Below, piece after piece: positions 1-64,000 of a stretch of 64,000 bases of DNA; positions within the stretch are counted from its first letter, which is position 1; each line of letters begins with the position of its first letter. Location of the stretch: contig CALASN010000164.1 of the NCBI GenBank assembly GCA_937888735.1, forward strand, positions 26,643 to 90,642, read 5' to 3'. The DNA is from an uncultured Bacillota bacterium. GTDB taxonomy: Bacteria; Bacillota; DTU084. A model generated the notes under the pieces. That model ran no database searches. It was given only the letters and a program-made list of their open reading frames with translations, and was not told the origin of the DNA. The translations under genes were made by a program, and so were the position numbers.

Positions 1-1190
1 GGACTAGCCGTTGCCTGAGGCCAGTCGCAGTACGGCTGCCGGATGTGCTGACAACAGCTAAAGTGGGTGATGTTTTAGGAATTAACGCGTTTCCCTATTT
101 TGCCTCCGGCGCCGCTCACAATCCTCGACCCGAGGAAGAAGAAAAAATCATGTTTCAGCGGCAGCTTGCTTGGGTCAAAGAGGCGAAGATCAAGTATAAC
201 CGCTGGTGGTTTTTCATCAGCGCAGGGGTTAAACCTTATCTTGACATCGGCGCTACCTTTATAACCTGGATGCAAACGGATCCTGAAAAAATCAAACAAG
301 CTAATAACCTTGGGATTTGGTTGTTTGCCAGCAGCAACGAACCTAATTTTTCCGGAATCTCCCCGCAGCAGTGCGTGGCCAAGCTGCAGGAATGTTATCA
401 GGCGATGAAGGCAGTAAATCCTAAAAACATCATGGCAGCTCCGGTTGTGGGCATCGATGCGGAAGACTGGCTGCGGCAATTCTATGAGGCCGGAGGGAAA
501 GAATACTTTGATGTTTGCGATTTTCACGTTTATCAACAGAAGAGTTTACCTGTGCCCCAGGGGTTGGCGCCCGGTTCTCCTGAAGGGGTTTTGCTGCAGT
601 TAGCCCGTCTTAAACAAATCATGGCAGAGTATGGAGATGAAGCCAAACCGATTATCATCACCGAGACGGGTTGTCCCACTTACAGCGGCTATGACTGGGC
701 TGTGGGAAGCACCCTCGAGATGCAGGCCAACTTTGTGGTTCGCGCTCATGTGCTCATGCTTGCCTCCGGCGTGCAGAGAATTTTTTGGTATGCGCTGCAG
801 GACGAAGGGACGGATCCGGACGAAATGGAAGAGAACTTTGGTTTGGTGGATTATGAAGGAAACCCTAAACCAGCATACTTTGCTTATCAAACCATGAGCC
901 GGCAGCTGGGCGAGACCATCTACCGCAGTCCCATAGCCGGCCTCGCCAATCCCAGCTATGGCTACAGTTTTGAAAAGCTCGGCGGCGGGTTTGTCAGCTG
1001 TCTATGGGACGCCCGAGGGCAGAGCACAGTAACGCTTCAGTTGGCAGACGGTCAGGTGGCGCTTGTGAGGCAGAACGGCGAGCGTCAAGTCTTGCCTAAT
1101 CCCACAGGGATCTTGACGCTCACTGTTTCCGAAGCTCCGCTTTATCTTCACTCCGCTCAACCGCTGAAGGTAATCAGCGTACGGCGGTAA
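1..1190 (+). CDS. 5'-truncated (window edge) clan GH-A TIM-barrel glycoside hydrolase (GH5-like). Third paralog of the 4101/7356 family, ending right after the catalytic region and lacking their ~370-aa C-terminal domain
   Basis: Reading frame is open from nt 3. The translation ...RPVAVRLPDVLTTAKVGDVLGINAFPY aligns with ...EPAAVRLPGVLAVEKVGDVFGVNAFPY of both paralogs. NEPNF and ITETGCPTY motifs are present. Confidence 0.75.
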   Translation, partial: TSRCLRPVAVRLPDVLTTAKVGDVLGINAFPYFASGAAHNPRPEEEEKIMFQRQLAWVKEAKIKYNRWWFFISAGVKPYLDIGATFITWMQTDPEKIKQANNLGIWLFASSNEPNFSGISPQQCVAKLQECYQAMKAVNPKNIMAAPVVGIDAEDWLRQFYEAGGKEYFDVCDFHVYQQKSLPVPQGLAPGSPEGVLLQLARLKQIMAEYGDEAKPIIITETGCPTYSGYDWAVGSTLEMQANFVVRAHVLMLASGVQRIFWYALQDEGTDPDEMEENFGLVDYEGNPKPAYFAYQTMSRQLGETIYRSPIAGLANPSYGYSFEKLGGGFVSCLWDARGQSTVTLQLADGQVALVRQNGERQVLPNPTGILTLTVSEAPLYLHSAQPLKVISVRR

Positions 1191-1224
1191 ATTGGCACTT
1201 TATCCAAAAGGGGGAGTTTGCGAA

Positions 1225-3999
1225 ATGAAGAAATTTGCGATTGCCTTTTTCCTTTGTCTTCTGGCCTTCAGCCTGGGTGCGGCGGCCGCAATTCAAATCA
1301 TTGATTTAACTTATAGTCTGCCGGATATTCCGGAACAAGATTCGGATATTATCTCTCAGGATCCAAATTTTAAAAAAATCAATGACGGAAAGATGCTCAC
1401 CGGCGGAGATACGGCTCTTTTCGGAGGCTGGAATTCCAGCAAAGCGATAATCATCGATGTGGATCTGCAAAGGCCGGTTGAGATTGCAAAAATCCAGATT
1501 TGGACCAGTGAATCCGAAACTAATCATCACATGAAAAGCTATAAAGTCTATACCAGCGCGGATCAGGTCTCTTACTCTTTAGTCCGCGAAGTGATCAATC
1601 CCGAACCAAAATTGACGGAAAAACCGGCAACGACGAAGTGTTATCCAAGCAGCGCGGAAAACTTGGGGGTTCGCTCCCGCTATCTGAGGATAGAAGCTTA
1701 TGGTGATCCTACCGCTTATCAGCAAATTATCCAGGAATTGGAGGTTTTCGGGCAAGAATTGCCATACTTGTCCGCAGCAGCGCAGGTAGCTTTGCCCAGA
1801 GCGGGTCAGGAGCTGGCAATCACAGCCAAGGCGATGCCCGGCGCCGCGCTCTCTTTGGCGATCGTGAATTCAGCCTCGGAAGTCGTGAAAAACCTGGGCG
1901 CCAGCTCGCTTGAGACCGTAAGCGTATCTTGGAACGGTAAGGATGAGGAGGGGAACTATGTTCCATCCGGCATGTACTATGCCCGCGGCACGTTCTCTCA
2001 GGGAAGCGACGTCACGGAGAAAAAGCTGCCGCTCTTCATTGATCTCACAGGGCCGCGCGATAGCGCAATAACGAACGTCGGCTATGTTTATCCCGAGGAT
2101 CCCCAGCAGGATAGCGAAGTCTTCTCTTCAGATCCGCAGTGTAATCAGCTTACAGACGGCGGCATCGGCTGGGGCGGTAATACTTCCATTAACAGCACTT
2201 GGAATGCCAAAGACAAGCGAATCATCATCGTCTTTGATCTGCAGCGGCTGCGCGAACTGCATGAAGTAAAGCTTTGGACCAACGAGTTTAACGCGGGAAC
2301 CAGGATCGGCGGCTATGAGCTGCTCGTCAGCGACGACGGCACAGATTTCGCGCCCGTGACAACTGTGTACAATCACGTACCTTATCGACTTGTTACACCC
2401 GTCAACACAGAGATTTTCTCCCTCGACGCCAAGCTGAGTGTAAGGGCTCGTTACGTGAAGATCGTCGCTTTTCCCAGCGGGCGGATCGGTAATTTTTTCA
2501 TTGACGAGGTGCAATTTTGGGGAGAGGCCCTGCCGCAGCTGGAACTTTTGCCAGACGCGATTTCTCCGGCTTTGGGACAAAAAGTGGCGATTGCCTATGA
2601 AGCGGCCGGCGCTGCCCAAATAGAAATTCTCAACGCGCAAGGAGAGATGGTCCGCTCGTTCAGTCCGGCTGCGGCCGGCGGGCTTATAAACTGGGATGGG
2701 AAAACAGAGGAAGGAACAATTCTCGCCGATGGCGCCTATACCGTACGGCTGGAGTCCTGCGAGCGGACAGTGACCTTGAAAAGTCAGGGCCCTGCCGCGC
2801 CAAATATTTCCTCGCCGGCGCTTCCCCTGGAAGGCATTTTGGAGCACAATCAGGACTTGCTGCTGCTCACAGGAAAAGCGGAGGAAGCGGCAACCATCAA
2901 AGTCTTCTCCGGAGCTGAGCAGAGCGAAATCGCTCAGGGACCCTGCCAGCTTTCAGGAGCTTTCAGCGTCAATGTTCCTTTGACAGAAGGCGATAATGAG
3001 CTCGAGGTTTGGGCCTTTGACGAGTTTGGCAACCCCAGCGCCGCAGGCTTGAGCTTCATCGTAAATTATGATCCCCGGCGTCCGTTTGGCATTCCCACCA
3101 TCGTCAATGGGGATTTGCTTTCGCCGGCAAATGCCGACGGTTACCTGGACCAGCTGGCAGTCTCTTTTTACCTGAGGCCTGCCGGTACCGCCTACCTGAA
3201 GGTTCGGGACCATGCCGGCAGTGAAGTGGCTCTGAAAGAGAAAGAGACGGCAGGCGAAGAAGAGATCGCTTTGCTTTGGGATGGCAGGCAAACTGAGTTT
3301 GTGGCGGATGGGATTTACACAGTTGAGGTTGGAGCGAGAGTCGGGGGAGAAGAGATTCGCTTTTTCACGCGAACTGTGAGGGTGGATAACGAGCCGCCGC
3401 AGGATCCAATTTTGCTATATCCGGCTGCAAATGCCGCACTCACCAAGCAAGGCTTGAAATTCAGCTGGGAAAAAGTGGCTGATGCGGCATATTATTTGTT
3501 TTACCTGGGGACGGAAGAGGATCTCCGCCCGCAGACTCCCATGGAGAGCAAGGCGGCTGAACTTGCGGTTAATCTGGAAGCTAAGGGAACTTATTATTGG
3601 CAGGTCAAGGCAGTGGATGAAGCGGGCAATATTTCGGCAGGAAGCGATGCTTCTTTTGTAGTTACAGATCTTGATACCAGCGCTTTCAACCTCAGCAATT
3701 TTGCCATGACTCCCAACCCGTTTACCCCTGGCACTGGCAGGAGAGAAAAGCTTGCCATCAGCTTCAGCCTGCAGCAGGAAGGAGAGGTAACGGTAACTAT
3801 TTATAACTTGGCAGGAAAGCTTGTGAAAAAGCTGCCCGCCGGATGGCTCCAAGCTGGAGATTATCTTTTCACTTGGGACGGCGCCGATGAGCGGGGCAAA
3901 GCGGCGCAAAAGGGCCCGTATCTTGTGAGAGTCACGGCGGCGAATCCTCTTTCCGGCCCTGTGGCTGCCATAACAAGGCCGGTGTTGCTGCTAAAGTAG
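1225..3999 (+). CDS. Secreted multidomain binding/scaffold protein with no catalytic domain. It has a signal peptide, two copies of the ~130-aa beta-sandwich module found at the N-terminus of the GH paralogs, and at least four FlgD-Ig-like modules (WDG...G.Y motif).
   Basis: Hydrophobic N-terminus (MKKFAIAFFLCLLAFSLGAAAA) with a GGGGGAG RBS 7 nt upstream of ATG 1225. The module recurs at aa ~25-160 and ~300-440 and is homologous to GH residues 30-170. FlgD-Ig-like motifs are VSWNGKDEEGNYVPSGMYY, INWDGKTEEGTILADGAYTV, LLWDGRQTEFVADGIYTV and FTWDGADERGKAAQKGPYLV. Confidence 0.7.
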   Translation: MKKFAIAFFLCLLAFSLGAAAAIQIIDLTYSLPDIPEQDSDIISQDPNFKKINDGKMLTGGDTALFGGWNSSKAIIIDVDLQRPVEIAKIQIWTSESETNHHMKSYKVYTSADQVSYSLVREVINPEPKLTEKPATTKCYPSSAENLGVRSRYLRIEAYGDPTAYQQIIQELEVFGQELPYLSAAAQVALPRAGQELAITAKAMPGAALSLAIVNSASEVVKNLGASSLETVSVSWNGKDEEGNYVPSGMYYARGTFSQGSDVTEKKLPLFIDLTGPRDSAITNVGYVYPEDPQQDSEVFSSDPQCNQLTDGGIGWGGNTSINSTWNAKDKRIIIVFDLQRLRELHEVKLWTNEFNAGTRIGGYELLVSDDGTDFAPVTTVYNHVPYRLVTPVNTEIFSLDAKLSVRARYVKIVAFPSGRIGNFFIDEVQFWGEALPQLELLPDAISPALGQKVAIAYEAAGAAQIEILNAQGEMVRSFSPAAAGGLINWDGKTEEGTILADGAYTVRLESCERTVTLKSQGPAAPNISSPALPLEGILEHNQDLLLLTGKAEEAATIKVFSGAEQSEIAQGPCQLSGAFSVNVPLTEGDNELEVWAFDEFGNPSAAGLSFIVNYDPRRPFGIPTIVNGDLLSPANADGYLDQLAVSFYLRPAGTAYLKVRDHAGSEVALKEKETAGEEEIALLWDGRQTEFVADGIYTVEVGARVGGEEIRFFTRTVRVDNEPPQDPILLYPAANAALTKQGLKFSWEKVADAAYYLFYLGTEEDLRPQTPMESKAAELAVNLEAKGTYYWQVKAVDEAGNISAGSDASFVVTDLDTSAFNLSNFAMTPNPFTPGTGRREKLAISFSLQQEGEVTVTIYNLAGKLVKKLPAGWLQAGDYLFTWDGADERGKAAQKGPYLVRVTAANPLSGPVAAITRPVLLLK

Positions 4000-4011
4000 A
4001 TTTATTGAGGC

Positions 4012-4040
4012 GCTGAGAGGGAGCCTTTTGCCTCTCAGCC
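4012..4040 (+). terminator. 9-bp perfect inverted repeat hairpin (GCTGAGAGG...CCTCTCAGC) after the 1225..3999 gene. There is no U-tract, so it may be an attenuator or processing hairpin.
   Basis: Inverted repeat read directly from the sequence. Confidence 0.3.
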
Positions 4041-4100
4041 CCCGCAACGGACAATGGCAGATTTGAAGCTGGGAATGTGAACGCGATGGGAGGTTGAAGG

Positions 4101-7100
4101 TTGGTGAAGCTAAAGAAAGTTTGTCTCTGGCTTTTGATTATAGCGGCGCTGTTTGCTTCCGCCGCCTTGGCGGAGAAAATCCAGGGAATCACTTACACTT
4201 ATCCTGACGAGCCGGGTCAAGATCGGGATATTCCAAACCAGGATCCGCTCCAGACAAAACTGGTCGACGGAATCATAGGCGGCGGAGGTGCCGGCGCAGT
4301 TTGGGGACAGTGGCAGGGGAATAAAGCCATTGTGCGCTTCGATTTGAAACGGAGATATAAGCTCTCTGCCATTGAGATCTGGACCAGTGAAGGGCTGGTA
4401 AACCAGCATCTAGGGCGGGTGGAAATCCTCTCCAGCACTGATGGCAGCGATTATCGCAGAGTCGGTACGCTCAGGAATCCTCAGGAACCGTTAAAGGAAA
4501 AACCTTTGCAGGATAATATTTATTCGTTCTGTGATAAAGATTTGAATTTTGAAGCCAGATACGTCAAACTTACGTTTTATCAGGATAACCTCACTGCCGG
4601 CATTTACCAGCAGGTAATCGAGGAAGTTTGCCTCTGGGGGGAGCCGCTTCCCTTCAGTTACGATTCCCAAATGCCGCCTGTCGAGTTTACTGCTGAGGTC
4701 AATACTTACTCTTCCGTGCGTTTGGAAATTGGCGATTATCTGCAGCGCAATCCCCAGGCTGCTGATTTGCGCGTTTTCGTTGCGGAAGAAGATTTTCGCG
4801 ATGTGGAAGGCAAGGAAGAGTACCGTCAGTGGTGGTATTTGAATGCTCAGAAGCAGACTGTGATCGTAAACGGCTTGACGCCCAATCACACGTATTATAT
4901 AGCGGCAGCTGGGGTGAGCGCGGGTGACAAGCAGCTGCGCTACCTGGAGCCTGCGGCCGTGAGGCTGCCCGGAGTGTTGGCTGTGGAGAAGGTAGGCGAT
5001 GTGTTCGGAGTCAACGCCTTTCCGTATATAGAAACAGGCGCCTCTCACCAGAGGCGAAGCCCTGAGGAAGAGCGAGAGATGTTTCAGCGGCAAATTAAAC
5101 TGGCGCAGGAAGCGGGAATCAAATATAACCGCTGGTGGCGCAATTACTCGTCGGGATTGCTCCCGTATGTCAACGCTGGGATCACCTTTTTGACCGGGCT
5201 GCAGGCTGACGAACAATATATCAGTCAGAGCAACAGCTACGGAACCTGGTTTTTTGAAGGAGGCAACGAGCCTAATTTTGCCGGCACTAAACCCGAGGAG
5301 TATGTGGCCATAATCAAAGAAGGATATAAGGCCATAAAAGCTGTCAACGCAGAAAACATCCTGGCAGCGCCGGTGGTCGGTCCTTCAGACTGGCTGCGGG
5401 AGTTTTATGAAGCCGGCGGAAAAGACTACTTCGATGTGATGGATACGCATCTCTACCCGGCAACGGCATCCCCCGTGCCTGAAGGCCTGCCCAAGGGCGC
5501 GCCGGAGGCGATCTTATTAGCTGTGCAAGAACTGAAAGAGATAATGGCTGATTATCATGATGCGGACAAACCCTTGATCATAACGGAAACGGGCTCTCCA
5601 ACATATACAGGCCGCAGCTGGGCAGTGAGAGGCCTGTCTCAGGAAGAACAGGCCCAAAATATCGTCCGGATTTATTTGCACCTAATCGCCGGTGGCTTCA
5701 AAAGAATATTTTTATATGCGCTGCAGGACGAGGGAACAGATCTCAACAATATGGAGCATAACTTTGGGATCGTAGATTACGAGGGAAAGCCAAAGCTGGC
5801 TTATTACGCATACCAGACCATGACCGGCCAGCTGGGAGAAACTCTCTTTGACGGCCCCTTGAATGGGACGGAAAATCCTTATTACGGCTATCAATTTAAA
5901 AAGTTAGCGCAAACCGGATATATTAGCTGCCTGTGGGATGCGGCCGGCAAAAGCGAGGCGCTCTTAAAGCTCGCCGCAGGAGAGGATGAGGTTATCGTCT
6001 ATGATTTGTTCGGGCACGGACGGGAACTGACGGCCGGCGAGCAACTGACGCTCACGATCTCGGAGAGCCCAATCTACATCCATACTAAAGCGCCGCTTGT
6101 GGTCCAGAGCGCCAAACGGCTGCCACCGCCGCCGACATTAAAGGTGGCGGCCTCCTTACCCAGCGATGTGTTGCTGGCAGGAGATAACTCAAGTTTAAAC
6201 GTGAGCTTGAACAGTACTTTACCCGGAACAGTTCGGGGCACGGTGTCGGTTGAAGGAGAGTTTCAAGCAAGCCCGAGAGATTTTGAAATTACGGACGAAG
6301 CTATCTTAGAGCTGCCGCTTATTTTGCCAAGAAACGCCGCGCCGGGTGTATACATGCTCACAATTAAAGTAGAACTGCCTAAACAAAAAGTTGGCAGCAC
6401 GAATGTGTCGGGAGTACAGGAATTAAAACTTAATTTTTGGCTAGCGTCTCCGTTAGGAGCTAAACCTACCATCTACAAACAGGATTTTACTGGGGACGGC
6501 AGCGAACAGATTCTGCTGACGAACGAAAAGTTGGAAGCCCTGATTGCGCCCGAATTCGGCGGCAGGCTGATTCTGCTGATCGATAAAGAATCCAAAACGA
6601 ATCAGCTCAATGCCGATCTGAAGGAATTCAGCACATCTTGTTCCGGGTCCGGCCTGGGTTTTTGGGATGCGCTTGGCACCTGGACTGCAGATTTGTGGCG
6701 GGCGAAATATGATTATCAGTTGGTAGACTCAGAACAGAACATTGGGGTGAGCATGCAGGCGACGGGACAATCAGGTGTGGTGGTGAGCAAACAGATCTTA
6801 TTGCCTGATTCCAGTGGATGCCTGAATTATAAACTCAAGTTTTTTAATCCCACAAATAGCGAGCTAACGATAAATTACACTACTCATCCGGAATTCACCC
6901 CCGGCGGCGTAGCTGATAGTTACTCGGATGTAATCTATTTACCCTCTAAAGCGGAAATCAGAAAATATCCGTATGTTTCCACCTTGGGAGATCGGGGTTC
7001 TGCAGAGGTAGACCAAGGCTGGTGGGCGATCACAGATCCCAAGGAAAAAGTAATGCTGGGGGCGGTCTTCGATGAGAAGAAGGTCGAAAGCATTAGACAA

Positions 7101-7250
7101 TGGTGGGGAGATGAGGCTTTTAATCTTGAACTGAGCCTCAAACCATTCCAGTTGGCGCCTAAAGAGGAATACGCGTTTGATACGCTATATTTCATAAAGC
7201 AAAGCGACGACTTTCAAGCCATTAAGGAAGAATGGCTCAAACGCAGATGA
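4101..7250 (+). CDS. Giant secreted multidomain glycoside hydrolase. Domain order: signal peptide, beta-sandwich (CBM-like) module, Fn3-like domain, clan GH-A TIM barrel (GH5-like, NEP acid/base and ITETG nucleophile motifs), and a ~370-aa C-terminal domain of unknown function.
   Basis: 1049-aa ORF with a TTG/GTG start and GGGAGG RBS. Motifs GGNEPNF and ITETGSPTY. Fn3-like GLTPNHTYYIA. About 70% identical to ORF 7356..10514. Confidence 0.85.
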   Translation: MVKLKKVCLWLLIIAALFASAALAEKIQGITYTYPDEPGQDRDIPNQDPLQTKLVDGIIGGGGAGAVWGQWQGNKAIVRFDLKRRYKLSAIEIWTSEGLVNQHLGRVEILSSTDGSDYRRVGTLRNPQEPLKEKPLQDNIYSFCDKDLNFEARYVKLTFYQDNLTAGIYQQVIEEVCLWGEPLPFSYDSQMPPVEFTAEVNTYSSVRLEIGDYLQRNPQAADLRVFVAEEDFRDVEGKEEYRQWWYLNAQKQTVIVNGLTPNHTYYIAAAGVSAGDKQLRYLEPAAVRLPGVLAVEKVGDVFGVNAFPYIETGASHQRRSPEEEREMFQRQIKLAQEAGIKYNRWWRNYSSGLLPYVNAGITFLTGLQADEQYISQSNSYGTWFFEGGNEPNFAGTKPEEYVAIIKEGYKAIKAVNAENILAAPVVGPSDWLREFYEAGGKDYFDVMDTHLYPATASPVPEGLPKGAPEAILLAVQELKEIMADYHDADKPLIITETGSPTYTGRSWAVRGLSQEEQAQNIVRIYLHLIAGGFKRIFLYALQDEGTDLNNMEHNFGIVDYEGKPKLAYYAYQTMTGQLGETLFDGPLNGTENPYYGYQFKKLAQTGYISCLWDAAGKSEALLKLAAGEDEVIVYDLFGHGRELTAGEQLTLTISESPIYIHTKAPLVVQSAKRLPPPPTLKVAASLPSDVLLAGDNSSLNVSLNSTLPGTVRGTVSVEGEFQASPRDFEITDEAILELPLILPRNAAPGVYMLTIKVELPKQKVGSTNVSGVQELKLNFWLASPLGAKPTIYKQDFTGDGSEQILLTNEKLEALIAPEFGGRLILLIDKESKTNQLNADLKEFSTSCSGSGLGFWDALGTWTADLWRAKYDYQLVDSEQNIGVSMQATGQSGVVVSKQILLPDSSGCLNYKLKFFNPTNSELTINYTTHPEFTPGGVADSYSDVIYLPSKAEIRKYPYVSTLGDRGSAEVDQGWWAITDPKEKVMLGAVFDEKKVESIRQWWGDEAFNLELSLKPFQLAPKEEYAFDTLYFIKQSDDFQAIKEEWLKRR

Positions 7251-7338
7251 TTCCCACTGGAGGAAAATTACGGCCTGCAAATCCGCCGCGTTCCGTGGGG
7301 ACTATTTGAAGTTGTTGCTCATTTTAACTTTACGAACG

Positions 7339-7368
7339 CGATGGGAGGTTGAAGGTTGGTGAAGCAAA
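7339..7368 (+). repeat. 30/30-nt direct duplicate of 4081..4110 (RBS plus start codon region of the tandem GH paralogs). Similarity extends about 40 nt upstream and into the signal-peptide codons.
   Basis: acgcgatgggaggttgaaggttggtgaagc occurs at both sites. Confidence 0.8.
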
Positions 7369-10300
7369 AGAAAGTTTGTTTTTGGTTTTTGATTATAATA
7401 GCAATGTTTGCTTCCGCCGCCTTGGCGGAGAAAATTCAGGGTATCTCCTACACTTATCCTGACGAGCCAGGCCAAGATTCGGATATTCCACACCAGGATC
7501 CTCTCCGGACAAAATTAACAGATGGAAACATCGGCGCAGGCGGCGGCAGCGCAGTTTGGGGACAGTGGCAGGGGAATAAAGCCATTGTGCGCTTTGATCT
7601 GAAACGGAAATACAATCTCTCTGCCATTGAGATTTGGACCCGCGAAGATTCAAAAGACCAACATCTCGGACGGGTGGAAATCCTCTCCAGCACAAATGGC
7701 AGCGATTATCGCAGGGTCCGTACGCTCAGGAATCCCCGGGAACCGTTAAAGGAAAAACCCTTGAAGCCTAATATTTATTCGTTCGGGGCTCAGGACTTGA
7801 ATGTTGAGGCCAGATACCTAAAACTTACGTTTTATCAGGATAACCTCACTGCCGGCATTTATCAGCAGGTGATTGAGGAAGTTTACCTCTGGGGGGAACC
7901 GCTTCCTTTCGGTTACGATCAAAAAATGCCGCCGGTTGAGTTTACAGCCAAAGTAAATACTTACTCTTCCGTGCGTTTGGAAATTGGCGATTACCTGCAG
8001 CGTAATCCCCGGGCAGCTGATTTGCGCGTTTTCGTTGCGGAAGAAGATTTTCGCGATGCGGAAGGCAAGGAAGAGTACCGTCAGTGGTGGTATTTGGACG
8101 ATCGGAAGCAGACTGTAATCGTAAACGGCTTGACGCCCAATCACACGTATTACATAGCTGCGGCCGGTTTGAGCGCGGATGACAAGCAGCTGCGCTACCT
8201 GGAGCCTGCGGCCGTGAGGCTGCCCGGAGTATTGGCTGTGGAGAAGGTAGGCGATGTGTTCGGAGTCAACGCCTTTCCGTATATAGAAACAGGCTCCTCT
8301 CACCAGATGCGAAGCCCTGAGGCGGAGCGGGAAATGTTTCAACTGCAAGTTGAATTGGCTCAGGAAGCGGGGATCAAATATAACCGCTGGTGGCGTAATT
8401 ACCCGTCAGGCCTTATCCCTTACGTCAATGCGGGCGTCACTTACCAAGTCTTTCTGCCCCAAGACGCGAAGTCAGTCAAAGATACTAACGACTATGGTTC
8501 CTGGCTCTTTGGCGCTGGCAATGAAACAAATCTCAGCGGCACGCAGCCGACAGACTATGTGAAAAGCCTCAAGGAAGGCTATCAGATGATGAAAGCTGTG
8601 AGCCCAGAGAATATGCTGGCGGCGCCGGTGATTCATAGCATTCAGGCCGCGGATTGGCTGCGAGGCTTTTACCAGGCCGGAGGTAAGGACTATTTCGACG
8701 TGATGGATATTCACATTTACCAACAATCCGCCTTACCTGTACCCGAAGGGCTGCCGCAAGGCTCGCCTGAAGGAATGCTGCTGCAAGTGGCGGAGCTGAA
8801 GAAAATTATGAAAGAGTACGGCGACCAGGCGAAGCCGCTCATTACCACAGAGACCGGTTGTCCCACTTATACGGGACGCAGTTGGGCAGTCCGGGGTACC
8901 ACCCAAGAGCAGCAGGCGAACAATATCGTCAGGATGCATTTGCATCTCATCGCCAGCGGCTTCCGCAGGATTTTCTGGTATGCGTTTCAAGATGAAGGAA
9001 CAGATTTGAACAATATGGAGCATAACTTCGGCGTCATTGATTATCACGGCAAGCCAAAGCTAGCTTATTATGCGTACAAAACCATGCTCCGCCAACTGGG
9101 GGAAACGCTCTACCACAGCAGCCTGAAAGGCGCGGAGAATCCCTATTACGGTTATTCGTTCAAGAAGCTGAATGGCGAGGGATATATCTCTTGCCTGTGG
9201 GACGCGGCAGGCAAAAGCGAAGCGATCCTGAAGCTCGCCGCAGAAGAGGGTAAGGTTATCGTCTCTGATCTGTTCGGGAGCGGGAGGGAGCTGACAGCCG
9301 GCGAGCAACTGACGCTTACGATCTCTGAAAGTCCTATTTACATCCATACCAAAGCGCCCATTGTTGTCCTGAGCGCCAAGAGGCTGCCGCCGCCGCCTTC
9401 TTTGAATGTTTCGGCTTCCTTGCCCGATGATATTATGCTGGCCGGAGAAGACAGCGGCTTGAGCGTGAGATTCAACAGCACTTTACCTGGGACTGTTTCT
9501 GGCAATGTATCTGTTGAAGGCCCGTTCCCAGTAGAACAGCGGAAATTTGCCGTGACAGACGAAACGATCTTGGCGCTGCCGCTTGTTTTGCCTAAGAGCG
9601 CCGCGCCGGGCCTATACGCGCTCAAAATCAAAGTGGAGCTTCCCAAACAGAAAGTGGGCGGCATGAATGTGTCGGGGGTACAGGAGCTAAAGCTCAATTT
9701 TTGGTTGGCCGCTCCGGCAGACGCTAAACCTGCCGTTTACAAACGGGATTTCACAGGAGACGGCAGCGAACAGATCCTGCTGACAAACGAAAAGTGGGAA
9801 ATTTTGCTCGCGCCGGAATTCGGAGGCAGACTTATTTTATTAATTGATAAAGCCTCCAAAACCAATCAGTTAAATGCGGACTTCGCTGATTTCAGCAAAG
9901 CGTGCACAGGCGCAGGTTTGGGACTGTGGGATGCGCTCGGCTCTTTTACCGCAGATTTATGGAATGGGAAATACGAATATAACGTTATCGAATCTGAACG
10001 GCAAATAGGCATTAACCTGCAGGCAACGGGCAAATCTGGAGTCCGCGTGAATAAACAGCTTATTTTGCCAAGCTCAGAGGATTATTTCGCTTATAAGGTG
10101 AATTTTACTAATCCCACGGGCCGGCAGCTGACGGTGAATTATAGCACCCATCCCGAATTTACGCCCGGCGGAACTGCGGACAGCACCAGGGATTCTCTTC
10201 AGCTTCCGACGCAGGGAGGAATTAAGAACTTCCCTTACGTTTCCGCGCTGGGAGAGAGAGGCTCTTTGGAACTGACTGAAGGATGGTATGCAATTGCGGA

Positions 10301-10514
10301 CTCAAAGCAGAAGGTTATGTTGGGCGCCGTCTTTGAGGGGAACAAAGTTAAGAGCGCTCGTCAGTGGTGGGGAGATGAGGCTTTCAATCTTGAGCTCACT
10401 CTCAAACCGTTCCAGTTGGCCCCGGGTGAAGCATACGAGTTTGATACTTTATATTTCATCAAGAGAAGCGATGACTTTCAGACGATCAGAGACGAATGGT
10501 TAAAACGTAAGTGA
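7356..10514 (+). CDS. Giant secreted multidomain glycoside hydrolase, tandem paralog of 4101..7250 with the same domain order.
   Basis: 1052-aa ORF. GAGNETNLSG replaces GGNEPNF (the E is retained). ITETGCPTY nucleophile motif. Same C-terminal domain beginning LPPPPSL. Confidence 0.85.
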   Translation: MVKQKKVCFWFLIIIAMFASAALAEKIQGISYTYPDEPGQDSDIPHQDPLRTKLTDGNIGAGGGSAVWGQWQGNKAIVRFDLKRKYNLSAIEIWTREDSKDQHLGRVEILSSTNGSDYRRVRTLRNPREPLKEKPLKPNIYSFGAQDLNVEARYLKLTFYQDNLTAGIYQQVIEEVYLWGEPLPFGYDQKMPPVEFTAKVNTYSSVRLEIGDYLQRNPRAADLRVFVAEEDFRDAEGKEEYRQWWYLDDRKQTVIVNGLTPNHTYYIAAAGLSADDKQLRYLEPAAVRLPGVLAVEKVGDVFGVNAFPYIETGSSHQMRSPEAEREMFQLQVELAQEAGIKYNRWWRNYPSGLIPYVNAGVTYQVFLPQDAKSVKDTNDYGSWLFGAGNETNLSGTQPTDYVKSLKEGYQMMKAVSPENMLAAPVIHSIQAADWLRGFYQAGGKDYFDVMDIHIYQQSALPVPEGLPQGSPEGMLLQVAELKKIMKEYGDQAKPLITTETGCPTYTGRSWAVRGTTQEQQANNIVRMHLHLIASGFRRIFWYAFQDEGTDLNNMEHNFGVIDYHGKPKLAYYAYKTMLRQLGETLYHSSLKGAENPYYGYSFKKLNGEGYISCLWDAAGKSEAILKLAAEEGKVIVSDLFGSGRELTAGEQLTLTISESPIYIHTKAPIVVLSAKRLPPPPSLNVSASLPDDIMLAGEDSGLSVRFNSTLPGTVSGNVSVEGPFPVEQRKFAVTDETILALPLVLPKSAAPGLYALKIKVELPKQKVGGMNVSGVQELKLNFWLAAPADAKPAVYKRDFTGDGSEQILLTNEKWEILLAPEFGGRLILLIDKASKTNQLNADFADFSKACTGAGLGLWDALGSFTADLWNGKYEYNVIESERQIGINLQATGKSGVRVNKQLILPSSEDYFAYKVNFTNPTGRQLTVNYSTHPEFTPGGTADSTRDSLQLPTQGGIKNFPYVSALGERGSLELTEGWYAIADSKQKVMLGAVFEGNKVKSARQWWGDEAFNLELTLKPFQLAPGEAYEFDTLYFIKRSDDFQTIRDEWLKRK

Positions 10515-10568
10515 GCGCTGTGGAGGATTTTGATTGGAGAGAGAAAAATAACAACGAGGTGAGGAAGC

Positions 10569-11933
10569 ATGAAAAAAGTTGTCTGGATAGCGTTGGCGGT
10601 GATCGCTGCAGCGGGGATCTATTTTGGCGCCAGAAAACAGGTGGCTGAAGAGGAACCCAGCAAAGCTGGCAAGAAGGTAGTGGTGGTAATAAATAACGGC
10701 CCCAAAGAGACTAACAAAGCGGAGGTCAAAAAACTGAAGGATACCATCGCTCGCTTCAATAAGGTTTATCCTGAGATTGAAATCCGCTGGACTGATCGCA
10801 GCTATTCCCCGGATAGCTTCGCCACCAGCATGGCCGGAGGCACGGCCGAGGACGTATCCAGCGTTTTTGCCACGGAAAGCTATATAGCCGATCGCGGTTA
10901 CGCTCTGGATCTGACGGAACTGATCAATAACTGGGAGTACAAAGAGCAACTGAATCCCAGGATGCTGCAGCCTTTTACCAAACAAGGCCGTTATTATGGC
11001 TTTCCCGAAACAGGCTATATTATGGCGCTGGCGTACAACAAAAGATTGTTTCGCGAAGCCGGGATTGAAAATCCGCCGCAGACTTGGGAGGAATTTGTTG
11101 CAGCAGCCAAAAAGCTCACCGACCGCAAAACCGGCTGCTCCGGCTTCGGAATCATGGGACGAAGCAACTTTGCGGGTTGGGGTTTGCTGAATTGGGTCTG
11201 GCAAGCAGGAGGCGATTTTGAAAAAGAGCGCAACGGCAAGTGGAAGGCGGTTTTCGCAGAACCGGAAGCGGTGCGCGCGGTGGACTTCGTGAGGTCTTTG
11301 CGCTGGGAGCACGATGTTCTGCAGAGAAACTTGCTGGTTGGCGTGGAAGAGTTGATGCAGAGCTTCGCCGCAGGCCAGCTGGGCATGATGCTCGTCACCA
11401 GCACGACCTATAATATTCCCCTAATGGTCAATCAATATAAAATGAAGCTTGAGGACGTCGGGCTTGCCATGCTGCCCGCCGGGCCAGCGGGCAGAGCAAA
11501 TCAGCTGGGCGGCAGCTTTGCCGTGATCAATCCCACCAGCCCGAAAGAAGTCCAGGAAGCGGCATTTAAATGGATCGCCTGGCGGGCGCTGCAAGGATAT
11601 GATCCCCGGCAGATTCAGAATCTGGCGGACTTGAATCGTAAACAGGGCTTGGTCACAGGCACTTCCTCTGTTCCCATCATGGTAGGCGAAATCGCGAAAA
11701 AAGCAGACGAGGTAATCGATAAAAATCGCGATGTGTTCGTGGTCTTCGATGATGCGGTGGAAGCTTCCAAGTATATTCACCTTGAGCCGCCGTTTTTCTG
11801 CCAGCAGCTGTACTCAGAGTACCTTGGCCCTGTGATTGAGGCTGTCTTAACTAATAAAAACGCCGCTCCCAAACAGAGCTTGGCTAAAGCGGCAGCTAAT
11901 TTTGAAAGCAGATTTTTGGCGCAAGTTAAATGA
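10569..11933 (+). CDS. Extracellular solute-binding protein (ABC transporter family-1 sugar-binding protein). It is membrane-anchored by an N-terminal TM helix and has no lipobox Cys.
   Basis: 454 aa. N-terminus MKKVVWIALAVIAAAGIYFG. Length and composition are typical of a sugar-binding protein. AGGAGG-like RBS (gaggtgagga). Confidence 0.75.
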   Translation: MKKVVWIALAVIAAAGIYFGARKQVAEEEPSKAGKKVVVVINNGPKETNKAEVKKLKDTIARFNKVYPEIEIRWTDRSYSPDSFATSMAGGTAEDVSSVFATESYIADRGYALDLTELINNWEYKEQLNPRMLQPFTKQGRYYGFPETGYIMALAYNKRLFREAGIENPPQTWEEFVAAAKKLTDRKTGCSGFGIMGRSNFAGWGLLNWVWQAGGDFEKERNGKWKAVFAEPEAVRAVDFVRSLRWEHDVLQRNLLVGVEELMQSFAAGQLGMMLVTSTTYNIPLMVNQYKMKLEDVGLAMLPAGPAGRANQLGGSFAVINPTSPKEVQEAAFKWIAWRALQGYDPRQIQNLADLNRKQGLVTGTSSVPIMVGEIAKKADEVIDKNRDVFVVFDDAVEASKYIHLEPPFFCQQLYSEYLGPVIEAVLTNKNAAPKQSLAKAAANFESRFLAQVK

Positions 11934-11991
11934 GATGCGTAGAGGCAGGTTGAGAGCAGCATAAAGATAAAAAGCAAGGAGAGAATCTTAG

Positions 11992-12969
11992 ATGAATAAG
12001 AACATTTTAGTTGGAGACGCGATTCCTAACATGCCGTGGGAAGACAGACCCAAGGATTCCCAGGAGATTATCTGGCGTTCCCGCAGGAACCCAATTATCC
12101 CCAGAGATCTTATTCTCTCGGCCAACAGCATTTTCAACAGCGCGGTTGTGCCTTTCCAAGGCCGGTTTGCCGGCGTCTTTCGCTGCGATGACAAAGCGCG
12201 GGACATGAACCTGCACAAAGGCTTCAGCGAAGACGGCGTCAAGTGGAGGCTGTCCGAAGAGGCCATCTCCTTCAACTGCGAAGCTCCGGAGATCAAATAT
12301 ACCCACGGCTATGATCCCAGGGCTGTTTTCATTGAAGACCGGTATTATATTACCTGGTGCAACGTTTACTGCGGCCAGCCCACCGTCGGCGTGGGCTATA
12401 CTTTCGACTTTGAAGAGTTCCATCAGCTGGAGAACGCCTTTTTGCCGTTTAACCGCAACGGGGTCTTGTTCCCCCGCAGGATCAACGGCGCCTACGCGAT
12501 GCTCAGCCGCCCCAGCGACAGCGGGCATACGCCTTTCGGAGATATTTTTTATAGCCAAAGCCCGGACATGATCCACTGGGGGCATCACAGATTGGTGATG
12601 CGTCCCACAGAAGGCTGGCAGAGCACCAAGATCGGGGCGGGCCCGATTCCAATCGAAACCGCCGAAGGTTGGCTTTTGCTCTACCACGGAGTGCTGACCT
12701 CCTGCAATGGTTTCGTCTACAGCTTTGGCGTAGCCCTTTTAGATTTGGAAGAACCTTGGCGGGTGCTGCACAGGTCCAAGCAATACCTGCTTTCACCGCA
12801 AGCGCTCTACGAGTGCGTGGGCGACGTGCCGAATGTTGTTTTTCCGTGCGCCGCGCTGTGCGACGCGGACAGCGGCAGGATCGCGATTTACTATGGCGCT
12901 GCGGACACGGTGACAGCGCTGGCTTTCACCACGGCTGATGCGCTTTTAGACTTTGCAAAGAGCAAATAG
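11992..12969 (+). CDS. GH130-family glycoside phosphorylase/glycosidase (DUF377 5-bladed beta-propeller), cytoplasmic.
   Basis: 325 aa with no signal peptide. The N-terminal pattern [37 protein letters not shown] matches the GH130 hallmark NPI...FN.AVV...G.F.GVFR. Confidence 0.65.
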
Positions 12970-13019
12970 CCGAGGGCGCAGAAAGCGCTATTAAAGTGAG
13001 ATTTGCAGAGAGCTTCCGA

Positions 13020-14213
13020 CTAAAAAGCCGCGGAAGCTCTCTTCTTTTTTGCGGTGGAGCTCCAAAGCCATAAGAGAAAAGTCAGCGTCAAGACAGCTAA
13101 AGAGCTGCTCCAAAAGGTAGCGCTCAAGCCCCACCGGTCCGCAGCCGCGCCTGCCAGGAGAGGCGCCACAAGCCCTCCCAGGTTGATTACCGCCTGCTCG
13201 ATGCCATAGGCCCGGCCGCGAAACTCCTCGGGCACGTCCCGGGCGATCATGGAGGCGGCGGAGGGAGTGACTGCTGCCAGGAAAAAGCCGTAGCTGAGAT
13301 ACATCACGGAGAATTTCCCAATTGTGTTCATGAACGCTGAGAACAGCAAAAAAAGCGAGGAGCCGCAAAGCCCCCAAAAGGCAACCCCGGCGTATGATTT
13401 TCGCTCGGCCAGCCTGTTCCAGGGATAAGCGCTGAGCACAAAGGCCAGCCCGGGCAGGGAGAAGACTACCCCCGCCAGCCACGGCGGGCCCTGGGGACTC
13501 AGTTTGGCAAGGTGCAGGGTGAGCAGAGGCTGCACTGCCAAAGAAATTGCGGTGCCCAAGAACACCAGCCCTAAGGCTAAGAGCAAGACAGGTTGTTTTC
13601 CAGCCAGGCAGAGATCTTCCCAGAGGCTGGTTTCTTTGCCGGCCACAGGTTTTTGGCGCTCTTCCACCAGAAAAATCACCAAGATAGTTGACAGCAGTAC
13701 GGAAAGGCCGGAGACGCGCATGGCGCCGCGATAACCGAACTGCGCGGCTAATAAGCCTCCCATGGCCGGGCCGGCGATGGTGCCTGCGGCGTTGGCGGTC
13801 TGGACGATGGAGACAAATCTCCCTGCCAAAACCGGAGGGGTGTTGGTTGCCACCAGCGCGATCGCTCCAGGCACAAAGCCGGTGAGGACTCCATTGAGGA
13901 AGCGGGTCACAGCGACCTGCCAGGGTGCCTGACACAGGCTCATGGCAAAATAAATAGCAGTAAGGCAGAAGCCGGCTCGCACAACCATCGGTTTGCGGCC
14001 TTTGCTGTCGCCGATTTTCCCCCAAAACGGCTGCATGATAATGGCGGCGCCATAGTTCAGCGCAAAGACAAAGCTGGACCACGCGGCCACCTGAGCGCCG
14101 ACCCCAAGTTCCCGCAAAAACTGGGGCATGAAGGGAATTACTTGGTTCCAACTGCTTGACGCCAAAAAGTTGGTCAAAGACAGGACAAACAGATTTTTTT
14201 GGTAATAATTCAT
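13020..14213 (-). CDS. MFS transporter (12-TM, YttB/multidrug-like fold), possibly an oligosaccharide or sugar permease for this locus.
   Basis: 397-aa hydrophobic protein starting MNYYQKNLFVLSLTNFLASSSWNQVIPFMPQF. The MFS loop motif G.IGDSKGRKP is present. Confidence 0.8.
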   Translation of the reverse strand: MNYYQKNLFVLSLTNFLASSSWNQVIPFMPQFLRELGVGAQVAAWSSFVFALNYGAAIIMQPFWGKIGDSKGRKPMVVRAGFCLTAIYFAMSLCQAPWQVAVTRFLNGVLTGFVPGAIALVATNTPPVLAGRFVSIVQTANAAGTIAGPAMGGLLAAQFGYRGAMRVSGLSVLLSTILVIFLVEERQKPVAGKETSLWEDLCLAGKQPVLLLALGLVFLGTAISLAVQPLLTLHLAKLSPQGPPWLAGVVFSLPGLAFVLSAYPWNRLAERKSYAGVAFWGLCGSSLFLLFSAFMNTIGKFSVMYLSYGFFLAAVTPSAASMIARDVPEEFRGRAYGIEQAVINLGGLVAPLLAGAAADRWGLSATFWSSSLAVLTLTFLLWLWSSTAKKKRASAAF

Positions 14214-14262
14214 TTTTTCACCTTAATTGCTAAATCTCCTTCCAGAGCAAAAGGGGAAGAGC

Positions 14263-15249
14263 TCAGCCTCCCGAAGATTCTCTGATGATCAATTTGGTGG
14301 GAGCGAGAATCTTTAAGGGTTCGGAGTCGCTTTGTAAAAGCGCCAGGAGCCTTTGCGCGCCGAGGGCGCCGATCAGCCGTTTGGGAACGCAGACTGTGGA
14401 CAGCGGCGGCTGGCTGTGCGCGGAAAAAGGGCTCTCTCCGAACCCGATGATCGCCAGATCCGCGGGGATCCTTTTGCCCATGGCCTGGGCTTGGCGCATG
14501 GCGCCTAGAGCCATTATGTCGTCGCCGACGAAAACCGCGCTGAGAGCAGGATTTCGTTCTAAAAGTTTCGCTATTTGCGAGGCGCCGCCTTCGGTTGTGA
14601 AATCTCCCTCTGCGCAGAGCGAAGGCTCAAACGCCAGTCCGCCTTCCGATAAAGCTTGGCGATACCCGGCCAGTTTTGCCGCGCTGGTATGGGTACGGGA
14701 CCAACCGTTGACGAACCCTATTTTCCTGTGACCCAGCTCTAAAAGATGCCGGGAGGCCCAATAGGCGCCTTTCTGATTATCTGCCAACACGCAGTTCAAA
14801 TCTAAGGTGGGGTGTTCGGTATAAAGGAGGACTAAAGGAAGCTTCTGGCAGACTAGTTTCTCCACCAGCCGGTCCGAGATGGAGCCGCCGATGACCAGGA
14901 GTCTCTCGATGTTGCCCTCTTCCACCATGGGAGGCGCCTGCGCGTTCAGCCCATCGATGATGTGGAAGTTCAGCTGGTAATTCTGCTTTGAGACAACCTC
15001 CTGAATGGCTGAGATTGCTTCCGCAGTGTAATAGCTGCCGCCCCGTTCTTGGGGAGGGGCGTAATAGATTACGCCCAGCTGTCCCGAAACCAAACTGCGC
15101 TGCTTCTGAAAGTATCCCAGCTCTTTGGCGGCGGCTAAGATTCGTTTCCGGGTAGAGGCGCTCACTCTCCCTTTTTTGTGCAGCACGTTAGAGACCGTGG
15201 TGATGGAAACGCCGGTCGCTTTGCTGATCTCCCGCATTCCTACAGGCAT
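14263..15249 (-). CDS. LacI-family transcriptional regulator.
   Basis: N-terminal HTH MREISKATGVSITTVSNVLH plus a periplasmic-binding-fold sugar-binding domain. 328 aa. Confidence 0.85.
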   Translation of the reverse strand: MPVGMREISKATGVSITTVSNVLHKKGRVSASTRKRILAAAKELGYFQKQRSLVSGQLGVIYYAPPQERGGSYYTAEAISAIQEVVSKQNYQLNFHIIDGLNAQAPPMVEEGNIERLLVIGGSISDRLVEKLVCQKLPLVLLYTEHPTLDLNCVLADNQKGAYWASRHLLELGHRKIGFVNGWSRTHTSAAKLAGYRQALSEGGLAFEPSLCAEGDFTTEGGASQIAKLLERNPALSAVFVGDDIMALGAMRQAQAMGKRIPADLAIIGFGESPFSAHSQPPLSTVCVPKRLIGALGAQRLLALLQSDSEPLKILAPTKLIIRESSGG

Positions 15250-15421
15250 TTTTCTCGCTCCTCAAATAGACTGCTTCCATAATAAACCTTTTCGCCGCTT
15301 TTTGTCAACCAGATTTAAGCGAAGGAAACAAGGGGAAGCAGCTTTAATTTTGCTTAAATGTGATTGACTATTAAATCATATCGTGCTATATTTAAAGCAA
15401 ATCGCTGGCAAAGGGAGGATG

Positions 15422-17829
15422 AATGTGAAAGAATTGGATCGGGTTGTGCTAGAGATGAGCTTGAAACCTTTCCGCAGAACTGAACCGGCTTGGCTGCGGA
15501 AGACTTGTCAGGAGGCATTCCGGCAGTGGGGACCGCTGCTTGCCAAAAGCAAAAGAGCCTCTGTGCTGCTGTGGGTATCCGATGGCAGCGAGCTGCTCAC
15601 CTGGCAGGGAGATTTGGCCGCCAGCTTCGAATGGGCAAAATATCTTGGCTTTTGCAATACCATTACCATGCCTACACCGGAAATGAATTCTCGCCGGAGC
15701 GAGTGGCGCGACCATATGCGCCGGCTCCTCCGGTCATGACCTATGAGATTCTCAAGACCATCATCGAGCTTTTGAAACAGACGGCCGAAGCGGAACTGGG
15801 CTTGGAGCTGACAGTTGGCGCCACTTTCGATCCTGGGCCTGAATTTGCTTATTCGCAGTTTAAATATAAAAACCACCCTGAGATCATAGTGGACAGATAC
15901 AACAGTTCCATCGGCGAGACCATAGCTGAGGTGAATCACGCCGCCAAACTGCGCGGCGATTCCGCGCGTTATGCCGCCTTCCCACAGGGAATCCAAGAGG
16001 GAACCGCCTTCGGCACTTTCTTAGGCAAACAGGCGCAAAGCTACTTGACTGCCCTGGGTTTTGACTATCTGTGGCTTTCCAATGGTTTTGGCTTCACCCC
16101 TTATCCGTGGACCATGCTGGGAGACAACTTTGACGGCAGTCAATTCGGCAAGGCTGATTTTGAGAAAGCAAGGCAAACGCTCCTGGCTTTCTGGGAAGAC
16201 TTCACTGCTGCCTGTCATTATCCATTGGAGGCGCGAGGAACTAATTTCACCACTGGGATCGATCTGGCAAAAGATTGCATCCCCTTGGCCGACTTATATA
16301 AATATCTCCCCTTGCCGCCGCCTAATTCCCCCTGGGGAGCTTTGAATTTCGACTTTGGGCTGGAGCTGGCGGGATTCATGTCCAGGATCGCCGAGACCCC
16401 AAAAGGAGATTTCATGTTTCGCTATTACATCAACGATCCTTGGTTTTGGCAAAATCCCTGGTTTGATCTGTACGAAGGCCAGCCTTTTGATCTCTATTGC
16501 CCTTTGGTCACGGCCGGCGTGGACGCTGCGGGCCAGGTGAGAAGCGCGAAGACAATCCAGTTTCTGGCCATAGATACGGCCCGGGGGAAGCTGCCGGAGA
16601 GATGTCCGCGGGAGGTGATTCCGCATCTTCTGCGAGCTGTGGAAGAAGCGCCGGACAACTTTGGGCCTGTGAGCTGGCTTTATCCCTTCGCGGAATATCA
16701 CCGGCTCCCAGGAGATTCTCAGCTGGCGTTTTTCGGAGACTTTTTCGTCCGCAGCGCCATCAACAGCGGCTTGCCTCTCAACACGGTGCTTTCTACTGAC
16801 ACTTTCCGCAAACTCCTGGCGGAGAAAAATGAGCGGCTGTTTGAGACCGTCCTGCTGGCGCCAGTGCCCTGGGACGGCGCTTATGAACGCGAGCTCTGTC
16901 AGTTCATCTCCTCTGGCGGCAAAGTCCTGCTCTACGGGCCGTTCAACGGGGCTGCGGAATTGCGCAGGCTGCTGAACATCTCCCTCAAAGAGCCCTTGGC
17001 AGGGGAAATGGAGCTGGAGCTTTCCCTTGAGACAGACACCTTCCGCGGTCGGGGACCTGACAAATTTAAGCATGATCCTGCAATTTCCGCAGGCGGCGTC
17101 CGCGAGCTTCTGACCGCAGCCGATGGATACACACATGTGGACGCTGTGGCGAGACAAGGAGCGGAGGAGCGGATTTACGCGCTCACGTGCAGCCGGCCGG
17201 ACTGGAGAGGCGGCCGAGTAGGCTGGGTGCGGGGCTCCCTGCCGTTTTCGACCAAACGGGAGAGCGGACAAGAGCTGAGAATGCCGAAGAATTATCCGCC
17301 GGCGTATTTTGACGCCTCTGTGCTGCCCAGATATCAGCTGAGCGCGTTTGGTTACAGATTGCGCCAGGTGCGGGAAGACGCTGCGACTCCCGCCAGCTTA
17401 CTTTTGGTTTCCAGACACAACAACAGCTTTGTTTTCTCCGGCTGTCAGACCAACCAGACCACAGAACTGCTTTTGGAATTTCCCGACGGCGCGCCTGTGA
17501 TCTCGGGCAGGGAGACGCCGGTTGCCGGCAGGCAGGCGGGTTATGTCTTCTCTCGGACCATCAGGGAAAACTGCCGCCTGTTTGTGGAGCAAAAGGAGCG
17601 GTCCGTGCTCGCCTGTCGGGAGCGGCGGCCTTTCCCGGCAGACAAAGTGCGACGTTTGCTGGTTACAAATTTGCAAGCAGCTACGGTCACGGTTTTTCCC
17701 CCCGGGGACAGAATGGCGGAATTTCTGGCAGAGGAAAATGGAATCCGGCTTGGAGAAGAGAGGCTCCGGCGCCGGAAAGAGAAAATCATCCTGTACGATA
17801 TCAACGGCACACTTGAGCTAGCCTGGTGA
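15422..17829 (+). pseudogene. Frameshifted gene for a ~800-aa cytoplasmic protein of unknown function (possible glycoside hydrolase or phosphorylase). The N-terminal ~85 codons are in frame 2 and the rest in frame 1 (ORFs 15383..15739 and 15490..17829), joined by a single-nt indel near 15670-15700.
   Basis: Frame 2 starts MNVKELDRVVLEMSLKPFRR with a GGGAGG RBS and reads protein-like until about 15690. Frame 1 reads protein-like from ...GNEFSPERVARPYAPAPPVMTYEILKTII onward. No X XXY YYZ slippery heptamer is present. Confidence 0.55.
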
Positions 17830-17841
17830 GGAGCGAAAAAA

Positions 17842-19284
17842 ATGTTAGAACGAATTGAGATTTCTAAAGGCAGAATCGGCTATTTTCACCTGGGCCACCA
17901 GCCATACTGGCAGCAATTTCCGGAACTGAAAGCGCAGCTCGAGCTGTACGCCTCTCAGTTTAAAGAGAAGCTCATGGCCTTCGGCCAAGCTGAAATCATC
18001 GACGGCGGGCTTGTGGATACAGCCCAAAGAGCCCGGGAGGTGGGAGATTATTTCCGGGCCCAGGGCGTTGATCTGCTTCTGTGTTACGTGACCACCTACG
18101 CTACCTCCGCCGTGCTGCTTCCTGTGGTGCAACGCTCTGGCGCCGATGTGGTGCTCCTGGGACTGCAGCCGAACTCCCGCATGGATTGTACGGTCTCCAC
18201 CACGTTCGATCAACTCTGCCACGATAACGTCACCAGCCTCCCGGAACTGTGCTGCGCGCTTCTGCGAGCCGGGATCAAACCTTTGGACGTCTTGGTGGGC
18301 GCGGCCCAGGGAGACGCCAGAGTGGAGCGGGAGCTATCCCAGTGGCTGGACGCGGCAACAGTGAAGAGAAACGTGACAGACGCCAGGCTCGGCCTTTTGG
18401 GTCACGTTTATGAGGGAATGCTTGATATGCACTCCGATCCCACCATGTTTCACGGCGCCTGGGGCGCGCACATTCAAATGCTGGAGATGTGCGATCTCGA
18501 GGAAGCGGTCTGTGGCGTCGCAGCCTCCGAGGTCGCAGCAAAGCTCGCTGAAATAAAAGAGGAGTTTGTGTTGGCCCAGCCCAGCCACGACCCAATCGCG
18601 GGGCTCATCTCGCCGGAGGATTTGGACTGGTCCGCGCGGGTAGCTTGCGCTTTAGAAAAATTAATCGGCGCCTACAAGCTGGATGGGATGGCCTATTATT
18701 ATAAAGGAAAGGGAGAGTATGAAAAGCTGATTTCCGGGATGATCATCGGCAGCTCGCTGCTCACAGGCAGGGGAATACCCATGGCCGGGGAACTGGATCT
18801 GAAGACATGCCTCGCCATGCTGATCATGGATCGGCTTGGGTGCGGCGGCTCTTTCTGCGAATTGCATCCTGTGGATTTCGACGACGATATAGTGCTGGTA
18901 GGGCACGACGGACCTGCCCATATCAGGATCAGCGACGCCAAACCTGTGATCCGAAAACTGAAACTCTTCCACGGTAAGCGAGGCTCGGGTCTCTCAGTGG
19001 AATTCAAAGTCCGCACCGGCCCTGTGACCCTTCTGGGACTCACCCAGACCGCCGGCGGCGACTTCAAATTTGTGGCTGCAAAAGGCGAATCGCTCAAAGG
19101 AGAAATTCCTCGCTCCGGCAATACCAACACCCGGGTGCGTTTTGCCACGGGCGTGGCAGAGTTTATCGAAAAATGGTCGCTGGCAGGTCCAACCCACCAT
19201 TTCGCGCTGGGAGCGGGGGATAAGCTCTCCGCTTTGCAAAAGGCGGCGCAAGTTTTGAAAACTGAGTTGGTTGTTGTCTCCTAG
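17842..19284 (+). CDS. L-arabinose isomerase / L-fucose isomerase family protein (AraA-like sugar isomerase).
   Basis: 480 aa. The C-terminal WSLAGPTHHFALGAG resembles AraA WILAGGAHHTCFS. GHDGPAHIRI resembles the AraA metal-binding His region. Confidence 0.6.
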   Translation: MLERIEISKGRIGYFHLGHQPYWQQFPELKAQLELYASQFKEKLMAFGQAEIIDGGLVDTAQRAREVGDYFRAQGVDLLLCYVTTYATSAVLLPVVQRSGADVVLLGLQPNSRMDCTVSTTFDQLCHDNVTSLPELCCALLRAGIKPLDVLVGAAQGDARVERELSQWLDAATVKRNVTDARLGLLGHVYEGMLDMHSDPTMFHGAWGAHIQMLEMCDLEEAVCGVAASEVAAKLAEIKEEFVLAQPSHDPIAGLISPEDLDWSARVACALEKLIGAYKLDGMAYYYKGKGEYEKLISGMIIGSSLLTGRGIPMAGELDLKTCLAMLIMDRLGCGGSFCELHPVDFDDDIVLVGHDGPAHIRISDAKPVIRKLKLFHGKRGSGLSVEFKVRTGPVTLLGLTQTAGGDFKFVAAKGESLKGEIPRSGNTNTRVRFATGVAEFIEKWSLAGPTHHFALGAGDKLSALQKAAQVLKTELVVVS

Positions 19285-19356
19285 CAACCTCCCAAGCCTA
19301 AGCCGGTGGCAAGCTGGCCGCTTTTATGCTAAGATAAGCGGAGAGGTGATTTTGCT

Positions 19357-21822
19357 TTGCGGATAACTTTTTGCGGCGGCGCCGGTGAGGTAGGCGCCAG
19401 CTGCTATTTGGTGGAGGCGGAAGGAAAGCGGATCCTTCTGGACTGCGGCGTCAGAATGGGCAATGCCAAAGACCCCTTGCCGGACTTCAGACTGATCCAA
19501 GAGCATGGCGGGGTAGACGCCGTCGTGCTCAGTCACGCGCATTTGGACCACAGCGGCGCTCTGCCCATTATCAGTCGGGAATATCCCCAGGCTCCAATCT
19601 TCATGACCCACGCCACTAAGGATTTGGTGCGGGCGCTGCTCTACGACAGCCTCAAGATCATGGCTCAGGAAGAGGAGATTCCCATCTATGCGGAAAAACA
19701 CGTAGAGCTGATGCTCAAACGCATAGTCTGTTATTCTCCGCAGACGTACTTCACGGTGCCGGACAGCGGGATTCAGCTGTCTTTTTATCAGGCGGGCCAT
19801 ATTTTGGGCGCAGCTGCCGTGGAGCTTAAAAGCGCCGAGGGAACGCTTTTTTTCTCCGGCGATATTTCTTTTGCCAGGCAACATACTGTGGGAGGCGCCG
19901 CCATAGGGAAACTGAGGCCGGATGTGGCCGTCTTTGAATCCACCTACGGCGACAAGCTTCACGCTAACAGACAAGGAGAAGAGTTGCGCCTGGTGGAAAC
20001 AGTGAAAGAGGCGATAGCCTCCGGAGGAAAAGTGCTGATCCCGGCCTTCGCCCTGGGACGGGCTCAGGAAGTGATCATGATCCTTCAGCGAGCGATGAAT
20101 AAGGGAATTTTCCCCGAGTGTCAGGTATGGGTTGACGGCATGGTGCGGGAGATTTGCAGAGTTTACCGGCTCAACCCCAACTACCTGCCGGAGCGGTTGG
20201 CCAAGCGGGTGTGGAGAGAGGGAGAGATTTTTTTCAGCGAGCGGATCCAGCCTGTGACCAACCCGGAAATGCGGCGGGAGATCGCAGAGGGGAAGGACCC
20301 TTGCGTGATCATCTCCTCCAGCGGCATGCTCAGCGGCGGGCCCAGCCAGTATTACGCCCAGAAGTTGGCGCCGGGGGAAGACAACCTCATCGCCATTACC
20401 GGCTATCAAGATGAGGAGGCGCCCGGCAGAGGACTTTTAGACTTAATGAACTCCCCGGGCGAGAGGCGGCTGTCCATCGGCCAGCTCAGCTTGCCCGTGG
20501 CCTCGCGAATCGAAAAATATAATCTTTCGGCCCATGCGGACAGGGGAGAACTGATAAATCTCGCTCACGCCCTCTCACCGAGAAGGATTTTCTTAGTGCA
20601 TGGTGAAAGAGAGATCACCGAAACCTTTGGCAGGCTCCTGCAATCCGAAATTTGGGGGCAGGTGGAACTGCCGGCGAACGGTCAGAGCGTAGAGCTTGAT
20701 GTGCGCAATCCCAGAAAACAGCGGCAACGGCTCCAGATTCCCTGCTTGCTGCGAGACGAGCTTCCGGAGGAAGACGATTTGCAACTTCTCTGGGAGCATC
20801 TTTTGGCGCACGATTATCTTTTTCCCAGCAGTCCGGAGCAGCTCTTGGGGATCTGGCAGGAGCGAGCCGCCGGCGAAGAGCAGGTTAAGGCCATGTTCTC
20901 ATTGCTTTCCGGCTCTCCCTACTTTCAGCAAGACCCCAGGCGTCCGTTTTTGTTTAGGCCTCTTTCTCCCGCGGAGCTCGAGCCTCAAGAAGCGGGGCCC
21001 ATGGAGGTGAACAGGATGCTGGCTCTGGCGGACGAGTATTTCCCCGCAGACAGCGGCCTTTATAAGAAAGGCGCCCGCCTGGAGGAAGGAAAAGTTCTCC
21101 TCACCTTTAAATTTCCCCGTCTGGCCAGGGAGAAATATCAAAGGCAGCTGGCAGAGTTCCAAGAGGCCACGGGCTGGGAAGTCCAGCTCAATGAGAATTG
21201 CAACCTGCAGGCCGCGCAAGAAGTTTTGCGAAGCCTTTTGCCCCAGTCCGCGCAGCTTTTGAAATTTTCCTACTATCCGGAAGAGGAGGCTTTCCGCGCC
21301 ACCTTGACGGAGGAGCTTCCGGCAGAGCCGGCAGCCGAGTTTTACCGGCAAACAGGCCACAGGCTGGCTGGTCAGGTCCGGGCGCCGCAAAAGCTGGAAC
21401 TGACCGGCGCCGGCCCCACCGAGCCGTTGGAGCAGAACCAGGCTTTCGCGCTGCTCGATCAAGCCTTCCTGGGCCAACCGGATCAGCCCCACAAGAAGAG
21501 CCTGAAGCATGATCAAAACGGACGTTATATCGAACTGGCCTTCCTCACGCCCCAGGTGGGAGAAAAGTACAGGGAACTTTTGGACCGGCTGGAATGCAGG
21601 ACTCTCTGGCAGCTGAAGATTAGTCCCGCCGTGAATCAAGCGGCGCTTCTGAGCCTGGCCAGAGAGACGGTGGAACAGGCGGGCGGCGTGTTGAAGAAAA
21701 ACCCTTCCTACATTGCGGCGCAAAAGAAGATTAGAATCTCGCTGGAGGCGCCTTTGCCCCGAGCGGAGCAAACCGCCGCGGAATTTTGGCGTCTGACCGG
21801 AATCACCCTTGAACTTAATTGA
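19357..21822 (+). CDS. MBL-fold metallo-hydrolase of the beta-CASP (RNA-metabolising) family with a ~390-aa uncharacterised C-terminal extension.
   Basis: TTG start with GGAGAGGTGA RBS. MBL motifs HAHLDHSGALP. beta-CASP motifs AHADRGEL and LVHGE near aa 400-430. Residues 430-821 have no recognisable motif. Confidence 0.75.
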   Translation: MRITFCGGAGEVGASCYLVEAEGKRILLDCGVRMGNAKDPLPDFRLIQEHGGVDAVVLSHAHLDHSGALPIISREYPQAPIFMTHATKDLVRALLYDSLKIMAQEEEIPIYAEKHVELMLKRIVCYSPQTYFTVPDSGIQLSFYQAGHILGAAAVELKSAEGTLFFSGDISFARQHTVGGAAIGKLRPDVAVFESTYGDKLHANRQGEELRLVETVKEAIASGGKVLIPAFALGRAQEVIMILQRAMNKGIFPECQVWVDGMVREICRVYRLNPNYLPERLAKRVWREGEIFFSERIQPVTNPEMRREIAEGKDPCVIISSSGMLSGGPSQYYAQKLAPGEDNLIAITGYQDEEAPGRGLLDLMNSPGERRLSIGQLSLPVASRIEKYNLSAHADRGELINLAHALSPRRIFLVHGEREITETFGRLLQSEIWGQVELPANGQSVELDVRNPRKQRQRLQIPCLLRDELPEEDDLQLLWEHLLAHDYLFPSSPEQLLGIWQERAAGEEQVKAMFSLLSGSPYFQQDPRRPFLFRPLSPAELEPQEAGPMEVNRMLALADEYFPADSGLYKKGARLEEGKVLLTFKFPRLAREKYQRQLAEFQEATGWEVQLNENCNLQAAQEVLRSLLPQSAQLLKFSYYPEEEAFRATLTEELPAEPAAEFYRQTGHRLAGQVRAPQKLELTGAGPTEPLEQNQAFALLDQAFLGQPDQPHKKSLKHDQNGRYIELAFLTPQVGEKYRELLDRLECRTLWQLKISPAVNQAALLSLARETVEQAGGVLKKNPSYIAAQKKIRISLEAPLPRAEQTAAEFWRLTGITLELN

Positions 21823-21841
21823 GAAAAAGGAGCTGAGCAGG

Positions 21842-23902
21842 ATGAAAAGATATCCGCCAATCAATCCGAAATTCGGACATCTGATTCACGGCGCGGATTA
21901 CAACCCGGATCAGTGGCTTGCTTTCCCTGAGATTTTGCAGCAGGATTTGCGGCTGATGAAGCTGGCCCATATGAACAGCATGTCCGTGGGGATCTTCGCT
22001 TGGGCGGCGCTGGAGCCCGAGGAGGGGCGCTTTGAGTTTGGTTGGTTAGACAAGATTATGGACGACCTGGCGGATAACGGCGTCAGCGTTGTCCTGGCCA
22101 CCCCCTCCGGTGCGCGGCCCGCCTGGCTGTCCGCCAAATACCCCGAGGTGCTGCGGGTACAGCCCAACGGGCAGCGCAATCTGCACGGCGGCAGGCACAA
22201 TCACTGCTATACATCCCCCGTTTACAGGGAAAAAGTTAGGCTGATCAATACCAAACTGGCAGAGCGCTATGGGGAGCATCCGGCTTTGCTTATTTGGCAC
22301 GTTTCCAATGAATACAGCGGCGAATGCCACTGCGAGCTTTGTCAGGCGGCATTCAGGGAGTGGCTCAAGGCCAAATATCAAGGCTCTTTGGACAAACTAA
22401 ACCGCGCGTGGTGGACGGCGTTTTGGAGCCATACATATACTGATTGGTCCCAGATCCATTCTCCGGTTCCCAACGGTGAGTTTCTGGTCCATGGGCAGAA
22501 TTTGGATTGGAAGAGGTTTGTCACCTCTCAGACCGTGGATTTCTTCAAGAGCGAGATCGCTCCCTTGAAAGAGCTCGCGCCCGAGATTCCGGTCACCACT
22601 AACTTGATGGGAACCTATCCGGGACTGGATTATTGGCAGCTGGCCCGGGAAATGGATGTGGCCTCTTGGGATAGTTATCCGTCCTGGCATGGCGAAGAGG
22701 AGGATTGGCGCGTTGGCTGCCGTACGGCTTTTCTGCACGATCTCAACCGCTCTCTGAAAGGCGGCAAGCCTTTCCTTTTGATGGAAAGCACCCCCAGCGT
22801 GACCAACGGGCAGGCGGTGGCTAAGCTGAAAAGGCCCGGGATGCACGTTTTAGCTTCCCTCCAGGCCGTGGCTCACGGCGCGGACTCGGTACAGTATTTT
22901 CAGTGGCGCAAGAGCAGGGGCTCATGCGAAAAATTCCACGGCGCGGTTGTGGATCACTGCGGCCATGAAAACACTAGGGTATTTCGTGATGTGACGGCCG
23001 TAGGCCGGACGCTGGAGAAATTGGATGATGTTGTGGGCGCCTCCGTGTCAAGCCAGGTGGCGATCATCTACGACTGGGAGAATCGTTGGGCCATAGAAGA
23101 CGCCAAGGGCCCCCGCGTGGAGAAAAAAGCTTATCAGCCCACTTGCGAAACGCATTATCAGGCTCTTTGGCGCCGGGGCGTATCTGTGGATGTCATCAAT
23201 ATGGACGCGGATTTTTCCGGCTACAAATTGTTAATCGCGCCTATGCTTTACATGGTGCGGCCCGGAGTGGCCCGGCGTCTGGAGGAATTTGTCTCCTCCG
23301 GCGGCACGCTGGTTGCCACGTACTGGAGCGGGATCGTGGATGAGAACGACCTCTGTTTTCTGGGAGGCTTTCCCGGTCCCCTGCGTAAGGTCTTGGGCGT
23401 CTGGAGCGAGGAGATCGACGCTCTCTACGACGAAGACGTCAATCATGTGGTGATGAAGCAATCCGGGAAAGAATATGCTGCTGTGGAGCTGTGCGATCTC
23501 ATTGCCGCGGAGACGGCCGAAGTTTTGGCAGTCTACAAAGAAGATTTCTATGCGGGGCGGCCTGCTCTGACCCGCAATAAATTTGGCGCGGGCCGGGCTT
23601 ATTATCTCGCCTTTCGCAGCCGGGAAGACTTCCTCCTGGATTTTTACGGCCGGCTGATTTCGGATCTGAACATAGAGCAGCCTTTGCCGGGAGAGCTTCC
23701 CCAAGGGATCTCTGTCCACAAGCGCACGGACGGAGAGCACGATTTCATCTTTATTATGAATTTTAACCCTTCCCAACAGACAGTTGCGCTGGGGGACGCT
23801 GATTTTGAAGAGCTGATTTCCGGCGGCAAAGAGCAAGGGACAGTCCGGCTGCCGGGATATGGCGCGAAAATCCTGAAACGCAGGATAAAGCCCGGGCTTT
23901 AG
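21842..23902 (+). CDS. GH42-family beta-galactosidase.
   Basis: MKRYPPINPKFGHLIHGADYNPDQWLAFPE...WHVSNEYSGECHC is the GH42 signature, including the Cys/His zinc site. AAAAAGGAG RBS. Start chosen at ATG 21842 rather than track start 21809, which overlaps the upstream gene. Confidence 0.85.
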   Translation: MKRYPPINPKFGHLIHGADYNPDQWLAFPEILQQDLRLMKLAHMNSMSVGIFAWAALEPEEGRFEFGWLDKIMDDLADNGVSVVLATPSGARPAWLSAKYPEVLRVQPNGQRNLHGGRHNHCYTSPVYREKVRLINTKLAERYGEHPALLIWHVSNEYSGECHCELCQAAFREWLKAKYQGSLDKLNRAWWTAFWSHTYTDWSQIHSPVPNGEFLVHGQNLDWKRFVTSQTVDFFKSEIAPLKELAPEIPVTTNLMGTYPGLDYWQLAREMDVASWDSYPSWHGEEEDWRVGCRTAFLHDLNRSLKGGKPFLLMESTPSVTNGQAVAKLKRPGMHVLASLQAVAHGADSVQYFQWRKSRGSCEKFHGAVVDHCGHENTRVFRDVTAVGRTLEKLDDVVGASVSSQVAIIYDWENRWAIEDAKGPRVEKKAYQPTCETHYQALWRRGVSVDVINMDADFSGYKLLIAPMLYMVRPGVARRLEEFVSSGGTLVATYWSGIVDENDLCFLGGFPGPLRKVLGVWSEEIDALYDEDVNHVVMKQSGKEYAAVELCDLIAAETAEVLAVYKEDFYAGRPALTRNKFGAGRAYYLAFRSREDFLLDFYGRLISDLNIEQPLPGELPQGISVHKRTDGEHDFIFIMNFNPSQQTVALGDADFEELISGGKEQGTVRLPGYGAKILKRRIKPGL

Positions 23903-23912
23903 GCCCGGGCCA
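23888..23912. terminator. Palindromic GC-rich element (AAAGCCCGGGCTTT then AGGCCCGGGCC) between convergent genes, a candidate bidirectional terminator.
   Basis: AAAGCCCGGGCTTT is a perfect self-complementary 14-mer. It lies between the GH42 stop (23902) and the minus-strand small gene stop (23919). Confidence 0.35.
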
Positions 23913-23918
23913 GGAGGC

Positions 23919-24086
23919 TTATTGTCTCACTTGAGGCCGCAGACGGTCTGCCAGTCCCAATGCCACTTGGGCCAAGCCAAACCCTAGGATCCCGGCGCCT
24001 GTTTTCTTTGGAAGCATGCGCCAGCCAAGAGCGGATACCAACGCTCCGGTGCCAGCCACTAACCAGCTAGTACTAGTTGATTTCAT
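23919..24086 (-). CDS. Small (55-aa) predicted membrane protein, below the ORF-track length cutoff.
   Basis: Minus-strand ATG at 24086 is preceded by a GGAGGTG RBS. Translation MKSTSTSWLVAGTGALVSALGWRMLPKKTGAGILGFGLAQVALGLADRLRPQVRQ has two Gly/Ala-rich hydrophobic segments. Confidence 0.4.
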   Translation of the reverse strand: MKSTSTSWLVAGTGALVSALGWRMLPKKTGAGILGFGLAQVALGLADRLRPQVRQ

Positions 24087-24195
24087 TGACAACACCTCCC
24101 GCAGCTAGTGTGTCCGAGAGGTAATGATTTTATTGCTGCAGGCTTTGTTTTTGTTGCTGGCGAAGTGATAAGAATGTTTAAAAGAGGCGGAGGCA

Positions 24196-25134
24196 ATGAA
24201 AGCTAAACTCGCTTTGGTTATCTTATTGCTGGCGGCAGCGGCCTGCGCCCAGAACAGATGGCTTGCGATCGACTCGTCCCTCACCGGCGAGAAGCTTGAG
24301 GCTTTGGTTGTGCTGCCGCCCGGTTATGAGGAAGACGGACGGCGCTATCCGGTGCTGTATTTTCTCCACGGCTGGCAATCGAGTCCCTTGAATTTAAGCC
24401 TGCTGTTGGATTGGGATCAGCTGCTGGCCGGATTATGCCATGAAGGAACGATGAGGCCGTTCATTCTGGTGCTCCCCAGTTCCGGAGATGGTGGAGAAAG
24501 TTGGTATTCAGACTATCAGGATGGGAGAGCGTATGAGAGGTATTTTCTGGAAGAGCTCATTCCGGCTGTAGATCGCAGCTTTCGCACCATCGCTTCCTGC
24601 CAGGGCAGGGGGATCGGCGGCTTTTCCATGGGCGGTTTCGGCGCCTTTAAATTGCTGGCCAAGCATCCGTACGCCTTTGGTTCCGCCAGTTCCGTCTCCG
24701 GGATGCTGAGCCTGGAAACTTTCACTTTGGGCTGGAGTTTGCTTCCCCTGCGCGTTTTCAGCTATACTTTCCGGCATCTATATGAGGATGTGTTCGGACC
24801 CAGCGTCGCCGATTGGCGGCGCCATGATCCGAAAACTCTTTTGGCGGGTTTAGAGAGAACATTGCCTGAAGTGTTCGCCCAGCGCTCTTTTTTCATGGCC
24901 GTAGGCAGCAAAGACGAGTTTTTAGCCGCTGACCAGGCTGACGAGGTGGCGGAATTTTTCAGCGCTGTGGGCGCGGATTATACGTATCAAAAGGTGCCTG
25001 GAGGCAGGCACAATTTCTTCTTTTTAAGCTCTCGCCTGGAAGCTGTTTTTCGTTTCCACAGCGAAATTTTCGCAAGGTCTTCCCGGCATTTACTAAGTTA
25101 TAACGCTAACGGGAAAAGCCGCATCGCGCGATAA
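24196..25134 (+). CDS. Secreted alpha/beta-hydrolase esterase (putative carbohydrate esterase / esterase family).
   Basis: Signal peptide MKAKLALVILLLAAAACA. GFSMGGFGAF serine nucleophile motif (G-x-S-x-G). 312 aa. Confidence 0.75.
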   Translation: MKAKLALVILLLAAAACAQNRWLAIDSSLTGEKLEALVVLPPGYEEDGRRYPVLYFLHGWQSSPLNLSLLLDWDQLLAGLCHEGTMRPFILVLPSSGDGGESWYSDYQDGRAYERYFLEELIPAVDRSFRTIASCQGRGIGGFSMGGFGAFKLLAKHPYAFGSASSVSGMLSLETFTLGWSLLPLRVFSYTFRHLYEDVFGPSVADWRRHDPKTLLAGLERTLPEVFAQRSFFMAVGSKDEFLAADQADEVAEFFSAVGADYTYQKVPGGRHNFFFLSSRLEAVFRFHSEIFARSSRHLLSYNANGKSRIAR

Positions 25135-26096
25135 TAGCTTGCTGTTTTTTTGAGCTTTAATATTGGTGTGGCTCTATTTTGGTTTGGAGGAGTTAACCGA
25201 GCGGGGAAGGAGTATTTTGCTCAACTCGCAGCTGAAAAGGGTTAGGTTTTAAAGTTGAAGCTCATTTGCAGGTTAGGCCCACAAGATGGAGCTTTGTAGT
25301 AGTGCCAAGGAAAAAATAGAGGTTTCTTTCCAGAAACGCGGCAAAAAATTTTCCCGATCTTGGCGAGTGCCTCGTGTTCGTCGCCGTCTGCTTTGAAATT
25401 AAGCATCCCGATTTCCCAATCTTCAATCATCATTTTGGATCGCTGCCGGCGTCCTCAAACCTATAGGAAAAAGATGACACTTGTTGTAAGAGCTTAAACT
25501 CTGATTCAAGCTCAGGATTGGGCTGAAACAGATTCAGCTGTTGCGGCTGGGCCTGTATGCCTGCGAGGTTCTTGGAGTTCCCGCCGCTGTCATCAGGTTC
25601 AACAATAAAATTAAGGATCTTTGTGGTTTGAACACGGCAAGCAATGTAAAGTCAGCTTTTGCTTTATTAGTCAGTTCCTTTGGGTCCGCGGATATTTGTT
25701 GCTTTTGAAGATATCCTGCGCCGTTCATCCAGCCCGGTCTGCCAGATTTGGCTTTAACTTTCAATGTGTCTCGACGATAGGATTCTGGGCGCAAGTCTGA
25801 CTTGTTGCGCTCCGCCTCACCTTTCACTCGGATATTTCAGGTCTTTCGGCGACCTAAATGGCATCGGACAGATGCGAAGCCAAGAGCCTTCGCAAGCACT
25901 TCCGCCGAACGAGCAAGCTTCGCAGATTTCTCGGAGATTGGCTGGTAAGTTTCGCCAAGATGTAGTCAGTGTAAAATTTCCGTTGTTGTTACACAATTAG
26001 CAAGAGGAACCATAAGCGGTAGAGAGCGTTCCTGGAGTGAGGTTTGGTGCAAAAGAGCGGCTTGCTTGCGTTACGCTTAGGCCTGGGCTTCAGGCT

Positions 26097-26876
26097 CTAA
26101 TTGTTGGCAGTCTTGTAGCGGGAAGGGCTTTTCCCCATGATCTTTTTGAAGGCGCGGCTGAAATAAGCCGGGTCTTCATAGCCGCAGACTTCGGCAACCT
26201 CTGTGACAGTATACATGCCGCTGAGCAACATGTCGCAGGCCTTGCCGATCCGAAGCCGCGAGCGGTACGACGAGGCCGATTCTTTATACACCCTTTTGAA
26301 TAAGCGGCGAAAATATGTTTCGGACATACCGCACAGCTGCGGCAGCGCGGATTCGGGAAACGGTTCGCAGCAATGGGCCTCAAGATACTCCACAGCCGGG
26401 TTCAGTTTTTTTCGGTAGCTGTCATGCTCGCAGTCCGTCTCCCGCAGCAGCGCGCCGATCAGCTCGTACAACAAACTCATGCTCAGCACCCGATAATGCG
26501 CCGAGCGTTTTCCCCAGACGTTGACCAATCTCATAAAAATCTGACAAATTTTCTGCCCATTGACTGGCGTCAGACAAAGGGGGAGCGCGGAAAGAGCGGC
26601 CGGGAATGTCAGCTGAAAATTCACCGTCATGTGGACGAAAGGGGAGTCGTCGTAGCAGCTGGTCACATAAGAAGTATCGGGCGAGAGATACAGGACCTCG
26701 CCGGCTTTAGTGGTAAAAGAATGTGTGCCGTTCATCTGATAATGTGCGCGTCCCTCAAGCACATATACGATCCCGTGCCTCTGACGGGAATTTTTATATT
26801 CTTCGCTGATCCAGCCCGGCGGAGAAACAAACTTGTGGCACAAGATGATTTCGCTCACGACGATTTCCTTCACCAC
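26097..26876 (-). CDS. AraC-family transcriptional regulator (N-terminal cupin sensor plus C-terminal double HTH).
   Basis: C-terminal YFRRLFKRVYKESASSYRSRLRIGKACDMLL...YFSRAFKKIMGKSPSRYK is a canonical AraC HTH. Confidence 0.85.
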   Translation of the reverse strand: MVKEIVVSEIILCHKFVSPPGWISEEYKNSRQRHGIVYVLEGRAHYQMNGTHSFTTKAGEVLYLSPDTSYVTSCYDDSPFVHMTVNFQLTFPAALSALPLCLTPVNGQKICQIFMRLVNVWGKRSAHYRVLSMSLLYELIGALLRETDCEHDSYRKKLNPAVEYLEAHCCEPFPESALPQLCGMSETYFRRLFKRVYKESASSYRSRLRIGKACDMLLSGMYTVTEVAEVCGYEDPAYFSRAFKKIMGKSPSRYKTANN

Positions 26877-26960
26877 GGCTAGAGCCTCCTTTGCGGCAAT
26901 AAAGATGTGTGCCGTTTAATCCAAGTGTACTGCTTGTTATATGGAAAAGCAAGTGCCGAT

Positions 26961-27013
26961 TTGTGATAATAGATTCACAGTCTAGGCGATCTGTCGCCGG
27001 GCCTGTGAATCTA
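26961..27013. promoter_or_regulatory. Composite operator-like element in the araC/27041 divergent intergenic region: TGTGA-N8-TCACA overlapping a perfect 11-bp inverted repeat (TAGATTCACAG ... CTGTGAATCTA, 22-nt spacer).
   Basis: Read directly from the sequence. It lies 28 nt upstream of ATG 27041. Confidence 0.3.
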
Positions 27014-27040
27014 GCCAGCGGCTATGCGAAGGAGGAAATT

Positions 27041-30000
27041 ATGAGCGTTTCCTGTAAAAAAGAGAGAAGGCCCATCCTTACCTATGTGCCGGGCCAGCCC
27101 AATAAAATGCCGTATTTTATCGAGGGAAAGGCCTATCAGGGAGCATGCGGCCGGGTATATCCCATCCCGGTCCGCGATCAGCTGAGCGATGCGCCTGTGG
27201 AAGTGGAGTATGACGTGATCACGCTTGCCAACGAGCACATCGAGGTGAATTTGCTGCCGGAGCTTGGCGGGAAAGTGTATGGCGCCAAGAGCAAACACAA
27301 CGGCTATGAGTTCGTCTACCAAAACCCGGTGGTTAAGCCAGCGCTGGTGGGACTGGCCGGACCTTGGGTTTCCGGCGGCATTGAATTCAACTGGGCGCAG
27401 CATCACAGGCCCACCACCTTTGCTCCCGTGGAAGCCACGGTTCAAAACAATCCTGATGGTTCCGTAACTTGTTGGCTGGGAGAGGCGGAACCGTTCCATC
27501 GGCTGCGGGGCGCGGTGGGGATTACCCTTTACCCGGGGAAATCCTATCTGGAAGCGAAGGCGCTCCTTTATAACAGAACAGACCTGCCGCTGCCGTTTAT
27601 GTGGTGGAACAATCTGGCCGTGCGGGTCAATCCCCAATATAAAGCCGTCTTTCCGCCGGACGTGGAATATGTCAGCGACCATGACCGGAGGGCGGTTATT
27701 TCTTTTCCCGTCATGCGAGGGATCTTCGAGACGGCGCGGCCTTACGACTATGGCGACGGTGTGGACGGCACGTGGTATCCCAACATCAAAATTCCCACTT
27801 CGGTGATGGTCATGCGCGGACAATCAGAGATGAATTTTCTGGGCGGTTATGATTTTGCAAAAAACGCCGGCACTGTCACCGTGGCCGACCATTACGTGTC
27901 TGTGGGGAAAAAAATGTGGACCTGGGGCGACTGTGAATTTGGGAGGGCCTGGTGCAAAAACCTGACTGATAACGACGACCGTTATATCGAGCTGATGACG
28001 GGAGTCTATACCGATAATCAGCCGGATTTCACCTATCTGATGCCGGGAGAAACCAAGGAGTTTACGCAGGTTTGGTATCCGATCCAGGAGATCGGGGAAG
28101 TGGCAAACGCCACAATCGACGGGGCGCTTTCCTGCAGACAGGAGGGCAGGAAGCTGTTCCTTGGCGCCATTGCCACAGCGCTTTTCCCCAACGCCCGCTT
28201 GTCGGTCGCCCTTGACGGCAAGACCATTTTCGAAAAAACAGCGTCTGTGGCGCCGGACCGGAGTTGCCTTGCCGAGACAGTGCTGCCTGACGGAGCGGAG
28301 ATCAACAGCGTGCGCGTGGCTCTGGAGAGCGCGGAGGGAAAAGAATTGGTCTCCTATGTCCCCGTGCGGCGCGGAGTCAAGAAAAAGCCCCAAGCGCGCA
28401 GCATTCCGCCCAGGCCGGAGGAAGTTAAGAGCGTAGAAGAGCTTTACCTGCACGGCGCGCATCTGGAGCAATACAAACATCACACTTACAAACCTGAGGC
28501 TTATTATCTGGAAGCTTTGCGCCGCGACCCTTCAGATTACCGCTCAAACTTGGCTTTGGGCCGGCTCTGCACCGAAAAGGCGCAATTCGAAACAGCCCGT
28601 GTCTATTTGAACAGGGCCGTTGCCAAGCTCACCTGCCGCAACGATAACCCCGCGGATACGGAAGCCGTTTATCTGCTGGGACGTCTGGAAAAGCTCTGCG
28701 GAAACCCTGACGCTGCGTACGAACTCTTTCAGCGGGCTGCCTGGCAATATCCCTGGCGCAGCCAGGCGTATCTTGAAATTGCCAGGATCGACTGCGCCCG
28801 GGGAGAAAAGCAGCGGGCAATTCATTATCTGCGGCTTTCCCTGGAAACCAACGCCAAGCTCTTTGCTGCCCGCACCCTGCTGGGCTATTTGCTGCAGGAT
28901 AAAAAGCTGCTGGGGCGCGTCCTTACAGACGCGCCCCAGGATACGTTTGCGCGGTTTGCCCTCTATCTGTTGGGCGGGGAAGAGGTTGCCGCTTTCATTT
29001 TGCACCGTCCGGAAGACGTTCTGGATGTGGCATTGGAGTTTAAGCAGGCGGGCCTGTATCAGGAGGCGGTCCGCGTCTTGGATCTGTGCCAAAGGCCAAA
29101 TCTGCTGCTGAAATTTCATAAGGCCGCCCTCTTGGGGCAGCCGCCGGAAGACGCCACGCTGGATTACTGCTTTCCCAACCGTCTGGAAGATCTTGCGGTT
29201 TTAGCCGGACGTAACGACTGGCGAGCGGCATATCTGCTGGGCTGCCTATATTACGACAGGCTGAATTATGCCTCGGCAGCCGACGCCTGGGAGACGTCCG
29301 TGCGTCTGCACGAAAACAATCCGTATGCGCTGCGTAATCTTGCCTTTGCCTATTACGACCACCTGGGCCGCAAGCAAGAAGCATTGGGGTTGTTGCAGGA
29401 AGCCCTGGCGCGGGATCCCCAAAACGCCCGCCTGCTGTACGAACTGCTGCAGTTGAAGAAAAACCTGGGATCCACGGCTGAAGAAAGGCTGGCGCTGCTG
29501 GAGTCCCACGCCGCGCTCGTTTGCCAGAGGGATGACTGTTACTTGAGCTGGGCCATGCTCTATACCCAAACCGGACAGTACGAAAAGGCGGAGCAGCTTT
29601 TAAAAACCCGCAGCTTCCATATTTACGAGGGCGGAGAAGGTATGCTGACCCGGCATCATAGTTGGCTCTACACCCTTATGGGAGCCGAAGCCATGCGGGA
29701 AGGAAACTATGAAAAAGCAGCGAAATGTTTCCCAAATGCGCTCGCCTTTCCGGCTAACTACGGTGAAGGGAAACATTACAGCGCCCAGGAAAGCAACGTC
29801 TGGTATTATGCGGGGCTGCTGAACGAACAGCGGCATCTTCCCCGGCAGGCGAAAGAATGCTATGAGCAAGCGGTGCAACAACCCCCGCGGCTTACGGAAA
29901 TCTCCTATTTTACCGCCCGGGCGGGGGAGAAACTGGGACAGCCGGAGCAGGCAGCGGAGCTGTTTCGTCAAATGTGCGCCCAGGCCGGGGAACGTCTCAC

Positions 30001-30223
30001 AACAGCTGATCTTCCCGGTTACTTCGGCGTGGGCAGCCCGGTGCCGCAGCCTTTTGAGCTGGATCTGGAAAAGGTAAACCGCGTCAACGCTTATCTGCTC
30101 TTGGCGTTGGGGCAAAAAGGCTTGGGCAATCTTAAAGCAGCGGAAGCCTGCGTTCAGGAATTAGTCCGGTTGGATCCTTATAACGCGACGCTTGAGATCT
30201 ATAGGAAGTTGGACGTACTATAA
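27041..30223 (+). CDS. Large (~1060-aa) cytoplasmic protein with an N-terminal beta-rich domain (DUF5107-like) followed by multiple TPR repeats.
   Basis: GAAGGAGG RBS 4 nt before ATG 27041. The C-terminal half is rich in A/L/Y TPR-like repeats (AYYLEALRRDP, AYLLGCLYYD, ALRNLAFAYY). Confidence 0.65.
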   Translation: MSVSCKKERRPILTYVPGQPNKMPYFIEGKAYQGACGRVYPIPVRDQLSDAPVEVEYDVITLANEHIEVNLLPELGGKVYGAKSKHNGYEFVYQNPVVKPALVGLAGPWVSGGIEFNWAQHHRPTTFAPVEATVQNNPDGSVTCWLGEAEPFHRLRGAVGITLYPGKSYLEAKALLYNRTDLPLPFMWWNNLAVRVNPQYKAVFPPDVEYVSDHDRRAVISFPVMRGIFETARPYDYGDGVDGTWYPNIKIPTSVMVMRGQSEMNFLGGYDFAKNAGTVTVADHYVSVGKKMWTWGDCEFGRAWCKNLTDNDDRYIELMTGVYTDNQPDFTYLMPGETKEFTQVWYPIQEIGEVANATIDGALSCRQEGRKLFLGAIATALFPNARLSVALDGKTIFEKTASVAPDRSCLAETVLPDGAEINSVRVALESAEGKELVSYVPVRRGVKKKPQARSIPPRPEEVKSVEELYLHGAHLEQYKHHTYKPEAYYLEALRRDPSDYRSNLALGRLCTEKAQFETARVYLNRAVAKLTCRNDNPADTEAVYLLGRLEKLCGNPDAAYELFQRAAWQYPWRSQAYLEIARIDCARGEKQRAIHYLRLSLETNAKLFAARTLLGYLLQDKKLLGRVLTDAPQDTFARFALYLLGGEEVAAFILHRPEDVLDVALEFKQAGLYQEAVRVLDLCQRPNLLLKFHKAALLGQPPEDATLDYCFPNRLEDLAVLAGRNDWRAAYLLGCLYYDRLNYASAADAWETSVRLHENNPYALRNLAFAYYDHLGRKQEALGLLQEALARDPQNARLLYELLQLKKNLGSTAEERLALLESHAALVCQRDDCYLSWAMLYTQTGQYEKAEQLLKTRSFHIYEGGEGMLTRHHSWLYTLMGAEAMREGNYEKAAKCFPNALAFPANYGEGKHYSAQESNVWYYAGLLNEQRHLPRQAKECYEQAVQQPPRLTEISYFTARAGEKLGQPEQAAELFRQMCAQAGERLTTADLPGYFGVGSPVPQPFELDLEKVNRVNAYLLLALGQKGLGNLKAAEACVQELVRLDPYNATLEIYRKLDVL

Positions 30224-30333
30224 CAAAGAGAGCCGTCAGCTAAAAGTTGAGCCGCGCCTTTTTCCCGGTCCGGTATTGAGGCTGCCTTTGAATGTTCCGC
30301 GGTGATTTTGCGCTCAGAAAGGAGTTAGTGAAG

Positions 30334-31449
30334 ATGGGAACGATTTGGACAAAAGAAAGGGCCTGGCAATGGTATGATAGCCGTCCCTGGCTGCGGGGAT
30401 GCAATTTTATGGGGAGCGACTGTGCCAACAGGATCGATCAATGGCAGGAGTTGGGTTTTGAGGAACGGCTGAGAACAGCCGATGCCGAGCTGGCGCTGGC
30501 TCAAAAAACGGGCTTCAATTCCATTCGGATTATTTTGGAGTTCGTCGTCTGGCAGCAGCAGCACGACGGTTTTCTGCAACGGCTGGACAGATATCTGGAA
30601 ACCGCGTGGAAACACGGCATCTCCTGTATGGTGGTGTTGGGGAACGACTGTATGCCGCCCAAAGACGAGTTTTACAAGCCCCCTCAGGTGGGAGTTCAGA
30701 CATATGATTGGGGCTACCATGGCGGGCGGAAGCATTCCCAGCATGCTCATTTTTCCGGCATGGGCTATCATCTGCTGGACGAGCCGGAACTTGCGCAGCT
30801 CCATTATGAATGGGTGCGGGAAATCATCAGTACCTTTCGGAACGACCGGCGCATCGTCATGTGGGATCTTTATAATGAGGCTGGCAATTCTAAACGCGAG
30901 GCGGCGACGCTGCCGCATTTGAAGAAATTTTTTGAAATCGCCAGGGAAGTGGATCCCATTCAGCCGCTGACCTGCTGTACGTTTCGTTGCCCCGGAGATC
31001 CCCGGCGAGAGATTCCGGCCCTCGAGCGCTTTGCGCTGGAAAACTCTGATCTCATTTCTTACCACAGCTATGCGGATTATCAGGAAAACGTCCGCGTTAT
31101 CAAACGCCTAAAGCGATTCGGCAGACCCATCGTCTGCACCGAGTGGCTGGGACGGTGCATACATAACACTGTGCAGGAGATGTTCCCGCTGTTTTATTTG
31201 GAAAAGATCGGCTGCTATAACTGGGGCTTGGTGGCGGGCAAATACCAGACTTACGAACCCTGGGAAGGTCTCTGGCAGGAGTATGAAAAGCAGCCGCAGG
31301 CGGATGTGGATTTCACCAAGTGGTTTCACGACCTGTACCGGCCGAACCTGCGACCGTACGATCCCCGGGAAATTGAACTGATCAAGCGCTTCTGCGGATA
31401 CGCGGATTACGATTTTTCATTGGAAACGGCTGGGAACAGCGACGGCTAA
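30334..31449 (+). CDS. Cytoplasmic clan GH-A TIM-barrel glycoside hydrolase (cellulase/GH5-like family).
   Basis: AAAGGAG RBS. No signal peptide. The WDLYNEAGNS region looks like an acid/base motif and the VCTEWLG region like a nucleophile motif. Confidence 0.6.
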   Translation: MGTIWTKERAWQWYDSRPWLRGCNFMGSDCANRIDQWQELGFEERLRTADAELALAQKTGFNSIRIILEFVVWQQQHDGFLQRLDRYLETAWKHGISCMVVLGNDCMPPKDEFYKPPQVGVQTYDWGYHGGRKHSQHAHFSGMGYHLLDEPELAQLHYEWVREIISTFRNDRRIVMWDLYNEAGNSKREAATLPHLKKFFEIAREVDPIQPLTCCTFRCPGDPRREIPALERFALENSDLISYHSYADYQENVRVIKRLKRFGRPIVCTEWLGRCIHNTVQEMFPLFYLEKIGCYNWGLVAGKYQTYEPWEGLWQEYEKQPQADVDFTKWFHDLYRPNLRPYDPREIELIKRFCGYADYDFSLETAGNSDG

Positions 31450-31532
31450 CTGTGAGCGTACCGACGCGGAGCTTGGTCATAGACGAGCATACAGACATCG
31501 CCAAAGAAAAAGTGATGGAAGGGGAGATGAAA

Positions 31533-32771
31533 ATGGCTGGTGAAATTATATATAAATCAGGCGACAGACAAAGGCTCAGTTATGACGTAGTGGTTGCCGG
31601 AGGAGGCCCCGCGGGAATCGCGGCCGCTTTGGAAAGCGCCCGTTCCGGCGCCAGAACCGCTTTAATCGAACGGTATGGGATTTTGGGGGGAAACCTTACT
31701 TCAGGCTTTGTCGGCCCGATTATGGGTTTGGTATCAGAGGGGACGATCGCGGATGAAATCGAACGGGCTCTGGACTTGAGGCTGGTGAAAGTCCAGAATA
31801 TGGAGCGCGCAAAATATGTTTTTGTCAGGATGTTGACGGAAGCCGGAGTGGATATTTATTATCAGACGCTGCTCGCGGGCGTCGCCGTCCGAGGCGAAAG
31901 AATTGATGCTGCCGTGGCCGTAGGAAAATGCGGGATCTTTGATTTCCATGCGGAAATGTATATCGACGCCACTGGCGATGGCGACATGGCTTACTACGCA
32001 GGCTGTCCCTATCAAATGGGGCGGGAGGGTGATAACCTCGTGCAGCCTGTTTCCCTGATGTTTACGATCTGCGGCGTAGACCCCAGCCAGACTCAGGACT
32101 TGACCTGCTGGGATGATACGGTATTGACCAGCGGAAAGAAATATCTGCAGCTGTGTAAGGACGCCTGTGCTGGCGGAGAACTACCGCCGACGGTAAATAA
32201 GGTGCGTCTTTATCTGACGCAGCTTCCGGGGGAGCGGATGGTGAACGCGACGCAGGCCAACGGGATCGATCCGTTTTCCGCGGCGGATTTGCAGAGAGCC
32301 GAGCTGGATCTGCGGACGCAAATTGAAATGGTTGTAGCATTTCTTCGCGCTCACGTTCCGGGGTTTGAAAACATATGGGTAAAGGCCGGCGCGAGCACTC
32401 TGGGCGTCCGGGAATCAAGACGCATAACTGGAGATTACATACTTCAGGATCTGGATGTGGTCACCGGTCGGAAATTCGAGGATGTGGCCGTCCACAATGT
32501 AAATTTCCCGATTGACATCCATAATCCGTCTGGCGCCGGCCAGGCGGAAACGGAGGGACTACGTCCGCATATGGCGCAGCCGTATGATATTCCGTTCTCC
32601 TGTATGCGGCCGCTGGGGATCGATAATCTTTGCACTGCCGGAAGATGCATCTCCGGTACGCATCGCGCCCACGCTTCCTACCGGGTCATGCGTGTTTGTA
32701 TGGCGATGGGACAGGCGGCCGGAGCCGTCGCCGCTGTGGCGGCCGCTCGAAAAGTCGGCGCCGTGAAGTGA
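31533..32771 (+). CDS. FAD-dependent oxidoreductase (glycan-locus-associated FAD-binding protein family).
   Basis: Rossmann motif VVVAGGGPAGIAAALESARSGARTALIERYGILGGN. Start chosen at ATG 31533 behind a GGAAGGGGAG RBS. Confidence 0.7.
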   Translation: MAGEIIYKSGDRQRLSYDVVVAGGGPAGIAAALESARSGARTALIERYGILGGNLTSGFVGPIMGLVSEGTIADEIERALDLRLVKVQNMERAKYVFVRMLTEAGVDIYYQTLLAGVAVRGERIDAAVAVGKCGIFDFHAEMYIDATGDGDMAYYAGCPYQMGREGDNLVQPVSLMFTICGVDPSQTQDLTCWDDTVLTSGKKYLQLCKDACAGGELPPTVNKVRLYLTQLPGERMVNATQANGIDPFSAADLQRAELDLRTQIEMVVAFLRAHVPGFENIWVKAGASTLGVRESRRITGDYILQDLDVVTGRKFEDVAVHNVNFPIDIHNPSGAGQAETEGLRPHMAQPYDIPFSCMRPLGIDNLCTAGRCISGTHRAHASYRVMRVCMAMGQAAGAVAAVAAARKVGAVK

Positions 32772-32869
32772 ATTACAGGGAAGTCCAGCAGCGCCTGATT
32801 CGAAATGGCGTAAAGCTTTTTGATTAATTACACTTTCGCGGTAAGGAACAGCCAGTCGGTCCTTGTAAA

Positions 32870-34383
32870 ATGCGGGTAATTTGCCAATTAAATATTCAAT
32901 CAGCTTACGTATTACGACCTAGTGAGGTATGGGCAGAGACGCTGATGTTTTTCGCTCAAGTCTGCAAAAAAGAAAGTAATTATCATGCTGTGACTGGGGC
33001 ATTCTGGGGATACCTACAAAACCAAGATCTTTTATGGAGCGGCCAGACACGGTACAAGCAGGTGATGGATTGTCCAGATCTAGATTTTTGGGCTTCACCC
33101 TATACGTATGAGAATAGGTCCTGGACAGTTCGCTTCAATGCGTTATACTGTCAAATCTCTTCAAAAGCATGGTAAGTTATGGTTTACAGAAGCAGATACA
33201 TTTATAAGCGATTCAAGTATCGGTTCCCATATACAGCATGGTTTTCCAATGACAACTAAAGAGCAGGACAAGGAACTTTTAAAACGTGATTTCATTTATC
33301 CTCTTTGCGAAGCAACACAAGCATGGTGGATCGATTGGTCATCTGGGATTTCACAGTATGAAGAAAACGCGTTTAAACCTTTAATGAGGCGTATGCAACA
33401 AATTGGGAGAGCTTCCTTAAATATGCCGCTGGGAAGTGTTTTTGAAATTGCCGCTGTAGTAGACCAAGAAAGCCTTCATACAACGCCAAATTCTCAACTT
33501 ATGGTAAACGCAATCGATCGTTTTCGGATTCATGAATTACCTTTTATCGGGACCCCAATAGATTATTATGAGACTGACGATGTTATTGACGGCTCTGAGC
33601 AAAAATATAAAATGTATATATTTTTAAATAATTATTCGATGGACGATGAAGAACGTGAAAAAATTGAAAATAACCTTTAAAAATGGCAACATACTCGTTT
33701 GGATGTACGGCGCAGGATTAATTAATCCGGATGCCAAGAAAACGGTCGGTGAAAGTAATGTTTCAGATCTTACAGGCATTAATATGAGAATAGAAATGGT
33801 TGAACAGCGTTCCCGAATAAAGGTAATGGATGGTGCGCATAACTTTTTATTGGGGATAAGAGATGGCGATGAAAGCGGCGACTTCGAAAAGATAATAAGC
33901 TGTGGATATATTAATTTCGAGTTTATTAAAGGTTTTGGCAGTTATGTGAAAACATATAAAGCCGCACCTTGTATGATAAATCCGGTAATTCATATAGATG
34001 ATCCTGACACTACAGTTTTGGGCAAATATATATCTGGCGGGCAAGCAGGCTTTGCAATCAAAGAATTTGATGCTTGGACATCAGTTTATATAGGTTCTCC
34101 CGCTGCCCAAGCAGATGTTCTTCGTGCAATTGCGAAAAAAGCCGGCGTTCATTTATTTGCCGATAAGGATGTAATCGTCTATGCGAATGAAAGCTATGGT
34201 GGACTACATACTGTAACTGATGGGCATTACATTGTTAATCTAAAGGATAATTCCGATGTTATCGAGGTATTTGACGAGCGTGACATTGCGAAAAACGTTA
34301 AAGAATTCGAAGAGTACATACCCAAAGAAACTTCCCGACTATATTGCCTACAACCTAATAAAATAAAGAATTGCCTGACTTGA
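32870..34383 (+). pseudogene. Decayed GH42-like glycoside hydrolase gene: 5'-truncated and split across three reading frames (32870..33175, 33108..33680, 33646..34383), in an AT-rich segment.
   Basis: Three overlapping ORFs in frames 2, 0 and 1 read as one protein. QKYKMYIFLNNYSM resembles the GH42 trimerisation-domain motif YKLLIAPMLYM of the intact paralog. Local GC is about 30% against about 55% in the flanks. Confidence 0.5.
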
Positions 34384-34682
34384 GAAAGTAAATGCACATC
34401 CTGGAGCGCAATAACCCTTGCAAAGGTAAGGACGCTGGCTGAACGCGACTGCCTGAGAACTTGACTTAAACAAATAGAGCCAGAACGCCTTGCGCGCTCA
34501 CAGAAGCGCGTCTCCGTATTTTTTTTTATGAAAAGGAGGTTGGGCAAGCTGCGGTCGCTTGGCAGTGTGTCCCGAGATTTAAATCTCCAAGTTGGAGTCT
34601 CTCCCCAGTTTTATCACAAAGCCTACCGCTCGCTCATAGAATAAGGATATAGTTTACGCCAAAATTTTCATCAGGAGGCGAT

Positions 34683-35204
34683 ATGATGAGCGGTTCGAGT
34701 AATATCTGCGATGTTAAAGTCAACCTGCCGTACCCTCCCGTACAGGCGGAAAGCCGCCGGGTCGAAGATGCCTATGCCATGTTGAGCAATGTGGGCAGTG
34801 GCAATTCCGAGATGACTGCGGTTAGTCTATACTTTTACAACAGCGTAATCCTGACGCCGAATTATGCTTTCTTCGCCAGGTGCTTTCATGAAATCAGCAT
34901 CGTCGAAATGCATCATCTGGATATGTTTGCCAATCTCGCTTTTCAAATGGGATTAGATCCGCGGCTATGGAGCATGGAAGGATCGAAATTATGCTACTGG
35001 ACTCCAGCGTACAATCGTTATCCCTGGATGATACGGGAAGTCATTGAAAATGCGATTAAAGGTGAAAGAGCCGCCATAGCGAAATATAGCGCACAGGCTG
35101 AAACGATTCCTGACCGGAATATTGGGGCGCTCTTAAATCGTATCATTCTCGATGAGCGACGTCACATTGAGATTTTTCATAAAATGTTGGAACAGCTGCC
35201 TTGA
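34683..35204 (+). CDS. Ferritin-like di-metal carboxylate protein (CotJC / Mn-catalase-like).
   Basis: E, ExxH, E, ExxH ligand pattern (EMTAVSLYFY, EMHHLDMF, ERAAIAKY, ERRHIEIF) in a 173-aa protein. AGGAGG RBS. Confidence 0.6.
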   Translation: MMSGSSNICDVKVNLPYPPVQAESRRVEDAYAMLSNVGSGNSEMTAVSLYFYNSVILTPNYAFFARCFHEISIVEMHHLDMFANLAFQMGLDPRLWSMEGSKLCYWTPAYNRYPWMIREVIENAIKGERAAIAKYSAQAETIPDRNIGALLNRIILDERRHIEIFHKMLEQLP

Positions 35205-35401
35205 GAGCAGGATGCCTACGGAGATCATCGTCCGAGTGAAACAGGCTAACTTTGAGCTCATCCAAGATCTGGAAATGTGAGAACCGAAACCTGAGCTTGT
35301 AATGAAGAATGTCCAACCGTAAAAGGAAAAGAGGCGCCGAGTACGATATCAAGATCTGGGATCTGGATAACTTCACCAGCTGGTTGGGAGTTGAAGAACC
35401 A

Positions 35402-35620
35402 TTACGGTGCTTGAAAATAGAAGAGACCTAAAAATACATGAAAAATGGCAGACGCATGTCCAAAACGTACGTAACCTTTGCGATATGCCCGGCGCTTAGG
35501 GTTATGTCTACCCTTTAGTCCGATCTTAGCAGTCAGTTCTTGATTCATCATCTTTTCCACCACCACGGTGATTCCAATCTCTGTGCAGAGATTAAGAAGT
35601 CCCTCCTCAGCTGAAGCCAT
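35402..35620 (-). mobile_element. IS256-family (mutator-type) transposase N-terminal fragment, a remnant.
   Basis: The translation QELTAKIGLKGRHNPKRRAYRKGY matches the IS256 ELT..LG.....R....RNGY block. The ORF is truncated after about 70 aa. Confidence 0.4.
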
Positions 35621-35761
35621 AATTGAGGGAGATTATCTGTTGCAATGGCGTATCGAGGGCGCTTCTAATTATGTCTTCTTGAGTCTGCATCAGCGCGTTG
35701 AGTTTGAGATAACTGCATTGCGGTTCATCCGTAAATTATTGTTTTCTGCACCAATAATTTT

Positions 35762-36025
35762 TACATTTAAAGTGAGGAGCTGCTATGCCCAAATTTCACG
35801 GAGAATGGGACAACTTCAGAAACGGTCCCAGCGCTACTAATTTGTGAAATTGGTCACAGACGGTTGGATATTGAAGATTCAGGGTTTAATGATCTGAAAA
35901 ACCATTGGAAGCTGGATCATGTTTACACTCATGATCTAAATGCTCTGGAACCTGAATTCCCGGTTATAACTGTTCCGGGAACGCAGGCCGCAAATAATCT
36001 GGCTAATGTACGCCATAACATATGA
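35762..36025 (+). mobile_element. IS4/Tn5-like DDE transposase C-terminal fragment, a remnant.
   Basis: RRLDIEDSGFNDLKNHWKLDH fits the YREK-region signature R(W).IE..F..LK......L(E/D). There is no start codon and no upstream catalytic region. Confidence 0.3.
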
Positions 36026-36342
36026 TATTTTCATGCTCATGGTGAAGCGAAATCCGAGAAGTAAGGAACTTAAAGAACAGCCGCTAAAGGAATTGGCAGC
36101 GATAATGTCAGTGGTCCTAACGCGCCAGAGAAAAATGAAAAAGAGAAAGGCCATTGCATAAAATTGGTAACTCTGGAGAGAACCAGTCAGTAAAAAAATC
36201 AATTTGGGAAAAGGGGGAGTTCCGTCTAAAAAATGGCTTTTATGGGCTTTTAAGCGGTTATCTCTCGTTGCTGGCGGCTCAACGTGGTCCCCCGACCTTT
36301 TGAAGAATACATTTGCGGAATCCTCGGTCAATTTTACCACTC

Positions 36343-36371
36343 TTGACCAGCTTTTTGTTGTATGGTATGAT
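36343..36371 (+). promoter_or_regulatory. SigA-type promoter for the lysA operon (TTGACC, 17-nt spacer, TATGAT).
   Basis: Read directly from the sequence. The leader is only about 35 nt, so there is no room for an L-box. Confidence 0.35.
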
Positions 36372-36404
36372 AATTATTAGCATTTTTCACGAGGGGGAAC
36401 TAAC

Positions 36405-37742
36405 GTGAGGCTATACGGGACCATGGAGGTCGGAGCTAATGGCCACCTTTACATAGGCGGCTGCGATGCTTTGGAACTGGCTGAAAACTGGGGTACGCCT
36501 CTGTATGTGATGGACGAAGCGGAGATTCGCCGCCGCGCCAGAGCGTACAAACAAGTGCTGGCTGAAAACTATCCAGAGAGCAAAGTGATTTACGCGGGAA
36601 AAACCTTTATGACCATGGCCATGTGTAGGCTCATGGAAGAGGAAGGCTTAGGTCTCGATCTGGTTTCAGACGGGGAACTGTATACGGCCCTCTCCGCCGG
36701 GTTCCCAACCGAAGACGTTTACCTGCACGGCAATAATAAATCTCCGGCCGAATTGGAATTGGCCGTCACGCGCGGCGTGGGCAGAATTGTGGTGGATAAT
36801 CTCTATGAGCTGGAATTATTGGATAAAATAGCGCAAAAACATAAGAAGAAAGTCAAGATCATCCTGCGGGTAACGCCTGGAGTGGAAGCGCATACCCATT
36901 CGTACATTCAAACCGGACAAGTAGATTCCAAGTTCGGGCTGGGAATTCACAATGGACTGGCCCAAGAAGGCGTCCGGCAGGCGCTTGAGTTGGAAGGCGT
37001 GGAGCTCGTTGGATTGCATTGCCATATTGGCTCTCAGATCTTCGAACTGGACTCTTTTGATGTGACGATTGAAGTCATGTTGGATTTTATGGCCAAACTA
37101 AAGACACAGCTGCAATGGGAGTGTCAAGAGCTCAGTTTAGGCGGCGGCCTTGGCATTCGCTACACAGATCGCGATCCAGACGTCTCAATTGAAGATTTCG
37201 GCAAGAGAATTGCCGGCAAACTGAAAACTGAGGCGCAAAAGCATGGCTTACAACTGCCGGCTTTAGTTGTGGAACCGGGTCGTTCCATTGCCGGGGAGGC
37301 GGGGACAACCCTTTACACAATTGGCTCCATCAAGGAAATCCCGGGCATCCGCAAGTATGCGGCTGTAGACGGCGGCATGGGCGATAACCCCAGGGTCGCG
37401 CTTTATCAGGCTGAATATCAGGCCTTGCTGGCCAACAGAGCAAACGAGCCGGCAACAGATACGGTCTCCATCGCCGGCAAGTGCTGTGAATCCGGAGACA
37501 TGCTGATTTGGGATTTGGCGGTTCCAGAGCCCAGAAGCGGAGATCTCTTGGCGGTATTCTGCACGGGAGCATATAATTATTCCATGTCCAGCAATTACAA
37601 CCGCCTGCCAAGGCCTGCGGTGATTTTGGTGCTGAATGGCAAAGCGGATTTGATCGTCCAGAGGGAAAGCTATGAAGATTTGATCCGCTTGGATAATGTG
37701 CCCGCGCGTCTTGCCAAGGAGAAGATGAGAATTGCCCTATAA
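36405..37742 (+). CDS. lysA: Diaminopimelate decarboxylase.
   Basis: 445-aa PLP fold-III decarboxylase. Motifs YAGKTF and the EPGR.I.G block. GTG start after GAGGGGGAA. Confidence 0.9.
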   Translation: MRLYGTMEVGANGHLYIGGCDALELAENWGTPLYVMDEAEIRRRARAYKQVLAENYPESKVIYAGKTFMTMAMCRLMEEEGLGLDLVSDGELYTALSAGFPTEDVYLHGNNKSPAELELAVTRGVGRIVVDNLYELELLDKIAQKHKKKVKIILRVTPGVEAHTHSYIQTGQVDSKFGLGIHNGLAQEGVRQALELEGVELVGLHCHIGSQIFELDSFDVTIEVMLDFMAKLKTQLQWECQELSLGGGLGIRYTDRDPDVSIEDFGKRIAGKLKTEAQKHGLQLPALVVEPGRSIAGEAGTTLYTIGSIKEIPGIRKYAAVDGGMGDNPRVALYQAEYQALLANRANEPATDTVSIAGKCCESGDMLIWDLAVPEPRSGDLLAVFCTGAYNYSMSSNYNRLPRPAVILVLNGKADLIVQRESYEDLIRLDNVPARLAKEKMRIAL

Positions 37743-37754
37743 GGGAGGCTGCTG

Positions 37755-38378
37755 ATGCTGGACTATAGTGTTCTGCGGATTTGCTTTCAGATCATGGCTT
37801 TTCTGTTTGCGATTTCCCTTCATGAATACGCTCACGGAGCCATGGCAAACCGCCTGGGTGATCCCACGGCCAGATACATGGGCAGATTGACGCTGAATCC
37901 ATTGCGGCACATCGATTTGTTCGGCGCGCTGACTTTGATCCTGACCAACTTTCGCTTTGGCTGGGCAAAACCTGTGCCCATTAATCCCAACAACTTCAAG
38001 AATCCCAGACAGGGAATGATGTATACGGGTCTGGCAGGTCCCCTGGCCAATTTGGCGGCAGCGCTTTGTTTTGCTCTGACCGTGAGGATTTTGGGGCTTG
38101 CTCCCTTGTCGGGGACTCTGCCCGGGGAGATCTTTGGCTATTTTTTATATTATAACGTTCTTTTGAACGTTGGTCTCGCCATTTTTAACTTGCTTCCCCT
38201 GCCGCCCCTGGATGGTTCCAAGATTTTGCTGGGCCTATTGCCGGCACGCTACGGGTGGCGTTTCGAACAATTTGATCAGTATGGACCGCTGATTTTATTG
38301 TTTTTGGTCTGGACGGGAGTTTTGGTCAGGATAATTAACCCACTCTATCAGGTGGTGATCCGAGTTTTACTGGGGTAG
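37755..38378 (+). CDS. Site-2 protease family (M50-like) membrane zinc metalloprotease.
   Basis: HEYAHGAMANRLGD contains the HExxH motif. NPLRHIDLFGAL is present. The 207-aa protein is multi-TM. Confidence 0.75.
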   Translation: MLDYSVLRICFQIMAFLFAISLHEYAHGAMANRLGDPTARYMGRLTLNPLRHIDLFGALTLILTNFRFGWAKPVPINPNNFKNPRQGMMYTGLAGPLANLAAALCFALTVRILGLAPLSGTLPGEIFGYFLYYNVLLNVGLAIFNLLPLPPLDGSKILLGLLPARYGWRFEQFDQYGPLILLFLVWTGVLVRIINPLYQVVIRVLLG

Positions 38379-38383
38379 GAGGA

Positions 38384-39370
38384 ATGACGGAATTGACGGT
38401 AATCGTGAGCGGAATGAGACCGACGGGCCCACTGCAGCTTGGCAACTATCTTGGAGCTTTAGATAATTGGGTCAAGCTCCAAGCTGAGAATCAGTGTTTC
38501 TTTTTCGTGGCAGATTGGCATGCCCTGACCACAGGTTATGAAAATACCGACGATCTCAGGGAAAATACCAAGATGATGATTATAGACTGGCTCAGCGCGG
38601 GCATTGATCCGGAGCGAAGCGTAATCTTCCGGCAGTCAGATTTGAAGGAACACGCGGAGCTGCACCTGCTTTTTTCCATGATCACGCCCTTGGCGTGGCT
38701 GGAGCGCTGCCCTACGTACAAAGATCAGCTGCAGCAGCTTTCGGATCGCAACATCACCACTTACGGCTTTTTAGGTTATCCGAGCCTCATGGCTGCGGAT
38801 ATCCTGATGTACAAACCGCAGTTCGTGCCCGTAGGCGAAGATCAGCTGCCCCATTTGGAATTGGCCCGCGAGATCGCCAGACGCTTCAACTTCCTGTATG
38901 GTCCCGTTTTTCCCGAACCCCAGGCTAAGATGACTCGGGTCACGCTCTTGCCAGGTTTGGACGGACGAAAGATGAGCAAAAGCTACGGCAACACGATTTC
39001 CATGAGCGGAGACCCCGCTGAGATCAAGGAAAAAGTTGCCGTCATGATCACAGATCCAGCCCGGGCGCGGCGCAGCGATCCGGGAGATCCGGAAAAATGC
39101 ACGGTTTTCACTTTTCAGAAGATCTTTGCCCGCCCTGAGGAGCTGCCACCCATTGTGGAAGGCTGCAAGACCGCCGGCATCGGCTGCGTGGATTGCAAAA
39201 AGCAGCTGATGGCTAGAATGATCGACAGGCTGGCGCCCATCTATAGCCGCAGACAGGAATTGTTAGCGCAGCCTGATTTAGTTGAGGAAATTTTAGCCAA
39301 GGGCGCGGGAGAGGCCAGGAAAGTAGCCGGCAAAACCATGGCGCAAGTACGGGAAGCGATGAAGCTATAA
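38384..39370 (+). CDS. trpS: Tryptophan--tRNA ligase.
   Basis: Class I synthetase with a degenerate HIGH region (TGPLQLGNYLGAL) and a KMSKS motif. 328 aa. Confidence 0.9.
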   Translation: MTELTVIVSGMRPTGPLQLGNYLGALDNWVKLQAENQCFFFVADWHALTTGYENTDDLRENTKMMIIDWLSAGIDPERSVIFRQSDLKEHAELHLLFSMITPLAWLERCPTYKDQLQQLSDRNITTYGFLGYPSLMAADILMYKPQFVPVGEDQLPHLELAREIARRFNFLYGPVFPEPQAKMTRVTLLPGLDGRKMSKSYGNTISMSGDPAEIKEKVAVMITDPARARRSDPGDPEKCTVFTFQKIFARPEELPPIVEGCKTAGIGCVDCKKQLMARMIDRLAPIYSRRQELLAQPDLVEEILAKGAGEARKVAGKTMAQVREAMKL

Positions 39371-39371
39371 A

Positions 39372-40121
39372 ATGGCATATCAGGTGCAGCTGCCCACCTT
39401 TACAGGTCCTTTGGACCTGCTTTTGCATCTCATCAGGCGCCACGAAATTGATATTTACGATATACCCATCAGCTTAATTACGGAGCAATATCTGAAGTCT
39501 TTAAGGGAAATGCGCCGGCTGGATCTGGAGCTGGCTGCTGATTTTTTGGTGATGGCTGCCACTTTAATGCAGATCAAAGCCAGGATGCTGCTGCCAAAGC
39601 CTGACCCGCCATTGCCGGATGAGGATGAAGCGGATCCCAGAGCTGAATTGGCAAGACAACTGGCGGAATACAGTCAATTCAAAGCCGCCTCTGAAATTTT
39701 GGCGGAGCGAGAGGCGCAGTGGCAGCAGGTTTTCTGCAGGCCTTTGGACGCCATCATGCAGGATCGGGCGGCGCTCCCAGCGGAGCCTGAATTGCCGCTG
39801 AACGTTTCCCCCCAATTCCGGCTGGAAGTGAAGGAATTGTGGAAAGCGCTGGCCAGGATTTTAGAGCGCCAGAAGCGCTCTGAAAGCGAGGTCATGGCCA
39901 GAGAGAAGGTAACCTTACCGGGGCAGCTGGAGAATATTCGCAGCCTGCTGCGGCAAGGCGAGATTAGCTTTCAGGCGATCTTTGCCGAAAAACCTAGCCG
40001 CCTGGTGATTGTAGTGACTTTTCTGGCTTTATTAGAGTTGATCCGCTTAGGCGAGGTGGAAATTCGGCAAACTGAGAATTTTGGAGATATTTTGATCGAA
40101 GGACATAAGCATGAAGCATAG
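39372..40121 (+). CDS. scpA: Segregation and condensation protein A.
   Basis: The N-terminus FTGPLDLLLHLIRRHEIDIYDIPISLITEQYL is the ScpA signature. Confidence 0.85.
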   Translation: MAYQVQLPTFTGPLDLLLHLIRRHEIDIYDIPISLITEQYLKSLREMRRLDLELAADFLVMAATLMQIKARMLLPKPDPPLPDEDEADPRAELARQLAEYSQFKAASEILAEREAQWQQVFCRPLDAIMQDRAALPAEPELPLNVSPQFRLEVKELWKALARILERQKRSESEVMAREKVTLPGQLENIRSLLRQGEISFQAIFAEKPSRLVIVVTFLALLELIRLGEVEIRQTENFGDILIEGHKHEA

Positions 40122-40632
40122 AGAGCGTGCCGCCTTGGAGGCAATGCTTTTTTTAGCCACCCAGCCCCTTCCCCTGGCAGAGTTGGCCAAACGTCTTAAT
40201 GTCGATGAGGAGACAGTCGGCAGGCTAGTGGCACAGTTAGAACAGGAATATGCGGCCAGGGAAAGCGGCCTTGAGATCGTGCCCTTGGGAGGCGGCTTGC
40301 GGCTTTGCACCAGGCCGGAATTGGCCCGCTATCTGCTTCCCCCAGAACAGCCGCCTCATCTTTCCGCGGCAAGCCTTGAGGTGCTGGTGATTGTGGCCTA
40401 CAGGCAACCTGTGACCCGCAGCCAGATTGAACAAATCAGAGGCGTGCGGTCTGAGCGGGCATTGGCAAGCTTGGTGGAGCGCGATTTGATCACCGAAGCC
40501 GGCAGGGCAGAAGGCCCCGGCAGGCCGATTCTCTATGGCACAACCGCGACTTTCCTGGAAACATTTGGTTTCAATACGCTGCAGGAATTGCCCAGTCTGC
40601 CCGCTCAGCTGACTAGCAAACAGGATTCTTAG
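40111..40632 (+). CDS. scpB: Segregation and condensation protein B.
   Basis: 173 aa. Winged-helix repeats ALEAMLFLATQPL and VIVAYRQPVTRSQIEQIRGV. The gene overlaps the scpA stop. Confidence 0.85.
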   Translation: MKHRERAALEAMLFLATQPLPLAELAKRLNVDEETVGRLVAQLEQEYAARESGLEIVPLGGGLRLCTRPELARYLLPPEQPPHLSAASLEVLVIVAYRQPVTRSQIEQIRGVRSERALASLVERDLITEAGRAEGPGRPILYGTTATFLETFGFNTLQELPSLPAQLTSKQDS

Positions 40633-41023
40633 GGCCATGTTCCGTTTTCCTGCCGAAGCCCAGTTGCGCCAGTAATTGGGGCGCCATATCCAAGATGCGA
40701 TCGTAAATTGCGTTTTGGTTAACGGACAGGAGCCTTACGTTACCCTGGCCTACAACTAGAAAGCCAACGGGCTGCAAGGAAATGCCGGCGCCTGATCCTC
40801 CTCCGAAAGGCGCTTTCTGCTGCGCTTCCGTTTCGAATTCCGTTCCGCCGGCTGCAAACCCAAAGGAAACCTTAGAGAACGGCAAGATTACATTTCCATC
40901 CGGCGCTTCCACAGCTTCACCCAAAATGGTATTCACATCCACCATTTCATTGATCTTTTCCATGGCGGTCTTCAGTAAACCTTCAATCGGATGCTGCTTT
41001 TTTTCCGTTCCTTCTTCCGGCAT
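40613..41023 (-). CDS. ytfJ: Sporulation protein YtfJ (GerW family).
   Basis: HPIEGLLKTAMEKINEMVDVNTILGEAV...GAGISLQPVGFLVV matches the YtfJ/GerW family. Its 3' end overlaps the scpB 3' end by 20 nt (convergent genes). Confidence 0.8.
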   Translation of the reverse strand: MPEEGTEKKQHPIEGLLKTAMEKINEMVDVNTILGEAVEAPDGNVILPFSKVSFGFAAGGTEFETEAQQKAPFGGGSGAGISLQPVGFLVVGQGNVRLLSVNQNAIYDRILDMAPQLLAQLGFGRKTEHGPKNPVC

Positions 41024-41498
41024 TTCTCACCACATCCTTCCAGTAATTGACAAAGACGTACTTAGCGCTGACAATGATAATATAGCCTGGAACAAGCCGA
41101 AATATGCAAAAGCCGCGTCCAGTTAAAGCCGGCTCCGGGCCAAAGACTGGTCTGACCGCGAAAGCCGCTTTCCTCGGGAAAAGCGGCTTTATTGCTCCCC
41201 ACAGCAGCCACAGCAGTCCCGCGAGCCTGGCTGTCTGGGCAGCGTCGCCCGTCCCCACGGCAAGCTGCAGCGAGAAGGCGGTCATTTTGATTTTGCTCTC
41301 CAGGTAGATTTTTCGGAATAATTTGAGCTTCCGCCAGTTCGGTTGGCTGGTGGGCTCTTCGCCTTGGCTTTTTTTGCCAGCTGGAAGAGGAAATGAGATC
41401 CCCAGCCAGCGCAGTTTGATTTTTAGCTCCGGCTCCAAACTGAGGCACAGATGCAGCGGGATAATGCAGAGCAGCAGGATGATGGCAAAGACTATCAT
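40983..41498 (-). CDS. ytfI: DUF2953 (YtfI-like) sporulation-associated membrane protein.
   Basis: Start chosen at minus-strand ATG 41498 behind a GGGAGGA RBS. The N-terminal TM segment is MIVFAIILLLCIIPL. It sits beside ytfJ as in Bacillus subtilis. Confidence 0.6.
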   Translation of the reverse strand: MIVFAIILLLCIIPLHLCLSLEPELKIKLRWLGISFPLPAGKKSQGEEPTSQPNWRKLKLFRKIYLESKIKMTAFSLQLAVGTGDAAQTARLAGLLWLLWGAIKPLFPRKAAFAVRPVFGPEPALTGRGFCIFRLVPGYIIIVSAKYVFVNYWKDVVRNAGRRNGKKAASD

Positions 41499-41596
41499 AG
41501 CTATATCCTCCCAATTTTGCCCGGGCAATATGTAAATCTTTCGCGCCTGTGAAGTCTTTTCATCCTGTTGCATACAATAAAACAGGAGGTGAGGCT

Positions 41597-42883
41597 GTGA
41601 GCAAAATCGTAGTGATTGGCGGGGGATGGGCAGGCTGCGCTGCTGCTGTGGCCGCCAGACAAGCCGGCGCCGAGGTGACGCTTCTGGAGCGCACAGATAT
41701 GCTTTTGGGCACAGGCCTGGTGGGAGGAATCATGAACAACAACGGCAGGCTCAGCGCTGCCTGGGAAGCGCGAGCCATGGGCGCAGGCGCGCTCTTCGCC
41801 TTAATTGACGCCACAGTGCTTCATACTCAGGTGGAGTTTCCCGGCCATCACCATGCCTCCCTGTATGATGTGAATAGAATAGAGCCCCTGGTTGCAGCCT
41901 ACCTCGCCCAGCTGGGAATCAAAGTCCAGCTCTGCCAGAGAGCGGTCGACGTGGTCATGTCCGGAAAGACCATAGAAGCCGTGCTCACAGCGCAGAAACA
42001 AAAATATGAGGCTGACGCCTTTGTGGAAGCCACAGGCACGGCGGGACCTGTGGGCAATTGCCTTCGGTTCGATTCCAGCTGTGTAATGTGCATTCTTCGC
42101 TGCCCGACTTTCGGTCCCCGGGTGAGCATCGCGGCTAAAGCCGGCGTGGCTGAGAATACGGATCATCTCTTCGAAGCCCTGAGCGGTTCCTGCAAATTGA
42201 GGAAGGCGTCGCTGGCCAATTGGGTCGTAGAGAAGCTGGAGCGGGACGGAGTGCTGTTAATTCCCATTCCAAAATTTTTAGCGGAGGAAGATTTGCTGCA
42301 GAAGAAAGCCTGCCAGCAATACGCGCTGAAAGAGTTTGCAACCAATCTGGTGCTGCTGCACACGGGATCTGTGAAGCTGATGGCGCCTTTCTTCCCTCTG
42401 GAGAAGCTGCGCACGATTCGCGGCTTTGAACAAGCTAAATTTGAAGATCCCTATTCGGGAGGCAGAGGCAACTCTGTCCGTTATTGCCTGATCACTCCCC
42501 GGGATAATCAAATGCAAGTTGAAGGAGTGGAAAACTTATTTTGTGCCGGCGAAAAAGGAGGCCTGATGGTGGGCCATACGGAGGCCATCATCACAGGAAG
42601 CCTAGCGGGATGCAATGCGGTGCGCGAAGCCAACGGACTGCCGCTGCTTCAGCTGCCAAGGGCATTAGCCTCTGGAGACTTCATCGCCTTTGTCCGGGAA
42701 GAACTGAGCCTGGGCGCTCACCAAATGGGCAAATACACCTTTGCGGGCTCGGTTTATTTTCAGCGCATGCGCGAGCAGGGGCTTTATACCACGGATTTGG
42801 GGAAAATAGAGAGGCGCGTCAAGCAGTGCGGCCTGGAAGGCGTTTTTTCTCAGCCTTTGGAAGGACGAAAAAAACGCGGTTGA
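41597..42883 (+). CDS. FAD/NAD(P)-binding oxidoreductase with an internal Cys cluster (C-x7-C-x2-C-x4-C).
   Basis: Rossmann motif KIVVIGGGWAGCAAAVAARQAGAEVTLLER. Cys cluster NCLRFDSSCVMCILRCP. GTG start after AGGAGGTGA. Confidence 0.6.
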   Translation: MSKIVVIGGGWAGCAAAVAARQAGAEVTLLERTDMLLGTGLVGGIMNNNGRLSAAWEARAMGAGALFALIDATVLHTQVEFPGHHHASLYDVNRIEPLVAAYLAQLGIKVQLCQRAVDVVMSGKTIEAVLTAQKQKYEADAFVEATGTAGPVGNCLRFDSSCVMCILRCPTFGPRVSIAAKAGVAENTDHLFEALSGSCKLRKASLANWVVEKLERDGVLLIPIPKFLAEEDLLQKKACQQYALKEFATNLVLLHTGSVKLMAPFFPLEKLRTIRGFEQAKFEDPYSGGRGNSVRYCLITPRDNQMQVEGVENLFCAGEKGGLMVGHTEAIITGSLAGCNAVREANGLPLLQLPRALASGDFIAFVREELSLGAHQMGKYTFAGSVYFQRMREQGLYTTDLGKIERRVKQCGLEGVFSQPLEGRKKRG

Positions 42884-42908
42884 CAGGAATTGCGGCCGGT
42901 GATATTAT
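42880..42908 (+). promoter_or_regulatory. Near-consensus SigA promoter (TTGACA, 17-nt spacer, TATTAT) overlapping the stop codon of the upstream gene.
   Basis: Read directly from the sequence. Confidence 0.45.
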
Positions 42909-42942
42909 CCAGGTTGAAGAACAAACTGGAAGGAAGAGACAA

Positions 42943-43080
42943 GTGAAAAGATTCATCGGCCCAGGCCGCTTGGGTTCTAACGTTGCCGTTACATTTGAGC
43001 GTGATGTTCCGCTTGTGGACAAGAAGGAAGAGCGGGTTCGGGGACTAGCCAACCTAAATCGTTGGGAAGCGCTGTCTTAG
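42943..43080 (+). CDS. Candidate 45-aa small protein (no family recognised) immediately downstream of the strong promoter and overlapping the rluB start region.
   Basis: GTG start 5 nt after GGAAGGAAGAG. Translation VKRFIGPGRLGSNVAVTFERDVPLVDKKEERVRGLANLNRWEALS. Confidence 0.3.
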   Translation: MKRFIGPGRLGSNVAVTFERDVPLVDKKEERVRGLANLNRWEALS

Positions 43081-43868
43081 TGGAGCGTCTGCAAAAGGTC
43101 TTAGCCGCGCACGGCGTCGCTTCCAGACGTAAGGCGGAGGAGCTCATTTTAGCGGGTAGGGTTCAGGTTGATGGCAAAATCGTCAAGGAACTGGGAGTGC
43201 GGGTAAGCGCAAATTCTCAAATCGAAGTGGACGGGAAGGGCCTTTCGGACGAGCCCTTGACTTATCTCTTGCTGCATAAGCCGCCTGGGTACGTCACCAC
43301 AGTCCATGATCCCCAAGGCAGACCAACCGTGCTGGAGCTTGTGCGCAGCCCCTTCCGTCTCTACCCGGTGGGAAGACTGGATTATGACAGCGAAGGCCTT
43401 TTGCTGCTCACCAATGACGGGGAACTGGCCAATATGCTCACCCACCCCAGATTCGGGATAGAAAAAACATATCGCGCCACAGTCCAGGGAATTCCGAGCG
43501 CAGCAAGCATAGAACGGCTTGCGCGGGGAGTGCGTTTGGAAGACGGCCTCACGCAGCCCGCGGATGTGAGGCTGGTTGCCGAGAGGGGAGAGCACGCGGT
43601 TTTAGAGCTTACCATCCATGAGGGCCGCAAAAGGCAAGTGCGGAGAATGTGTCAGGCCGTCGGCCACAAGGTAATCAAGCTGGTACGGATTCGCTTTGGA
43701 CCTCTAGTTCTCGGCGCTCTGCCGCCCGGAGCCACCAGATCCCTCTTCTCCCAGGAAAAAAAATCTTTGGAAAAGTTAAGGGAGGTAGGACGCAAAAAGC
43801 GACAGTCTAAGGGACATACTACAGACGGGGGTGGTGGCAGAAATGATTATGGTCAAAAACGGCGATAA
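43062..43868 (+). CDS. rluB: 23S rRNA pseudouridine synthase (RluB/RsuA family) with an N-terminal S4 domain.
   Basis: S4 domain ERLQKVLAAHGVASRRKAEELILAGRVQVDGKIV. Catalytic motif YPVGRLDYDSEGLLLLTNDGELA. The start is ambiguous (TTG 43062 or GTG 43080). Confidence 0.85.
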   Translation: MGSAVLVERLQKVLAAHGVASRRKAEELILAGRVQVDGKIVKELGVRVSANSQIEVDGKGLSDEPLTYLLLHKPPGYVTTVHDPQGRPTVLELVRSPFRLYPVGRLDYDSEGLLLLTNDGELANMLTHPRFGIEKTYRATVQGIPSAASIERLARGVRLEDGLTQPADVRLVAERGEHAVLELTIHEGRKRQVRRMCQAVGHKVIKLVRIRFGPLVLGALPPGATRSLFSQEKKSLEKLREVGRKKRQSKGHTTDGGGGRNDYGQKRR

Positions 43869-44319
43869 ATTTGAACGAGGAATCATGCGCGCGCGTTTGC
43901 GTTTTGATTTTAAAGGCATCAGTCGGCCGACCAGATTTTTCTTCGGCGCCAAAAGTCCGGTGGAGGTGGCGGAAGAAATCCGGGAAAAGCAGTTGGTGGC
44001 GTTTCAGCATGTGCCCATCCAGGGCATCGCCATTACGGAACTGGATGGGCAAGGCGAGATTTATACCATCTCAGACCCGCTCACAGCCGAAGACGTGGCT
44101 TTTGCGCCGGTTGAGTTGGTGGTGGAGGCCAGCTCCCTGGAAGAATTGATTCGCTTTTCCCTCAGGGAAGAGTTTCGGAAAATCGATATTCTGGAGCCAA
44201 AGGAAATGTTTCTCACCCATTATGATGCTGAGAAAATGCTTTATCAAGTGGGAGAGGAGATGCGTCAGGCACGCTTCTTAGCCGCCCGCATAGAGGGTAA
44301 GGGCAGATGGGACGGGTAA
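43840..44319 (+). CDS. Hypothetical cytoplasmic protein (~160 aa).
   Basis: ATG 43840 follows a GGGGGTGGTGG RBS. No recognisable motif. It is coding-like and overlaps the start of the downstream gene. Confidence 0.5.
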   Translation, partial: EMIMVKNGDKFERGIMRARLRFDFKGISRPTRFFFGAKSPVEVAEEIREKQLVAFQHVPIQGIAITELDGQGEIYTISDPLTAEDVAFAPVELVVEASSLEELIRFSLREEFRKIDILEPKEMFLTHYDAEKMLYQVGEEMRQARFLAARIEGKGRWDG

Positions 44320-45485
44320 TCGTCACAGGCGCGGGCCCGGCCGGGATGACGGCTGCCATTCATGCGGCCCGCGCAGGCGCGCGGGTTTTGCTATTGGAAA
44401 AGAATCACGAGGCCGGCAAAAAGCTGCTGCTGACCGGCGGCGGCCGGTGTAATCTCACGAATACCCTGGCCGGAGAGCAGCTCGAAATTCAATATCCGGG
44501 CGCAGGCGGGTTTCTCTACAGCGCCTTTGCGCAATTCGGGCCGGCGGCCATTTGCGCTTTCTTTCGGGAGTTAGGAATGAATTTGCGCGTTGAAGAAGAG
44601 GGCAGAGTATTCCCTCGCTCAGGCGGTGCGGCAAGCGTAAGAGAAGTCTTGCTGGAGGAGCTGAGAAGGCGCGGGGTGGAGATTCTATATGACCGAGAGG
44701 TGAGAAAAATCCTGCTCTCCCAGGGGCGAATCCGGGGCGTAGAGGCCGGGGAGGAATACGCGGCCAGTCAAGTTATTTTGGCTACAGGCGGCGCCTCTTA
44801 TCCTGCCACCGGCGCGACCGGCGCCGGCTACGCGCTGGCCAAGAGCGTAGGCCACAAAGTGTCACCCTTGAAGCCTGCCTTGGCGTCGCTGTTGGTGAAC
44901 GAACAATGGCTGCATTCCCTCTCCGGGGTGTCGCTTTCCGCAAGCTGCCGGCTAAGGCTGGGTAAAAAGACCGTCACGGGCACCGGAGAGCTGCTTTTCA
45001 CCCACTTTGGCCTCTCCGGACCGTTGGCGCTGAATCTCAGCCGCTATCTGGAACCTGGCATGCAGCTGCAGCTGAATTTATTGCCTCAGCAAAACAAAGA
45101 GGAACTGTTTTCCCCGCGAGAGTCCACAATCGGACAAAGACTGAGCGCGCTTTTGCCCCATAGGTTAAGCAAAAAGCTTTTAGAACTGGCGGGCATCGAG
45201 CCCGGCTTGCGGGCCTTGTCCCGGGCTCAGAGAACGGGACTGGCGGAGCTGGTGTTTGCCCTTCCGGTAAAGATCGCGGGCATAAAGCCGCTGGGAGAGG
45301 CTATGGTTACCTGCGGCGGAGTGGAACTGCGCGAAGTTGCTCCCCAAACTATGGCTTCCAAGCTGATCCCCGGTCTGTTCTTTGCCGGGGAGCTTTTGGA
45401 TTTGGACGGAATCAGCGGCGGTTATAATTTGACGGTTGCTTTTGCCACAGGCGCTGTGGCCGGCGCCGCCGCAGGAGGCTTGTAA
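44307..45485 (+). CDS. ytfP: HI0933/BaiN-like flavoprotein (YtfP family, aminoacetone-oxidase-like FAD enzyme).
   Basis: The N-terminus MGRVIVTGAGPAGMTAAIHAARAGARVLLLEKNHEAGKKLLLTGGGRCNLTN is the HI0933 signature. Confidence 0.8.
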   Translation: MGRVIVTGAGPAGMTAAIHAARAGARVLLLEKNHEAGKKLLLTGGGRCNLTNTLAGEQLEIQYPGAGGFLYSAFAQFGPAAICAFFRELGMNLRVEEEGRVFPRSGGAASVREVLLEELRRRGVEILYDREVRKILLSQGRIRGVEAGEEYAASQVILATGGASYPATGATGAGYALAKSVGHKVSPLKPALASLLVNEQWLHSLSGVSLSASCRLRLGKKTVTGTGELLFTHFGLSGPLALNLSRYLEPGMQLQLNLLPQQNKEELFSPRESTIGQRLSALLPHRLSKKLLELAGIEPGLRALSRAQRTGLAELVFALPVKIAGIKPLGEAMVTCGGVELREVAPQTMASKLIPGLFFAGELLDLDGISGGYNLTVAFATGAVAGAAAGGL

Positions 45486-45486
45486 T

Positions 45487-45675
45487 GTGGCTAACTTTCA
45501 GGACAAGCTTTTAAAATTAGTCTTTAGCTTGCTGCTTTTGCTGATCCTCGCGCAGGCCTTGCTCCTTTTTGATAAACCGAGGCGTTTTCTTTCCCGGGTC
45601 GATCGCCTGGAGGGAAAACCGTGGCGGAATCAGCTTGCGCCAGCCGCGACTGATGTGGTAAACTATAGGAAATAA
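45487..45675 (+). CDS. Possible 62-aa single-TM small protein. It could instead be an untranslated leader of the HutP-aro operon.
   Basis: GTG start right after the ytfP stop. It has a hydrophobic core LLKLVFSLLLLLILAQALLLF. No RBS is evident. Confidence 0.2.
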   Translation: MANFQDKLLKLVFSLLLLLILAQALLLFDKPRRFLSRVDRLEGKPWRNQLAPAATDVVNYRK

Positions 45676-45679
45676 TTGG

Positions 45680-46114
45680 GTGGTGGTATTAGTGTTGGCG
45701 CATGAAAGCAGAGCAGTGGCTAAAGCCGCATTGGGCATCGCATTGACTTTTACCCATGAAGAGGAAGCCAAGCTGAAAGAAATGCTGGCCAAAGCGGAGA
45801 TCCTGGCGGTGGGCGTAGACTATGGAGGAGAGTTTTCCACTTCCATAGGCAAGATTGTGGAGCGCGCAGTGGTGGCTGCCAAACGCGAGGGCGTGATCAG
45901 CTCCGCTCACGCGGAAGAAGGGGCAGTTGCCGGAGCCACCCATGAGGCTTTGATGCAGATTTCTTCCCGAGCCATGGGACTGAATGTGGGAGGCAAGATT
46001 GGCGTAGCGCGGCGAGGAGAGCACATCAGCGCCGCGATTTTCGTCAGCATCGGGCTGCTCCATTTGGACGATGTGGCCATTGGTCTGGGCCACAGGGCGC
46101 TGAACCTATGCTGA
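45680..46114 (+). CDS. HutP-family protein, a homolog of the Bacillus hut operon RNA-binding antiterminator.
   Basis: SAHAEEGAVAGATHEALMQIS...GEHISAAIFVSIGLLHLDDVAIGLGHRAL aligns with the B. subtilis HutP C-terminal half (SEGYRESHALYHATMEALHG...GDWIAVSLYGTIGAPIKGLEHETFGVGINHI). Confidence 0.65.
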   Translation: MVVLVLAHESRAVAKAALGIALTFTHEEEAKLKEMLAKAEILAVGVDYGGEFSTSIGKIVERAVVAAKREGVISSAHAEEGAVAGATHEALMQISSRAMGLNVGGKIGVARRGEHISAAIFVSIGLLHLDDVAIGLGHRALNLC

Positions 46115-46473
46115 GGCTATGGGGGATCAGAGGGGCCGTCACTCTGCCCGCAGATACCAAAGAGGAGATGCACAGAGCCGTCTTTGAGCTTGTGGGGCAG
46201 CTTGAACGCCGCAATAATCTGGAACAGCAGAATATTGTGAGCGCAATTTTCACCACCACCCCGGATTTAAACTGCGCGTTTCCTGCTACCTGCGCCCGAG
46301 AGGCAGGCTGGAGCGACGTGCCCATGCTCTGCATGCACGAGCTGGCGCCTGAAGGAAGCCTGCCTCTGTGCCTGCGGGTGCTGGTGCACGCTTATCTCCG
46401 GCAGGCGCCGACGCATGTGTATTTGCGCCGGGCCAAAGAATTGCGCCCGGATTTAGCCAGAGAGGAGAGCTGA
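46108..46473 (+). CDS. aroH: Chorismate mutase, AroH class.
   Basis: MLRLWGIRGAVTLPADTKEEM...TTTPDLNCAFPA closely parallels B. subtilis AroH (MMIRGIRGATTVERDTEEEI...SATPDLHAVFPA). Confidence 0.85.
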   Translation: MLRLWGIRGAVTLPADTKEEMHRAVFELVGQLERRNNLEQQNIVSAIFTTTPDLNCAFPATCAREAGWSDVPMLCMHELAPEGSLPLCLRVLVHAYLRQAPTHVYLRRAKELRPDLAREES

Positions 46474-46474
46474 G

Positions 46475-47557
46475 ATGAAATTCAGGGAAGAGTTGCTGAA
46501 CATTAAACCGTATGTGCCGGGAAAGCCAATTGAAGAGGTTAAACGGGAATTGGGGCTTTCTGATGTGATCAAACTGGCCTCCAATGAGAATCCCTTGGGG
46601 CCTTCGCCCTTAGGCGTGGCCGCAGCCGTGGAGGCGACGTCCAAGCTTAATTATTATCCTGACGGCGCTTGCTTTGAGTTGAAAGAGGAGCTGAGCAAAC
46701 GCCTGGAAGTGGATAGCTCGCAAGTGATTTTAGGCAATGGCTCCGACGAGATCATCAAGCTATTGGCGGAGACTTTTCTCTATCCAGGCGACGAGGTGAT
46801 CGTAGGCAAGCATACTTTCGGCGAATACGAGTTTGCTGCCAAGTTAATGGGCGGCAAGTTGATTGTAATTGAGCCTAAGGATTGGCGCGAGGATCTGGCG
46901 GCCATGAGCGACGCAGTTACCTCCCGCACGCGCCTGGTGTTCGTGGGCAATCCCAATAATCCTTTGGGAACCGCGGTAAAGCGCCGAGAGGTAGACGCGT
47001 TTTTGGCCAAGTTGCCTGAGGATGCTATTTTAGTTTTAGATGAGGCTTATCGCGAATATGTCACGGATCCGGATTATCCCGAGAGCATAGAGTATATCAA
47101 AGCGGGCAAAAACGTAGTGGCGCTGCGCACGTTCTCAAAAATTTACGGTCTTGCCGGCCTGCGGGTGGGCTATGGGATCGCCAAAGCCGAGCTCATCTCC
47201 GCCCTCAGCCGCGCCAGGGAGCCTTTTAATGTCAACTCTCTGGCCCAGGCCGCAGCCCGAGCCGCTCTTGCCGATAGCGGGCACATAGCGGAGAGCAAAC
47301 GGATAAACGAAGAAGGTAAGGCCTATTTATACCGGGAATTTGAACGTTTAGGTCTCGCTTATCTGCCCACGGAAGCCAATTTTATTCTGGTGCAGGTGGG
47401 CAGATCAAGCGCGGAAGTGTTCCGCAAACTCATGGCTCTTGGCGTGATCGTCCGTACAGGCGATATTTTTGGACTTCCGGACTTCATTCGCGTCAGCATA
47501 GGTTTGCCGGCGGAGAACAGAAGATTCATTTCAGCGCTCTGTGAGATTTTAAACTGA
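46475..47557 (+). CDS. hisC: Histidinol-phosphate aminotransferase (also acts as aromatic aminotransferase in Firmicutes).
   Basis: 360-aa class-II aminotransferase. Motifs LASNENPLGPSP and the FSKIYGLAGLRVGY lysine region. Confidence 0.85.
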   Translation: MKFREELLNIKPYVPGKPIEEVKRELGLSDVIKLASNENPLGPSPLGVAAAVEATSKLNYYPDGACFELKEELSKRLEVDSSQVILGNGSDEIIKLLAETFLYPGDEVIVGKHTFGEYEFAAKLMGGKLIVIEPKDWREDLAAMSDAVTSRTRLVFVGNPNNPLGTAVKRREVDAFLAKLPEDAILVLDEAYREYVTDPDYPESIEYIKAGKNVVALRTFSKIYGLAGLRVGYGIAKAELISALSRAREPFNVNSLAQAAARAALADSGHIAESKRINEEGKAYLYREFERLGLAYLPTEANFILVQVGRSSAEVFRKLMALGVIVRTGDIFGLPDFIRVSIGLPAENRRFISALCEILN

Positions 47558-47593
47558 GCAGGAAAGTAGAACGGTAGGACGGAGGGATTTATC

Positions 47594-48622
47594 ATGATTG
47601 TTGTGATGAAAGAAGGGGCAGGAAAGCAGGAAATCGCCAATGTAGTAGCGCGGCTTGAAGAGTATGGTTTCGCCATTCATCTTTCCCAGGGCGTAACCCG
47701 CACCATCATCGGTGCCATCGGAGATAAAAAGCCAGTCTACCTGCAGTCCATCGAGGCCATGAGCGGAGTAGAGAAATTGGTGCCCATCATGGAGCCTTAT
47801 AAACTCGTGAGCCGCAGCTTTCAAAAAGAAACCACTGTGGTAAAAGTGGGGACAGTCAAAATCGGCGGGCCGGAGATAGTGGTGATGGCCGGGCCCTGCG
47901 CCGTGGAAAACAAAGAGCAGCTTTTCGCCGCAGCCGGAGCTGTGAAAGCTTCCGGAGCCAGCATTCTCCGCGGCGGCGCGTTCAAACCCAGAACCTCGCC
48001 TTACTCTTTTCAAGGTTTGGAGGAAGAGGGACTGAAGATCCTCGCCGGCGCCCGGGAAGAGTTCGGTTTGCCTGTGGTGACGGAAGTGGTGGATCCCAAA
48101 GACGTGGAATTGGTCGCCCGGTATGCGGACATGCTGCAGGTTGGCGCCCGCAATATGCAAAATTTTTCCTTGCTGCGGGAGGTGGGGCGCAGCGGGCTGC
48201 CCGTGCTGCTGAAACGCGGCCTGGCCGCCACTGTGGAAGAATGGCTGATGGCTGCCGAATATATCCTCTCCGAGGGGAACAGGCAGGTTGTGCTCTGCGA
48301 GCGGGGAATCCGCACTTATGAGACTCAAACCCGCAACACCTTGGATCTGAGCGCCGTGCCGCTGGCAAAGGAGCTTGGCCACTTGCCCATCATCGTGGAT
48401 CCCAGTCACGCTTCAGGACGCTGGCGCCTGGTGCCGCCTCTGGCCAGGGCCGCCATCGCCGCAGGTGCGGACGGAATCATGGTGGAAGTGCATCCCAATC
48501 CCGAACAGGCTTTTTCCGACGGGCCGCAATCGCTCAAGCCTGAGAATTTTCAGGAATTAATGACGCAGCTTGCCGCGTTGTGCCCGGCGTTGGGCAGAAA
48601 GCTGGCCGGCTGTCATGGCTAA
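47594..48622 (+). CDS. aroF: 3-deoxy-7-phosphoheptulonate (DAHP) synthase, type I-beta, with an N-terminal ferredoxin-like regulatory domain.
   Basis: Regulatory domain MIVVMKEGAGKQEIANVVARLEEYGF is followed by IVVMAGPCAVENKEQL and the KPRTSPYSFQGL catalytic core. Confidence 0.85.
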   Translation: MIVVMKEGAGKQEIANVVARLEEYGFAIHLSQGVTRTIIGAIGDKKPVYLQSIEAMSGVEKLVPIMEPYKLVSRSFQKETTVVKVGTVKIGGPEIVVMAGPCAVENKEQLFAAAGAVKASGASILRGGAFKPRTSPYSFQGLEEEGLKILAGAREEFGLPVVTEVVDPKDVELVARYADMLQVGARNMQNFSLLREVGRSGLPVLLKRGLAATVEEWLMAAEYILSEGNRQVVLCERGIRTYETQTRNTLDLSAVPLAKELGHLPIIVDPSHASGRWRLVPPLARAAIAAGADGIMVEVHPNPEQAFSDGPQSLKPENFQELMTQLAALCPALGRKLAGCHG

Positions 48623-49697
48623 AACTTGTCTCATTGCGGGCGTTGGCCTCATCGGAGGCTCCTTTGGCCTTGCGCTGCGGCAGAGCGGCTGGGGAAGGGT
48701 TTTGGGCGCGGATTCCAGTCAGGAAGCTTTAGCCGAGGCTCTGCGCGTCGGGGCAATCGACGCGGCCGTCCGGCTGGAAGAAACGGCAGATGTGGAGTGC
48801 GCCATTGTGGCCACGCCGGTCTTGGAAGTGATCCCCACTTGCCAGAAGCTGTTTTCCATCTTGCCGCCGCAAGCCATTGTGCTGGATACGGCCAGCACCA
48901 AAGGGGCGATTGTGCAGAAAGCTCAGGAATTGTTTCCGGGACGCTTCATTGGGGGACATCCCATGGCGGGCTCCGAGCGGGGTGGCATTACCGCGGCGGA
49001 TCCCTATTTGTTTCAAAACGCTCCGTTTATCCTCACGCCTGGCTCGGACGTTTCTTCTCAAACCATAGCTTATGTCCAGCAGCTGGTAAGCAAGACCGGA
49101 GCGGTTCCCATTAGCCTTTCCGCCCAGCGGCACGATCAGATCGTGGGGATGGTCAGTCACCTGCCGCACTTGTGCGCAGTGGCGCTGCTGAACACCATTG
49201 CTGGCTTTGAAGATAAGGATCTAGCCTTGACGCTTGCGGCAGGTGGCTTTTGTGATCTCACCCGGGTAGCCAGCGGCAGCCCCAAGCTGTGGCGGGAGAT
49301 TTTGGGCAGCAATCGCTGGGTGGCAGCCTCCCTCGTCGGCCGGCTGCAAAAGTCTTTACAGGCTCTAAAAGAGCTTTTGGAACAGGGAGAACTCTCCGGA
49401 CTGGAAGCGCTCCTGGCTGACGCGCAAAAAACCCGCAGTTTGCTGCCTCTGCGCAGAAAGGGCCTCCTGGGCTCAAGTTTTCAGTTGGTATTGTCGCTGC
49501 CGGACGAACCCGGTTCTTTGGCTGCTGTCACCGGGCTTCTGGCGGAAAAAGAGATCAATATTCAGGATTTGGAGATCTTGCGGATTCGAGAAGGGGAAGG
49601 GGGAACTGTGAGAGTGAGCTTTCGCGATCAGAACGCCCAAGAGGCTGCCCGCGGTATTCTGGCGGCTGCCGGCTTTCAGCCTCTCCGCCAGGAATGA
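48615..49697 (+). CDS. tyrA: Prephenate dehydrogenase with a C-terminal ACT domain.
   Basis: ATG 48615 overlaps the aroF stop. Rossmann motif LIAGVGLIGGSFGLAL. C-terminal ACT domain (FQLVLSLPDEPGSLAAVTGLLAE). Confidence 0.85.
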   Translation: MAKTCLIAGVGLIGGSFGLALRQSGWGRVLGADSSQEALAEALRVGAIDAAVRLEETADVECAIVATPVLEVIPTCQKLFSILPPQAIVLDTASTKGAIVQKAQELFPGRFIGGHPMAGSERGGITAADPYLFQNAPFILTPGSDVSSQTIAYVQQLVSKTGAVPISLSAQRHDQIVGMVSHLPHLCAVALLNTIAGFEDKDLALTLAAGGFCDLTRVASGSPKLWREILGSNRWVAASLVGRLQKSLQALKELLEQGELSGLEALLADAQKTRSLLPLRRKGLLGSSFQLVLSLPDEPGSLAAVTGLLAEKEINIQDLEILRIREGEGGTVRVSFRDQNAQEAARGILAAAGFQPLRQE

Positions 49698-50995
49698 ACG
49701 CGCAAGTTACGCCAAGCCGGCCTTGGCGCTTTGAAGCCCACGTTCCCGCAGATAAATCAATTACGCACAGGGCCTTAATTTTAGGCGCCGTCAGCCAGGG
49801 ACAGACAGTGGTGAGGGGAGCTCTCCCCAGCCGCGATTGCCTGGCCACAGCTAAGATTCTCCGGCAATTGGGGATTGATCTCGACTGGAGAAGCGACAAT
49901 ACCGTGCTCGTGCGCGGAGGTAAACTTCAGGAGAGCGGAGACGTTTTGGATTGCCAAAACAGCGGCACCACCATGCGCCTTTTCAGCGGCCTACTGGCAG
50001 GACAGAGCTTCTTCAGCGTGCTCTCCGGCGACAACTCATTGCGCCAAAGGCCTATGGCGCGTGTGCTTCGGCCCTTGAAAGCCATGGGAGGACAGCTTTT
50101 CGGCAGGCGCGGCAATCAATATCCTCCCCTGGCCATCGTGGGCAGGCAGCTGGCTGGCATCTCCTACCAGCTCCCTGTGGCAAGCGCCCAGCTGAAAAGC
50201 GCGCTGCTTCTGGCCGGGCTATTTGCCAAAGGAAAAACCGTCGTCACGGAACCGATCCCCAGCAGGGATCACACAGAGCGGATGCTCAAGGATTTCGGCG
50301 CAGCCATCAGCAGAGAGGGGAAAAACATTGCCATAGAGGCAGCCGGCGCTCTTCGGGGCAGGGAGATTGCAGTGCCTGGAGATTTTTCTTCAGCAGCCTT
50401 TCTCATAGCCGGCGCTTTACTCATCCCAGGCTCTAGGATTCTCTTGCGCGATGTGGGCGTCAACCCCACAAGATCTGCCTTCCTGACGGTTCTGCAGCGG
50501 ATGGGAGCTAAAATCAGAGTCCAAAACCAACGCTCTTTCGGCTCCGAGGAGGTGGCAGATCTGGAGGTGGAAACAAGCGAACTGCGCGGCACGGAAGTGC
50601 GGGGGGAAAGCGTTCCCCTGTTCATAGACGAACTTCCGGTTTTAGCAGCAGTCGCCACAGCTGCCGCAGGCACCACCGCCATCCGGGATGCTGCCGAATT
50701 GCGGGTGAAAGAGTCTGATCGCATCGGAGCCATGGTCTTGGGGCTCAGGCGCTTGGGCGTCGAGACAGAAGAATTGCCCGATGGACTTGTGATTGAAGGC
50801 GGTAAGCCTTTGCACGGCGCCCAGGTTGATTCCTTCGGCGATCACAGGATCGCGATGGCCATGGCCGTGGCTGCGCAGCGGGCTGAAGGGGTTACCACTA
50901 TTCAAGATGCGGAATGCGTGGAGATTTCCTTTCCCAACTTTTGGCAGTTATTTGCCAATAAAAATGAAATAAAGCAGGAAAAGCTGAAATTATGA
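49694..50995 (+). CDS. aroA: 3-phosphoshikimate 1-carboxyvinyltransferase (EPSP synthase).
   Basis: 433 aa. Motifs PADKSITHRALILGA and LDCQNSGTTMRLFSG. The start overlaps the tyrA stop. Confidence 0.9.
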   Translation: MNAQVTPSRPWRFEAHVPADKSITHRALILGAVSQGQTVVRGALPSRDCLATAKILRQLGIDLDWRSDNTVLVRGGKLQESGDVLDCQNSGTTMRLFSGLLAGQSFFSVLSGDNSLRQRPMARVLRPLKAMGGQLFGRRGNQYPPLAIVGRQLAGISYQLPVASAQLKSALLLAGLFAKGKTVVTEPIPSRDHTERMLKDFGAAISREGKNIAIEAAGALRGREIAVPGDFSSAAFLIAGALLIPGSRILLRDVGVNPTRSAFLTVLQRMGAKIRVQNQRSFGSEEVADLEVETSELRGTEVRGESVPLFIDELPVLAAVATAAAGTTAIRDAAELRVKESDRIGAMVLGLRRLGVETEELPDGLVIEGGKPLHGAQVDSFGDHRIAMAMAVAAQRAEGVTTIQDAECVEISFPNFWQLFANKNEIKQEKLKL

Positions 50996-51030
50996 CGAAG
51001 TATTGAAAACGTGAGGGGAAATTATTCGGT

Positions 51031-51696
51031 ATGCAGATTGCAATTGATGGCCCTGCAGGTTCCGGGAAGAGCACGGTGGCCCGTCAGGTGGCGCAAGAGT
51101 TGGGTTTTTTATATATCGACACTGGCGCCATGTACCGGGCTTTGACGCTGAAAGCGTTGCGGGAGGGCATTTCCCTTGCCGATGAAGCGGCGATAGCTGC
51201 GCTTTTGTCCCGCAGCCGGCTGGAACTGCTTCCAGGTGAAGCCACAACCGTTCTGCTGGATGGAGAGGATGTAAGCGCGCAGATCCGGCTGCCTGACGTC
51301 AACCGCGGAGTTTCAGACGTGGCTGCTTTGCCAGCGGTGCGGCGGCAGTTGGTGAGCCTGCAACAGCGGTTGGCAAAAGGCGATGTGGTGATGGATGGCA
51401 GGGATATCGGCACTGTGGTCTTGCCGCAAGCTGAAGTCAAAGTGTTCTTGACCGCCAGCTTGCAAGAGCGGGCCGCGCGGCGGGCAAAGGAACTGTGGGC
51501 ACGGGGAATAGACCTTTCCCTGCGGGAGCTTGAAGCGCAATTGGCTTTGCGCGATCAATTGGATGAAAACCGTGAGGTTGGACCGCTTCGCAGGGCTTCG
51601 GACGCGTACCTTCTGGACACTACTGAGCTCACCATAGAGCAAGCGGTGGTTGAAATCATCTCATTATACCGGAAGGCAATTGTCCAAAAGGTCTAA
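51031..51696 (+). CDS. cmk: Cytidylate kinase.
   Basis: P-loop MQIAIDGPAGSGKSTVAR. Motifs YIDTGAMYRA and VMDGRDIGTVV. Confidence 0.9.
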   Translation: MQIAIDGPAGSGKSTVARQVAQELGFLYIDTGAMYRALTLKALREGISLADEAAIAALLSRSRLELLPGEATTVLLDGEDVSAQIRLPDVNRGVSDVAALPAVRRQLVSLQQRLAKGDVVMDGRDIGTVVLPQAEVKVFLTASLQERAARRAKELWARGIDLSLRELEAQLALRDQLDENREVGPLRRASDAYLLDTTELTIEQAVVEIISLYRKAIVQKV

Positions 51697-51708
51697 GGTG
51701 GGGGACAG

Positions 51709-52323
51709 ATGTTTTATCGGATAGCGCTTTGGTTTGCAAAAATGTTGTTCCTAGTTTATTTCAGGCTTCAAGTGGAAGGCAAAGAAAACATTCCCCAACA
51801 CGGCGGCGCAGTGATCGCGGCAAATCATGCCAGCTACCTGGATCCGCCTGCCGTGGGCGTTGCTATGCCTCGCAAACTGAATTTTATGGCCAAAGAAGAG
51901 TTATTCCGAATTCCTGTGCTGGCACCTCTCATTAGGCTTTTGGGAGCATTTCCGGTTCGCCGCCTGTCGGGAGATCGCACAGCGATAACTCATGCCTTAA
52001 CGCTCCTCAGTCTTGGCCAACTGATGGGCATTTTCCCCCAGGGAAGGCGAGCTAGCAATGACGATCTCTCCTTCCGTGGGGGCGCAGTTTTTTTGGCCTT
52101 AAAAGCTCGGGTACCGCTCATTCCAGTGGCTATACTGGGAAGCGATCGGGCGTGGGGGAGTGACAGAAAATTTCCCAGGCCCAAAAAGCTCAGAGTAAAA
52201 ATAGGCAAGCCCATTTATCTGCCGCTGCTTGATCCCCCAAACCGTCAAAGACAGATGGCAGAAGCCAATGACAAGCTGCGGGCGGCCATGAGAGAGCTTT
52301 TAAAAGAGGATCTTCCAGGATGA
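51709..52323 (+). CDS. plsC: 1-acyl-sn-glycerol-3-phosphate acyltransferase.
   Basis: HxxxxD motif (ANHASYLDP). FPQG(R) block. N-terminal membrane anchor. Confidence 0.8.
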   Translation: MFYRIALWFAKMLFLVYFRLQVEGKENIPQHGGAVIAANHASYLDPPAVGVAMPRKLNFMAKEELFRIPVLAPLIRLLGAFPVRRLSGDRTAITHALTLLSLGQLMGIFPQGRRASNDDLSFRGGAVFLALKARVPLIPVAILGSDRAWGSDRKFPRPKKLRVKIGKPIYLPLLDPPNRQRQMAEANDKLRAAMRELLKEDLPG

Positions 52324-52391
52324 GTTTCTAATAATTAGTTTGAAACCCTCATATTTCGGACAAGTTAGCAAAAACTAAACAAGGAGGTGGG

Positions 52392-54527
52392 TTGTTGCGC
52401 GTCACGGTAGCTCAGCACGCAGGGTTCTGCTTTGGGGTAGAGCGGGCGATGAAGATGGCGATGGAGGAACTGGACGGTCATCCCCTGTACTGCCTTGGCC
52501 AATTGATACATAATCCTCAGATTGTGAAGTTGCTTGCTGATAAAGGGTTACAAGTAATCGAGAATCTGGAGGAAACCTCTGGCGGTACCTTAATCGTTCG
52601 TTCCCACGGTTTGTCGAAAGATGTGATCAGAGCGGCTGAGGATCGTGGCTTGCGAGTGGTAGACGCGACTTGTCCTTTTGTGAGCAGAGCGCAGAAACTG
52701 GCATCCCAGCTGGTTTCCCAAGGATATCAGGTGATTTTGGTAGGAGACCCTGATCATCCGGAGGTTTGCGCCATAGTTGGCTCAGCGGGCGGGGAGGTAA
52801 TAGTGGCAAGCTCTCCTGACATGCTGAGACAGCTGAAGGTGAAGCCTGTAGTTGGGCTTTTAGCACAAACAACTCAGGACTTAGCCAATTTCAAAGCCTG
52901 TGCCGACGTCTTAATAGACGAAGCGCGAGAGCTGCGAGTTTATAACACGATTTGTACAGCCACAGAAAAAAGAATGGCAGCCGCGGTTGAGTTGGCTGGG
53001 AAAGTTCAGCTGATGATCGTCATCGGCGGAAAGAACAGCGCCAATACAAAGCGGCTAGCCCAGGTTTGTCGAGCTGCGGGAGTGACCACATATCACATTG
53101 AAACCGAGGCCGAATTGAAGCCAGAATGGTTCACGGGTCTCAGTCAGGTTGGGGTTACAGCCGGAGCATCGACGCCCAAATGGATGATCGAGGGGGTAGT
53201 GAGGAAAATGATTGAAATTGACGAACAGAAAGATCAGCAGGAAACTGTTGCGGCTGAGCCTCAGCCGCAAGGTGAAGCCACCGATAAGGAGGTGGCTTCT
53301 GTCGGGGAGGCCCCTGCTGAAACAACCCAAACCCAGTCGGCGGAACCCGAGGAATCACACATGGAGTCTCAGGCCTTCCCTACAATCAATCAGGGTGACA
53401 TCATCAAAGGAAAGGTGATTCAGGTTACCGACAATGAGGCCATGGTGGACATCGGGTATAAATCCGAAGGGATAATCCATAAGGGCGAGCTGGCATACCG
53501 GCCTGTGGCATCGGCAGAAGAGCTGCTGAAAGTTGGCGACGAGATCGATGTGTACGTGGAGAAAGTAGACGACGGAGAAGGGAACCCTGTTTTATCCAAG
53601 CGCAAGGCTGACGCAGCTCGCTCTTGGGTAGTGCTGGAAGAAGCATACCACAAAAATGAAGCCATTGAGGCGCCGGTAATTGAGCGGGTTAAAGGCGGAT
53701 TGCTAGTGGATGTCGGCGTGCGCGGCTTCGTGCCGGCATCTCAGGTTGATCGCCGCTTTGTGGATAATCTGGAACAGTTTATCGGGCAGGTCTGGAAGTT
53801 GAAAATACTCGAGATGGATCGGGAACGGAATAATGTGGTGCTCTCCCACAAAGCCGTACTGGACGAGGAGTTTCAGTCCCACAAACAAGACGTCTACGAT
53901 TCCCTGAAGCCCGGCGAGATCGTAGACGGAGAGGTCAAAAGGCTTACGGACTTCGGCGCTTTCATAGATATCGGCGACGGTGTGGAAGGCCTTTTGCACG
54001 TCTCGGAGATGGCCTTCAGCCGCGTGAAACATCCTTCAGATGTGGTCTGCGAAGGCCAGAAGATTAAAGTGATGATTTTGGGAGTGGATAAAGAACGGGA
54101 GCGCATCTCCTTAGGCCTTAAACAGACCTTGCCGGATCCATGGGATCACGTTGCGGAAAAATATCCTGAAGGTTCGCTGGTTGAAGGCGAGGTAACCAGA
54201 CTGGTGGACTTTGGCGCTTTTGTGAAACTGGAAGACGGCGTGGAAGGGCTGGTGCATATTTCACAGTTGGCCAATCGTCATGTGGCAAAACCGGATGAAG
54301 TTGTGCACTCCGGAGAACGCGTAAAGGTCAAGGTGCTCTCGGTGGATCCTGAACGTCACCGCATCGGGTTGAGCGTCCGGGAAGCGGAACAGCCTGCGAA
54401 ACAACAGACCAAGCCTGAGAACCATAATCATGCAGACAGCGATTATCAGCAGTCTGCACCGGAGGTGACCTTAGGAGATCTGTTCGGGGATCTGTTTAAG
54501 GACCAGAAGGAAGACAAAGATAACTAA
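52392..54527 (+). CDS. ispH-rpsA: Bifunctional 4-hydroxy-3-methylbut-2-enyl diphosphate reductase (IspH/LytB) fused to ribosomal protein S1 (four S1 domains).
   Basis: The N-terminal ~280 aa are IspH (VAQHAGFCFGVERA, conserved Cys ligands). The C-terminal ~400 aa hold repeated S1 motifs (G.V....D.GAF...G..GL.H.S). Confidence 0.85.
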   Translation: MLRVTVAQHAGFCFGVERAMKMAMEELDGHPLYCLGQLIHNPQIVKLLADKGLQVIENLEETSGGTLIVRSHGLSKDVIRAAEDRGLRVVDATCPFVSRAQKLASQLVSQGYQVILVGDPDHPEVCAIVGSAGGEVIVASSPDMLRQLKVKPVVGLLAQTTQDLANFKACADVLIDEARELRVYNTICTATEKRMAAAVELAGKVQLMIVIGGKNSANTKRLAQVCRAAGVTTYHIETEAELKPEWFTGLSQVGVTAGASTPKWMIEGVVRKMIEIDEQKDQQETVAAEPQPQGEATDKEVASVGEAPAETTQTQSAEPEESHMESQAFPTINQGDIIKGKVIQVTDNEAMVDIGYKSEGIIHKGELAYRPVASAEELLKVGDEIDVYVEKVDDGEGNPVLSKRKADAARSWVVLEEAYHKNEAIEAPVIERVKGGLLVDVGVRGFVPASQVDRRFVDNLEQFIGQVWKLKILEMDRERNNVVLSHKAVLDEEFQSHKQDVYDSLKPGEIVDGEVKRLTDFGAFIDIGDGVEGLLHVSEMAFSRVKHPSDVVCEGQKIKVMILGVDKERERISLGLKQTLPDPWDHVAEKYPEGSLVEGEVTRLVDFGAFVKLEDGVEGLVHISQLANRHVAKPDEVVHSGERVKVKVLSVDPERHRIGLSVREAEQPAKQQTKPENHNHADSDYQQSAPEVTLGDLFGDLFKDQKEDKDN

Positions 54528-54529
54528 AA

Positions 54530-54596
54530 ATAGAGGCCAGGCAAAAGCCTGGCCTCCGTCGCAAAGGGGACTGCCACTGGCAGTCCCCTTTTTTCA
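54530..54596. terminator. Two consecutive hairpins between convergent ispH-rpsA and aconitase. The second (AAAAGGGGACTGCCACTGGCAGTCCCCTTTTTT) is a bidirectional rho-independent terminator.
   Basis: GAGGCCAGGCaaaagCCTGGCCTC, then a GGGGACTGCCA/TGGCAGTCCCC stem flanked by A-run and T-run. Confidence 0.65.
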
Positions 54597-56516
54597 AGCC
54601 TTGTTTTTGGTATAATTCAAAAGTCCTCCGGCCAGAATAATGGCCACTTGTCGCTCCGACAGTTCATAGCTGAGGTCAATAGTTGTCTTTTGAGATGATA
54701 TAGCTTGAAGCCTTCCTGTTCTCTCCGCCAGTGCCTGCCGCAGATCTGGAAACTCAAGTTCGTCTTTCTGGCTCAACTTTTGATAATCCTCTTGGCTGAT
54801 CACTAACGGGAGAATGCCAAAGTTAACCAGATTCGCCTTGTGAATCCTGGCAAAGCTCTGGGCCAAGACCGCTTTGATTCCAAGGTACATCGGGCACAGC
54901 GCGGCGTGTTCGCGGCTGGAGCCCTGGCCGTAGTTTTGTCCTCCCAGGATAATCCCGCCGCCGGCCTCTTGCGCCCGCTGGGCAAAGGACGGATCCACCT
55001 GCTGGAACACATGTTGGCTTAAAGCTGGCACATTGGATCGCAAAGGCAAGATTTTAGCGCCGGCAGGCATGATGTGGTCCGTAGTGATGTTGTCCCCGAC
55101 TTTTAAGAGCACTTTGCCCCGATAAGTTTCCGGCAAAGCTTTTTGGAGTGGCAGCGCCTTAATGTTGGGACCGCGGCGGATTTCAACGTCGGCCTCTTGC
55201 GGCGGGATGATCATGCCGTCGTCAATGAGAAAGCTTTCGGGCTCTTCAATGGCCGGATACGCTCCCAAATCCCTGGGATCTGTGAATTTACCGGCCAGGG
55301 CGCTCGCCACGCCCACTTCGGGACTGACTAAATAGACTTGCGCAGATTTAGTGCCGCTTCTGCCTTCGAAATTCCTGTTGAAGGTGCGCAGGCTAACGCC
55401 ACCAGTTGGCGGCGCTTGTCCCATGCCGATGCAAGGTCCGCACGTACATTCCAGAATTCTGGCTCCGGCCTGCACCATGTCCGCTAAGGCTCCGTTTTGG
55501 GACAACATGGTGAGCACCTGCTTGGAACCGGGGCTAATGACTAGCGAGACATTGGGGTGAACGCGTCTGCCTTTTAAAATTTTCGCTACCCGCATCAGAT
55601 CCACATACGATGAATTAGTGCAGCTGCCTATGGCAACTTGGTTTACAGCCACATTCTCAGCGGCTAGTTTACTGACTTTGCTCACATTATCCGGACTATG
55701 GGGCATAGCCGCCAGGGGCTCAAGCTTCTCAAGGTTGATTTCAACCACTTCGTCGTAGGTGGCGTCGCTGTCCGCCCCTAATTCTCGCCAGCTATCTTCT
55801 CTGCCTTGGGCAGCCAAAAACTCTCTTGTCACCTGGTCGCTGGGGAAAATTGAGGTTGTGGCGCCCAGTTCCGCCCCCATGTTGGTGATGGTAGCCCGCT
55901 GGGGGACGCGCAGAGAGGCCACGCCAGGGCCGGTATATTCGAAGATCTTCCCCACGCCGCCTTTCACTGTGAGCAGCCGCAGAAGCTCTAGAATTATGTC
56001 TTTGGCCGTAACCCAAGCTGGCAGCTGTCCTGTGAGATGAACGTTAACGATTTTGGGCATGGGCGTATAGAAAGCGCCTCCGCCCATGGCCACTGCCACA
56101 TCCAAACCGCCGGCTCCAATTGCCAGCATGCCGATGCCTCCGCCTGTGGGCGTGTGACTGTCCGAACCGAGCAATGTTTTGCCCGGCTGTCCGAAACGTT
56201 CCAAATGTACCTGATGGCAAATGCCATTGCCCGGGCGGGAAAAGTAGATGCCGTATTTTTGGGCGATGGATTGTAAAAAGAGGTGATCGTCGGCATTTTC
56301 AAAGCCTGTTTGCAAAGTGTTGTGATCAACGTAGCTAACTGAAAGTTCTGTGCGCACTTGGGGCAGATCCATGGCTTCAAATTGCAGATAAGCCATGGTG
56401 CCGGTTGCATCTTGGGTGAGGGTTTGATCGATCTTCAGGGCTATTTCGCTGCCAGGTTCCAGTTTTCCCTCCACAAGGTGCGCTTTGATGATTTTTTGTG
56501 CTAAATTCAGGCCCAA
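54594..56516 (-). CDS. Aconitate hydratase (short ~640-aa aconitase-family enzyme).
   Basis: Aconitase signatures IDQTLTQDATG, GSDSHTPTGGG and the Fe-S Cys region SCTNSSYVDL...CGPCIGMG. Confidence 0.85.
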   Translation of the reverse strand: MGLNLAQKIIKAHLVEGKLEPGSEIALKIDQTLTQDATGTMAYLQFEAMDLPQVRTELSVSYVDHNTLQTGFENADDHLFLQSIAQKYGIYFSRPGNGICHQVHLERFGQPGKTLLGSDSHTPTGGGIGMLAIGAGGLDVAVAMGGGAFYTPMPKIVNVHLTGQLPAWVTAKDIILELLRLLTVKGGVGKIFEYTGPGVASLRVPQRATITNMGAELGATTSIFPSDQVTREFLAAQGREDSWRELGADSDATYDEVVEINLEKLEPLAAMPHSPDNVSKVSKLAAENVAVNQVAIGSCTNSSYVDLMRVAKILKGRRVHPNVSLVISPGSKQVLTMLSQNGALADMVQAGARILECTCGPCIGMGQAPPTGGVSLRTFNRNFEGRSGTKSAQVYLVSPEVGVASALAGKFTDPRDLGAYPAIEEPESFLIDDGMIIPPQEADVEIRRGPNIKALPLQKALPETYRGKVLLKVGDNITTDHIMPAGAKILPLRSNVPALSQHVFQQVDPSFAQRAQEAGGGIILGGQNYGQGSSREHAALCPMYLGIKAVLAQSFARIHKANLVNFGILPLVISQEDYQKLSQKDELEFPDLRQALAERTGRLQAISSQKTTIDLSYELSERQVAIILAGGLLNYTKNKA

Positions 56517-56658
56517 GTTATAACCTCCCTGTGTAAAAATGAATCATGACAAAACTCCTCTTGAAATGTTAGCATATCCGGCTTGGACTGTCAATTTAAA
56601 CGTAACTCCGGGATAATCGGCAGGACATTTACGGATGATGCCTTCTTGCTGATTACCT

Positions 56659-57228
56659 ATGAGCTTGTTCGCGGCGACGAGCGGACAGATCGCAGCATTA
56701 GGCCGTAGCAAAAAGCTAGCTGATCTTGTGGAAAAGGTGGGCCGGCCAAGAACAGCCCTGCGCAAAGAGTTTAATAATTGGCCAAAGCAATGATAGACCC
56801 GAGGAAAGAAAAATTATACGCCGGTCTGCGTCGATAAGCTCCCGCACCTGCTTCGCCTTCTCGGTTCCAGTGCCGCAGCCATTGAACATATCGGAAGCAC
56901 CGCATATAACAACGGAACGCACAACCTCCACATCCTGCCGTACAACGACGGGTTTTATCAGCGCAATGAATTCCTTCAGCGGGATTATTTGCGGGAACAC
57001 CACAAATTAGCTGATGAATGCGGAGCGGTAAAAGAGAGAGCCGCCAGGGAAAACGGCAGTACCATGGAGGTATATTCGTACGCAAAGACAGAATTCAGAG
57101 GTAATCGATGCGACAGGGGAGGAAAAAGGATTTCCTCCGCAAAGCGTTTGGGAAAGTTAGAGGTGATTGATTTGCAGATGAATATACAGATCAGGCAGGA
57201 AACCCAAAAAGATTATGGGCTTACATAA
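56659..57228 (+). pseudogene. Decayed GrpB-family (UPF0157) paralog. Tandem in-frame stops (TGA TAG at 56791-56796) follow codon 44, and the gene carries an internal deletion relative to the intact copy at 62133.
   Basis: A single frame reads MSLF...ALRKEFNNWPKQ, then TGA TAG, then ...AAIEHIGSTAYNNG...DGFYQRNEFLQRDYLREHHKLADECGAVKE...YAKTEFR. The HIGSTA and REHH..A blocks mark the GrpB family. Confidence 0.5.
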
Positions 57229-57504
57229 ACAGTGGAGGAAAAAGCATTTGAAAATGAGGAGCACAGCGACCATAAGGAACACCGTCTGGTGGTCCGGGTT
57301 AAGAAGCAATGCATTTGTGCCCGGACTTTTCCCTTGTTGCGGAAATGAACAGGAAATTATAGGGCACATTCTGCCTTGCGGAACCTGTTAAAGAAAGATG
57401 CGGTCAGGCAGCCGTCTGACCAGCTGCTCGACGTATTCGGCAATGGCGCGAGAGCCGTGACGTTTTCAAATCGTAACGTCGCTTTATTTTGTCAGCCGCG
57501 CTGA

Positions 57505-58794
57505 TCAATTGCTTGAAGCACAAGCGCTGATATATTTTGGGGCGTGTAATTCGTGGTAATTCTCGACAGCTCTTTCAGCCGATTCCCTGCGCATACAGGA
57601 GACGGACTCATAGTTGTCAACGAGCAGAGAACAGATTGATGGGGAAATCGCACCGCTTTCCACCATGCCTTTGAGCGTGGCAATAGCTTGTTCTTTGGAC
57701 ATGCCTTTGCGATAAGGCCTGTCTTCGGTTATTGCGGTAAAAATATCTGCCACGGCCATAATGCGGGATCCCAGAGGGAGACTGTTCGCCTTAAGATGAA
57801 AGGGATAACCGCGGCCGTTTAGTTTTTCATGATGGTAAGCGGCCCATTGGGTAATATCTTCAAAGCCGCTGATTGGCTTCAAAAGCCGATATGTATAAAA
57901 ACTGTGCGAGCGAATAATATCATATTCCAGAGGCTCCAGCTTATCCTGCTTTTCAAGGATTTTTTTCGGAACCGCAAGTTTTCCGATGTCATGAAGGTTT
58001 GCGGCTATACGCATCATCTTGCATTCAGCTTCAGACATTCCGTTCAGTTCGGCTAGTTTCACCGCCGACGCGGCGACTCCGGCGGAATGCATGGCTGTAA
58101 ACGTACTGCGAAAGTCGATAATCCGGGAGAAGATTTGGGTCAACTCAACTACTTCATCCAATGCCAGCTTTATTGCTTCAAGGGATAAGTCTGCGGGGAC
58201 TTCAGGCTTATGAACAAAATCCAACCAGAGAGCCTCCTGATCACAGATCTCCGAGAATGCGTCTACAATATCCGGGACAAACGTTGAATTCCGCTTACTT
58301 ATGATCTCGGCTTTGATGAGGTTGATTTGGCTTATCACGCACTCATTTCTGTTTACCCGAACCGCAATTTTATCCGCCAAATGAATAATGTGTGACAGCA
58401 AGGGAATAGCTTCCCCGCGATGAGAATTTCCTTGTCCGTTATGCCATGGAATGTGGTGGTATCTGATGACAGTTGCGGCGTCGGAAAGAAGGGAAAAGTC
58501 AGAAAGAAGGTTTGCCCCTAGGAAAGCATGGTAATTTATTGCAGGATCTTCCTCTTCAAGAAAAACAAAATTATCGAGCGACGTGATAATAGCGCCGACA
58601 TCGTGCAAAAGCGCGGCAATAACCAAAGTTCGTTTTTGCTCCACGGGAAGCCGGAGCGTATCGGCTATATGGTCTGACAGATATGCAACCTGCCAATGGT
58701 GATTGGGAACTTCGGGGCTGACTAGATCAACTGCTTTTGTTATGCAGACTAATAAATCATATAAATTTGAAAAATACTGATTGCAGCGCGACAT
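57505..58794 (-). CDS. HD-GYP-type c-di-GMP phosphodiesterase with an additional N-terminal HD-like domain.
   Basis: The C-terminal domain has HDIGK...HHEKLNGRGYP (HD-GYP). The N-terminal domain has LHDVGAI...HHIPWHNG (HD-like). Confidence 0.8.
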   Translation of the reverse strand: MSRCNQYFSNLYDLLVCITKAVDLVSPEVPNHHWQVAYLSDHIADTLRLPVEQKRTLVIAALLHDVGAIITSLDNFVFLEEEDPAINYHAFLGANLLSDFSLLSDAATVIRYHHIPWHNGQGNSHRGEAIPLLSHIIHLADKIAVRVNRNECVISQINLIKAEIISKRNSTFVPDIVDAFSEICDQEALWLDFVHKPEVPADLSLEAIKLALDEVVELTQIFSRIIDFRSTFTAMHSAGVAASAVKLAELNGMSEAECKMMRIAANLHDIGKLAVPKKILEKQDKLEPLEYDIIRSHSFYTYRLLKPISGFEDITQWAAYHHEKLNGRGYPFHLKANSLPLGSRIMAVADIFTAITEDRPYRKGMSKEQAIATLKGMVESGAISPSICSLLVDNYESVSCMRRESAERAVENYHELHAPKYISACASSN

Positions 58795-58834
58795 AAATTA
58801 CCTCCGCGGGGCGACCCCAGCTTTTTCGAAGAGC

Positions 58835-59719
58835 TTATTTTTCTGTTTTACGACGTTTTTTCGCTTCATACATTTTTTCGTCAGCGAATCTGATGATTTC
58901 TTCTGCGCTCAGACCTGAGACTGGCATAGTGACTACACCTTGGGACACCACAATTGTTATCTGGTTGTCTTGGATAGAAACCTTTGTTTCATCAAAACGA
59001 CGATAGATTCGTTCCGAAATCCTAAGAGCTCCTTGACTGTCGGTGCCGTTCAGGCAGACAACGAATTCATCTCCACCATAACGGGCTACCCAATCCGTAT
59101 CGTTTCTAAGACAGTCACGAATCGTATTGGCCGCCTGCTTTAAAATCTTATCTCCGGCAGCATGTCCAAACGTATCATTGACCGTTTTCAGGTTATCGAT
59201 ATCGATAAAAATCACAGACAGCGGTTTTTTGCTCATTTTAGCGCTAACGATATTGACGGGTAAACGATCGACTAAAAAGCGGCGATTGTAAAGCGACGTC
59301 AGTTCATCTCTGATTATCATATCATTGATATCTTTAACGACATCGCTCATTAACTTACCGTTTTGATAGTCTCCCGAACCGATCATCATGGTATCGGTCA
59401 CATTTTTTAAAAGCTCCAGCACCATTGGCTTTTCGGCGGAGTCTATAGGCAATGCGGTAACCAGCATTATTTCTTCAGGGCTATGTTCTAGCTTCATAAA
59501 GCTTCTTTGTTCACGATGAGCCCGCACGGAGATGCAGTTGTCGCAGATCTGTCCGCTTCCCCAATAAGCGTAACATATTTCACGCGTTTCGCTCGCGCTG
59601 CAATCGCGATATTCCATAACTCGTTTCCGGAGAGGATCCACAATCCGAACTGAATCATACATTTTATGAAAGAAATTCAAGTTTGCTTCTAACTTATTTA
59701 AGGTCATTTTTTCTGGCAT
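58835..59719 (-). CDS. GGDEF diguanylate cyclase with an N-terminal Cys-rich sensor domain.
   Basis: RYGGDEF active-site motif. D.D.LK.VND region. N-terminal CSASETREICYAYWGSGQICDNCIS. Start at minus-strand ATG 59719 behind an AAGGAG RBS. Confidence 0.85.
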   Translation of the reverse strand: MPEKMTLNKLEANLNFFHKMYDSVRIVDPLRKRVMEYRDCSASETREICYAYWGSGQICDNCISVRAHREQRSFMKLEHSPEEIMLVTALPIDSAEKPMVLELLKNVTDTMMIGSGDYQNGKLMSDVVKDINDMIIRDELTSLYNRRFLVDRLPVNIVSAKMSKKPLSVIFIDIDNLKTVNDTFGHAAGDKILKQAANTIRDCLRNDTDWVARYGGDEFVVCLNGTDSQGALRISERIYRRFDETKVSIQDNQITIVVSQGVVTMPVSGLSAEEIIRFADEKMYEAKKRRKTEK

Positions 59720-60196
59720 ATGTATTCTCCTTAACCAAATAAAGTACCAGTGGAAAAAGAGCATTTTTTTCTGGCTCGCAATTCTGTTTCCGGTTCGCGT
59801 AAAGTATGTCCATTAGCGAATAATCAGTTTATCCAGCCGTAGGCGCAATGGTTCGAGAAGCATTGTTTTTTTCATAAGGGAGCTTTTTCTGTGACGTTCT
59901 CACATTTCATCGAGAAAAGGAAGAAAGGTTATGGATTGCGCGACGCAAACGCCTTCTGCTGGATGATGCCATTCTTAATGGTCTGCATACGACGCCTTAT
60001 TGAAACAGTGCTTTGTCACGAATTATTCTGACTAGCCGACGCGTTAATGATGTTATTATAGCGTAAGATCCAGAAAATGGCAAACTGTACGCTAATATTG
60101 GTAGCTTAGCGATATGAAATCTCTGTTTTCCGCTGTAATTATGGCGTCAGGGTAACACGCTCATGAGTCGCTATCACAGATATAATCCGCTGACTG

Positions 60197-60224
60197 TTGA
60201 TCTTTTCACACATTATGCTATGAT
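60197..60224 (+). promoter_or_regulatory. Extended -10 SigA promoter (TTGATC, 16-nt spacer, TGcTATGAT). The predicted transcription start coincides with ATG 60231.
   Basis: Read directly from the sequence. Confidence 0.4.
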
Positions 60225-60230
60225 CTGCTT

Positions 60231-61610
60231 ATGAAGAAACGAAGAGGTGCGTCCATGAGTTTTCAAAGAGGACAAATTATCCAAGCGGCGATTTCGGATC
60301 TCAGCCACGACGGAAGAGGAGTTGCGCATGTGGATGATTTCGCCGTTTTTGTCGCTGGCGCTCTTCCCGGCGAAGAAGTTCAGTTCCAAATCACTGAAGT
60401 GAAAAAAAGTTATGCCCGGGGCGCTTTGAAAAAGATCGTTTCCGCCTCTCCTGCCAGAACAACTCCAGTCTGCGACCTCTATCCCCGTTGCGGCGGCTGT
60501 CAGCTTCAGCACCTCGACTATTCGCAGCAGCTGGCTGCCAAGGAGAAATACGTTTCCCAAACCATCAAGCGCATAGGAAAAATTCAGCCGCCGGTGCTGC
60601 CGATTATCGGCCTGGAAAATCCTTGGCAGTACCGGAATAAGGCTTTGTTTCCTTTCGCCCGGAAGGATGGCACTTTGCTCTTGGGCTGCTTTGAGATGGG
60701 GACTCACAATGTTGTGAATCTGGCCCATTGTCCCATCCAGCATCAAGCCCATCTGGCAGTATTGGCGAAGATCCGGGAATTGGTGGCAGCATACGGTCTT
60801 TCGATTTATGATGAGCGGACCGGCTGCGGCCTGCTCCGGCATCTGCTCATCCGCACGGGATTTAAGACAGGGGAGACGCTTTTGGGCCTTGTCACCACCA
60901 GCGAATGCTTCCCGGACTCCCAAAAATTCGCAGCAGAACTGGCTGGTGGCATAGATGAGAACATAGTTGGCGTAGTGAGAAATATTAATGACCGGCGTGG
61001 AAATGTTATTTTGGGATCGGAAAGCAGGCTGCTGTGGGGAAAACCGGTTCTCTATGAAGAGATCCTAGGCCTACGTTTCGCTATTTCAGCGACCTCTTTT
61101 TTTCAGGTTAATCCGGCTGGGATGGAAAAGCTCTATGGGAAAGTGCTGGAGGCGGCGGGAAATTTTTCCGTGGCTGTGGATGCCTATTGCGGTATAGGAA
61201 GCATCGCGCTTTTGCTGGCCAAAGCCGGGAAAAAAGTATATGGCATTGAAACCGTCTCTTCGGCAATATCAGACGCCAAGGAGAATGCCAGACTTAATGG
61301 AATCGCCAATGCAGTATTTTTGGAAGGAAAGGTAGAAGAGGCGTTACCTCGGCTTTTAGGTACGGGCCTCAAGCCGGATCTTGTGGTCTTGGATCCGCCG
61401 CGCAAGGGCTGCGAGGGAAACGTACTATCCGCAATCGTAGAAGCGCAAATTTCCAAACTAGTCTATGTTTCCTGCAATCCCAGCACCTTGGCCCGCGATC
61501 TGGCTGCCTTGTCTCCGTTTTATGAAACAAAATGGGTTCAACCGGTTGATATGTTCCCGCAAACTTACCACGTTGAGTGCGTGGTATTAATGTCAAGGGT
61601 AAAGAAGTAA
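60231..61610 (+). CDS. rlmD: 23S rRNA (uracil-C5)-methyltransferase RlmD/RumA family, with TRAM domain, [4Fe-4S] Cys cluster and SAM methyltransferase domain.
   Basis: Cys cluster CDLYPRCGGCQLQH. TRAM-like N-terminus. DAYCGIGS SAM motif. LDPPRKG. Alternative start at ATG 60255 behind GAAGAGGTG. Confidence 0.85.
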   Translation: MKKRRGASMSFQRGQIIQAAISDLSHDGRGVAHVDDFAVFVAGALPGEEVQFQITEVKKSYARGALKKIVSASPARTTPVCDLYPRCGGCQLQHLDYSQQLAAKEKYVSQTIKRIGKIQPPVLPIIGLENPWQYRNKALFPFARKDGTLLLGCFEMGTHNVVNLAHCPIQHQAHLAVLAKIRELVAAYGLSIYDERTGCGLLRHLLIRTGFKTGETLLGLVTTSECFPDSQKFAAELAGGIDENIVGVVRNINDRRGNVILGSESRLLWGKPVLYEEILGLRFAISATSFFQVNPAGMEKLYGKVLEAAGNFSVAVDAYCGIGSIALLLAKAGKKVYGIETVSSAISDAKENARLNGIANAVFLEGKVEEALPRLLGTGLKPDLVVLDPPRKGCEGNVLSAIVEAQISKLVYVSCNPSTLARDLAALSPFYETKWVQPVDMFPQTYHVECVVLMSRVKK

Positions 61611-61734
61611 GTGTGTGAAAAACCCAGTAATACCGGTACTTCCGGGGTTTGCTGGCAAAAATCCGGTGCGCCGAAAACGGCGGAATATCGCTTTGAGGGA
61701 ACAAGTCCGGAGGGCGGATTTCAGGCGCGAGTGA

Positions 61735-61858
61735 ACAGGATTGATGTTGGCACTTCACGAGTGTACAGGATAGATGTTTTGGTGTTTTTGGGGGTGGTGA
61801 TAGGACAGAATTGATGTTTTTCAGATTTTTTTGAGGTTGTGTGGTCAGATTGGATGTT
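61735..61858 (+). repeat. Four imperfect ~14-bp direct repeats (consensus ACAGGATTGATGTT, each preceded by GTG/TAG) with 30/40/40-bp spacing. They could be iterons or a multi-site operator array.
   Basis: ACAGGATTGATGTT at 61735, ACAGGATAGATGTT at 61765, ACAGAATTGATGTT at 61805, TCAGATTGGATGTT at 61845. Confidence 0.5.
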
Positions 61859-61902
61859 AGGATAAAAATGTGTATTGTTTCAGGGGAAAGAAGGTAGTTG
61901 AA

Positions 61903-62109
61903 ATGAGCAAATACAGTACCTTGTGGGAATATATTTGACAAAACGGAAGCCAGTCATTTCAATTGACTTTCGATGAGATCAAACGTATTGCAGGAATACC
62001 AATTGACCATTCTTTTTTGAATTATAAAAAAGAGTTAAAGGAATACGGCTATGAAGTCGACAAAATATCACTGAAAAAACAGATCATAACTTTTAACAAA
62101 ATAAATTAG
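61903..62109 (+). pseudogene. 68-codon conserved-looking small ORF interrupted by a single in-frame TGA at codon 12 (nonsense-mutated or recoded).
   Basis: Translation is MSKYSTLWEYI, then TGA, then QNGSQSFQLTFDEIKRIAGIPIDHSFLNYKKELKEYGYEVDKISLKKQIITFNKIN, all in one frame. The ATG follows GAAAGAAGG. Confidence 0.4.
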
Positions 62110-62132
62110 CATTATGGAAAGAGGCCAGAGTA

Positions 62133-62708
62133 ATGCGTAAGCCATTATCTGAAATGACGCTTCAGGAACTGTGGGAACTGTTTCCCATTCAGCTGACGGA
62201 GCACAAAACATACTGGAAAGATTGGTACCGGGAAGAGCAGGCGTTTCTGTCCTCTTTTCTACCGAAGGACGTCTGGATTTATCATATCGGCAGTACCGCC
62301 ATTGATGGCATCTGGGCTAAGCCGATTGTGGACACCTTGGCGGAAGCACCGCTCGCAGAGCATGAGACAATTAAAAAATTCTTGCTGGAAAACGGTTATC
62401 TCTGCATGGCGAAAAGCGAAAAGCGTATGGATTTTAATAAAGGTTATACACCCGAGGGCTTTGCCGAGCGGGTGTTTCACTTACATTTGCGGGATTTCGG
62501 CGACCACGACGAGCTGTATTTTCGGGACTACTTGAACGAGCATCCCGAAACGGCAAAGAAATATGAAAAATTGAAGCTGTCCCTTTGGAAGACTTATGAG
62601 CATGACCGGGACGGCTATACGGAGCAAAAAACCAGTTTTGTCCGAAAGGTTACAGAGCAAGCTTTCGCGCAGTATGGGAAGGAGAAATATTTATTCTATG
62701 TTAAATAG
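62133..62708 (+). CDS. GrpB-family protein (UPF0157, nucleotidyltransferase-like), intact.
   Basis: 191 aa with the IYHIGSTAIDGIWAKPIVD motif. AGAGGCCAGAG-region RBS before the ATG. Confidence 0.8.
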   Translation: MRKPLSEMTLQELWELFPIQLTEHKTYWKDWYREEQAFLSSFLPKDVWIYHIGSTAIDGIWAKPIVDTLAEAPLAEHETIKKFLLENGYLCMAKSEKRMDFNKGYTPEGFAERVFHLHLRDFGDHDELYFRDYLNEHPETAKKYEKLKLSLWKTYEHDRDGYTEQKTSFVRKVTEQAFAQYGKEKYLFYVK

Positions 62709-63579
62709 TCTGAGAATTGCGTTATTGCAGATTTTGACCGAAGGTACTTTAGAAGGCAATCTGCGAAAAGGATTGAGCTATTGTAAAAAAGCAAAAAACA
62801 TGGGCGCGGATATCGCCCTGTTCCCTGAAATGTGGAGTGTGGGTTACCGCATCCCGGAAAACACAGACGAATTGAAAGCCGGCGCTATATCAGCCGACAG
62901 CGATTTTCTCTGTTCTTTCGCCAAATTAGCAAAAGAACTTGATATGGCAATCGGGATCACTTTTCTTGAACAGTATGATCCTCGGCCACGGAACACATTC
63001 TGCCTTTTTGACCGTTTCAGCAATCGTGTGCTCACCTATGCGAAAGTGCATATCTGCGATTTCGGTGATGAATGCAGGCTGACAGCCGGCGATGATTTTT
63101 ATGTCACCGATTTGAACACTGAAAAGGGCAATGTAAAGATTGGCGCAATGATCTGCTACGATCGCGAATTCCCAGAAAGCGCAAGAATTTTGATGTTAAA
63201 AGGTGCTGAAATCATCTTGGTGCCAAATGCATGCCCGATGGAAATTAACCGCATTTCGCAGCTACGCGCACGGGCCTTTGAAAACATGGTTGGTATCGCG
63301 ACTGTAAATTATCCCTTAGGTCAGCCGGATTGCAACGGGCACTCAACTGCCTTTGACGGGATTGCATATAGGGCCTCCAAATCCGGCTTCAGAGATACTT
63401 TAATTGTGGAAGCAGGTGAGCGTGAGGGCATTTATATGGCCGATTTTCCTATTGATGAAATTCGAAAATACAGAAGTCATGAAGTGCATGGAAATGCTTA
63501 CCGTCATCCGCAGAAATACAAGCTACTCGTTTCTGAAAATATTGAAGAACCGTTTCTTCGGAAAGACTACCGAAAATAA
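62698..63579 (+). CDS. Carbon-nitrogen hydrolase (nitrilase-superfamily amidohydrolase).
   Basis: The Glu-Lys-Cys triad context is present: LFPEMW, the KVHI block and GAMICYDREFPE with the catalytic Cys. ATG 62698 follows GGGAAGGAGAAAT and overlaps the GrpB stop. Confidence 0.8.
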   Translation: MLNSLRIALLQILTEGTLEGNLRKGLSYCKKAKNMGADIALFPEMWSVGYRIPENTDELKAGAISADSDFLCSFAKLAKELDMAIGITFLEQYDPRPRNTFCLFDRFSNRVLTYAKVHICDFGDECRLTAGDDFYVTDLNTEKGNVKIGAMICYDREFPESARILMLKGAEIILVPNACPMEINRISQLRARAFENMVGIATVNYPLGQPDCNGHSTAFDGIAYRASKSGFRDTLIVEAGEREGIYMADFPIDEIRKYRSHEVHGNAYRHPQKYKLLVSENIEEPFLRKDYRK

Positions 63580-63644
63580 GAATTACTTGGTGTGAACCAC
63601 GCAAATATCGCACATCTAAAAGCAACAGCAATCAAAAGCCGCTG

Positions 63645-63812
63645 TTGGAAAACGGCTGTTTCTGCATGGCGCAAAGCGAAAAGTGCATGGATATTAATAA
63701 AGGCTACACCACTGACGGCTATACGGAGCAGAAAACCGGCTTTGTCAAAGAAGTTACGCAGTTGCCCATAGCGCAGTACCGCAGTACGGAAAGGACAAAT
63801 ATCAATGAGTGA
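63645..63812 (+). pseudogene. Truncated, internally deleted duplicate of the GrpB gene (a fragment covering GrpB residues ~85-104 fused to ~160-175).
   Basis: LENGCFCMAQSEKCMDINKGYT..DGYTEQKTGFVKEVTQ parallels LENGYLCMAKSEKRMDFNKGYT and DGYTEQKTSFVRKVTE of 62133..62708. The nucleotide identity is visible by eye. Confidence 0.45.
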
Positions 63813-63941
63813 TTGGTTTACAATAGACCGCATTGATGCGGATACATATATCATCAGCGAATACAGGACAGGTATATCCACCAGATTTGAAATACTTTTT
63901 TGAATGCACTTCACTTATATAATTTATATTGAGTATAATAT

Positions 63942-63955
63942 TGTCAATATTGACA
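63942..63955. promoter_or_regulatory. Perfect 14-bp palindrome TGTCAATATTGACA inside an AT-rich promoter (TATAAT at 63959-64) upstream of a gene that starts beyond the window. It is a candidate operator.
   Basis: Read directly from the sequence. AAAGGGGG RBS at 63984-91. Confidence 0.35.
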
Positions 63956-64000
63956 TCATATAATCGGTTGGGTTATAATTAGATAAAGGGGGTATCAGTA

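Follow-up and report, generated by a model that had tools for sequence, protein, structure and literature searches.

A probable old tandem duplication with 5' gene conversion in GH39-like hydrolase genes from an uncultured Clostridia-class bacterium

The window (the whole stretch of DNA that was analysed, 64 kb) opens with a series of genes on the forward strand. Frame 1..1190 is the 3' part of a short-form GH39-like gene, the full gene of which is present in a public assembly (L004:2722-5205, 827 aa, P0007). It is followed by a gene referred to here as mid (1192..3999, a 935-aa ORF whose likely start is the ATG at 1225), by the two long genes long1 (4101..7250, 1049 aa from a TTG) and long2 (7356..10514, 1052 aa, with the domain order of long1), and by the gene for an ABC-transporter sugar-binding protein (SBP_bac_1, 10569..11933). 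Public gene calls placed the long1 start at the GTG at 4104 instead of the TTG, giving 1048 aa (P0001). No further paralog of the hydrolases was found elsewhere in the 64 kb window. The mid protein is secreted and non-catalytic, with two CBM32-like modules (33-38% identical to the hydrolase N-termini), four FlgD-Ig repeats and Big domains.

Close orthologs occurred in three species only, that of the window and those referred to here as species B and C. The mid gene was kept between the short and long genes, and the sugar-binding protein and permeases lay next to the hydrolase cluster, in all three. Species B and C each carried one long gene in the same cluster, with the species C contig stopping 225 nt after it. 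The locus would represent a glycan-utilisation cluster, conserved among these species, in an uncultured bacterium of the class Clostridia; its genes are ordered as short GH39-like hydrolase, CBM32/Ig-repeat binding protein and long GH39-like hydrolase, together with an ABC sugar importer. Other neighbours in the window were GH130, MFS, LacI and GH42 genes, which did not reveal the substrate; those of a Verrucomicrobia relative (LacI, MFS transporter, heparinase II/III-like) likewise pointed to none. Promoter and terminator scans of positions 1-12200 gave signals at chance level, the intergenic leaders folded no better than shuffles (z -0.7 to -0.8), and we propose no regulatory RNA for the locus.

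Database searches showed that the hydrolases have few relatives. Among 5.8 billion clusters there were only 7 close proteins, 115 representatives scored E<=1e-30, and the nearest full-length relatives beyond the three species were 23-30% identical and included Verrucomicrobia and Lentisphaerae MAGs. Word-indexed searches with long1, with a C-terminal alignment and with an alignment widened to Verrucomicrobia and Lentisphaerae returned almost only the locus itself, so no deeper alignment was available for structure prediction; a metagenome scan gave nothing new, recovering species B again. The full-length AF2 model built on the 7-sequence alignment was poor (pLDDT 57.8). In it, strands and helices alternated over residues ~300-580 and the region 580-672 was all-beta, with a pLDDT of only 30-70 there.

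The catalytic module was assigned by profile comparison. A profile of 27 relatives matched the GH39 structures 5jvk (1.9e-19), PslG (2.9e-10) and further GH39 beta-xylosidases (3e-10 to 9e-5), and the 7-sequence profile matched 5jvk at 2e-10. The next-best family was GH128 at only 1e-5, and GH2 was never significant for the barrel. GH39 was reached by profile but not at the curated Pfam threshold: with a cut-off of 26 bits, PF01229 scored long1 at 17.5 bits, gave no match for long2 at E<=0.1, and reached E<=0.01 in only 3 of the 27 relatives. PF11790 (Glyco_hydro_cc) exceeded its cut-off of 21 in the short form only (the window fragment reached 36.3 bits and P0007 34 bits), and NCBIfam models did not match the hydrolases.

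The GH39-like barrel predicted in long1 spans nt 4983-5840 and contains the predicted acid/base, Glu390 (5268-5270), and nucleophile, Glu496 (5586-5588). The corresponding long2 motifs are NETN at 8520-8531 (Glu390, 8523-8525) and TETG at 8847-8858 (Glu499, 8850-8852), and those of the short form are NEPN at 336-347 and TETG at 660-671. The acid/base motif of long1 is NEPN, and the nucleophile motif is TETG in all three window proteins. Both Glu residues were invariant in 27 sequences; the first (end of strand 4) corresponded to WNEPNY in 5jvk, and the second (end of strand 7) to VTEIGW in 5jvk and STEWGW in PslG. Judged from these alignments, the window enzymes are clan GH-A hydrolases distantly related to GH39, and they have kept both catalytic Glu. 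The earlier description of tandem paralogs encoding a multidomain GH-A hydrolase is supported.

The accessory domains of long1 comprise a signal peptide (residues 1-24), a CBM32-like module (nt 4176-4655), an Fn3-like module (nt 4668-4970), a predicted beta-sandwich (nt 5841-6125), an Ig-like domain (nt 6126-6470) and a galactose-mutarotase-fold domain (nt 6471-7247). The family model PF00754 (CBM32, F5/8 type C) scored 28.7 bits for long2, above the cut-off of 28.2, and 24.0 bits for long1, below it; it matched 22 of 27 relatives, and the profile also matched the solved CBM32 modules 4lpl, 4lks, 2j7m and 2jd9 (1e-6 to 5e-3), placing the module in CBM32. The C-terminal domain has the supersandwich fold, superposable on mutarotases, with an invariant H-P-(E) motif (THPEF at 6882-6896 in long1 and 10146-10160 in long2), a nearly invariant Glu (FNLE) and Asn, Gln and Trp residues that are conserved.

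Among solved structures, GH39wh2 of Bacteroides cellulosilyticus WH2 (PDB 5JVK; PMC6933502) came closest to the catalytic module. The alignment included both active-site motifs (NEP for the acid/base, T-E-x-G for the nucleophile) as well as the beta-sandwich after the barrel, but it took in ~285 profile residues at low similarity and left the N-terminal half of the barrel unaligned. Beyond 5JVK, the window proteins carry an N-terminal CBM32 and Fn3, and the long form the Ig-like and mutarotase-fold domains. A second GH39 enzyme, PslG of Pseudomonas aeruginosa (PDB 4ZN2/5BX9), an endo-glycosidase that acts on the exopolysaccharide Psl, matched at the nucleophile strand and the following helices ('listEfGys' against 'IWSTEWGWS') over ~90 residues only. 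PslG is secreted or periplasmic and acts on a polymer, not on a small xyloside. It is a two-domain protein of 442 aa that lacks CBM32, Fn3 and a mutarotase-like domain, and its gene lies in an exopolysaccharide synthesis operon, whereas the window enzymes lie beside an ABC importer. The layout of the window enzymes also resembles that of E. coli LacZ and other five-domain GH2 enzymes, a resemblance and not membership; Foldseek matches of the low-confidence AF2 model to LacZ had a TM of 0.13.

The short form was 54-55% identical, over frame 3..1190, to residues 280-676 of the long proteins, and ended at the equivalent of residue 673/676. It had been described as a third copy that stops after the catalytic part and lacks ~370 aa, and the missing portion was indeed the last ~375 aa. 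Its predicted architecture consists of a signal peptide, two CBM32-like modules, an Fn3-like module, the barrel and the beta-sandwich, to which the long form adds the Ig-like and galactose-mutarotase-fold domains. The short form measured 826-829 aa with the same architecture and gene position in all three species, its dN to the long forms was 0.39, and many distant proteins shared its profile end point. From this comparison the short form is taken to be an ancient separate paralog, much older than the long pair, and neither a local truncation nor the product of the domain loss or gain within one locus suggested earlier.

The two long proteins were 75% identical over their full length (784/1052, BLASTP), somewhat above the earlier estimate of ~70%, and their genes 75.5% identical over aligned codons. 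The identical RBS/start segment, previously given as 30 nt, proved to be 32 nt (4079-4110 = 7334-7365) and contains GGGAGG, the TTG/GTG start and the first codons. A search of the window that tolerated up to 3 mismatches recovered it at these two places and nowhere else, against 0 occurrences expected by chance, which disposes of a low-complexity or chance match. The similarity said to extend ~40 nt upstream amounted to 22 nt common to both copies before the TTG, beyond which there was only a single 12-mer (10/12 matching) shifted by a 12-nt indel. The 32-mer was not kept upstream of the long-gene orthologs in species B and C.

Divergence along the pair was mosaic. From -22 to about +1052 nt the copies were 88% identical with a dS of 0.35, seen also as a ~1.1 kb self-match of 4079..5180 to 7334..8434; this tract holds the 22-nt leader with its RBS, the start codon, the signal peptide, the CBM32 and Fn3 modules and the first barrel strands. 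Codons 2-330 gave a dS of 0.35 and a dN of 0.076, while codons 331-1049 (~2.1 kb) were synonymously saturated (pS 0.715, dS ~2.3) with a dN of 0.209, equal to that of either copy to the species B ortholog (0.207 and 0.204); rounded to 0.21, it matches the distance to the single-copy orthologs of both other species. The maximum chi-square breakpoint lay at nt 1052, and its score was reached by 0 of 200 shuffles. Third-position identity was 0.70-0.93 up to codon 330 and 0.23-0.57 over codons 361-600, the between-species level, with secondary, weaker patches of raised identity at codons ~601-660 and ~751-810. GC and GC3 were equal in the two copies.

Comparison with the orthologs showed the same division. 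Quartet-informative sites supported long1 and long2 as sisters by 27:2:2 over codons 1-350 and gave an unresolved star (13:9:11) over codons 351-1049. In protein sequence the paralogs were 68-72% identical over the catalytic and C-terminal segments. Against the orthologs of B and C, identity was 66-72% for the catalytic segment and 55-70% for the Ig-like and C-terminal ones, and the catalytic domain of long2 was slightly nearer these orthologs than that of long1. The tract region itself was not intrinsically slow-evolving, with a between-species pS of 0.74-0.83 and dN of 0.17-0.24. The pair carries the marks of partial gene conversion, namely an abrupt and significant change in synonymous divergence, tree incongruence and no matching conservation in the orthologs.

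The pattern is probably explained by an old, lineage-specific tandem duplication followed by a ~1.1 kb gene conversion at the 5' end, within a conserved cluster. An ancient tandem duplication of the long gene, about as deep as the separation from the nearest known species, would have come first, and both copies would then have been held functional by purifying selection. Both copies look functional, since each retains all 23 residues that do not vary among 27 full-length relatives (the two catalytic Glu among them), and their dN/dS outside the tract was ~0.09. Later non-reciprocal recombination, in one or more events, would have overwritten ~1.1 kb of one paralog with the sequence of the other, beginning 22 nt before the start codon and ending near codon 350. 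We propose that this conversion accounts for the near-identical RBS, start, signal peptide, CBM32 and Fn3 modules; the barrel loops and the Ig-like and mutarotase-fold domains would have been left as different as orthologs of different species. The duplication carries no date because synonymous sites outside the tract are saturated, and the star-like quartet would also fit a duplication that closely followed the separation from species B.

The same mosaic would result from a younger duplication (dS ~0.35) in which the 3' two-thirds were replaced from the allele of a divergent lineage, or from a horizontally acquired second long gene with a converted 5' end. We regard this as unlikely, though it is the most credible of the alternatives. 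The star-like relationship of long1, long2 and species B agrees with it, and the isolation of the clade within Clostridia, with relatives among Verrucomicrobia and Lentisphaerae MAGs, is compatible with gene mobility. However, searches of 5.8 billion clustered proteins, 1.84 billion representatives, GTDB genomes and JGI metagenomes turned up nothing resembling a donor, the base composition does not distinguish the copies, and the secondary patches are better explained by resident paralogs that underwent conversion repeatedly.

A recent whole-gene tandem duplication that carried the initiation region along and was followed by ordinary divergence, the reading offered in the preliminary description, is improbable. 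Its tandem component holds, given adjacent, same-strand genes that are collinear over their full length, the exact 32-nt segment and the single long gene of species B and C. Recency finds no support: a uniform dS is predicted, whereas the comparison of synonymous divergence called for in that description returned two parts with an abrupt boundary (0.35 for the first 330 codons against ~2.3 for the other 719), and outside the tract the copies are no nearer each other than to orthologs. The shared RBS is better read as the 5' edge of the 88% tract than as a relic of co-duplication; the B and C orthologs have not kept the 32-mer.

RBS and signal-peptide regions are known to be under nucleotide-level constraints, and the tract takes in both, so selection for mRNA structure, for regulation or for secretion-related codon use might have kept the 5' ends alike independently of recombination. 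This is very improbable, as the tract region is synonymously saturated between species, the leader 32-mer is not kept in the orthologs, leader folding is ordinary and 1.1 kb far exceeds an initiation region. Least probable of all is a head-to-tail joining of two strain alleles in assembly: public contigs do break in or near the repeated tract (L004 stops at window 7864, and over long1 L001 is in fragments), but the copies differ by 25% in protein, far above strain variation, and we discarded a chimera on the basis of three independent assemblies from different sources that span the junctions at 99.7-100% identity, namely L004 (window 1-7864; mid, long1 and the start of long2), L002 (6139-12424; the end of long1, long2 and the sugar-binding protein gene) and L001 (5118-19896, in pieces; long1, long2 and downstream).

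Concerted evolution of bacterial paralogs by partial gene conversion is exemplified by tufA/tufB in Salmonella. Conversion of that type, like that proposed for the long pair, leaves a sharp-edged block of low synonymous divergence within diverged genes. Unlike tufA/tufB, the long pair has a tract limited to the leader and N-terminal modules, giving mosaicism at the level of modules and not homogenisation of whole genes.

In terms of function, long1 and long2 would be Sec-secreted retaining glycosidases (acid/base Glu390, nucleophile Glu496/499) that share one targeting module and have diverged in substrate or sub-site specificity, and the oligosaccharides they release would feed the adjacent ABC transporter. 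A more speculative suggestion, which we put forward as doubtful, is that the three Clostridia species and ~25 distant full-length relatives form an undescribed GH39-derived family of LacZ-like layout, in which the mutarotase-fold domain with its invariant His-Pro-Glu takes part in catalysis or substrate capture, and that in this genome selection confines conversion to the CBM32 and Fn3 modules so that two specificities reach one glycan.

Partial conversion between duplicates is an ordinary part of gene-family evolution, and current understanding is unchallenged by this case. The pair shows that an identical RBS need not signal a recent duplication, an easy mistake to make from the sequence alone. 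The rare, uncharacterised GH39-like family, from anaerobic-digester bacteria, may interest enzyme discovery. The locus would cleanly illustrate the diversification of a gene cluster for glycan degradation, with catalytic and accessory modules drifting apart while recombination keeps the leader, signal peptide and CBM alike.

The two long-form hydrolase genes lay in tandem on the forward strand at 4101..7250 (long1, 1049 aa) and 7356..10514 (long2, 1052 aa), both with a TTG start in the ORF list. BLASTP aligned their products over the full length with 784/1052 identities (75%) and a single 3-residue gap. The short-form ORF ran from the left window edge to a stop at 1190, and the fragment used for comparison (3..1187) aligned with residues 280-673/676 of the long proteins at 54% (long1) and 55% (long2) identity and stopped there. 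The tandem paralogs and the third relative lacking the C-terminal part, as set out in the preliminary description, were thus borne out. Three independent public assemblies (L004, ENA k119_155393; L002, JGI Ga0134855_005667; L001, NCBI MAG GCA_002426275.1 contig DIPB01000123.1) matched the window at 99.7-100% identity across the junctions, which confirms the tandem arrangement.

Both leaders carried the exact 32-mer GAACGCGATGGGAGGTTGAAGGTTGGTGAAGC (4079-4110 and 7334-7365), with GGGAGG placed 7 nt ahead of the TTG and 10 nt ahead of an in-frame GTG. With up to three mismatches allowed, it occurred at these two sites only in the window, and shuffles gave zero matches; the identity of the RBS/start segments, reported before, therefore extends over 32 nt and is not due to chance. 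The similarity claimed further upstream was reduced to a displaced 12-mer (10/12 positions matching), the long1/long2 alignment otherwise breaking down 5' of the 32-mer. The public call for long1 (P0001, 1048 aa) begins at GTG 4104. At 7356-7406, the public call for long2 (P0002, 1036 aa) begins at Met17 and so cuts the signal peptide; TTG 7356 or GTG 7359 is the more likely start of long2, given its RBS and its similarity to long1.

Between the short and long genes lies a gene (mid, 1192..3999) whose 935-aa product has two CBM32-like modules, four FlgD-Ig repeats and Big domains. Its CBM32-like modules were 33-38% identical to the hydrolase N-termini, and no catalytic domain was found in it; it also gave weak T9SS-tail-like matches, in this Clostridia-class genome. 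Counting mid, the four-gene cluster has six CBM32 modules. The short-mid-long order was also present in two related species, species B (L005, L006, L007 and L087; genome record named Clostridia bacterium DTU084, a biogas-reactor MAG, PMC4736482) and species C (L003, from a Logan assembly), so that mid is kept between the hydrolase genes in three species. In both relatives, genes for an ABC sugar-binding protein and for two permeases accompanied the cluster. Species B had a single long gene with the permeases directly after it, and the species C contig had no second long gene in the 225 nt that follow the stop, which makes the tandem pair specific to the window's lineage.

Downstream of the pair the window encodes an SBP, a mannoside-phosphorylase-like GH130 (11992-12969), an MFS transporter (13020-14213, reverse strand), a LacI regulator (14263-15249, reverse strand), a 779-aa protein (15490-17829), a GH42 beta-galactosidase (21809-23902) and a DUF5107-TPR protein; these genes point to no clear substrate. 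LacI and MFS genes likewise stood beside the long-form gene of a distant Verrucomicrobia relative (L008). Neither the 779-aa ORF nor another large ORF of the carbohydrate-utilisation region, ~575-588 aa and upstream of the cluster (L004 915-2681), had Pfam or NCBIfam matches; the latter has 589-591-aa counterparts beside the cluster in species B and C. Unrelated to the hydrolases, a 711-aa ORF at 52392-54527 has IspH (LytB) fused to four S1 domains.

BLASTN of long1 against long2 returned one 88%-identical block (4079-5180 vs 7334-8434), starting exactly at the 32-mer. Nucleotide identity in 50-codon windows was 80-96% to codon ~325 and 55-71% in codons 350-520, and third-position identity dropped from 0.72-0.94 to 0.22-0.47 across the same boundary. 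Synonymous divergence, a comparison put forward in the preliminary description, was calculated by Nei-Gojobori: dS was 0.35 (dN 0.076) in codons 2-330 and about 2.3 (pS 0.715, saturated; dN 0.209) in codons 331-1049. Over the latter codons dN to species B was 0.207 for long1 and 0.204 for long2, and 0.24-0.25 for either copy to species C, with dS saturated throughout. A maximum chi-square scan located the breakpoint 1052 nt downstream of the start, with a score reached by 0/200 shuffles. Quartet-informative amino-acid sites grouped long1 and long2 as sisters by 27:2:2 in codons 1-350 and were divided 13:9:11 over the remaining codons. The tract is not a generally slow region, as between species it showed pS 0.74-0.83 and dN 0.17-0.24; the 32-mer was not conserved upstream of the orthologs. 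Weaker patches at codons ~601-660 (5900-6080) and ~751-810 (6350-6530), with third-position identity of 0.60-0.70 (0.27-0.57 between species), could be further conversion tracts, either shorter or older.

Public contigs ended or fragmented in or beside this 1.1-kb tract (L004 end at window 7864; L001 1-2400; L002 start, window 6139), which indicates that short-read assemblies break at the paralogous repeat. Of long1, MAG GCA_002426275.1 retains only a 383-aa fragment call.

The simplest history, and in our judgement a probable one, is an old lineage-specific tandem duplication followed by gene conversion. The long gene would have been duplicated in tandem long ago within the window's lineage, and a later conversion of ~1.1 kb would have taken in the signal peptide, the CBM32 and Fn3 modules and the first barrel strands, together with the start and the 22 nt of leader before it, the common RBS being the left edge of the tract. 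Tandem paralogs are well known to undergo partial gene conversion. The tandem duplication proposed earlier is kept in this history, but its recency and the RBS as a fossil of co-duplication are not, given low dS against saturation and the position of the RBS at the tract edge. Alternatively, a divergent donor could have replaced the 3' two-thirds of one copy after a younger duplication, or the second copy could have been acquired horizontally and then converted at its 5' end; both are unlikely, and none of the collections searched contained a donor.

The third copy had been attributed to domain loss or gain within the locus; a local truncation was ruled out by the near-constant length of the short form in three species, its dN and its extra CBM32. 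The complete short gene (L004:2722-5205, 827 aa, P0007) came from L004, which reaches 4 kb past the left window edge, and short forms were 826-829 aa in 3/3 species. Identity among the short forms was 66-73% over the Fn3 and catalytic segments and 53-59% over CBM32, against only 38-57% to long forms (dN 0.39); they also had an additional N-terminal CBM32. Many distant proteins likewise end at profile position ~670. These features mark the short form as an old paralog that has an architecture of its own.

For the hydrolases, Pfam gave only weak matches: an N-terminal F5/8 type C, mid-protein matches to GH5, GH39 and Glyco_hydro_cc that stayed below threshold, and a faint AmyA-gluTrfs_C match at residues ~795-837. 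A profile of seven close homologues matched the GH39 structure 5jvk (E 2e-10), which is GH39wh2 of Bacteroides cellulosilyticus (PMC6933502), and also PslG. HMMER, run exhaustively against 1.84 billion representatives, yielded 8689 proteins at E<=1e-3, of which 115 reached E<=1e-30; ~25 of these were full-length (~1050 aa), 23-30% identical and matched from residue ~50 to ~1035. The resulting 27-sequence profile matched 5jvk at 1.9e-19, PslG at 2.9e-10, other GH39 beta-xylosidase structures at 3e-10 to 9e-5 and GH128 only at 1e-5; residues ~60-200 matched CBM32 structures and ~213-315 fibronectin type III domains. Residues invariant in 27/27 sequences included the NEP Glu (Glu390 of long1, from TTG), the TE(T/F)G Glu (Glu496) and a His-x-Tyr after strand 6, and both Glu residues aligned with the corresponding motifs in 5jvk and PslG. 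Because of these profile matches and aligned residues, the catalytic module belongs, as judged from sequence, to clan GH-A as a distant, GH39-like member; its score lies below the Pfam GH39 threshold, so the formal family placement is provisional.

The C-terminal mutarotase-fold domain has invariant residues of its own (His-Pro(-Glu) in THPEF, plus Asn, Gln, Gly and Trp), which suggests a putative conserved binding pocket. The full-length long1 model (m3c4c4b5e8688) was poor (pLDDT 57.8), and its top Foldseek PDB matches were LacZ/GH2 chains at E ~1e-10 but TM 0.13. The modelled order of domain types resembles LacZ (jelly roll, Ig, barrel, Ig, mutarotase-like), whereas the sequence relatives of the barrel are GH39, the Foldseek matches indicating domain order only. 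Among characterised proteins, GH39wh2 (5JVK), PslG and XynB, all GH39 enzymes, come nearest, and the accessory modules are CBM32, Fn3 and the mutarotase-fold domain, the last as in GH2, GH57, GH65 and GH94 enzymes. The enzyme clade is rare and uncharacterised, its CAZy placement likewise provisional, with an anatomy wholly within known kinds.

Codons ~361-420 (5181-5360 and 8436-8615), where the paralogs were 37-50% identical in amino acids vs 53-63% to species B, adjoin the acid/base motif (NEPN in long1, NETN in long2) and are a candidate site of specificity divergence. Catalytic-segment dN to species B and C was 0.177 and 0.196 for long2 and 0.204 and 0.237 for long1, so long1 looks like the faster-evolving copy. 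Both copies are presumably active, since every invariant residue is kept and dN/dS is ~0.09 outside the tract. A predicted Sec-type signal peptide stands at the start of all three hydrolases and the mid product. The two long enzymes would share the same targeting and secretion signals and differ in sub-site or substrate specificity, and their products would be taken up via the adjacent ABC system.

Follow-up and report, generated by a model that had tools for sequence, protein, structure and literature searches.

A repeated module of secreted GH39-like glycosidases and an Ig-repeat protein in an uncultured Bacillota bacterium is probably a divergent F5/8 type C (CBM32-like) domain

The module that recurs in neighbouring secreted glycosidases and in their non-catalytic partner is, with a probability of roughly 0.75, a divergent F5/8 type C (discoidin, CBM32-like) domain, and as such it counts as ordinary, not as a new family of domains. 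In the window, by which we mean the whole 64-kb stretch of DNA that was analysed, the ~165-aa module occurs four times, twice in an Ig-repeat protein (ORF1) and once in each of two glycosidases (GH2 and GH3). The initial annotation had counted at least four copies in 10 kb, and BLASTP and HMM comparisons recovered the four window copies where it had placed them; its estimate of ~130 aa for their length was too short. The genes discussed here are the following.

3..1190, + strand: 3' part (395 codons) of GH0, a GH39-like glycosidase cut by the window edge (Pfam PF11790, E 5e-9)
1225..3999, + strand: ORF1, a 924-aa secreted protein read from the ATG at 1225
4101..7250, + strand: GH2, a secreted glycosidase of 1049 aa (from the ORF list; start codon TTG)
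7356..10514, + strand: GH3, a tandem paralogue of GH2, 1052 aa, with 76% nucleotide identity to it overall
10569..11933, + strand: ABC-transporter solute-binding protein (Pfam SBP_bac_1, 1.1e-28)
11992..12969, + strand: GH130 mannoside phosphorylase-family protein (Pfam Glyco_hydro_130, 7.4e-69)

The four module copies lie within these genes as follows.

1285..1779, + strand: copy 1 (ORF1-A), ORF1 aa 21-185, right behind the signal peptide; HMM domain score 266.8; best PF00754 stretch aa 56-158
2080..2559, + strand: copy 2 (ORF1-B), ORF1 aa 286-445; HMM domain score 244.5; best PF22633 stretch aa 318-413
4167..4670, + strand: copy 3, GH2 aa 23-190; as an isolated module it scores 28.8 bits on PF00754 (E 1.5e-6)
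7422..7925, + strand: copy 4, GH3 aa 23-190; 82% identical to copy 3

Pairwise identity among the copies is 33-37% (BLASTP E 1.4e-23 to 8e-39), and for the GH2 and GH3 modules BLASTP gives an E of 1e-104, a degree of similarity far beyond chance. An HMM of the four copies, run against the six-frame translation of the 64-kb window, did not find a fifth, the next best match having an E of 0.38. The frame of GH0 stays open as far as base 3, and its alignment with GH2 starts at ~aa 283. The full GH0 protein (827 aa) is encoded on the metagenome contig L001 at 2722-5205, and its part upstream of the window holds two tandem N-terminal modules (HMM domains aa 22-187 and 182-347), so that the full locus contains six module copies in four adjacent genes.

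ORF1, of which an identical protein is on record in the ENA contig L001, is built of a signal peptide, module A, a FlgD_Ig domain, module B, a second FlgD_Ig, a Big_6, a third FlgD_Ig, an fn3/Big_13-like region and a C-terminal FlgD_Ig. Its internal repeats were mapped with jackhmmer, and the domains other than the modules are these.

1801..2007, + strand: FlgD-Ig-like domain 1, the spacer separating the modules, aa 193-261 (jackhmmer E 1.4e-27; Pfam FlgD_ig)
2572..2769, + strand: FlgD-Ig-like domain 2, aa 450-515 (jackhmmer E 8.3e-25; Pfam FlgD_ig)
2848..3045, + strand: Big_6 bacterial Ig domain, aa 542-607 (Pfam PF17936, 3.9e-9)
3133..3348, + strand: FlgD-Ig-like domain 3, aa 637-708 (jackhmmer E 3.1e-28; Pfam FlgD_ig)
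3436..3663, + strand: fn3/Big_13-like region, aa 738-813, weakly supported and with approximate boundaries (fn3_SORL1 aa 738-797, 20.3 bits, under the cut-off of 27; Big_13 aa 786-813, 29.0 bits)
3730..3960, + strand: C-terminal FlgD-Ig-like domain, aa 836-912 by jackhmmer (best Pfam FlgD_ig stretch aa 844-907)

Over the whole protein, Pfam reports FlgD_ig at 1.4e-37 (4 stretches), F5_F8_type_C at 5.7e-14 (2 stretches) and Big_6, and detects no catalytic domain. The description of ORF1 as a non-catalytic FlgD-Ig protein with two module copies therefore stands, with its length corrected from 925 to 924 aa. At the C-terminus there are matches to CHU_C (Pfam, 1.3e-10) and to the NCBIfam model of the T9SS type A sorting domain, TIGR04183 (36.6 bits, cut-off 23), the latter in a stretch that is also a strong FlgD_Ig match.

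In GH2 the signal peptide is followed by the module, a ~100-aa linker domain, a GH39-like (beta/alpha)8 catalytic domain with a beta-sandwich, and a ~360-aa C-terminal region. GH3 shares 84-94% nucleotide identity with it across the first 900 nt, and in both, as in their paralogue GH0, the module sits directly behind the Sec signal peptide, in agreement with the earlier statement that it heads the two giant hydrolases. No NCBIfam model matches GH2 or GH3. GH2 has weak Pfam matches to GH5, GH39 and Glyco_hydro_cc, and the catalytic domains score 17.5-18.7 bits on PF01229 (GH39), where the cut-off is 26. The phmmer matches of the catalytic domain in the PDB are 5jvk (GH39wh2, E 1.5e-8), PslG (1e-4) and GH39 xylosidases (2e-4), of which 5JVK and PslG belong to GH39 (PMC6933502). 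Judged by these similarities, the catalytic domains are best described as putative distant GH39-like members of clan GH-A.

Membership of the module in the F5/8 type C family is carried by the following evidence. In Pfam, where the gathering cut-off of PF00754 is 28.2 bits, ORF1 reaches 52.8 bits over 2 stretches, GH3 28.7 and the isolated GH2 module 28.8, with full-length GH2 under the cut-off at 24.0 bits. Among domains of the wider subfamily, 33 of 34 match PF00754, the best with an E of 3.7e-15. The profile of the four copies alone already matches the CBM32 structure 4lks (E 0.0016), and a 34-sequence profile matches the solved structures 6q63 (2.4e-13), 4lks (7.7e-12), 2j1a/2j7m (3.4e-11), 2v5d (1.8e-9) and the sialidase CBM 2bzd (1.1e-9), which demonstrates sequence homology with characterised CBM32 members. 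Finally, an AlphaFold model of the GH2 module, computed with the 34-sequence alignment, has a pLDDT of 95.3 and a pTM of 0.90. With just the four window copies the pLDDT was 66.5 overall and <50 at residues 1-48. The predicted fold is a discoidin jelly roll with structural matches to CBM32 and F5/8 type C domains, that is, a beta-sandwich of the galactose-binding domain-like superfamily. The proposal of a CBM-like beta-sandwich module was thus well founded in both respects. The discoidin fold is named CBM32 by CAZy where it is attached to carbohydrate-active enzymes.

The motif on which the initial annotation had focused is aligned by the profile to 'DSEETAREDGRASNVIDGN' of the sialidase CBM32. 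We considered whether the N-terminal 30 residues form a subfamily-specific extension beyond the discoidin domain, and rejected this idea: alignment with the profile begins at positions 19-24 for the sialidase CBM32 and galactose oxidase, which places most of the motif inside the canonical domain. The strict form of the motif, Y.YP....QD.....QDP...KL.DG....GG, is confined to a rare clade made up of three related genomes and a more distant protein, P0046. In the model, the acidic part of the motif includes two short helices (residues 21-25 and 31-33). D34 and E153 do not vary among the window's four copies, and E153 is nearly invariant in the 34-sequence alignment; the two may correspond to the metal ligands of the structural Ca2+ site in galactose oxidase and CBM32.

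Outside the framework core, all 16 copies from the three genomes conserve a T-x-E behind the 'IW' strand with a His some five residues further on, an N-P and W49. His1671 and Tyr1674 of CpGH31 CBM32-3 (4lks) are binding-site residues, and His990 is the counterpart in CBM32-1 (PMC5291390). In our alignment the invariant W49 falls on Tyr1674, and the position of His1671 is taken by W46 in GH2 and GH3, by F in ORF1 copy A and by N in ORF1 copy B; the His of the CpGH31 CBM32-1/CBM32-3 site (His plus aromatics, a property of one subgroup) is therefore absent from the window copies. With the His exchanged in every one of them, a canonical galactose site in the module seems unlikely. Binding sites vary among CBM32 domains, so that loss of the His speaks against a galactose-type specificity and not against membership.

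The surroundings of the module are those of a glycan-utilisation cluster, as marked by the solute-binding protein and the GH130 gene; a GH42 and a LacI-type regulator are also found at the locus. Outer-membrane-barrel-like proteins adjoin the ORF1 locus. The order glycosidase, Ig-repeat protein, glycosidase is kept at 57-70% identity in a MAG labelled Clostridia bacterium DTU084, where counterparts of the solute-binding protein and of GH130 are present as well, and a third contig (L003) carries a two-module glycosidase and a related one-module FlgD-Ig protein. This conserved gene order fits a putative partnership of the glycosidases with ORF1. A promoter and terminator scan of positions 1-12100 performed no better than on shuffled sequence, and is silent on operon structure.

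We infer that the module most likely directs both the GH39-like hydrolases and the Ig-repeat protein to a single glycan. A sugar epitope would be bound by the loops at one end of the beta-sandwich. By analogy with CBM32, the N-terminal acidic segment and its short helix, that is the motif, would lie at the capped end of the sandwich; in sequence, this segment lines up with the N-terminal part of the sialidase CBM32 of known structure. The residues conserved in all 16 copies suggest a common ligand, in which case enzymes and Ig-repeat protein would be directed to one and the same polysaccharide. Tandem or paired copies may add avidity, and the role of ORF1 may be that of a non-catalytic partner which binds or presents glycan.

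The alternative put forward by the initial annotation was that the module is an unclassified CBM-like family, distinct from discoidin and CBM32 domains. Several observations can be read in its favour, since an exhaustive HMMER search of 1.84 billion representative proteins with the four-copy profile gave only 394 matches at E<=1e-3, a word-indexed homologue search had no result for the GH2 module and two weak fragments for the 34-sequence alignment, NCBIfam is silent on GH2 and GH3, close relatives are named 'hypothetical protein' or left unnamed in public sources, and single-copy Pfam scores are marginal, near the threshold. Against it stand the significant PF00754 matches, the profile matches to solved CBM32 and F5/8 type C domains (E 2e-13 to 1e-9), the structural matches to the same discoidin fold and the alignment of the motif region itself to the canonical discoidin N-terminus. 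A fold comparison had been proposed as a check and returned the known discoidin jelly roll and not a new fold. A strong Pfam hit to an established CBM or F5/8 type C family of known specificity had been named as the opposing result; PF00754 is matched above its cut-off, and as neither F5/8 type C nor CBM32 has, to our knowledge, a single specificity, no match to them could also supply one. A separate family thus retains hardly any probability, and we regard it as already refuted as far as sequence and fold comparison can refute it.

Two further readings accept the discoidin fold and differ on what it does here. Some discoidin-fold domains mediate protein assembly (IFT25, APC10/DOC, muskelin), and the module might accordingly join the glycosidases to the Ig-repeat protein in a complex at the surface. 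Every partner, however, carries an identical module where an assembly would call for a complementary pair, the nearest sequence relatives all belong to bacterial glycosidases or are lectin-type domains, and where a discoidin domain is fused to a bacterial glycoside hydrolase it is in the overwhelming majority of cases a CBM, so we consider this quite improbable. Slightly better placed, and still unlikely, is the idea that the module anchors these proteins to an envelope glycan of the producer itself, a cell-wall or capsule polymer, rather than to a substrate. It would account for the position of the module directly at the N-terminus of all four proteins, in which Pfam finds no SLH domain (one is present in the distant relative P0020) and in whose translations, read without a dedicated search, no sortase motif was noticed; the resemblance of the catalytic domains to PslG, an exopolysaccharide hydrolase, also agrees with it. 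Yet ORF1 already ends in a sorting-like domain, and the uptake and catabolic genes nearby (solute-binding protein, GH130, GH42) are typical of substrate foraging. Targeting to a common glycan remains our preferred role for the module.

Beyond this role, one may entertain the thought, doubtful as it is, that the strict-motif clade, with its invariant T-x-E and the nearby His and N-P in the loops and without the His of the CpGH31 site, constitutes a CBM32 subfamily of so far undescribed specificity, perhaps for a microbial exopolysaccharide, and that ORF1 is a surface glycan-binding protein in a PUL-like capture system. An exopolysaccharide comes into question because the catalytic domains are PslG- and GH39wh2-like. 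If true, ORF1 would work with the adjacent barrel-like proteins and the ABC importer, in an uncultured anaerobic-digester lineage labelled Clostridia. The main value of the analysis is a correction of annotation, by which the N-terminal modules are labelled F5/8 type C (CBM32-like). The signature of the rare clade, conserved across three enzymes and a partner without detectable catalytic domain, moreover nominates a few modules for glycan-array screening, from which one might learn what an uncharacterised group of GH39-like enzymes in anaerobic-digester bacteria acts on. In practical terms the gain is modest, and no long-standing question is opened.

Among known domains, PF00754 and the NedA-like galactose-binding domain PF22633 have the same beta-sandwich fold and give significant HMM matches to the module. 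With them it has in common the 'x-D-G' ahead of a Trp, the R-Y strand and the 'E-V-x-x-x-G' of the last strand. It differs in its length (~165 aa against the 127 positions of the PF00754 model), in a Gly-rich insertion from 'DG' to the Trp (DGxxGxGGxxAVWGxW), and in an N-terminal strand with acidic cap (Y.YP....QD.....QDP) that is too divergent for the Pfam alignment, which begins at model position 16. The best matches in both sequence and structure are CBM32s of Clostridium perfringens, namely CpGH31 CBM32-3 (4lks), CpGH84C (2j1a) and CpGH89, together with those of the Micromonospora viridifaciens sialidase (2bzd/1eut) and the C-terminal F5/8 type C domain of the Bacteroides GH20 BT0459 (6q63). 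Identity to these modules is just 12-20%. As in these enzymes, the module is attached to secreted glycosidases, at times in multiple copies, but the catalytic partner here is a distant GH39-like domain and not a GH20, GH31, GH84 or GH89. A wider subfamily signature (TY.Y...D....D....KL..G...W...FDL...Y.I..VDVW) is shared with multi-discoidin surface proteins of Clostridia that carry FIVAR or SLH domains, such as MBP3360649.1 ('FIVAR domain-containing protein'); these are 20-30% identical to the window copies and do without the strict Y.YP/QD/QDP motif. Common to ORF1 and to these Clostridia proteins is a unit of one discoidin domain and a spacer of ~90-100 residues, the spacer being FlgD-Ig in ORF1 and, where Pfam detects one, FIVAR in the Clostridia proteins.

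The module that the initial annotation had recognised in a FlgD-Ig-repeat protein (ORF1) and in two giant glycosidases (GH2 and GH3, in tandem) is indeed present in all three genes (lengths from the ORF list):

1225-3999, same strand as GH2 and GH3: ORF1, 924 aa counted from the ATG
4101-7250, same strand as ORF1 and GH3: GH2, 1049 aa
7356-10514, same strand as ORF1 and GH2: GH3, 1052 aa

In ORF1 the motif Y.[YL]P[DE].P.QD...DP....L.DG is found twice, at aa 30 (module A) and aa 287 (module B); GH2 and GH3 each have it once, at aa 32. Four ~165-residue segments around it, longer than the ~130 aa originally proposed, align with 32 invariant columns and 34-38% identity between copies (82% for the GH2 and GH3 modules), and BLASTP between copies gave 33-37% identity (E 1.4e-23 to 8e-39). 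When all six frames of the 64-kb window were searched with an HMM of the four copies, no fifth emerged. The frame of a third glycosidase, GH0 (3-1190), is open at the window edge, its alignment with GH2 beginning at ~residue 283. An exact-sequence look-up of ORF1 found the same locus on an ENA metagenome contig, L001 (window base 1 is its base 4016). The entire GH0 gene is present there (2722-5205), and its 827-aa product has two tandem modules behind a signal peptide. The complete locus therefore carries six module copies in four consecutive genes, more than had been reported.

The module had been proposed as an undescribed family. However, ORF1, GH2 and GH3 each had Pfam matches to PF22633 and to the F5/8 type C family PF00754, the latter scoring 52.8 bits for ORF1, 28.7 for GH3 and 24.0 for full-length GH2 against a cut-off of 28.2; the isolated GH2 module scored 28.8 bits. 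Against solved structures, the four-copy profile matched CBM32s weakly (4lks, E 0.0016, then the N-terminal CBM32 of CpGH89). An exhaustive HMMER search with the four copies among 1.84 billion representative proteins gave 394 matches at E<=1e-3, so the copies are rare and divergent; three of the 8 matches at E<=1e-30 were the locus's own proteins. The weaker matches belong together as a recognisable subfamily, whose proteins often have 2-10 copies and whose domains share the N-terminal signature TY.Y...D....D(P)....KL..G, then ...W...FDL...Y.I..VDVW. PF00754 was found in 33 of the 34 domains of an alignment of this wider subfamily, A2 (best E 3.7e-15), and PF22633 in 29. The A2 profile matched 6q63, the C-terminal F5/8C domain of the Bacteroides GH20 BT0459 (E 2.4e-13), 4lks, CpGH31 CBM32-3 (E 7.7e-12), 2j1a/2j7m, CpGH84C CBM32 (E 3.4e-11), and 2bzd, the galactose-binding module of a Micromonospora sialidase (E 1.1e-9), as well as neuropilin b domains, galactose oxidase domain 1 and factor V/VIII C domains. 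Sequence and fold comparison both point against a new family unrelated to discoidin/CBM32, which we reject; the module belongs to a very well-known domain, of which it forms a rare and divergent clade.

Of the 150 best representatives, only 6 had the strict motif; they came from the window's organism, 'MAG: Clostridia bacterium DTU084', a Logan contig (L003) and a more distant protein, P0046. The DTU084 MAG (L002, LFTB01000086.1) came from biogas reactors (PMC4736482). Its locus encodes, in order, an SBP, a two-module glycosidase, a two-module ORF1 homologue (57% identity) and a one-module glycosidase (70%), with a GH130 gene farther downstream. L003 has a two-module glycosidase and a one-module FlgD-Ig protein (P0004), as well as an ABC transporter and three unannotated genes. 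The consensus of 16 modules from the first three genomes keeps Y10, P13, Q18-D19, D26-P27, K31-L32, D34-G35, G40, W49, D59, T73, E75, S90, N104-P105, L126, R131-Y132, E153-V154 and G158; it also has a His between E75 and S90, at about position 82 (counted from the four-copy alignment). Modules of the same position in different genomes are the most alike, and the duplications are therefore older than the split of these organisms.

The description of ORF1 as a non-catalytic, two-module protein was also borne out, no catalytic family being matched in Pfam or NCBIfam. Its architecture is as follows:

ORF1 start: signal peptide, then module A
aa 193-261: FlgD_Ig, between modules A and B
aa 450-515: FlgD_Ig, after module B
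aa 542-607: Big_6
aa 637-708: FlgD_Ig, then a fn3/Big_13-like region
aa 836-912 (window 3730-3960): C-terminal FlgD_Ig, also passing the TIGR04183 cut-off

This last segment scored 36.6 bits for TIGR04183 (T9SS type A sorting domain, NCBIfam; cut-off 23) and also matched CHU_C. The match is unexpected, since the closest genome bears a Clostridia label and it is the Bacteroidota group in which T9SS is known. A perfect 9-bp inverted repeat (GCTGAGAGG / CCTCTCAGC; 4012-4039, 10-nt loop, no T-tract) begins 13 nt past the ORF1 stop codon and was not listed by a consensus terminator scan.

The catalytic domains of the glycosidases are best described as distant clan GH-A barrels, nearest to GH39wh2 (5jvk, E 1.5e-8), PslG (E 1e-4) and GH39 xylosidases (GH39 identity of 5jvk and PslG from PMC6933502); their Pfam GH39 score is under the cut-off. 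GH0 is a shorter paralogue in which the C-terminal ~360 aa of GH2 and GH3 are lacking. The C-terminal ~260 aa of the latter two (~6470-7250 and ~9730-10514), missing from GH0, bear a very weak resemblance (E 0.02) to PF09095, the alpha-amylase/4-alpha-glucanotransferase C-terminal domain, and are otherwise unannotated. GH2 and GH3 DNA is 76% identical overall, 84-94% over the first 900 nt (module and linker) and only 65-78% in the catalytic part; both genes have the same 22 nt, GAACGCGATGGGAGGTTGAAGG, ahead of the start codon, and with these included the similar 5' segments are 4079-5000 and 7334-8255. Gene conversion or stronger constraint could account for the higher 5' identity. Antisense ORFs of 176-241 aa across ORF1, GH2 and GH3 (2128-2847, 4491-5216 and 7818-8348, all minus strand) are probably codon-composition by-products of the coding strand, without independent support.

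Downstream lie genes for an ABC solute-binding protein, GH130, an MFS-like membrane protein, a LacI-type regulator, GH42 and other sugar-related functions, and, within this sugar-utilisation region, a 779-aa ORF (15490-17829) with no Pfam match at E<=1e-3. The remainder of the window holds housekeeping genes, at 33-64 kb including aromatic amino-acid synthesis, TrpRS, ScpA and aconitase; at 52392-54527 one 711-aa ORF fuses LytB (IspH) to four S1 RNA-binding domains. Next to the module genes, L001 (2-895 and 954-2681, a short distance upstream of the window; both products end in Phe) and L003 (4499-8820) encode unannotated proteins of ~295, ~540 and ~580 aa. Weak matches of the 295-aa L003 protein to outer-membrane barrel families (FadL/Toluene_X 3e-6, TraF_2 9e-6, PorP_SprF 3e-3) hint that this lineage has an outer membrane and a PUL-like capture system.

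The best-supported reading is that of a CBM32-type carbohydrate-binding module with putative sugar binding. Such a module would target the three paralogous secreted glycosidases to a common glycan, and the multi-Ig protein ORF1, with no detectable catalytic domain, to the same glycan, with tandem and paired copies supplying multivalency. Loop-residue conservation across paralogous positions suggests one ligand common to all modules. For anchoring of these proteins to the producer's own envelope, another role considered, there is no direct evidence.

In alignments to the A2 profile, the sialidase CBM32 starts at position 19 ('sDaelvetdpnnkkLtdGn' versus 'DSEETAREDGRASNVIDGN') and galactose oxidase at position 24, which makes QD.DI..QDP...L.DG the canonical N-terminal segment of the discoidin domain; it had looked unfamiliar because the Pfam local alignment begins only at 'L.DG' (model position 16). 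In the predicted model, residues 21-25 and 31-33 of this segment form short helices, and by analogy with CBM32 modules the motif may be part of a cap at one end of the sandwich. The invariant D34 and E153 may correspond to metal ligands of galactose oxidase and CBM32 structures. One departure from classic CBM32s is a Gly-rich insertion that separates 'DG' from the Trp. Another is at the 4lks binding-site residue His1671, which aligns with W, F or N in the window's modules; Tyr1674, also in the 4lks binding site, aligns with the invariant W49 (PMC5291390). The missing CpGH31-CBM32 binding-site His speaks solely against a classic galactose site.

Follow-up and report, generated by a model that had tools for sequence, protein, structure and literature searches.

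Several beta-CASP metallo-nucleases of the metallo-beta-lactamase (MBL) superfamily combine a conserved catalytic core with further domains. In the archaeal termination factor aCPSF1/FttA (PDB 3af5, 2ycb, 2xr1 and 9bct) these form an N-terminal KH pair, KH1 and KH2 (residues 6-144 of FttA), which binds U-rich RNA (PMC11616081), and CPSF73 and IntS11 heterodimerise through their C-terminal domains with CPSF100 and IntS9, respectively (PMC11616081). RNase J (J1/J2) is a beta-CASP RNase of Firmicutes that likewise has a C-terminal domain. Bacterial CPSF homologs occur “mainly in Clostridia and Proteobacteria”, with a physiological role given as not known in a review (PMC8501993); the short CPSF-like RNase TTHA0252 of Thermus thermophilus (2dkf/3iek) is 431 aa long and consists of the core only, whereas the protein described here has an additional 380 residues. 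It is encoded on the + strand at positions 19357-21822 of a 64,000-nt stretch of DNA from an uncultured Bacillota bacterium (“the window”; all features below lie on the + strand) and comprises 821 aa. Full-length homologs share 44-69% identity with it, and the gene belongs to a widespread and experimentally uncharacterised family, centred on Clostridia, of long-form bacterial CPSF73-like beta-CASP nucleases. The reading that we consider probable is that of a long-form CPSF73-like RNase with a C-terminal KH-like platform, whose location in a sugar operon is incidental.

Catalytic core and family affiliation

The gene (19357..21822, including the stop codon at 21820-21822) opens with a TTG codon at 19357, preceded at a distance of 7 nt by a ribosome-binding site read directly from the sequence (GGAGAGGTGA, 19340..19349). 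This start is taken to be correct because the resulting N-terminus, LRITFCGG, aligns with MKxxFCGG, the consensus of the family. The catalytic core (residues 1-440, 19357..20676) matched Pfam Lactamase_B (residues 10-222), the beta-CASP insert domain (residues 236-360, 20062..20436; PF10996, E = 8e-24) and RMMBL, the “RNA specificity” segment that holds motifs B and C (residues 379-431, 20491..20649; PF07521, E = 2.6e-13). MBL motifs 1-4 (D29; H60-A-H62-L-D64-H65, of the form HxHxDH; H148; D169) are present together with an insert bearing beta-CASP motifs A (E194), B (H393) and C (H415, a His), as is characteristic of beta-CASP metallo-nucleases, and every residue numbered here is invariant in an alignment of 47 family sequences. 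By its motifs, all seven catalytic ones being present, the core is an intact, predicted two-zinc MBL/beta-CASP/RMMBL unit of CPSF73/TTHA0252/aCPSF1 type, and the beta-CASP/MBL nuclease assignment of the initial annotation is thereby confirmed.

The same annotation had placed the protein in an “RNase J/CPSF lineage”, of which the CPSF part stands and the RNase J part does not. The best NCBIfam model was that of aCPSF1 (349.9 bits), whereas the RNase J models TIGR00649 and NF047419 reached 58.7 bits (cutoff of 400) and 37.2 bits (cutoff of 820), with only residues 3-138 matching, and the RNase J C-terminal domain was not matched by the C-terminal tail. PDB sequence matches (aCPSF1/FttA, IntS11, CPSF73, Cas14 and TTHA0252; E = 1e-45 to 1e-66) were all restricted to residues 1 to ∼450. 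The aCPSF1 score lies below the equivalog cutoff of TIGR03675 (580.2 bits) and the match begins at model position 175, past the KH region, the nuclease opening directly with the MBL core; the protein is therefore not classed as an aCPSF1/FttA ortholog. The model for Cas14 of type VII CRISPR-Cas (NF045584; PDB 8yhd for Cas14) gave 278.9 bits, far below its cutoff of 800. No CRISPR-Cas gene context was found at the locus (no PADLOC match and no cas-type neighbours by Pfam, the neighbours being sugar genes), and a reading as a defence system, Cas14-like or Apyc1-like, was rejected on the PADLOC result and a Pfam match to Apyc1 (E = 0.029) that fell far below threshold. With a His at motif C, an RMMBL segment, and RNA enzymes as closest relatives in both sequence and structure, the protein belongs with the RNA-acting, CPSF73-like branch. 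From the characterised relatives of CPSF73/TTHA0252/aCPSF1 type we infer that it would cut RNA, as an endonuclease, a 5'-to-3' exonuclease or both, in a predicted zinc-dependent reaction.

The C-terminal tail

The initial annotation had also singled out a C-terminal part of ∼390 aa as uncharacterised by sequence, and so it proved: residues 441-821 had no Pfam family in the nuclease or in 46 homologs, and matched no NCBIfam model and no PDB sequence, even using a profile; the best hit of a tail-only profile against PDB sequences was to uL13, at E = 0.18. Structure prediction, proposed as a check on this half, yielded a fold (AF2, mean pLDDT of 91.3) but no sequence-level family match; inclusion of the core raised pTM from 0.54 to 0.68. 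On this model, the ∼380-residue tail is predicted with high confidence to comprise a winged-helix-like domain and, after it, two tandem copies of a two-lobed module whose first lobe is of the type II KH kind. A linker (residues 441-460, 20677..20736) with a conserved NPRKQ motif (R453 and Q455 invariant) and low pLDDT in the C-terminal-only model leads to the winged-helix-like domain (residues ∼461-540, 20737..20976), built from three helices and a beta-hairpin. Module A (residues ∼545-676, 20989..21384), recognised from the AF2 model, invariant residues and KH-type fold matches, carries the conserved motifs MEVN, LYKKGAR, FxFP and TGW; its first lobe runs alpha-beta-beta-alpha-alpha-beta, the order of type II KH domains, and its second alpha-beta-beta-alpha-beta. 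Module B (residues ∼691-821, 21427..21819) has the same two-lobed fold, lobe 1 again showing the type II KH topology, and the conserved motifs MEQN, YKKSxK, IELSF, SPxxGExY (G735 invariant) and TGW. The two modules are duplicates of each other (hhalign probability of 99.6%, E = 1.2e-24).

Best Foldseek matches of the tail were FttA (9bct, E = 2e-5) and aCPSF1 (2ycb, 3af5 and 2xr1), despite a query without beta-CASP; the aCPSF1 matches were assigned to KH1-KH2 by exclusion and aligned length, the output carrying no target residue ranges. Twin-KH RNA binders, aCPSF1/FttA and NusA, headed the fold matches by both methods, while the alpha-beta-beta-alpha-beta lobes also matched folds unrelated to RNA (the CzrB C-terminal domain, ring-building motifs of T3SS, and eS7). 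No KH family appeared among Pfam matches at E up to 1 in 47 members, and both modules lack the canonical GXXG loop, 38 of the 47 sequences having no GxxG anywhere within the modules. At the position of the loop, module A reads PxxAxxY and module B Px[IV]GE[RK]Y, with the invariant G735 as its single Gly. It is from fold alone, then, that the modules are predicted to be KH-like. Compared with aCPSF1/FttA, where the KH pair is N-terminal, the modules of the long form are C-terminal, show no detectable sequence similarity to it, and are larger, each consisting of two ∼65-aa lobes, duplicated, with a winged-helix-like domain before them. The tail may serve as a platform that binds single-stranded nucleic acid or docks a partner, and so selects or positions substrates; it would be functionally analogous to the KH1-KH2 pair of aCPSF1/FttA, albeit at the opposite end of the protein and without the GXXG loop. 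A 380-residue region for which Pfam has no model, and whose predicted fold is closest to the RNA-reading KH pair of an archaeal termination factor, gives rise to a testable hypothesis of tail-based, RNA-guided substrate selection.

Distribution and genomic setting of the long form

The fusion of core and tail had been regarded as unusual, a view that its distribution contradicts. More than 120 full-length homologs (817-857 aa) were found across Clostridia, and the long form is present in no fewer than 411 species genomes, the majority of them from Clostridia. HMMER recovered the tail in 419 clusters at 50% identity, almost always after a beta-CASP core, and both parts were present in all 89 loci examined. 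An orphan status of the tail was rejected: the null result of a tail-only, word-indexed search was an indexing artefact (the nuclease is filed in that homolog database under a 255-aa fragment representative), the 419 clusters having come from the exhaustive HMMER search. A mobile or plasmid origin of the nuclease was also rejected, since plasmid matches cover the core only and the GC content of the gene equals that of its neighbours; plasmid-borne relatives are short, none of 301 records covering ≥80% of the query. No characterised long bacterial form came up in a literature search. The clostridial long form is a coherent and widely distributed family, a result that is modestly useful at the family level.

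In the window, the nuclease lies among genes for a solute-binding protein (SBP), GH130, MFS, LacI, a 779-aa protein of unknown function, an arabinose-isomerase-like protein, GH42 and an esterase, so that its description as part of a sugar-utilisation region was apt. Equally accurate was the report of tight packing against the GH42 beta-galactosidase gene (21842..23902; Pfam E = 1.8e-155), which has an AAGGAG ribosome-binding site and starts with an ATG at 21842, with 19 nt separating it from the nuclease stop. The gaps in the order 779-aa unknown, isomerase-like gene, nuclease and GH42 are 12, 72 and 19 nt, and a promoter-like site divergent from the LacI gene (TTGACT-17-TATATT with TG, 15364..15392; consensus scan only) likely starts a transcription unit of these four genes. 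A hairpin at 19302-19318, between the isomerase-like gene and the nuclease, was not accepted as a terminator because the fold is no better than that of shuffled sequence, the intergenic segment 19280-19360 not being significantly structured (z = 0.32). The 19-nt spacing implies co-expression with the sugar genes in the source genome, where the nuclease is probably co-transcribed with GH42. An Rfam scan of the whole window found no RNA family.

A dedicated role of the nuclease in the sugar locus, e.g., in turnover of the operon mRNA or in cleavage of a sugar-phosphate diester, could be read from this arrangement, with the nuclease on the same strand as the flanking sugar genes, gaps of 72 and 19 nt to them and no convincing terminator; moreover, the surroundings of the closest homolog (69% identity) are likewise rich in sugar genes, GH10, PfkB and KDPG aldolase all lying within 8 kb. 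Yet the immediate neighbours differ even for that homolog, and seven relatives showed seven different nuclease contexts. Of 89 loci, none had GH42 within 10 kb of the nuclease, and the remaining neighbours from the window turned up in 0-1 of these 89; no partner gene recurred, the commonest being a generic ABC transporter (18 of 87 loci); and none of the four loci with the isomerase-like gene had the nuclease. In a close syntenic relative, synteny stops at a DDE transposase directly after the isomerase-like gene and the nuclease is absent within 2.9 kb, although with the transposase at the breakpoint this is not a clean comparison. The long form occurs, furthermore, in many acetogens that are not saccharolytic, Clostridium ljungdahlii, C. 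ragsdalei and C. drakei among them, and the half-window around the nuclease is so rich in sugar-utilisation genes that chance adjacency is likely. The nuclease is a stand-alone gene without conserved neighbours and shows no conserved co-occurrence with genes of the locus in relatives. Because comparative genomics reveals no conserved neighbours, its location is judged incidental: embedding in a LacI-controlled sugar operon is a lineage-specific accident with no functional link, and we hold a dedicated sugar-locus role to be extremely improbable. Homologs thus show a widespread long form unrelated to the locus (GH42 never nearby, no recurring neighbour, loci of the isomerase-like gene without nuclease), which is the observation that the initial annotation had itself tied to a coincidental location. 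A local and recently acquired regulatory side-effect on the sugar genes in the source genome is just conceivable. For the window, the result is deflationary: the CAZyme locus gains no novel component in the nuclease, whose neighbours are uninformative on its function.

Alternative readings of the tail and substrate

The probable reading, an RNase with an RNA-engaging KH-like platform, has to be weighed against one in which the enzyme is still an RNase but its C-terminal modules are scaffolds for protein-protein interaction or oligomerisation instead of nucleic-acid binders. They would then be similar to the dimerisation domains at the C-termini of CPSF73/CPSF100 and IntS11/IntS9, and the enzyme would be recruited by a partner, for instance the ribosome, RNA polymerase or a helicase. 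Modules without a GXXG loop or a sequence-level KH signal are compatible with such a role, as are the C-terminal dimerisation domains of the eukaryotic homologs (PMC11616081) and the gain in pTM once the core was included. Against this, it is twin-KH RNA binders that top both methods, the C-terminal domains of CPSF73, IntS11 and Cas14 are missing from the fold matches of the tail, the basic strand motifs LYKKGAR and YKKSxK are conserved and fit backbone contacts, and no conserved neighbour gene points to an obligate partner; we consider scaffolding rather unlikely. The resemblance to FttA could also be taken further, to a bacterial FttA-like factor of termination or 3'-end formation in which the KH-like tail engages nascent RNA and the nuclease cleaves or chases RNA polymerase. 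Catalytic core type and twin KH-like platform are as in FttA, which reads U-rich RNA through both KH domains, and the family, conserved and stand-alone, resembles a general factor. Its domain order is permuted, however, the GXXG is missing, and the gene shows no conserved association with nusG, nusA or genes of RNA polymerase; bacteria are already equipped with Rho and intrinsic termination, and the distribution of the family is patchy, with no occurrence in the model organisms covered by the literature search. Such a factor is quite improbable, and we give equally little credence to the long form being the bacterial counterpart of FttA/aCPSF1, with a circularly rearranged, GXXG-less KH-like platform for nascent or 3'-end RNA in Clostridia. 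That counterpart would act through factor-dependent termination or 3'-end maturation and, if real, would mean that the “torpedo” nuclease mechanism also operates in Bacteria.

It is very unlikely that the protein is a DNA-repair nuclease that acts on DNA ends or cross-links in the manner of SNM1, Artemis and Apollo and uses its winged-helix and KH-like tail to bind single-stranded DNA. In favour of this reading, winged-helix and KH folds are both able to bind single-stranded DNA; members of the Caldicoprobacter group (4 of 87 loci) have a gene for a RecQ helicase immediately upstream, and in Thermoanaerobacterium one for a Y-family polymerase precedes the nuclease by 7 kb. NCBIfam also gave a weak match to the ligase-associated DNA-damage exonuclease, at 62 bits where the cutoff is 325. 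RecQ adjacency is nevertheless limited to one small clade, the RMMBL “RNA specificity” domain is present, and motif C is the invariant His H415. Callebaut and colleagues are said to have linked, in 2002, a His at motif C to the RNA-acting branch and a Val to DNA-acting members. Neither a closest similarity to the DNA-acting branch nor a non-His motif C, as would be expected of an SNM1A/Apollo/Artemis-type enzyme, was found. The DNA-repair and phosphodiesterase alternatives raised by the initial annotation are both disfavoured. Genetically tractable hosts of the long form exist, e.g., Thermoanaerobacterium and Clostridium ljungdahlii.

Catalytic core and gene start

The initial annotation described the beta-CASP/MBL gene next to GH42 accurately, with the refinement that its core (residues 1-440) is CPSF-like, not RNase J-like. 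In the ORF listing and translation, the gene (821 codons, + strand) runs from TTG 19357 to a stop at 21820-21822, with a ribosome-binding site (GGAGAGGTGA) read from the sequence 7 nt 5' of the start; this start is right because the N terminus aligns with the MKxxFCGG start common to all homologs in the family alignment. GC content (0.56-0.58) is that of the neighboring genes. Pfam placed Lactamase_B at residues 10-222, Beta-Casp at 236-360 (E = 8e-24) and RMMBL at 379-431 (E = 2.6e-13), with nothing credible past residue 431, so the C-terminal half is, as had been proposed, without a recognized family. The top NCBIfam model was aCPSF1 (349.9 bits, below the cutoff of 580); the type VII Cas14 model scored 278.9 bits (cutoff, 800), and the RNase J model, matching the first 138 residues, reached only 58.7 bits. 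PDB sequence matches (aCPSF1/FttA, IntS11, CPSF73, Cas14 and TTHA0252; E = 1e-45 to 1e-66) all ended near residue 450. Core comparison scores were 28-32 for RNase J and 22-23 for the DNA nucleases Apollo, SNM1A and Artemis. The MBL residues D29, H60-x-H62-x-D64-H65, H148 and D169 were invariant across 47 family members, as were E194 (motif A), H393 (motif B) and H415 (motif C); the motif C histidine and the RMMBL segment reportedly mark the RNA-acting branch. An intact, RNA-type, two-zinc nuclease core, resembling the CPSF73/aCPSF1 type rather than RNase J, is well supported, and the enzyme would be expected to cut RNA.

Predicted structure of the tail

Structure prediction, which the initial annotation had recommended for the C-terminal half, was performed on the tail (residues 441-821) with the 47-sequence alignment and gave a confident model (mean pLDDT, 91.3) with duplicated modules. 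The tail begins with a short, poorly ordered linker bearing a conserved NPRKQ motif; modules A (residues ∼545-676) and B (691-821) have the same predicted secondary-structure order, with lobe 1 following alpha-beta-beta-alpha-alpha-beta (type II KH order) and lobe 2 alpha-beta-beta-alpha-beta. Profile-profile comparison with hhalign shows the modules to be duplicates of each other (probability, 99.6%; E = 1.2e-24; 127 columns), corresponding lobes matching at E = 1e-15 and 3e-14; at E of about 1e-3, the two lobes inside one module are related very distantly at best. Both modules carry ME[VQ]N at helix 1, TGW, a basic strand (LYKKGAR or YKKSxK) and FxFP or SFxSP. The module (∼130 aa) varies in copy number, reaching at least four in one beta-CASP protein. 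Five stretches of P0121, a 2,208-aa TPR-containing protein from the tail-only search, also match it without a beta-CASP Pfam match, and the module can therefore occur outside the nuclease context.

In FttA, KH1 and KH2 (residues 6-144) read U-rich RNA (PMC11616081). The fold match between the tail and FttA spans 128 aligned residues, a length consistent with KH1-KH2; because fold-search output gives no target ranges, the match is assigned there by exclusion. KH sequence models matched none of the 47 family members (Pfam), a tail-only profile found no PDB sequence, and the GXXG loop is absent from both modules, the equivalent position being an invariant Gly in module B (G735) and Ala in module A. 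KH-like is a better name for the tail than KH. It may be likened to the aCPSF1/FttA KH pair, but here at the opposite terminus. Such an architecture, in which a winged helix and then a duplicated KH-like array come after a CPSF-like core, varies a known theme and is not categorically new.

Family, genomic context and proposed role

Contrary to what had been supposed, the long form is not unusual. A full-length query recovered >120 proteins (817-857 aa, 44-69% identity, 95-100% coverage) from Caldicoprobacter, Thermoanaerobacterium, Thermoanaerobacter, Pseudobacteroides, Mahellales, Clostridium, Halanaerobiales and Acididesulfobacillus, named in sources “MBL fold metallo-hydrolase” or “Cft2 family RNA processing exonuclease”. 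When residues 441-821 were used by themselves in an exhaustive HMMER search, they matched 419 clusters (50% identity), in almost every case at about positions 440-840 of a ∼830-aa protein, and longer outliers (986-1,407 aa) carry the same type of beta-CASP core. An apparent stand-alone tail protein was a fragment, its cluster including a 1,299-aa beta-CASP protein (P0286). At one genome per species, the tail is encoded in at least 411 genomes; Clostridia account for about 74 of the 80 listed, and the others are single MAGs of Cyanobacteriota/Sericytochromatia, Victivallales, Blastocatellia, Spirochaetaceae and Deltaproteobacteria. Apparent orphan status of the tail in an initial word-indexed search was an indexing artifact: that search was empty because the window protein, although NCBI and ENA both have it, is represented in its cluster by a 255-aa fragment. 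“Orphan” calls that rest on such a search therefore deserve caution. A literature search found no paper on the long form or its tail, and the gene is an unremarkable member of a family that has been catalogued but not studied; what modest interest it has lies in how the tail reads structurally, not in genomic position.

Conservation was divided, the fusion being kept and the neighborhood not: both nuclease halves were found in 89/89 loci by tblastn, while seven relatives inspected singly had seven unrelated neighborhoods (the closest homolog, at 69% identity, has a threonine-dehydratase-like gene and a BcrAD/BadFG ATPase as its neighbors). When the window's 11 neighbor proteins were searched within ±10 kb of the nuclease, GH42 was in none of the 89 loci and every other neighbor in 0 or 1. 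Clustering all ORFs within 5 kb at 87 loci gave no recurrent partner; the commonest neighbor was a generic ABC transporter (18/87), with RecQ in 4/87. In the reverse direction, neither nuclease nor GH42 flanked the isomerase-like relatives in four metagenomic loci. One of these loci (L090, 82% identical) keeps GH130-LacI-unknown-isomerase synteny and then has a DDE_Tnp_1 transposase (10643-12100, -) directly after the isomerase-like gene, in place of the window's nuclease and GH42; the region is therefore a rearrangement point, and L090 is not a clean comparison. The long form is thus common and unrelated to the sugar locus, a stand-alone gene of variable context, and the suggested tie to that locus is refuted.

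Given the intact CPSF73-type core and the conserved, duplicated, confidently folded tail, the protein would be a general RNA-processing or decay enzyme, acting as an endonuclease and/or 5'-to-3' exonuclease. The winged helix and KH-like tail may bind single-stranded RNA and so select substrates, or could do so by docking the enzyme on an RNA-protein particle. By analogy with CPSF73 and IntS11, the tail might instead be a protein-interaction or oligomerization scaffold, which is possible if rather doubtful. An FttA-like termination role is attractive but improbable. Action in DNA repair is unlikely, being hinted at only by a weak ligase-associated exonuclease match and by the RecQ-family helicase gene directly upstream on the same strand in one small clade, the Caldicoprobacter group (L010/L003; 4/87 loci). 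A 138-aa gene without an assigned family also lies directly upstream there, on the same strand (4/87). In the window genome the nuclease is probably co-transcribed with the sugar genes, since a terminator-like hairpin (19302-19318) has a fold no stronger than that of shuffled sequence (z = 0.32); an operon-specific role is nevertheless contradicted by the comparative data and very improbable.

The sugar locus and the rest of the window

A promoter-like site (15364-15392), with a divergent LacI gene, precedes genes for a 779-aa protein (15490-17829, +) and a 480-aa isomerase-like protein (17842-19284, +); gaps from the 779-aa gene through the isomerase-like gene and nuclease to GH42 are 12, 72 and 19 nt. 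GH42 (Pfam E = 1.8e-155) starts at ATG 21842, with an AAGGAG site, 19 nt after the nuclease stop. The 779-aa protein has no Pfam, NCBIfam or PDB sequence match, sits under the divergent LacI gene, and is conserved beside the isomerase-like gene of two relatives from metagenomes (74% identity in L090; 43% in L091, with gene order swapped); it is a candidate for a sugar-active enzyme not yet described. The 480-aa protein, a divergent sugar isomerase, is only weakly similar to L-arabinose isomerase (C-terminal domain; 51 bits, cutoff 700) and sulfoquinovose isomerase (43 bits, cutoff 622).

Two large proteins with many F5/8-type-C and Ig-like domains flank a 1,049-aa ORF (4101-7250, +) without Pfam or NCBIfam match; one of the two has FlgD-Ig/CHU_C-like C-terminal domains. 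A second, separately regulated sugar locus comprises an AraC-family regulator (26097-26876, -) divergent from a gene set (26909-32771, +) encoding a DUF5107-TPR protein (1,104 aa), a GH2-like protein and an FAD-oxidoreductase; GC is lower, at 0.46, in the spacer at 25-26 kb. Ordinary chromosomal genes (TrpRS, ScpA/B, shikimate genes, aconitase) make up the window's other half, which also encodes a 711-aa fusion of an IspH (LytB) domain with four S1 RNA-binding domains (52392-54527, +).

Follow-up and report, generated by a model that had tools for sequence, protein, structure and literature searches.

A probable decaying remnant of horizontally acquired DNA, with nested IS remnants, upstream of lysA in an uncultured Bacillota bacterium

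Position and composition of the islet

The window analysed is a stretch of 64,000 nucleotides from an uncultured Bacillota bacterium, numbered from its first letter. In it, an AT-rich islet separates an accessory glycan-utilisation locus from the conserved lysA-M50 protease-trpS-scpA-scpB block; the islet holds a disrupted glycosidase-like gene, an intact gene for a ferritin-like protein and the remnants of two insertion sequences (IS). The features at its two edges are as follows.

32750-32827, plus strand: true 3′ end of an FAD-dependent oxidoreductase gene (host DNA), which sets the left limit of the islet
32828-32896, no strand: left-junction spacer without recognisable coding or repeat feature; GC 0.41 over 32828-32923
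36343-36371, plus strand: promoter-like site of lysA, TTGACC-17-TATGAT with extended -10 TG, a consensus match only, just beyond the IS end

The GC content of 32772-36400 is 0.423, compared with 0.548 in the left flank (20000-32771) and 0.550 in the right flank (36401-50000). Sliding-window GC is thus non-uniform, where a uniform composition had been set in advance as counting against an islet. The two lowest 1-kb windows in the 64 kb (0.382 and 0.389) fall inside this interval; given the mean of 0.531 (sd 0.039) for the 1-kb windows outside it, they are ∼3.8 sd low. The earlier note had described a drop to about 30% GC against flanks of about 55%. The flank figure stands and the drop is seen at the 100-bp scale, where the minimum is 0.22 (at 33601), but with 300-bp windows the minimum is 0.35.

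The limits of the islet were corrected to ∼32828 (left, at or after) and ∼36326 (right), making it ∼3.5 kb long. On the left, a frameshift near 32750-32768 in the FAD-dependent oxidoreductase gene gives the annotated stop at 32771, while the ancestral C-terminus runs on in another frame to 32827; since this is the true end of the gene, the islet begins at 32828 at the earliest. Joining the out-of-frame continuation moved the end of the PF12831 match from profile position 402 to position 416 of 416 and raised its score from 350.0 to 363.1 bits, and contigs L083 and L086 carry the same sequence over the frameshift region. The spacer that follows (32828-32896) gave no family matches, and no inverted or direct repeats pair with it. 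On the right, lysA, identified by Pfam, starts at 36405. The right flank is syntenic in distant Bacillota and the left-flank genes are missing near lysA in 80 relatives.

A truncated and frame-disrupted glycosidase-like gene

Three ORFs in three frames (32870-33175, 33108-33680 and 33646-34383) join into a single 491-aa sequence that aligns with proteins of ∼770 aa over 98% of length (best match 74% identity, E 2e-245). By this homology search they are parts of one gene, not unrelated small genes, and tblastn, which places the parts in three successive frames, confirmed the earlier description of a gene truncated at its 5′ end and broken by two frameshifts. Residue numbers below are those of P0001, the closest intact homolog, unless stated.

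32897-34383, plus strand: whole pseudogene, one gene of the ∼770-aa family; frameshifts at ∼33115 and ∼33677
32897-33116, plus strand: segment 1, equivalent to residues 290-354 (to P0003 from residue 254), by tblastn
33113-33117, plus strand: frameshift 1, GAGAAT-A-GGTCCT
33117-33677, plus strand: segment 2, equivalent to residues 355-562, 76% identity
33675-33680, plus strand: frameshift 2, AACCTT-T-AAAAAT, a homopolymer context where one base seems to have been added, making a TAA stop at 33678-33680
33679-34383, plus strand: segment 3, equivalent to residues 563-786, 69% identity
34493-34527, plus strand: possible terminator hairpin, CGCGCT-cacaga-AGCGCG, 8 nt and then nine T, read from the sequence, between the pseudogene and the ferritin-like gene

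At frameshift 1 the frame switches between ...YTYEN and GPGQFASMRY, where the tblastn segments abut. The same sequence is present here in the independent assemblies L083 and L086, and at frameshift 2 in L083, L086 and L087. Upstream, ∼255-289 N-terminal residues are missing, including the invariant E203, as tblastn places only residues 254/290 onward anywhere in the window. Segment 2 holds a candidate nucleophile motif, LWFTEADTF, with E379 invariant in the family alignment. The native stop (∼34363-34366) has been lost, the ORF continuing to 34383, and DNA homology to the gene of L082 (the closest intact homolog's locus) reaches 34368 and stops there, precisely at that gene's stop codon. The gene is thus a pseudogene, truncated, frame-disrupted and with its stop lost, and its lesions are the same in independent assemblies. 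Lacking a promoter, a start, its first ∼255-289 codons, one of two invariant glutamates and its native stop, this copy is dead. The hairpin at 34493-34527 was missed by a consensus scan because its T run is too far from the stem.

Relationship of the ∼770-aa family to GH42

The window ORFs of the pseudogene gave no Pfam match at an E of 0.1 or better. The ∼770-aa family is rare, with only 45 clusters among 5.8 billion, and is covered by neither a Pfam nor an NCBIfam model. When five full-length relatives were scored against PF02449 (cutoff 21), P0040 alone passed, at 32.5 bits; P0024 and P0041 reached 15-16 bits, the sole match of P0003 was to the trimerisation-domain model PF08532 (16.9 bits, cutoff 25.8) and the Pfam scan of P0001 was without any match. 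A profile search of the PDB with the family, on the other hand, returned GH42 enzymes only, and an AlphaFold model of P0001 (pLDDT 91.2) matched GH42 structures in Foldseek with an E of 2e-25 and TM of 0.58-0.69 over ∼810-850 aligned columns, spanning all three domains. The label ‘GH42-like’ therefore holds at the level of fold but not as a sequence match to PF02449 above threshold. The more specific label ‘beta-galactosidase’ is not supported, as no substrate is assigned to the family.

The three-domain GH42 fold is present in the model of the intact relative P0001, and the window copy encodes only mid-barrel onward. The candidate catalytic glutamates, E203 and E379, do not vary among 39 family members; E379 ends a predicted strand, and of the two the window copy keeps the equivalent of E379 only. 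In the HMM alignment the GH42 acid/base glutamate falls a few residues off E203. With GH42 (PF02449/PF08532/PF08533; Thermus A4 beta-galactosidase 1KWG, Gan42B 4OIF and the Bifidobacterium GH42 arabinopyranosidase 5XB7) the family shares a TIM barrel, a trimerisation-type domain and a C-terminal beta-sandwich. However, identity is only 10-13%, four of the five members tested are under the Pfam gathering scores, the proteins are ∼80-100 residues longer and, unlike the GH42 enzymes, the window copy is no longer functional. A genuine GH42 enzyme (518 bits) is encoded at 21809-23902, 9 kb upstream, and has no sequence-level relation to the pseudogene.

An intact ferritin-like gene

34613-34642, plus strand: promoter-like site, ATCACA-18-TAGAAT, upstream of the ferritin-like gene, a consensus match only
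34683-35204, plus strand: intact gene for a ferritin-like di-iron protein of 173 aa; RBS AGGAGG ahead; GC 0.467, GC3 0.517

The product scored above the Pfam cutoffs for Rubrerythrin (38.6 bits, cutoff 22.8) and Ferritin (30.2 bits, cutoff 24.5), and the metal-ligand motifs E / ExxH / E / ExxH can be read directly as SEMTAV, VEMHH, KGERAA and DERRH. By its motifs and Pfam matches it is thus a ferritin-like di-iron protein. The E...ExxH...E...ExxH pattern and both Pfam families are shared with bacterioferritin and rubrerythrin-type four-helix-bundle proteins, but there is no rubredoxin domain; the nearest solved structures in the PDB are bacterioferritins. Homologs of ∼173 aa number 350 (best non-self 76% identity), and the protein falls in an uncharacterised clostridial clade of this size annotated only as ‘ferritin family protein’.

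The gene had been called CotJC-like, a name that we do not retain. CotJC/Mn-catalase is one branch of the ferritin-like superfamily, and the window protein is not demonstrably CotJC: it has no match to Mn_catalase (PF05067) at an E of 0.1 or better, some of its homologs have faint PF05067 matches only, and no Mn-catalase structure is among its PDB matches. Upstream of the gene there are no small partner ORFs with family matches, and cotJA and cotJB are missing.

The protein is 100% conserved in six of six contigs, and the motif TCATAGAAT at the promoter-like site is also found upstream of the homolog in L094. Judged from its sequence, the gene is probably expressed, and it is likely the only function left in the islet. 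Its homologs elsewhere never adjoin a GH42-like gene and, with an intermediate GC3 (0.52), it may have another origin than the pseudogene.

An IS256-like stub nested in an IS4-type remnant

35221-36326, plus strand: whole IS4-type (DDE_Tnp_1) remnant, split by an insert of ∼324 bp
35221-35485, plus strand: left part, equivalent to residues ∼227-317 of the 431-aa transposase P0177, by tblastn
35486-35809, minus strand: 324-bp insert in the IS4-type transposase gene, the 5′ end of an IS256-family element, flanked by IS4-type residues 317 and 319
35810-36158, plus strand: right part, equivalent to residues ∼319-431, with the catalytic-region motif HRRLDIED; stop at 36158
36159-36326, plus strand: 3′ non-coding end with the right terminal inverted repeat (∼36303-36326); the islet ends here on the right

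The left part of the IS4-type remnant is 5′-truncated, begins 16 bp past the stop of the ferritin-like gene and contains three in-frame stops and one frameshift; tblastn of full-length homologs gave 61% identity over 56 aa. The right part has one frameshift near 35950-35990. A phmmer search with this part against 1.84 billion representatives gave 61 matches, and all 8 of the longer matches scanned with Pfam, P0177 included, contain DDE_Tnp_1 (PF01609). The remnant thus preserves DDE_Tnp_1 in part, over residues ∼227-431, and in disrupted form. An IS4-like fragment had been placed at 35762-36025; it is real, and aligns with the C-terminal end of DDE_Tnp_1 transposases, but the remnant extends over 35221-36326.

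In L093 an intact relative is bounded by 24-nt terminal inverted repeats that end ...CTATTTGCGGAATCCATG, and the 3′ end of this relative was aligned with that of the remnant. The right terminal repeat of the remnant, ∼80 bp upstream of lysA, includes the exact 13-mer ATTTGCGGAATCC (36311-36323), which occurs once in the window; there is no left copy in the window to make a pair, and no target-site duplication. Like IS4-type elements (NF033592), the remnant matches a 431-aa transposase collinearly over residues 227-431 and has the HRRxDIE region and the terminal repeat seen in L093, but it lacks the left end and the first ∼226 codons, and carries stops, frameshifts and a foreign insert. Since its nearest intact relatives score 56.6 bits against the NCBIfam IS4 cutoff of 115, and fall under every NCBIfam IS-family cutoff, the family label is a loose one among IS4, ISAs1, IS701 and IS1380.

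In the insert, IS256-like transposase residues ∼22-68 run from 35626 down to ∼35486, with ∼183 bp upstream of them. The insert junctions are accurate to ∼±15 bp, and no target-site duplication fits cleanly by alignment and direct reading. The minus-strand fragment 35402-35620, which the earlier note had given as IS256-like, matches residues 23-79 of a 421-aa IS256-family transposase; the fragment is real, although the IS256-derived part is ∼35486-35626. The tblastn match (E 3e-5) is to Sulac_3550, itself IS256 family by NCBIfam (232 bits), and the assignment comes from this one database match, with 38% identity over ∼45-65 residues. The fragment itself matched nothing in Pfam or NCBIfam, retaining only the N-terminal 45-65 aa, with the catalytic domain of the mutator-type DDE transposase (NF033543 / PF00872) absent. 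The stub therefore aligns with the IS256 family (residues 22-79), but it is the extreme N-terminus, without the DDE domain, identifiable terminal repeats or a target-site duplication, and nested in another IS. Remnants of two IS families, as proposed earlier, are thus present, and there is no intact transposase anywhere in the window.

Population variants

34367-34468, no strand: 102-bp segment deleted in L083; clean deletion whose junction shows AA/TAA microhomology; the segment is single-copy in the window

Five metagenomes (six independent contigs) carry the islet, with 99.7-100% identity across the junctions, and it is present in all same-species contigs. Seven SNPs were found across the islet, five of them in the pseudogene stretch and none in the ferritin-like gene. 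Contig L084 begins exactly at 34470. The 102-bp deletion is still segregating among metagenome populations, and deletion is ongoing. The lesions are real, not assembly artefacts, and erosion of the islet is evident in the 5′ truncation, the two frameshifts, the lost stop, the truncated and nested IS remnants and this segregating deletion.

Origin and decay of the islet

Taken together, the segment ∼32828-36326 is very probably a decaying remnant of horizontally acquired DNA, composed of a dead glycosidase gene, an intact ferritin-like gene and nested IS remnants. Over most of its length (segments 2 and 3) the pseudogene has a GC of 0.37-0.39 and a GC3 of 0.29-0.32, the short segment 1 having a GC3 of 0.46, whereas host genes have a GC3 of 0.59-0.65. 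The L082 locus has a GC of 0.365, and its gene a GC3 of 0.305. Composition thus departs from that of the host and agrees with that of a plausible donor, and the low GC of the pseudogene is inherited from a low-GC donor. This upholds the foreign origin proposed earlier; that the acquisition is old has to be qualified, as the foreign composition shows zero amelioration. An insertion is suggested by composition and content. No empty site was found: across 185,579 species representatives and the metagenome contigs returned, LysA identity never exceeds 61%, and two look-ups by the FAD protein found nothing.

The islet had been viewed as possibly a composite transposon, in which a beta-galactosidase gene was moved by two IS copies on either side of it and the unit is now eroding. 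The presence of IS remnants and a foreign glycosidase gene within 3.5 kb fits such a unit, but two copies of the same IS around the cargo were not found: the remnants are of different families, both lie right of the cargo and one is nested in the other. Left of the pseudogene there is no IS-derived sequence and, since the 13-mer occurs only once, no copy of the IS4-type terminal repeat; the flanks yielded neither direct repeats nor a target-site duplication. A left-hand IS could have been deleted, but we consider a composite transposon improbable. In the four contexts seen, donor-lineage copies of the GH42-like gene are chromosomal and have no IS at their flanks.

Pseudogenes in most bacteria drift toward AT. 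The lowest GC sits on the pseudogene, as expected if low GC reflected AT-biased mutational decay of an inactivated native gene instead of foreign origin. However, equally low GC and GC3 are found in the closest intact homolog, which is presumably functional, and throughout its contig, and the pseudogene retains 69-76% protein identity to this homolog, which would not survive heavy neutral drift. The polarised SNPs show no AT-directed bias, and the IS remnants and the ferritin-like gene are likewise under host GC. Such decay is even less probable than a composite transposon.

A shade lower still is the probability that a glycosidase-like protein is still made, from three separate small genes or by programmed frameshifting. 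ORFs 2 and 3 have ATG starts and overlap the preceding ORF, and frameshift 2 is within a slippery-looking T/A run, but the missing ∼255-289 residues comprise about half of the catalytic barrel with E203, no Shine-Dalgarno sequence can be read ahead of the internal ATGs, the 39 full-length homologs aligned are without exception single chains of ∼770 aa and five of the seven SNPs fall within the 1.5-kb pseudogene stretch. A low-GC block mis-joined from another organism is highly improbable: although the source is apparently a metagenome-derived genome and two short contigs break within the IS256-like stub or at the indel, the whole islet lies on L083 (JGI), which runs from the GH gene into lysA at 100% identity, and L086 and L085, from different samples and assemblers, span the left and right junctions, respectively.

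For horizontally acquired DNA in decay, the foreign origin and the lesions are seen in the data, and we infer the following order of events. Foreign DNA and an IS4-type element would have arrived upstream of lysA, and an IS256-like element would then have inserted in the IS4-type transposase gene. Deletions would have left little of the IS256-like element and would have cost the IS4-type element its 5′ half and the glycosidase gene its 5′ third, point indels would have built up, and deletion would go on today in the 102-bp allele. Nothing in the islet is mobile any more. It is an ordinary kind of genomic scar, sharing with degraded genomic islets and IS-scarred pseudogene regions an unusual composition, remains of mobility genes, cargo that has become a pseudogene and a location at an accessory/core boundary, but having no integrase, tRNA target or flanking repeats. 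For genome dynamics it offers a clean, small case in which one IS inserted into another before erosion by deletion set in, and one deletion still segregates in natural populations.

Only the uncharacterised GH42-like family offers a lead of wider interest, and the place to study it is its intact members. It is conceivable, though we hold it doubtful, that the family is an unclassified clan GH-A glycoside hydrolase family of GH42 architecture, maybe with another substrate than GH42, and that the window holds a recently transferred, already dead copy. The gene would then appear to move between low-GC Clostridia and a deep-branching Bacillota lineage without being kept there, possibly lost because a canonical GH42 already serves the locus.

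The value of the islet itself is mainly practical. It marks where accessory DNA meets core DNA in an uncultured Bacillota lineage, and its annotation changes: three ‘hypothetical’ ORFs become one pseudogene, the FAD oxidoreductase gene acquires a 3′ frameshift, and IS debris accounts for several small ORFs between 35200 and 36340.

Composition and boundaries of the islet

The low-GC islet (~32828-36326) between the glycan-utilisation locus and the lysA block is best supported as degraded horizontally acquired DNA and is an ordinary genomic scar. Most of the interpretation in the earlier note stands, though the coordinates are corrected and the IS anatomy proves richer. The compositional dip that it described is real: sliding-window GC is 0.423 over 32772-36400, against 0.548 and 0.550 in the ~13 kb on either side. 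The two lowest 1-kb GC windows of the 64 kb lie inside the islet (0.382 and 0.389; elsewhere mean 0.531, sd 0.039). The claim that GC falls to about 30% in places holds at the 100-bp scale, where values of ~0.22-0.33 are seen around 33520-33930, but not with 300-bp windows, whose minimum is 0.35.

On the left, the FAD-dependent oxidoreductase gene (31452-32771) is frameshifted near its 3' end, and its ancestral last ~20 residues run out-of-frame to 32827. Restoring this continuation extends the Pfam match from 402 to 416 of 416, with a gain of 13 bits. Foreign DNA therefore begins after 32827, and the final gene of the glycan locus is also slightly truncated. On the right, an IS terminal repeat ends at ~36326, and beyond it, at 36343-36371, lies a strong promoter-like site for lysA. 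The lysA-M50-trpS-scpA-scpB block on this side is syntenic in distant Bacillota, and the glycan genes of the left flank were near lysA in none of 80 relatives, which places the islet at an accessory/core junction, as had been proposed.

The glycan locus encodes F5/8-type-C surface proteins, a solute-binding protein, GH130, MFS, LacI, GH42, esterase and AraC proteins, and a 1104-aa ORF that is putatively tetratricopeptide-repeat-rich. Two further ORFs of the locus, 15490-17829 (779 aa) and 4101-7250 (1049 aa), had no Pfam match at E <=1e-5, and neither is related to the family of the islet pseudogene. A second, milder low-GC stretch (0.42-0.45) at 58500-64000 contains GGDEF, HD-GYP, TRAM-domain methyltransferase, GrpB and CN-hydrolase genes; no transposase was detected in it.

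Nested IS remnants

The minus-strand ORF at 35402-35620, read earlier as an IS256-like fragment, does align with residues 23-79 of the 421-aa transposase Sulac_3550 (38% identity, tblastn E 3e-5), itself of the IS256 family (NCBIfam, 232 bits). For the plus-strand fragment 35771-36022, exhaustive phmmer found 61 representatives; Pfam identified DDE_Tnp_1 in 8/8 of the longer hits that were scanned, and the fragment aligns at the C-terminal end of that domain. An IS4-like C-terminal piece is thus genuine, but its extent had been underestimated: full-length probes, together with the right terminal repeat, place the remnant at 35221-36326. The alignment to P0177, a 431-aa DDE_Tnp_1 (IS4-type) transposase, contains in-frame stops and frameshifts.

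Segments of the IS4-type remnant aligned to P0177
35221-35358, plus strand: residues 227-272, collinear alignment
35318-35485, plus strand: residues 262-317, 61% identity
35810-35950, plus strand: residues 319-365, collinear alignment
35991-36122, plus strand: residues 365-408, collinear alignment

A 324-bp insert (35486-35809) splits the remnant between P0177 residues 317 and 319, and the IS256-like N-terminus sits exactly within it, on the strand opposite to the IS4-type gene. An IS256-like element appears once to have inserted into the IS4-type remnant, leaving its 5' stub alone. A 9-bp direct repeat (CCCGGCGCT at 35488-96, CCCAGCGCT at 35827-35) was considered as its target duplication and rejected, because the homology reconstruction (FAI/TTSET against YFV/TTCDK of P0177) sets the junctions elsewhere.

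An intact relative of the IS4-type element (L093) is ~1.66 kb long with 24-nt terminal inverted repeats. The core 13-mer of its terminal repeat occurs once in the window, at 36311-36323, the expected distance past the transposase stop, and homology continues through the 3' non-coding region. The right end is intact. The element has lost its left end together with the first ~226 codons, the breakpoint lying 16 bp past the stop of the ferritin-like gene. The IS4-like fragment had no tblastn match in plasmids, and a word-indexed homolog search with the stitched 190-aa remnant found nothing. A weak IS256-like echo at 62421 is spurious and falls within the GrpB gene. The 64-kb window contains no intact transposase.

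The suggested origin of the islet as a composite transposon finds no support. The two remnants belong to different families and lie nested to one side of the cargo, with nothing IS-derived on the left. Searches around the islet for terminal inverted repeats or target-site duplications gave only short, imperfect, AT-rich matches of the kind expected by chance.

In sample ERZ724036, one contig starts (L001) and another ends (L086) within 6 bp of each other, at 35608-35614 inside the IS256-like stub, which suggests that the assembly is confused by related IS256-like copies at other places in the community or genome.

The GH42-like pseudogene

Pfam and NCBIfam gave no match for the pseudogene ORFs or the short IS-like ORFs, so identification required homolog searches. 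Joined, the three ORFs match unannotated proteins of ~770 aa along 98% of their combined length, the top match being P0001 (74% identity, E 2e-245), the closest intact homolog.

Features of the pseudogene
32870-33175, plus strand: ORF 1, first of three successive forward frames
33108-33680, plus strand: ORF 2, second frame
33646-34383, plus strand: ORF 3, third frame
32924-33116, plus strand: P0001 residues 290-354 (tblastn)
33117-33677, plus strand: P0001 residues 355-562 (tblastn)
33679-34365, plus strand: P0001 residues 563-786 (tblastn)
~33113-33117, plus strand: frameshift 1, between ...YTYEN and GPGQ
~33675-33680, plus strand: frameshift 2, in a T/A homopolymer context

With more distant family members the first segment reaches back to ~32897. 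The first ~255-289 residues have no counterpart anywhere in the 64-kb window. The 5' truncation and two frameshifts described earlier are confirmed. The native stop is also lost, the frame continuing to 34383. An apparent 20-codon in-frame deletion at ~33491 does not qualify as a lesion: it falls in a loop whose length among intact members ranges over 15-44 residues, the one internal loop that the P0001 model predicts with low confidence.

The pseudogene stretch is the GC minimum of the islet (0.389), and AT-biased decay after inactivation would be one explanation for this. It is contradicted by the intact P0001 locus, which has the same composition: the contig has a GC of 0.365 and the gene 0.382 (GC3 0.305), compared with 0.374-0.389 (GC3 0.29-0.32) for pseudogene segments 2 and 3. 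SNPs polarised with the P0001 contig as a test of such decay gave a mixed outcome, without AT bias. Host genes in both flanks have GC3 of 0.59-0.65. Because the pseudogene, over most of its length, matches the P0001 locus in GC and GC3 and the host does not, its composition is inherited from a low-GC donor lineage, without amelioration. That the three ORFs are functional split genes is contradicted by the missing N-terminal residues. Independent metagenome contigs span the lesions at 99.7-100% identity, so these are not sequencing errors, and an assembly chimera is likewise contradicted.

The term GH42-like holds for architecture but not by curated sequence models, which do not match the window ORFs. 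Only 1/5 of the full-length relatives tested passed the PF02449 cutoff, and P0001 alone had no match in a sequence search of the PDB. The evidence for a distant relationship is still consistent: a 39-member family profile matched nine PDB sequences, all GH42 enzymes (E 7e-4 to 0.5). The AlphaFold model of P0001 (pLDDT 91.2, pTM 0.92) was aligned by Foldseek with GH42 beta-galactosidases and an arabinopyranosidase over all three domains (E ~1e-25, TM 0.58-0.69, 10-13% identity), with clan GH-A relatives ranking next. GH42 membership is nevertheless unproven, and the label beta-galactosidase is a guess. The canonical, intact GH42 beta-galactosidase gene of the left glycan locus (21809-23902; Pfam domains 518, 265 and 46 bits) is unrelated to this family at the sequence level.

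The family (P0001-P0042) is rare, with 45 clusters found, and has no Pfam or NCBIfam model. Its members have two invariant glutamates and a confident three-domain GH42-type predicted fold; those at L082, L089, L091 and L092 adjoin sugar ABC permeases, an acetyl-xylan-esterase-like gene or unrelated genes. It may represent a glycoside hydrolase family not yet classified. This unnamed family of GH42 architecture is the only mildly novel element here, and the copy is dead.

Erosion in metagenome populations

The islet is present in contigs from five metagenome samples at 99.7-100% identity. One contig (L083) spans the whole region, and its sole difference is that 102 bp (34367-34468) are cleanly deleted, with 2-3 bp of microhomology. 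Since this segment has no second copy elsewhere, a deletion is the simpler explanation. The site corresponds to L083 3608-3609, and another contig, L084, begins exactly at the same boundary, which suggests that both alleles coexist in its sample. This polymorphism separates populations of one organism, and erosion of the islet is ongoing.

The sequence of events would be arrival of foreign DNA and an IS4-type element upstream of lysA, then the nested IS256-like insertion, then successive deletions and indels that inactivated both IS elements along with the glycosidase-like gene, the ferritin-like gene staying intact throughout.

None of the metagenome contigs found lacks the islet, and searches for an empty site using LysA (genomes and metagenomes) and the exact FAD protein found no close relatives. 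Among the matches listed, from 185,579 species-representative genomes and from metagenome contigs, no LysA exceeds 61% identity. The organism itself turns up again in metagenome assemblies of fermentation type and others; it probably represents an uncultured, deep-branching lineage of Bacillota that carries spore genes (a YtfJ-like one lies downstream).

The ferritin-like gene

34683-35204, plus strand: intact ferritin-like gene, with AGGAGG and a promoter-like site upstream

The description of this gene as CotJC-like is not supported. Its protein scores above cutoff for Pfam Rubrerythrin and Ferritin and does not match Mn_catalase, and the closest solved structures are bacterioferritins. It belongs to a large clostridial clade of ~173-aa 'ferritin family proteins' (best non-self match 76% identity). 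Homologs elsewhere are stand-alone genes in unrelated contexts, never adjoining a GH42-like gene; co-transfer of the two was rejected, as neighbourhoods in other genomes are not shared. Composition is intermediate (GC3 0.52). The protein is invariant in six contigs and 0/7 islet SNPs fall within the gene, which is suggestive of constraint, though on small numbers.

An Rfam scan of 32500-36700 gave a single chance snoRNA-like match (E 0.58) and no riboswitch or T-box upstream of lysA or the ferritin-like gene. Two perfect, overlapping palindromes at 34574-34597, GAGATTTAAATCTC and CTCCAAGTTGGAG, may form an operator ~90-110 bp ahead of the ferritin-like gene; the upstream regions of two homologs do not conserve them. 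A -10-like TCATAGAAT is common to the upstream region of the gene and that of one of the two homologs.
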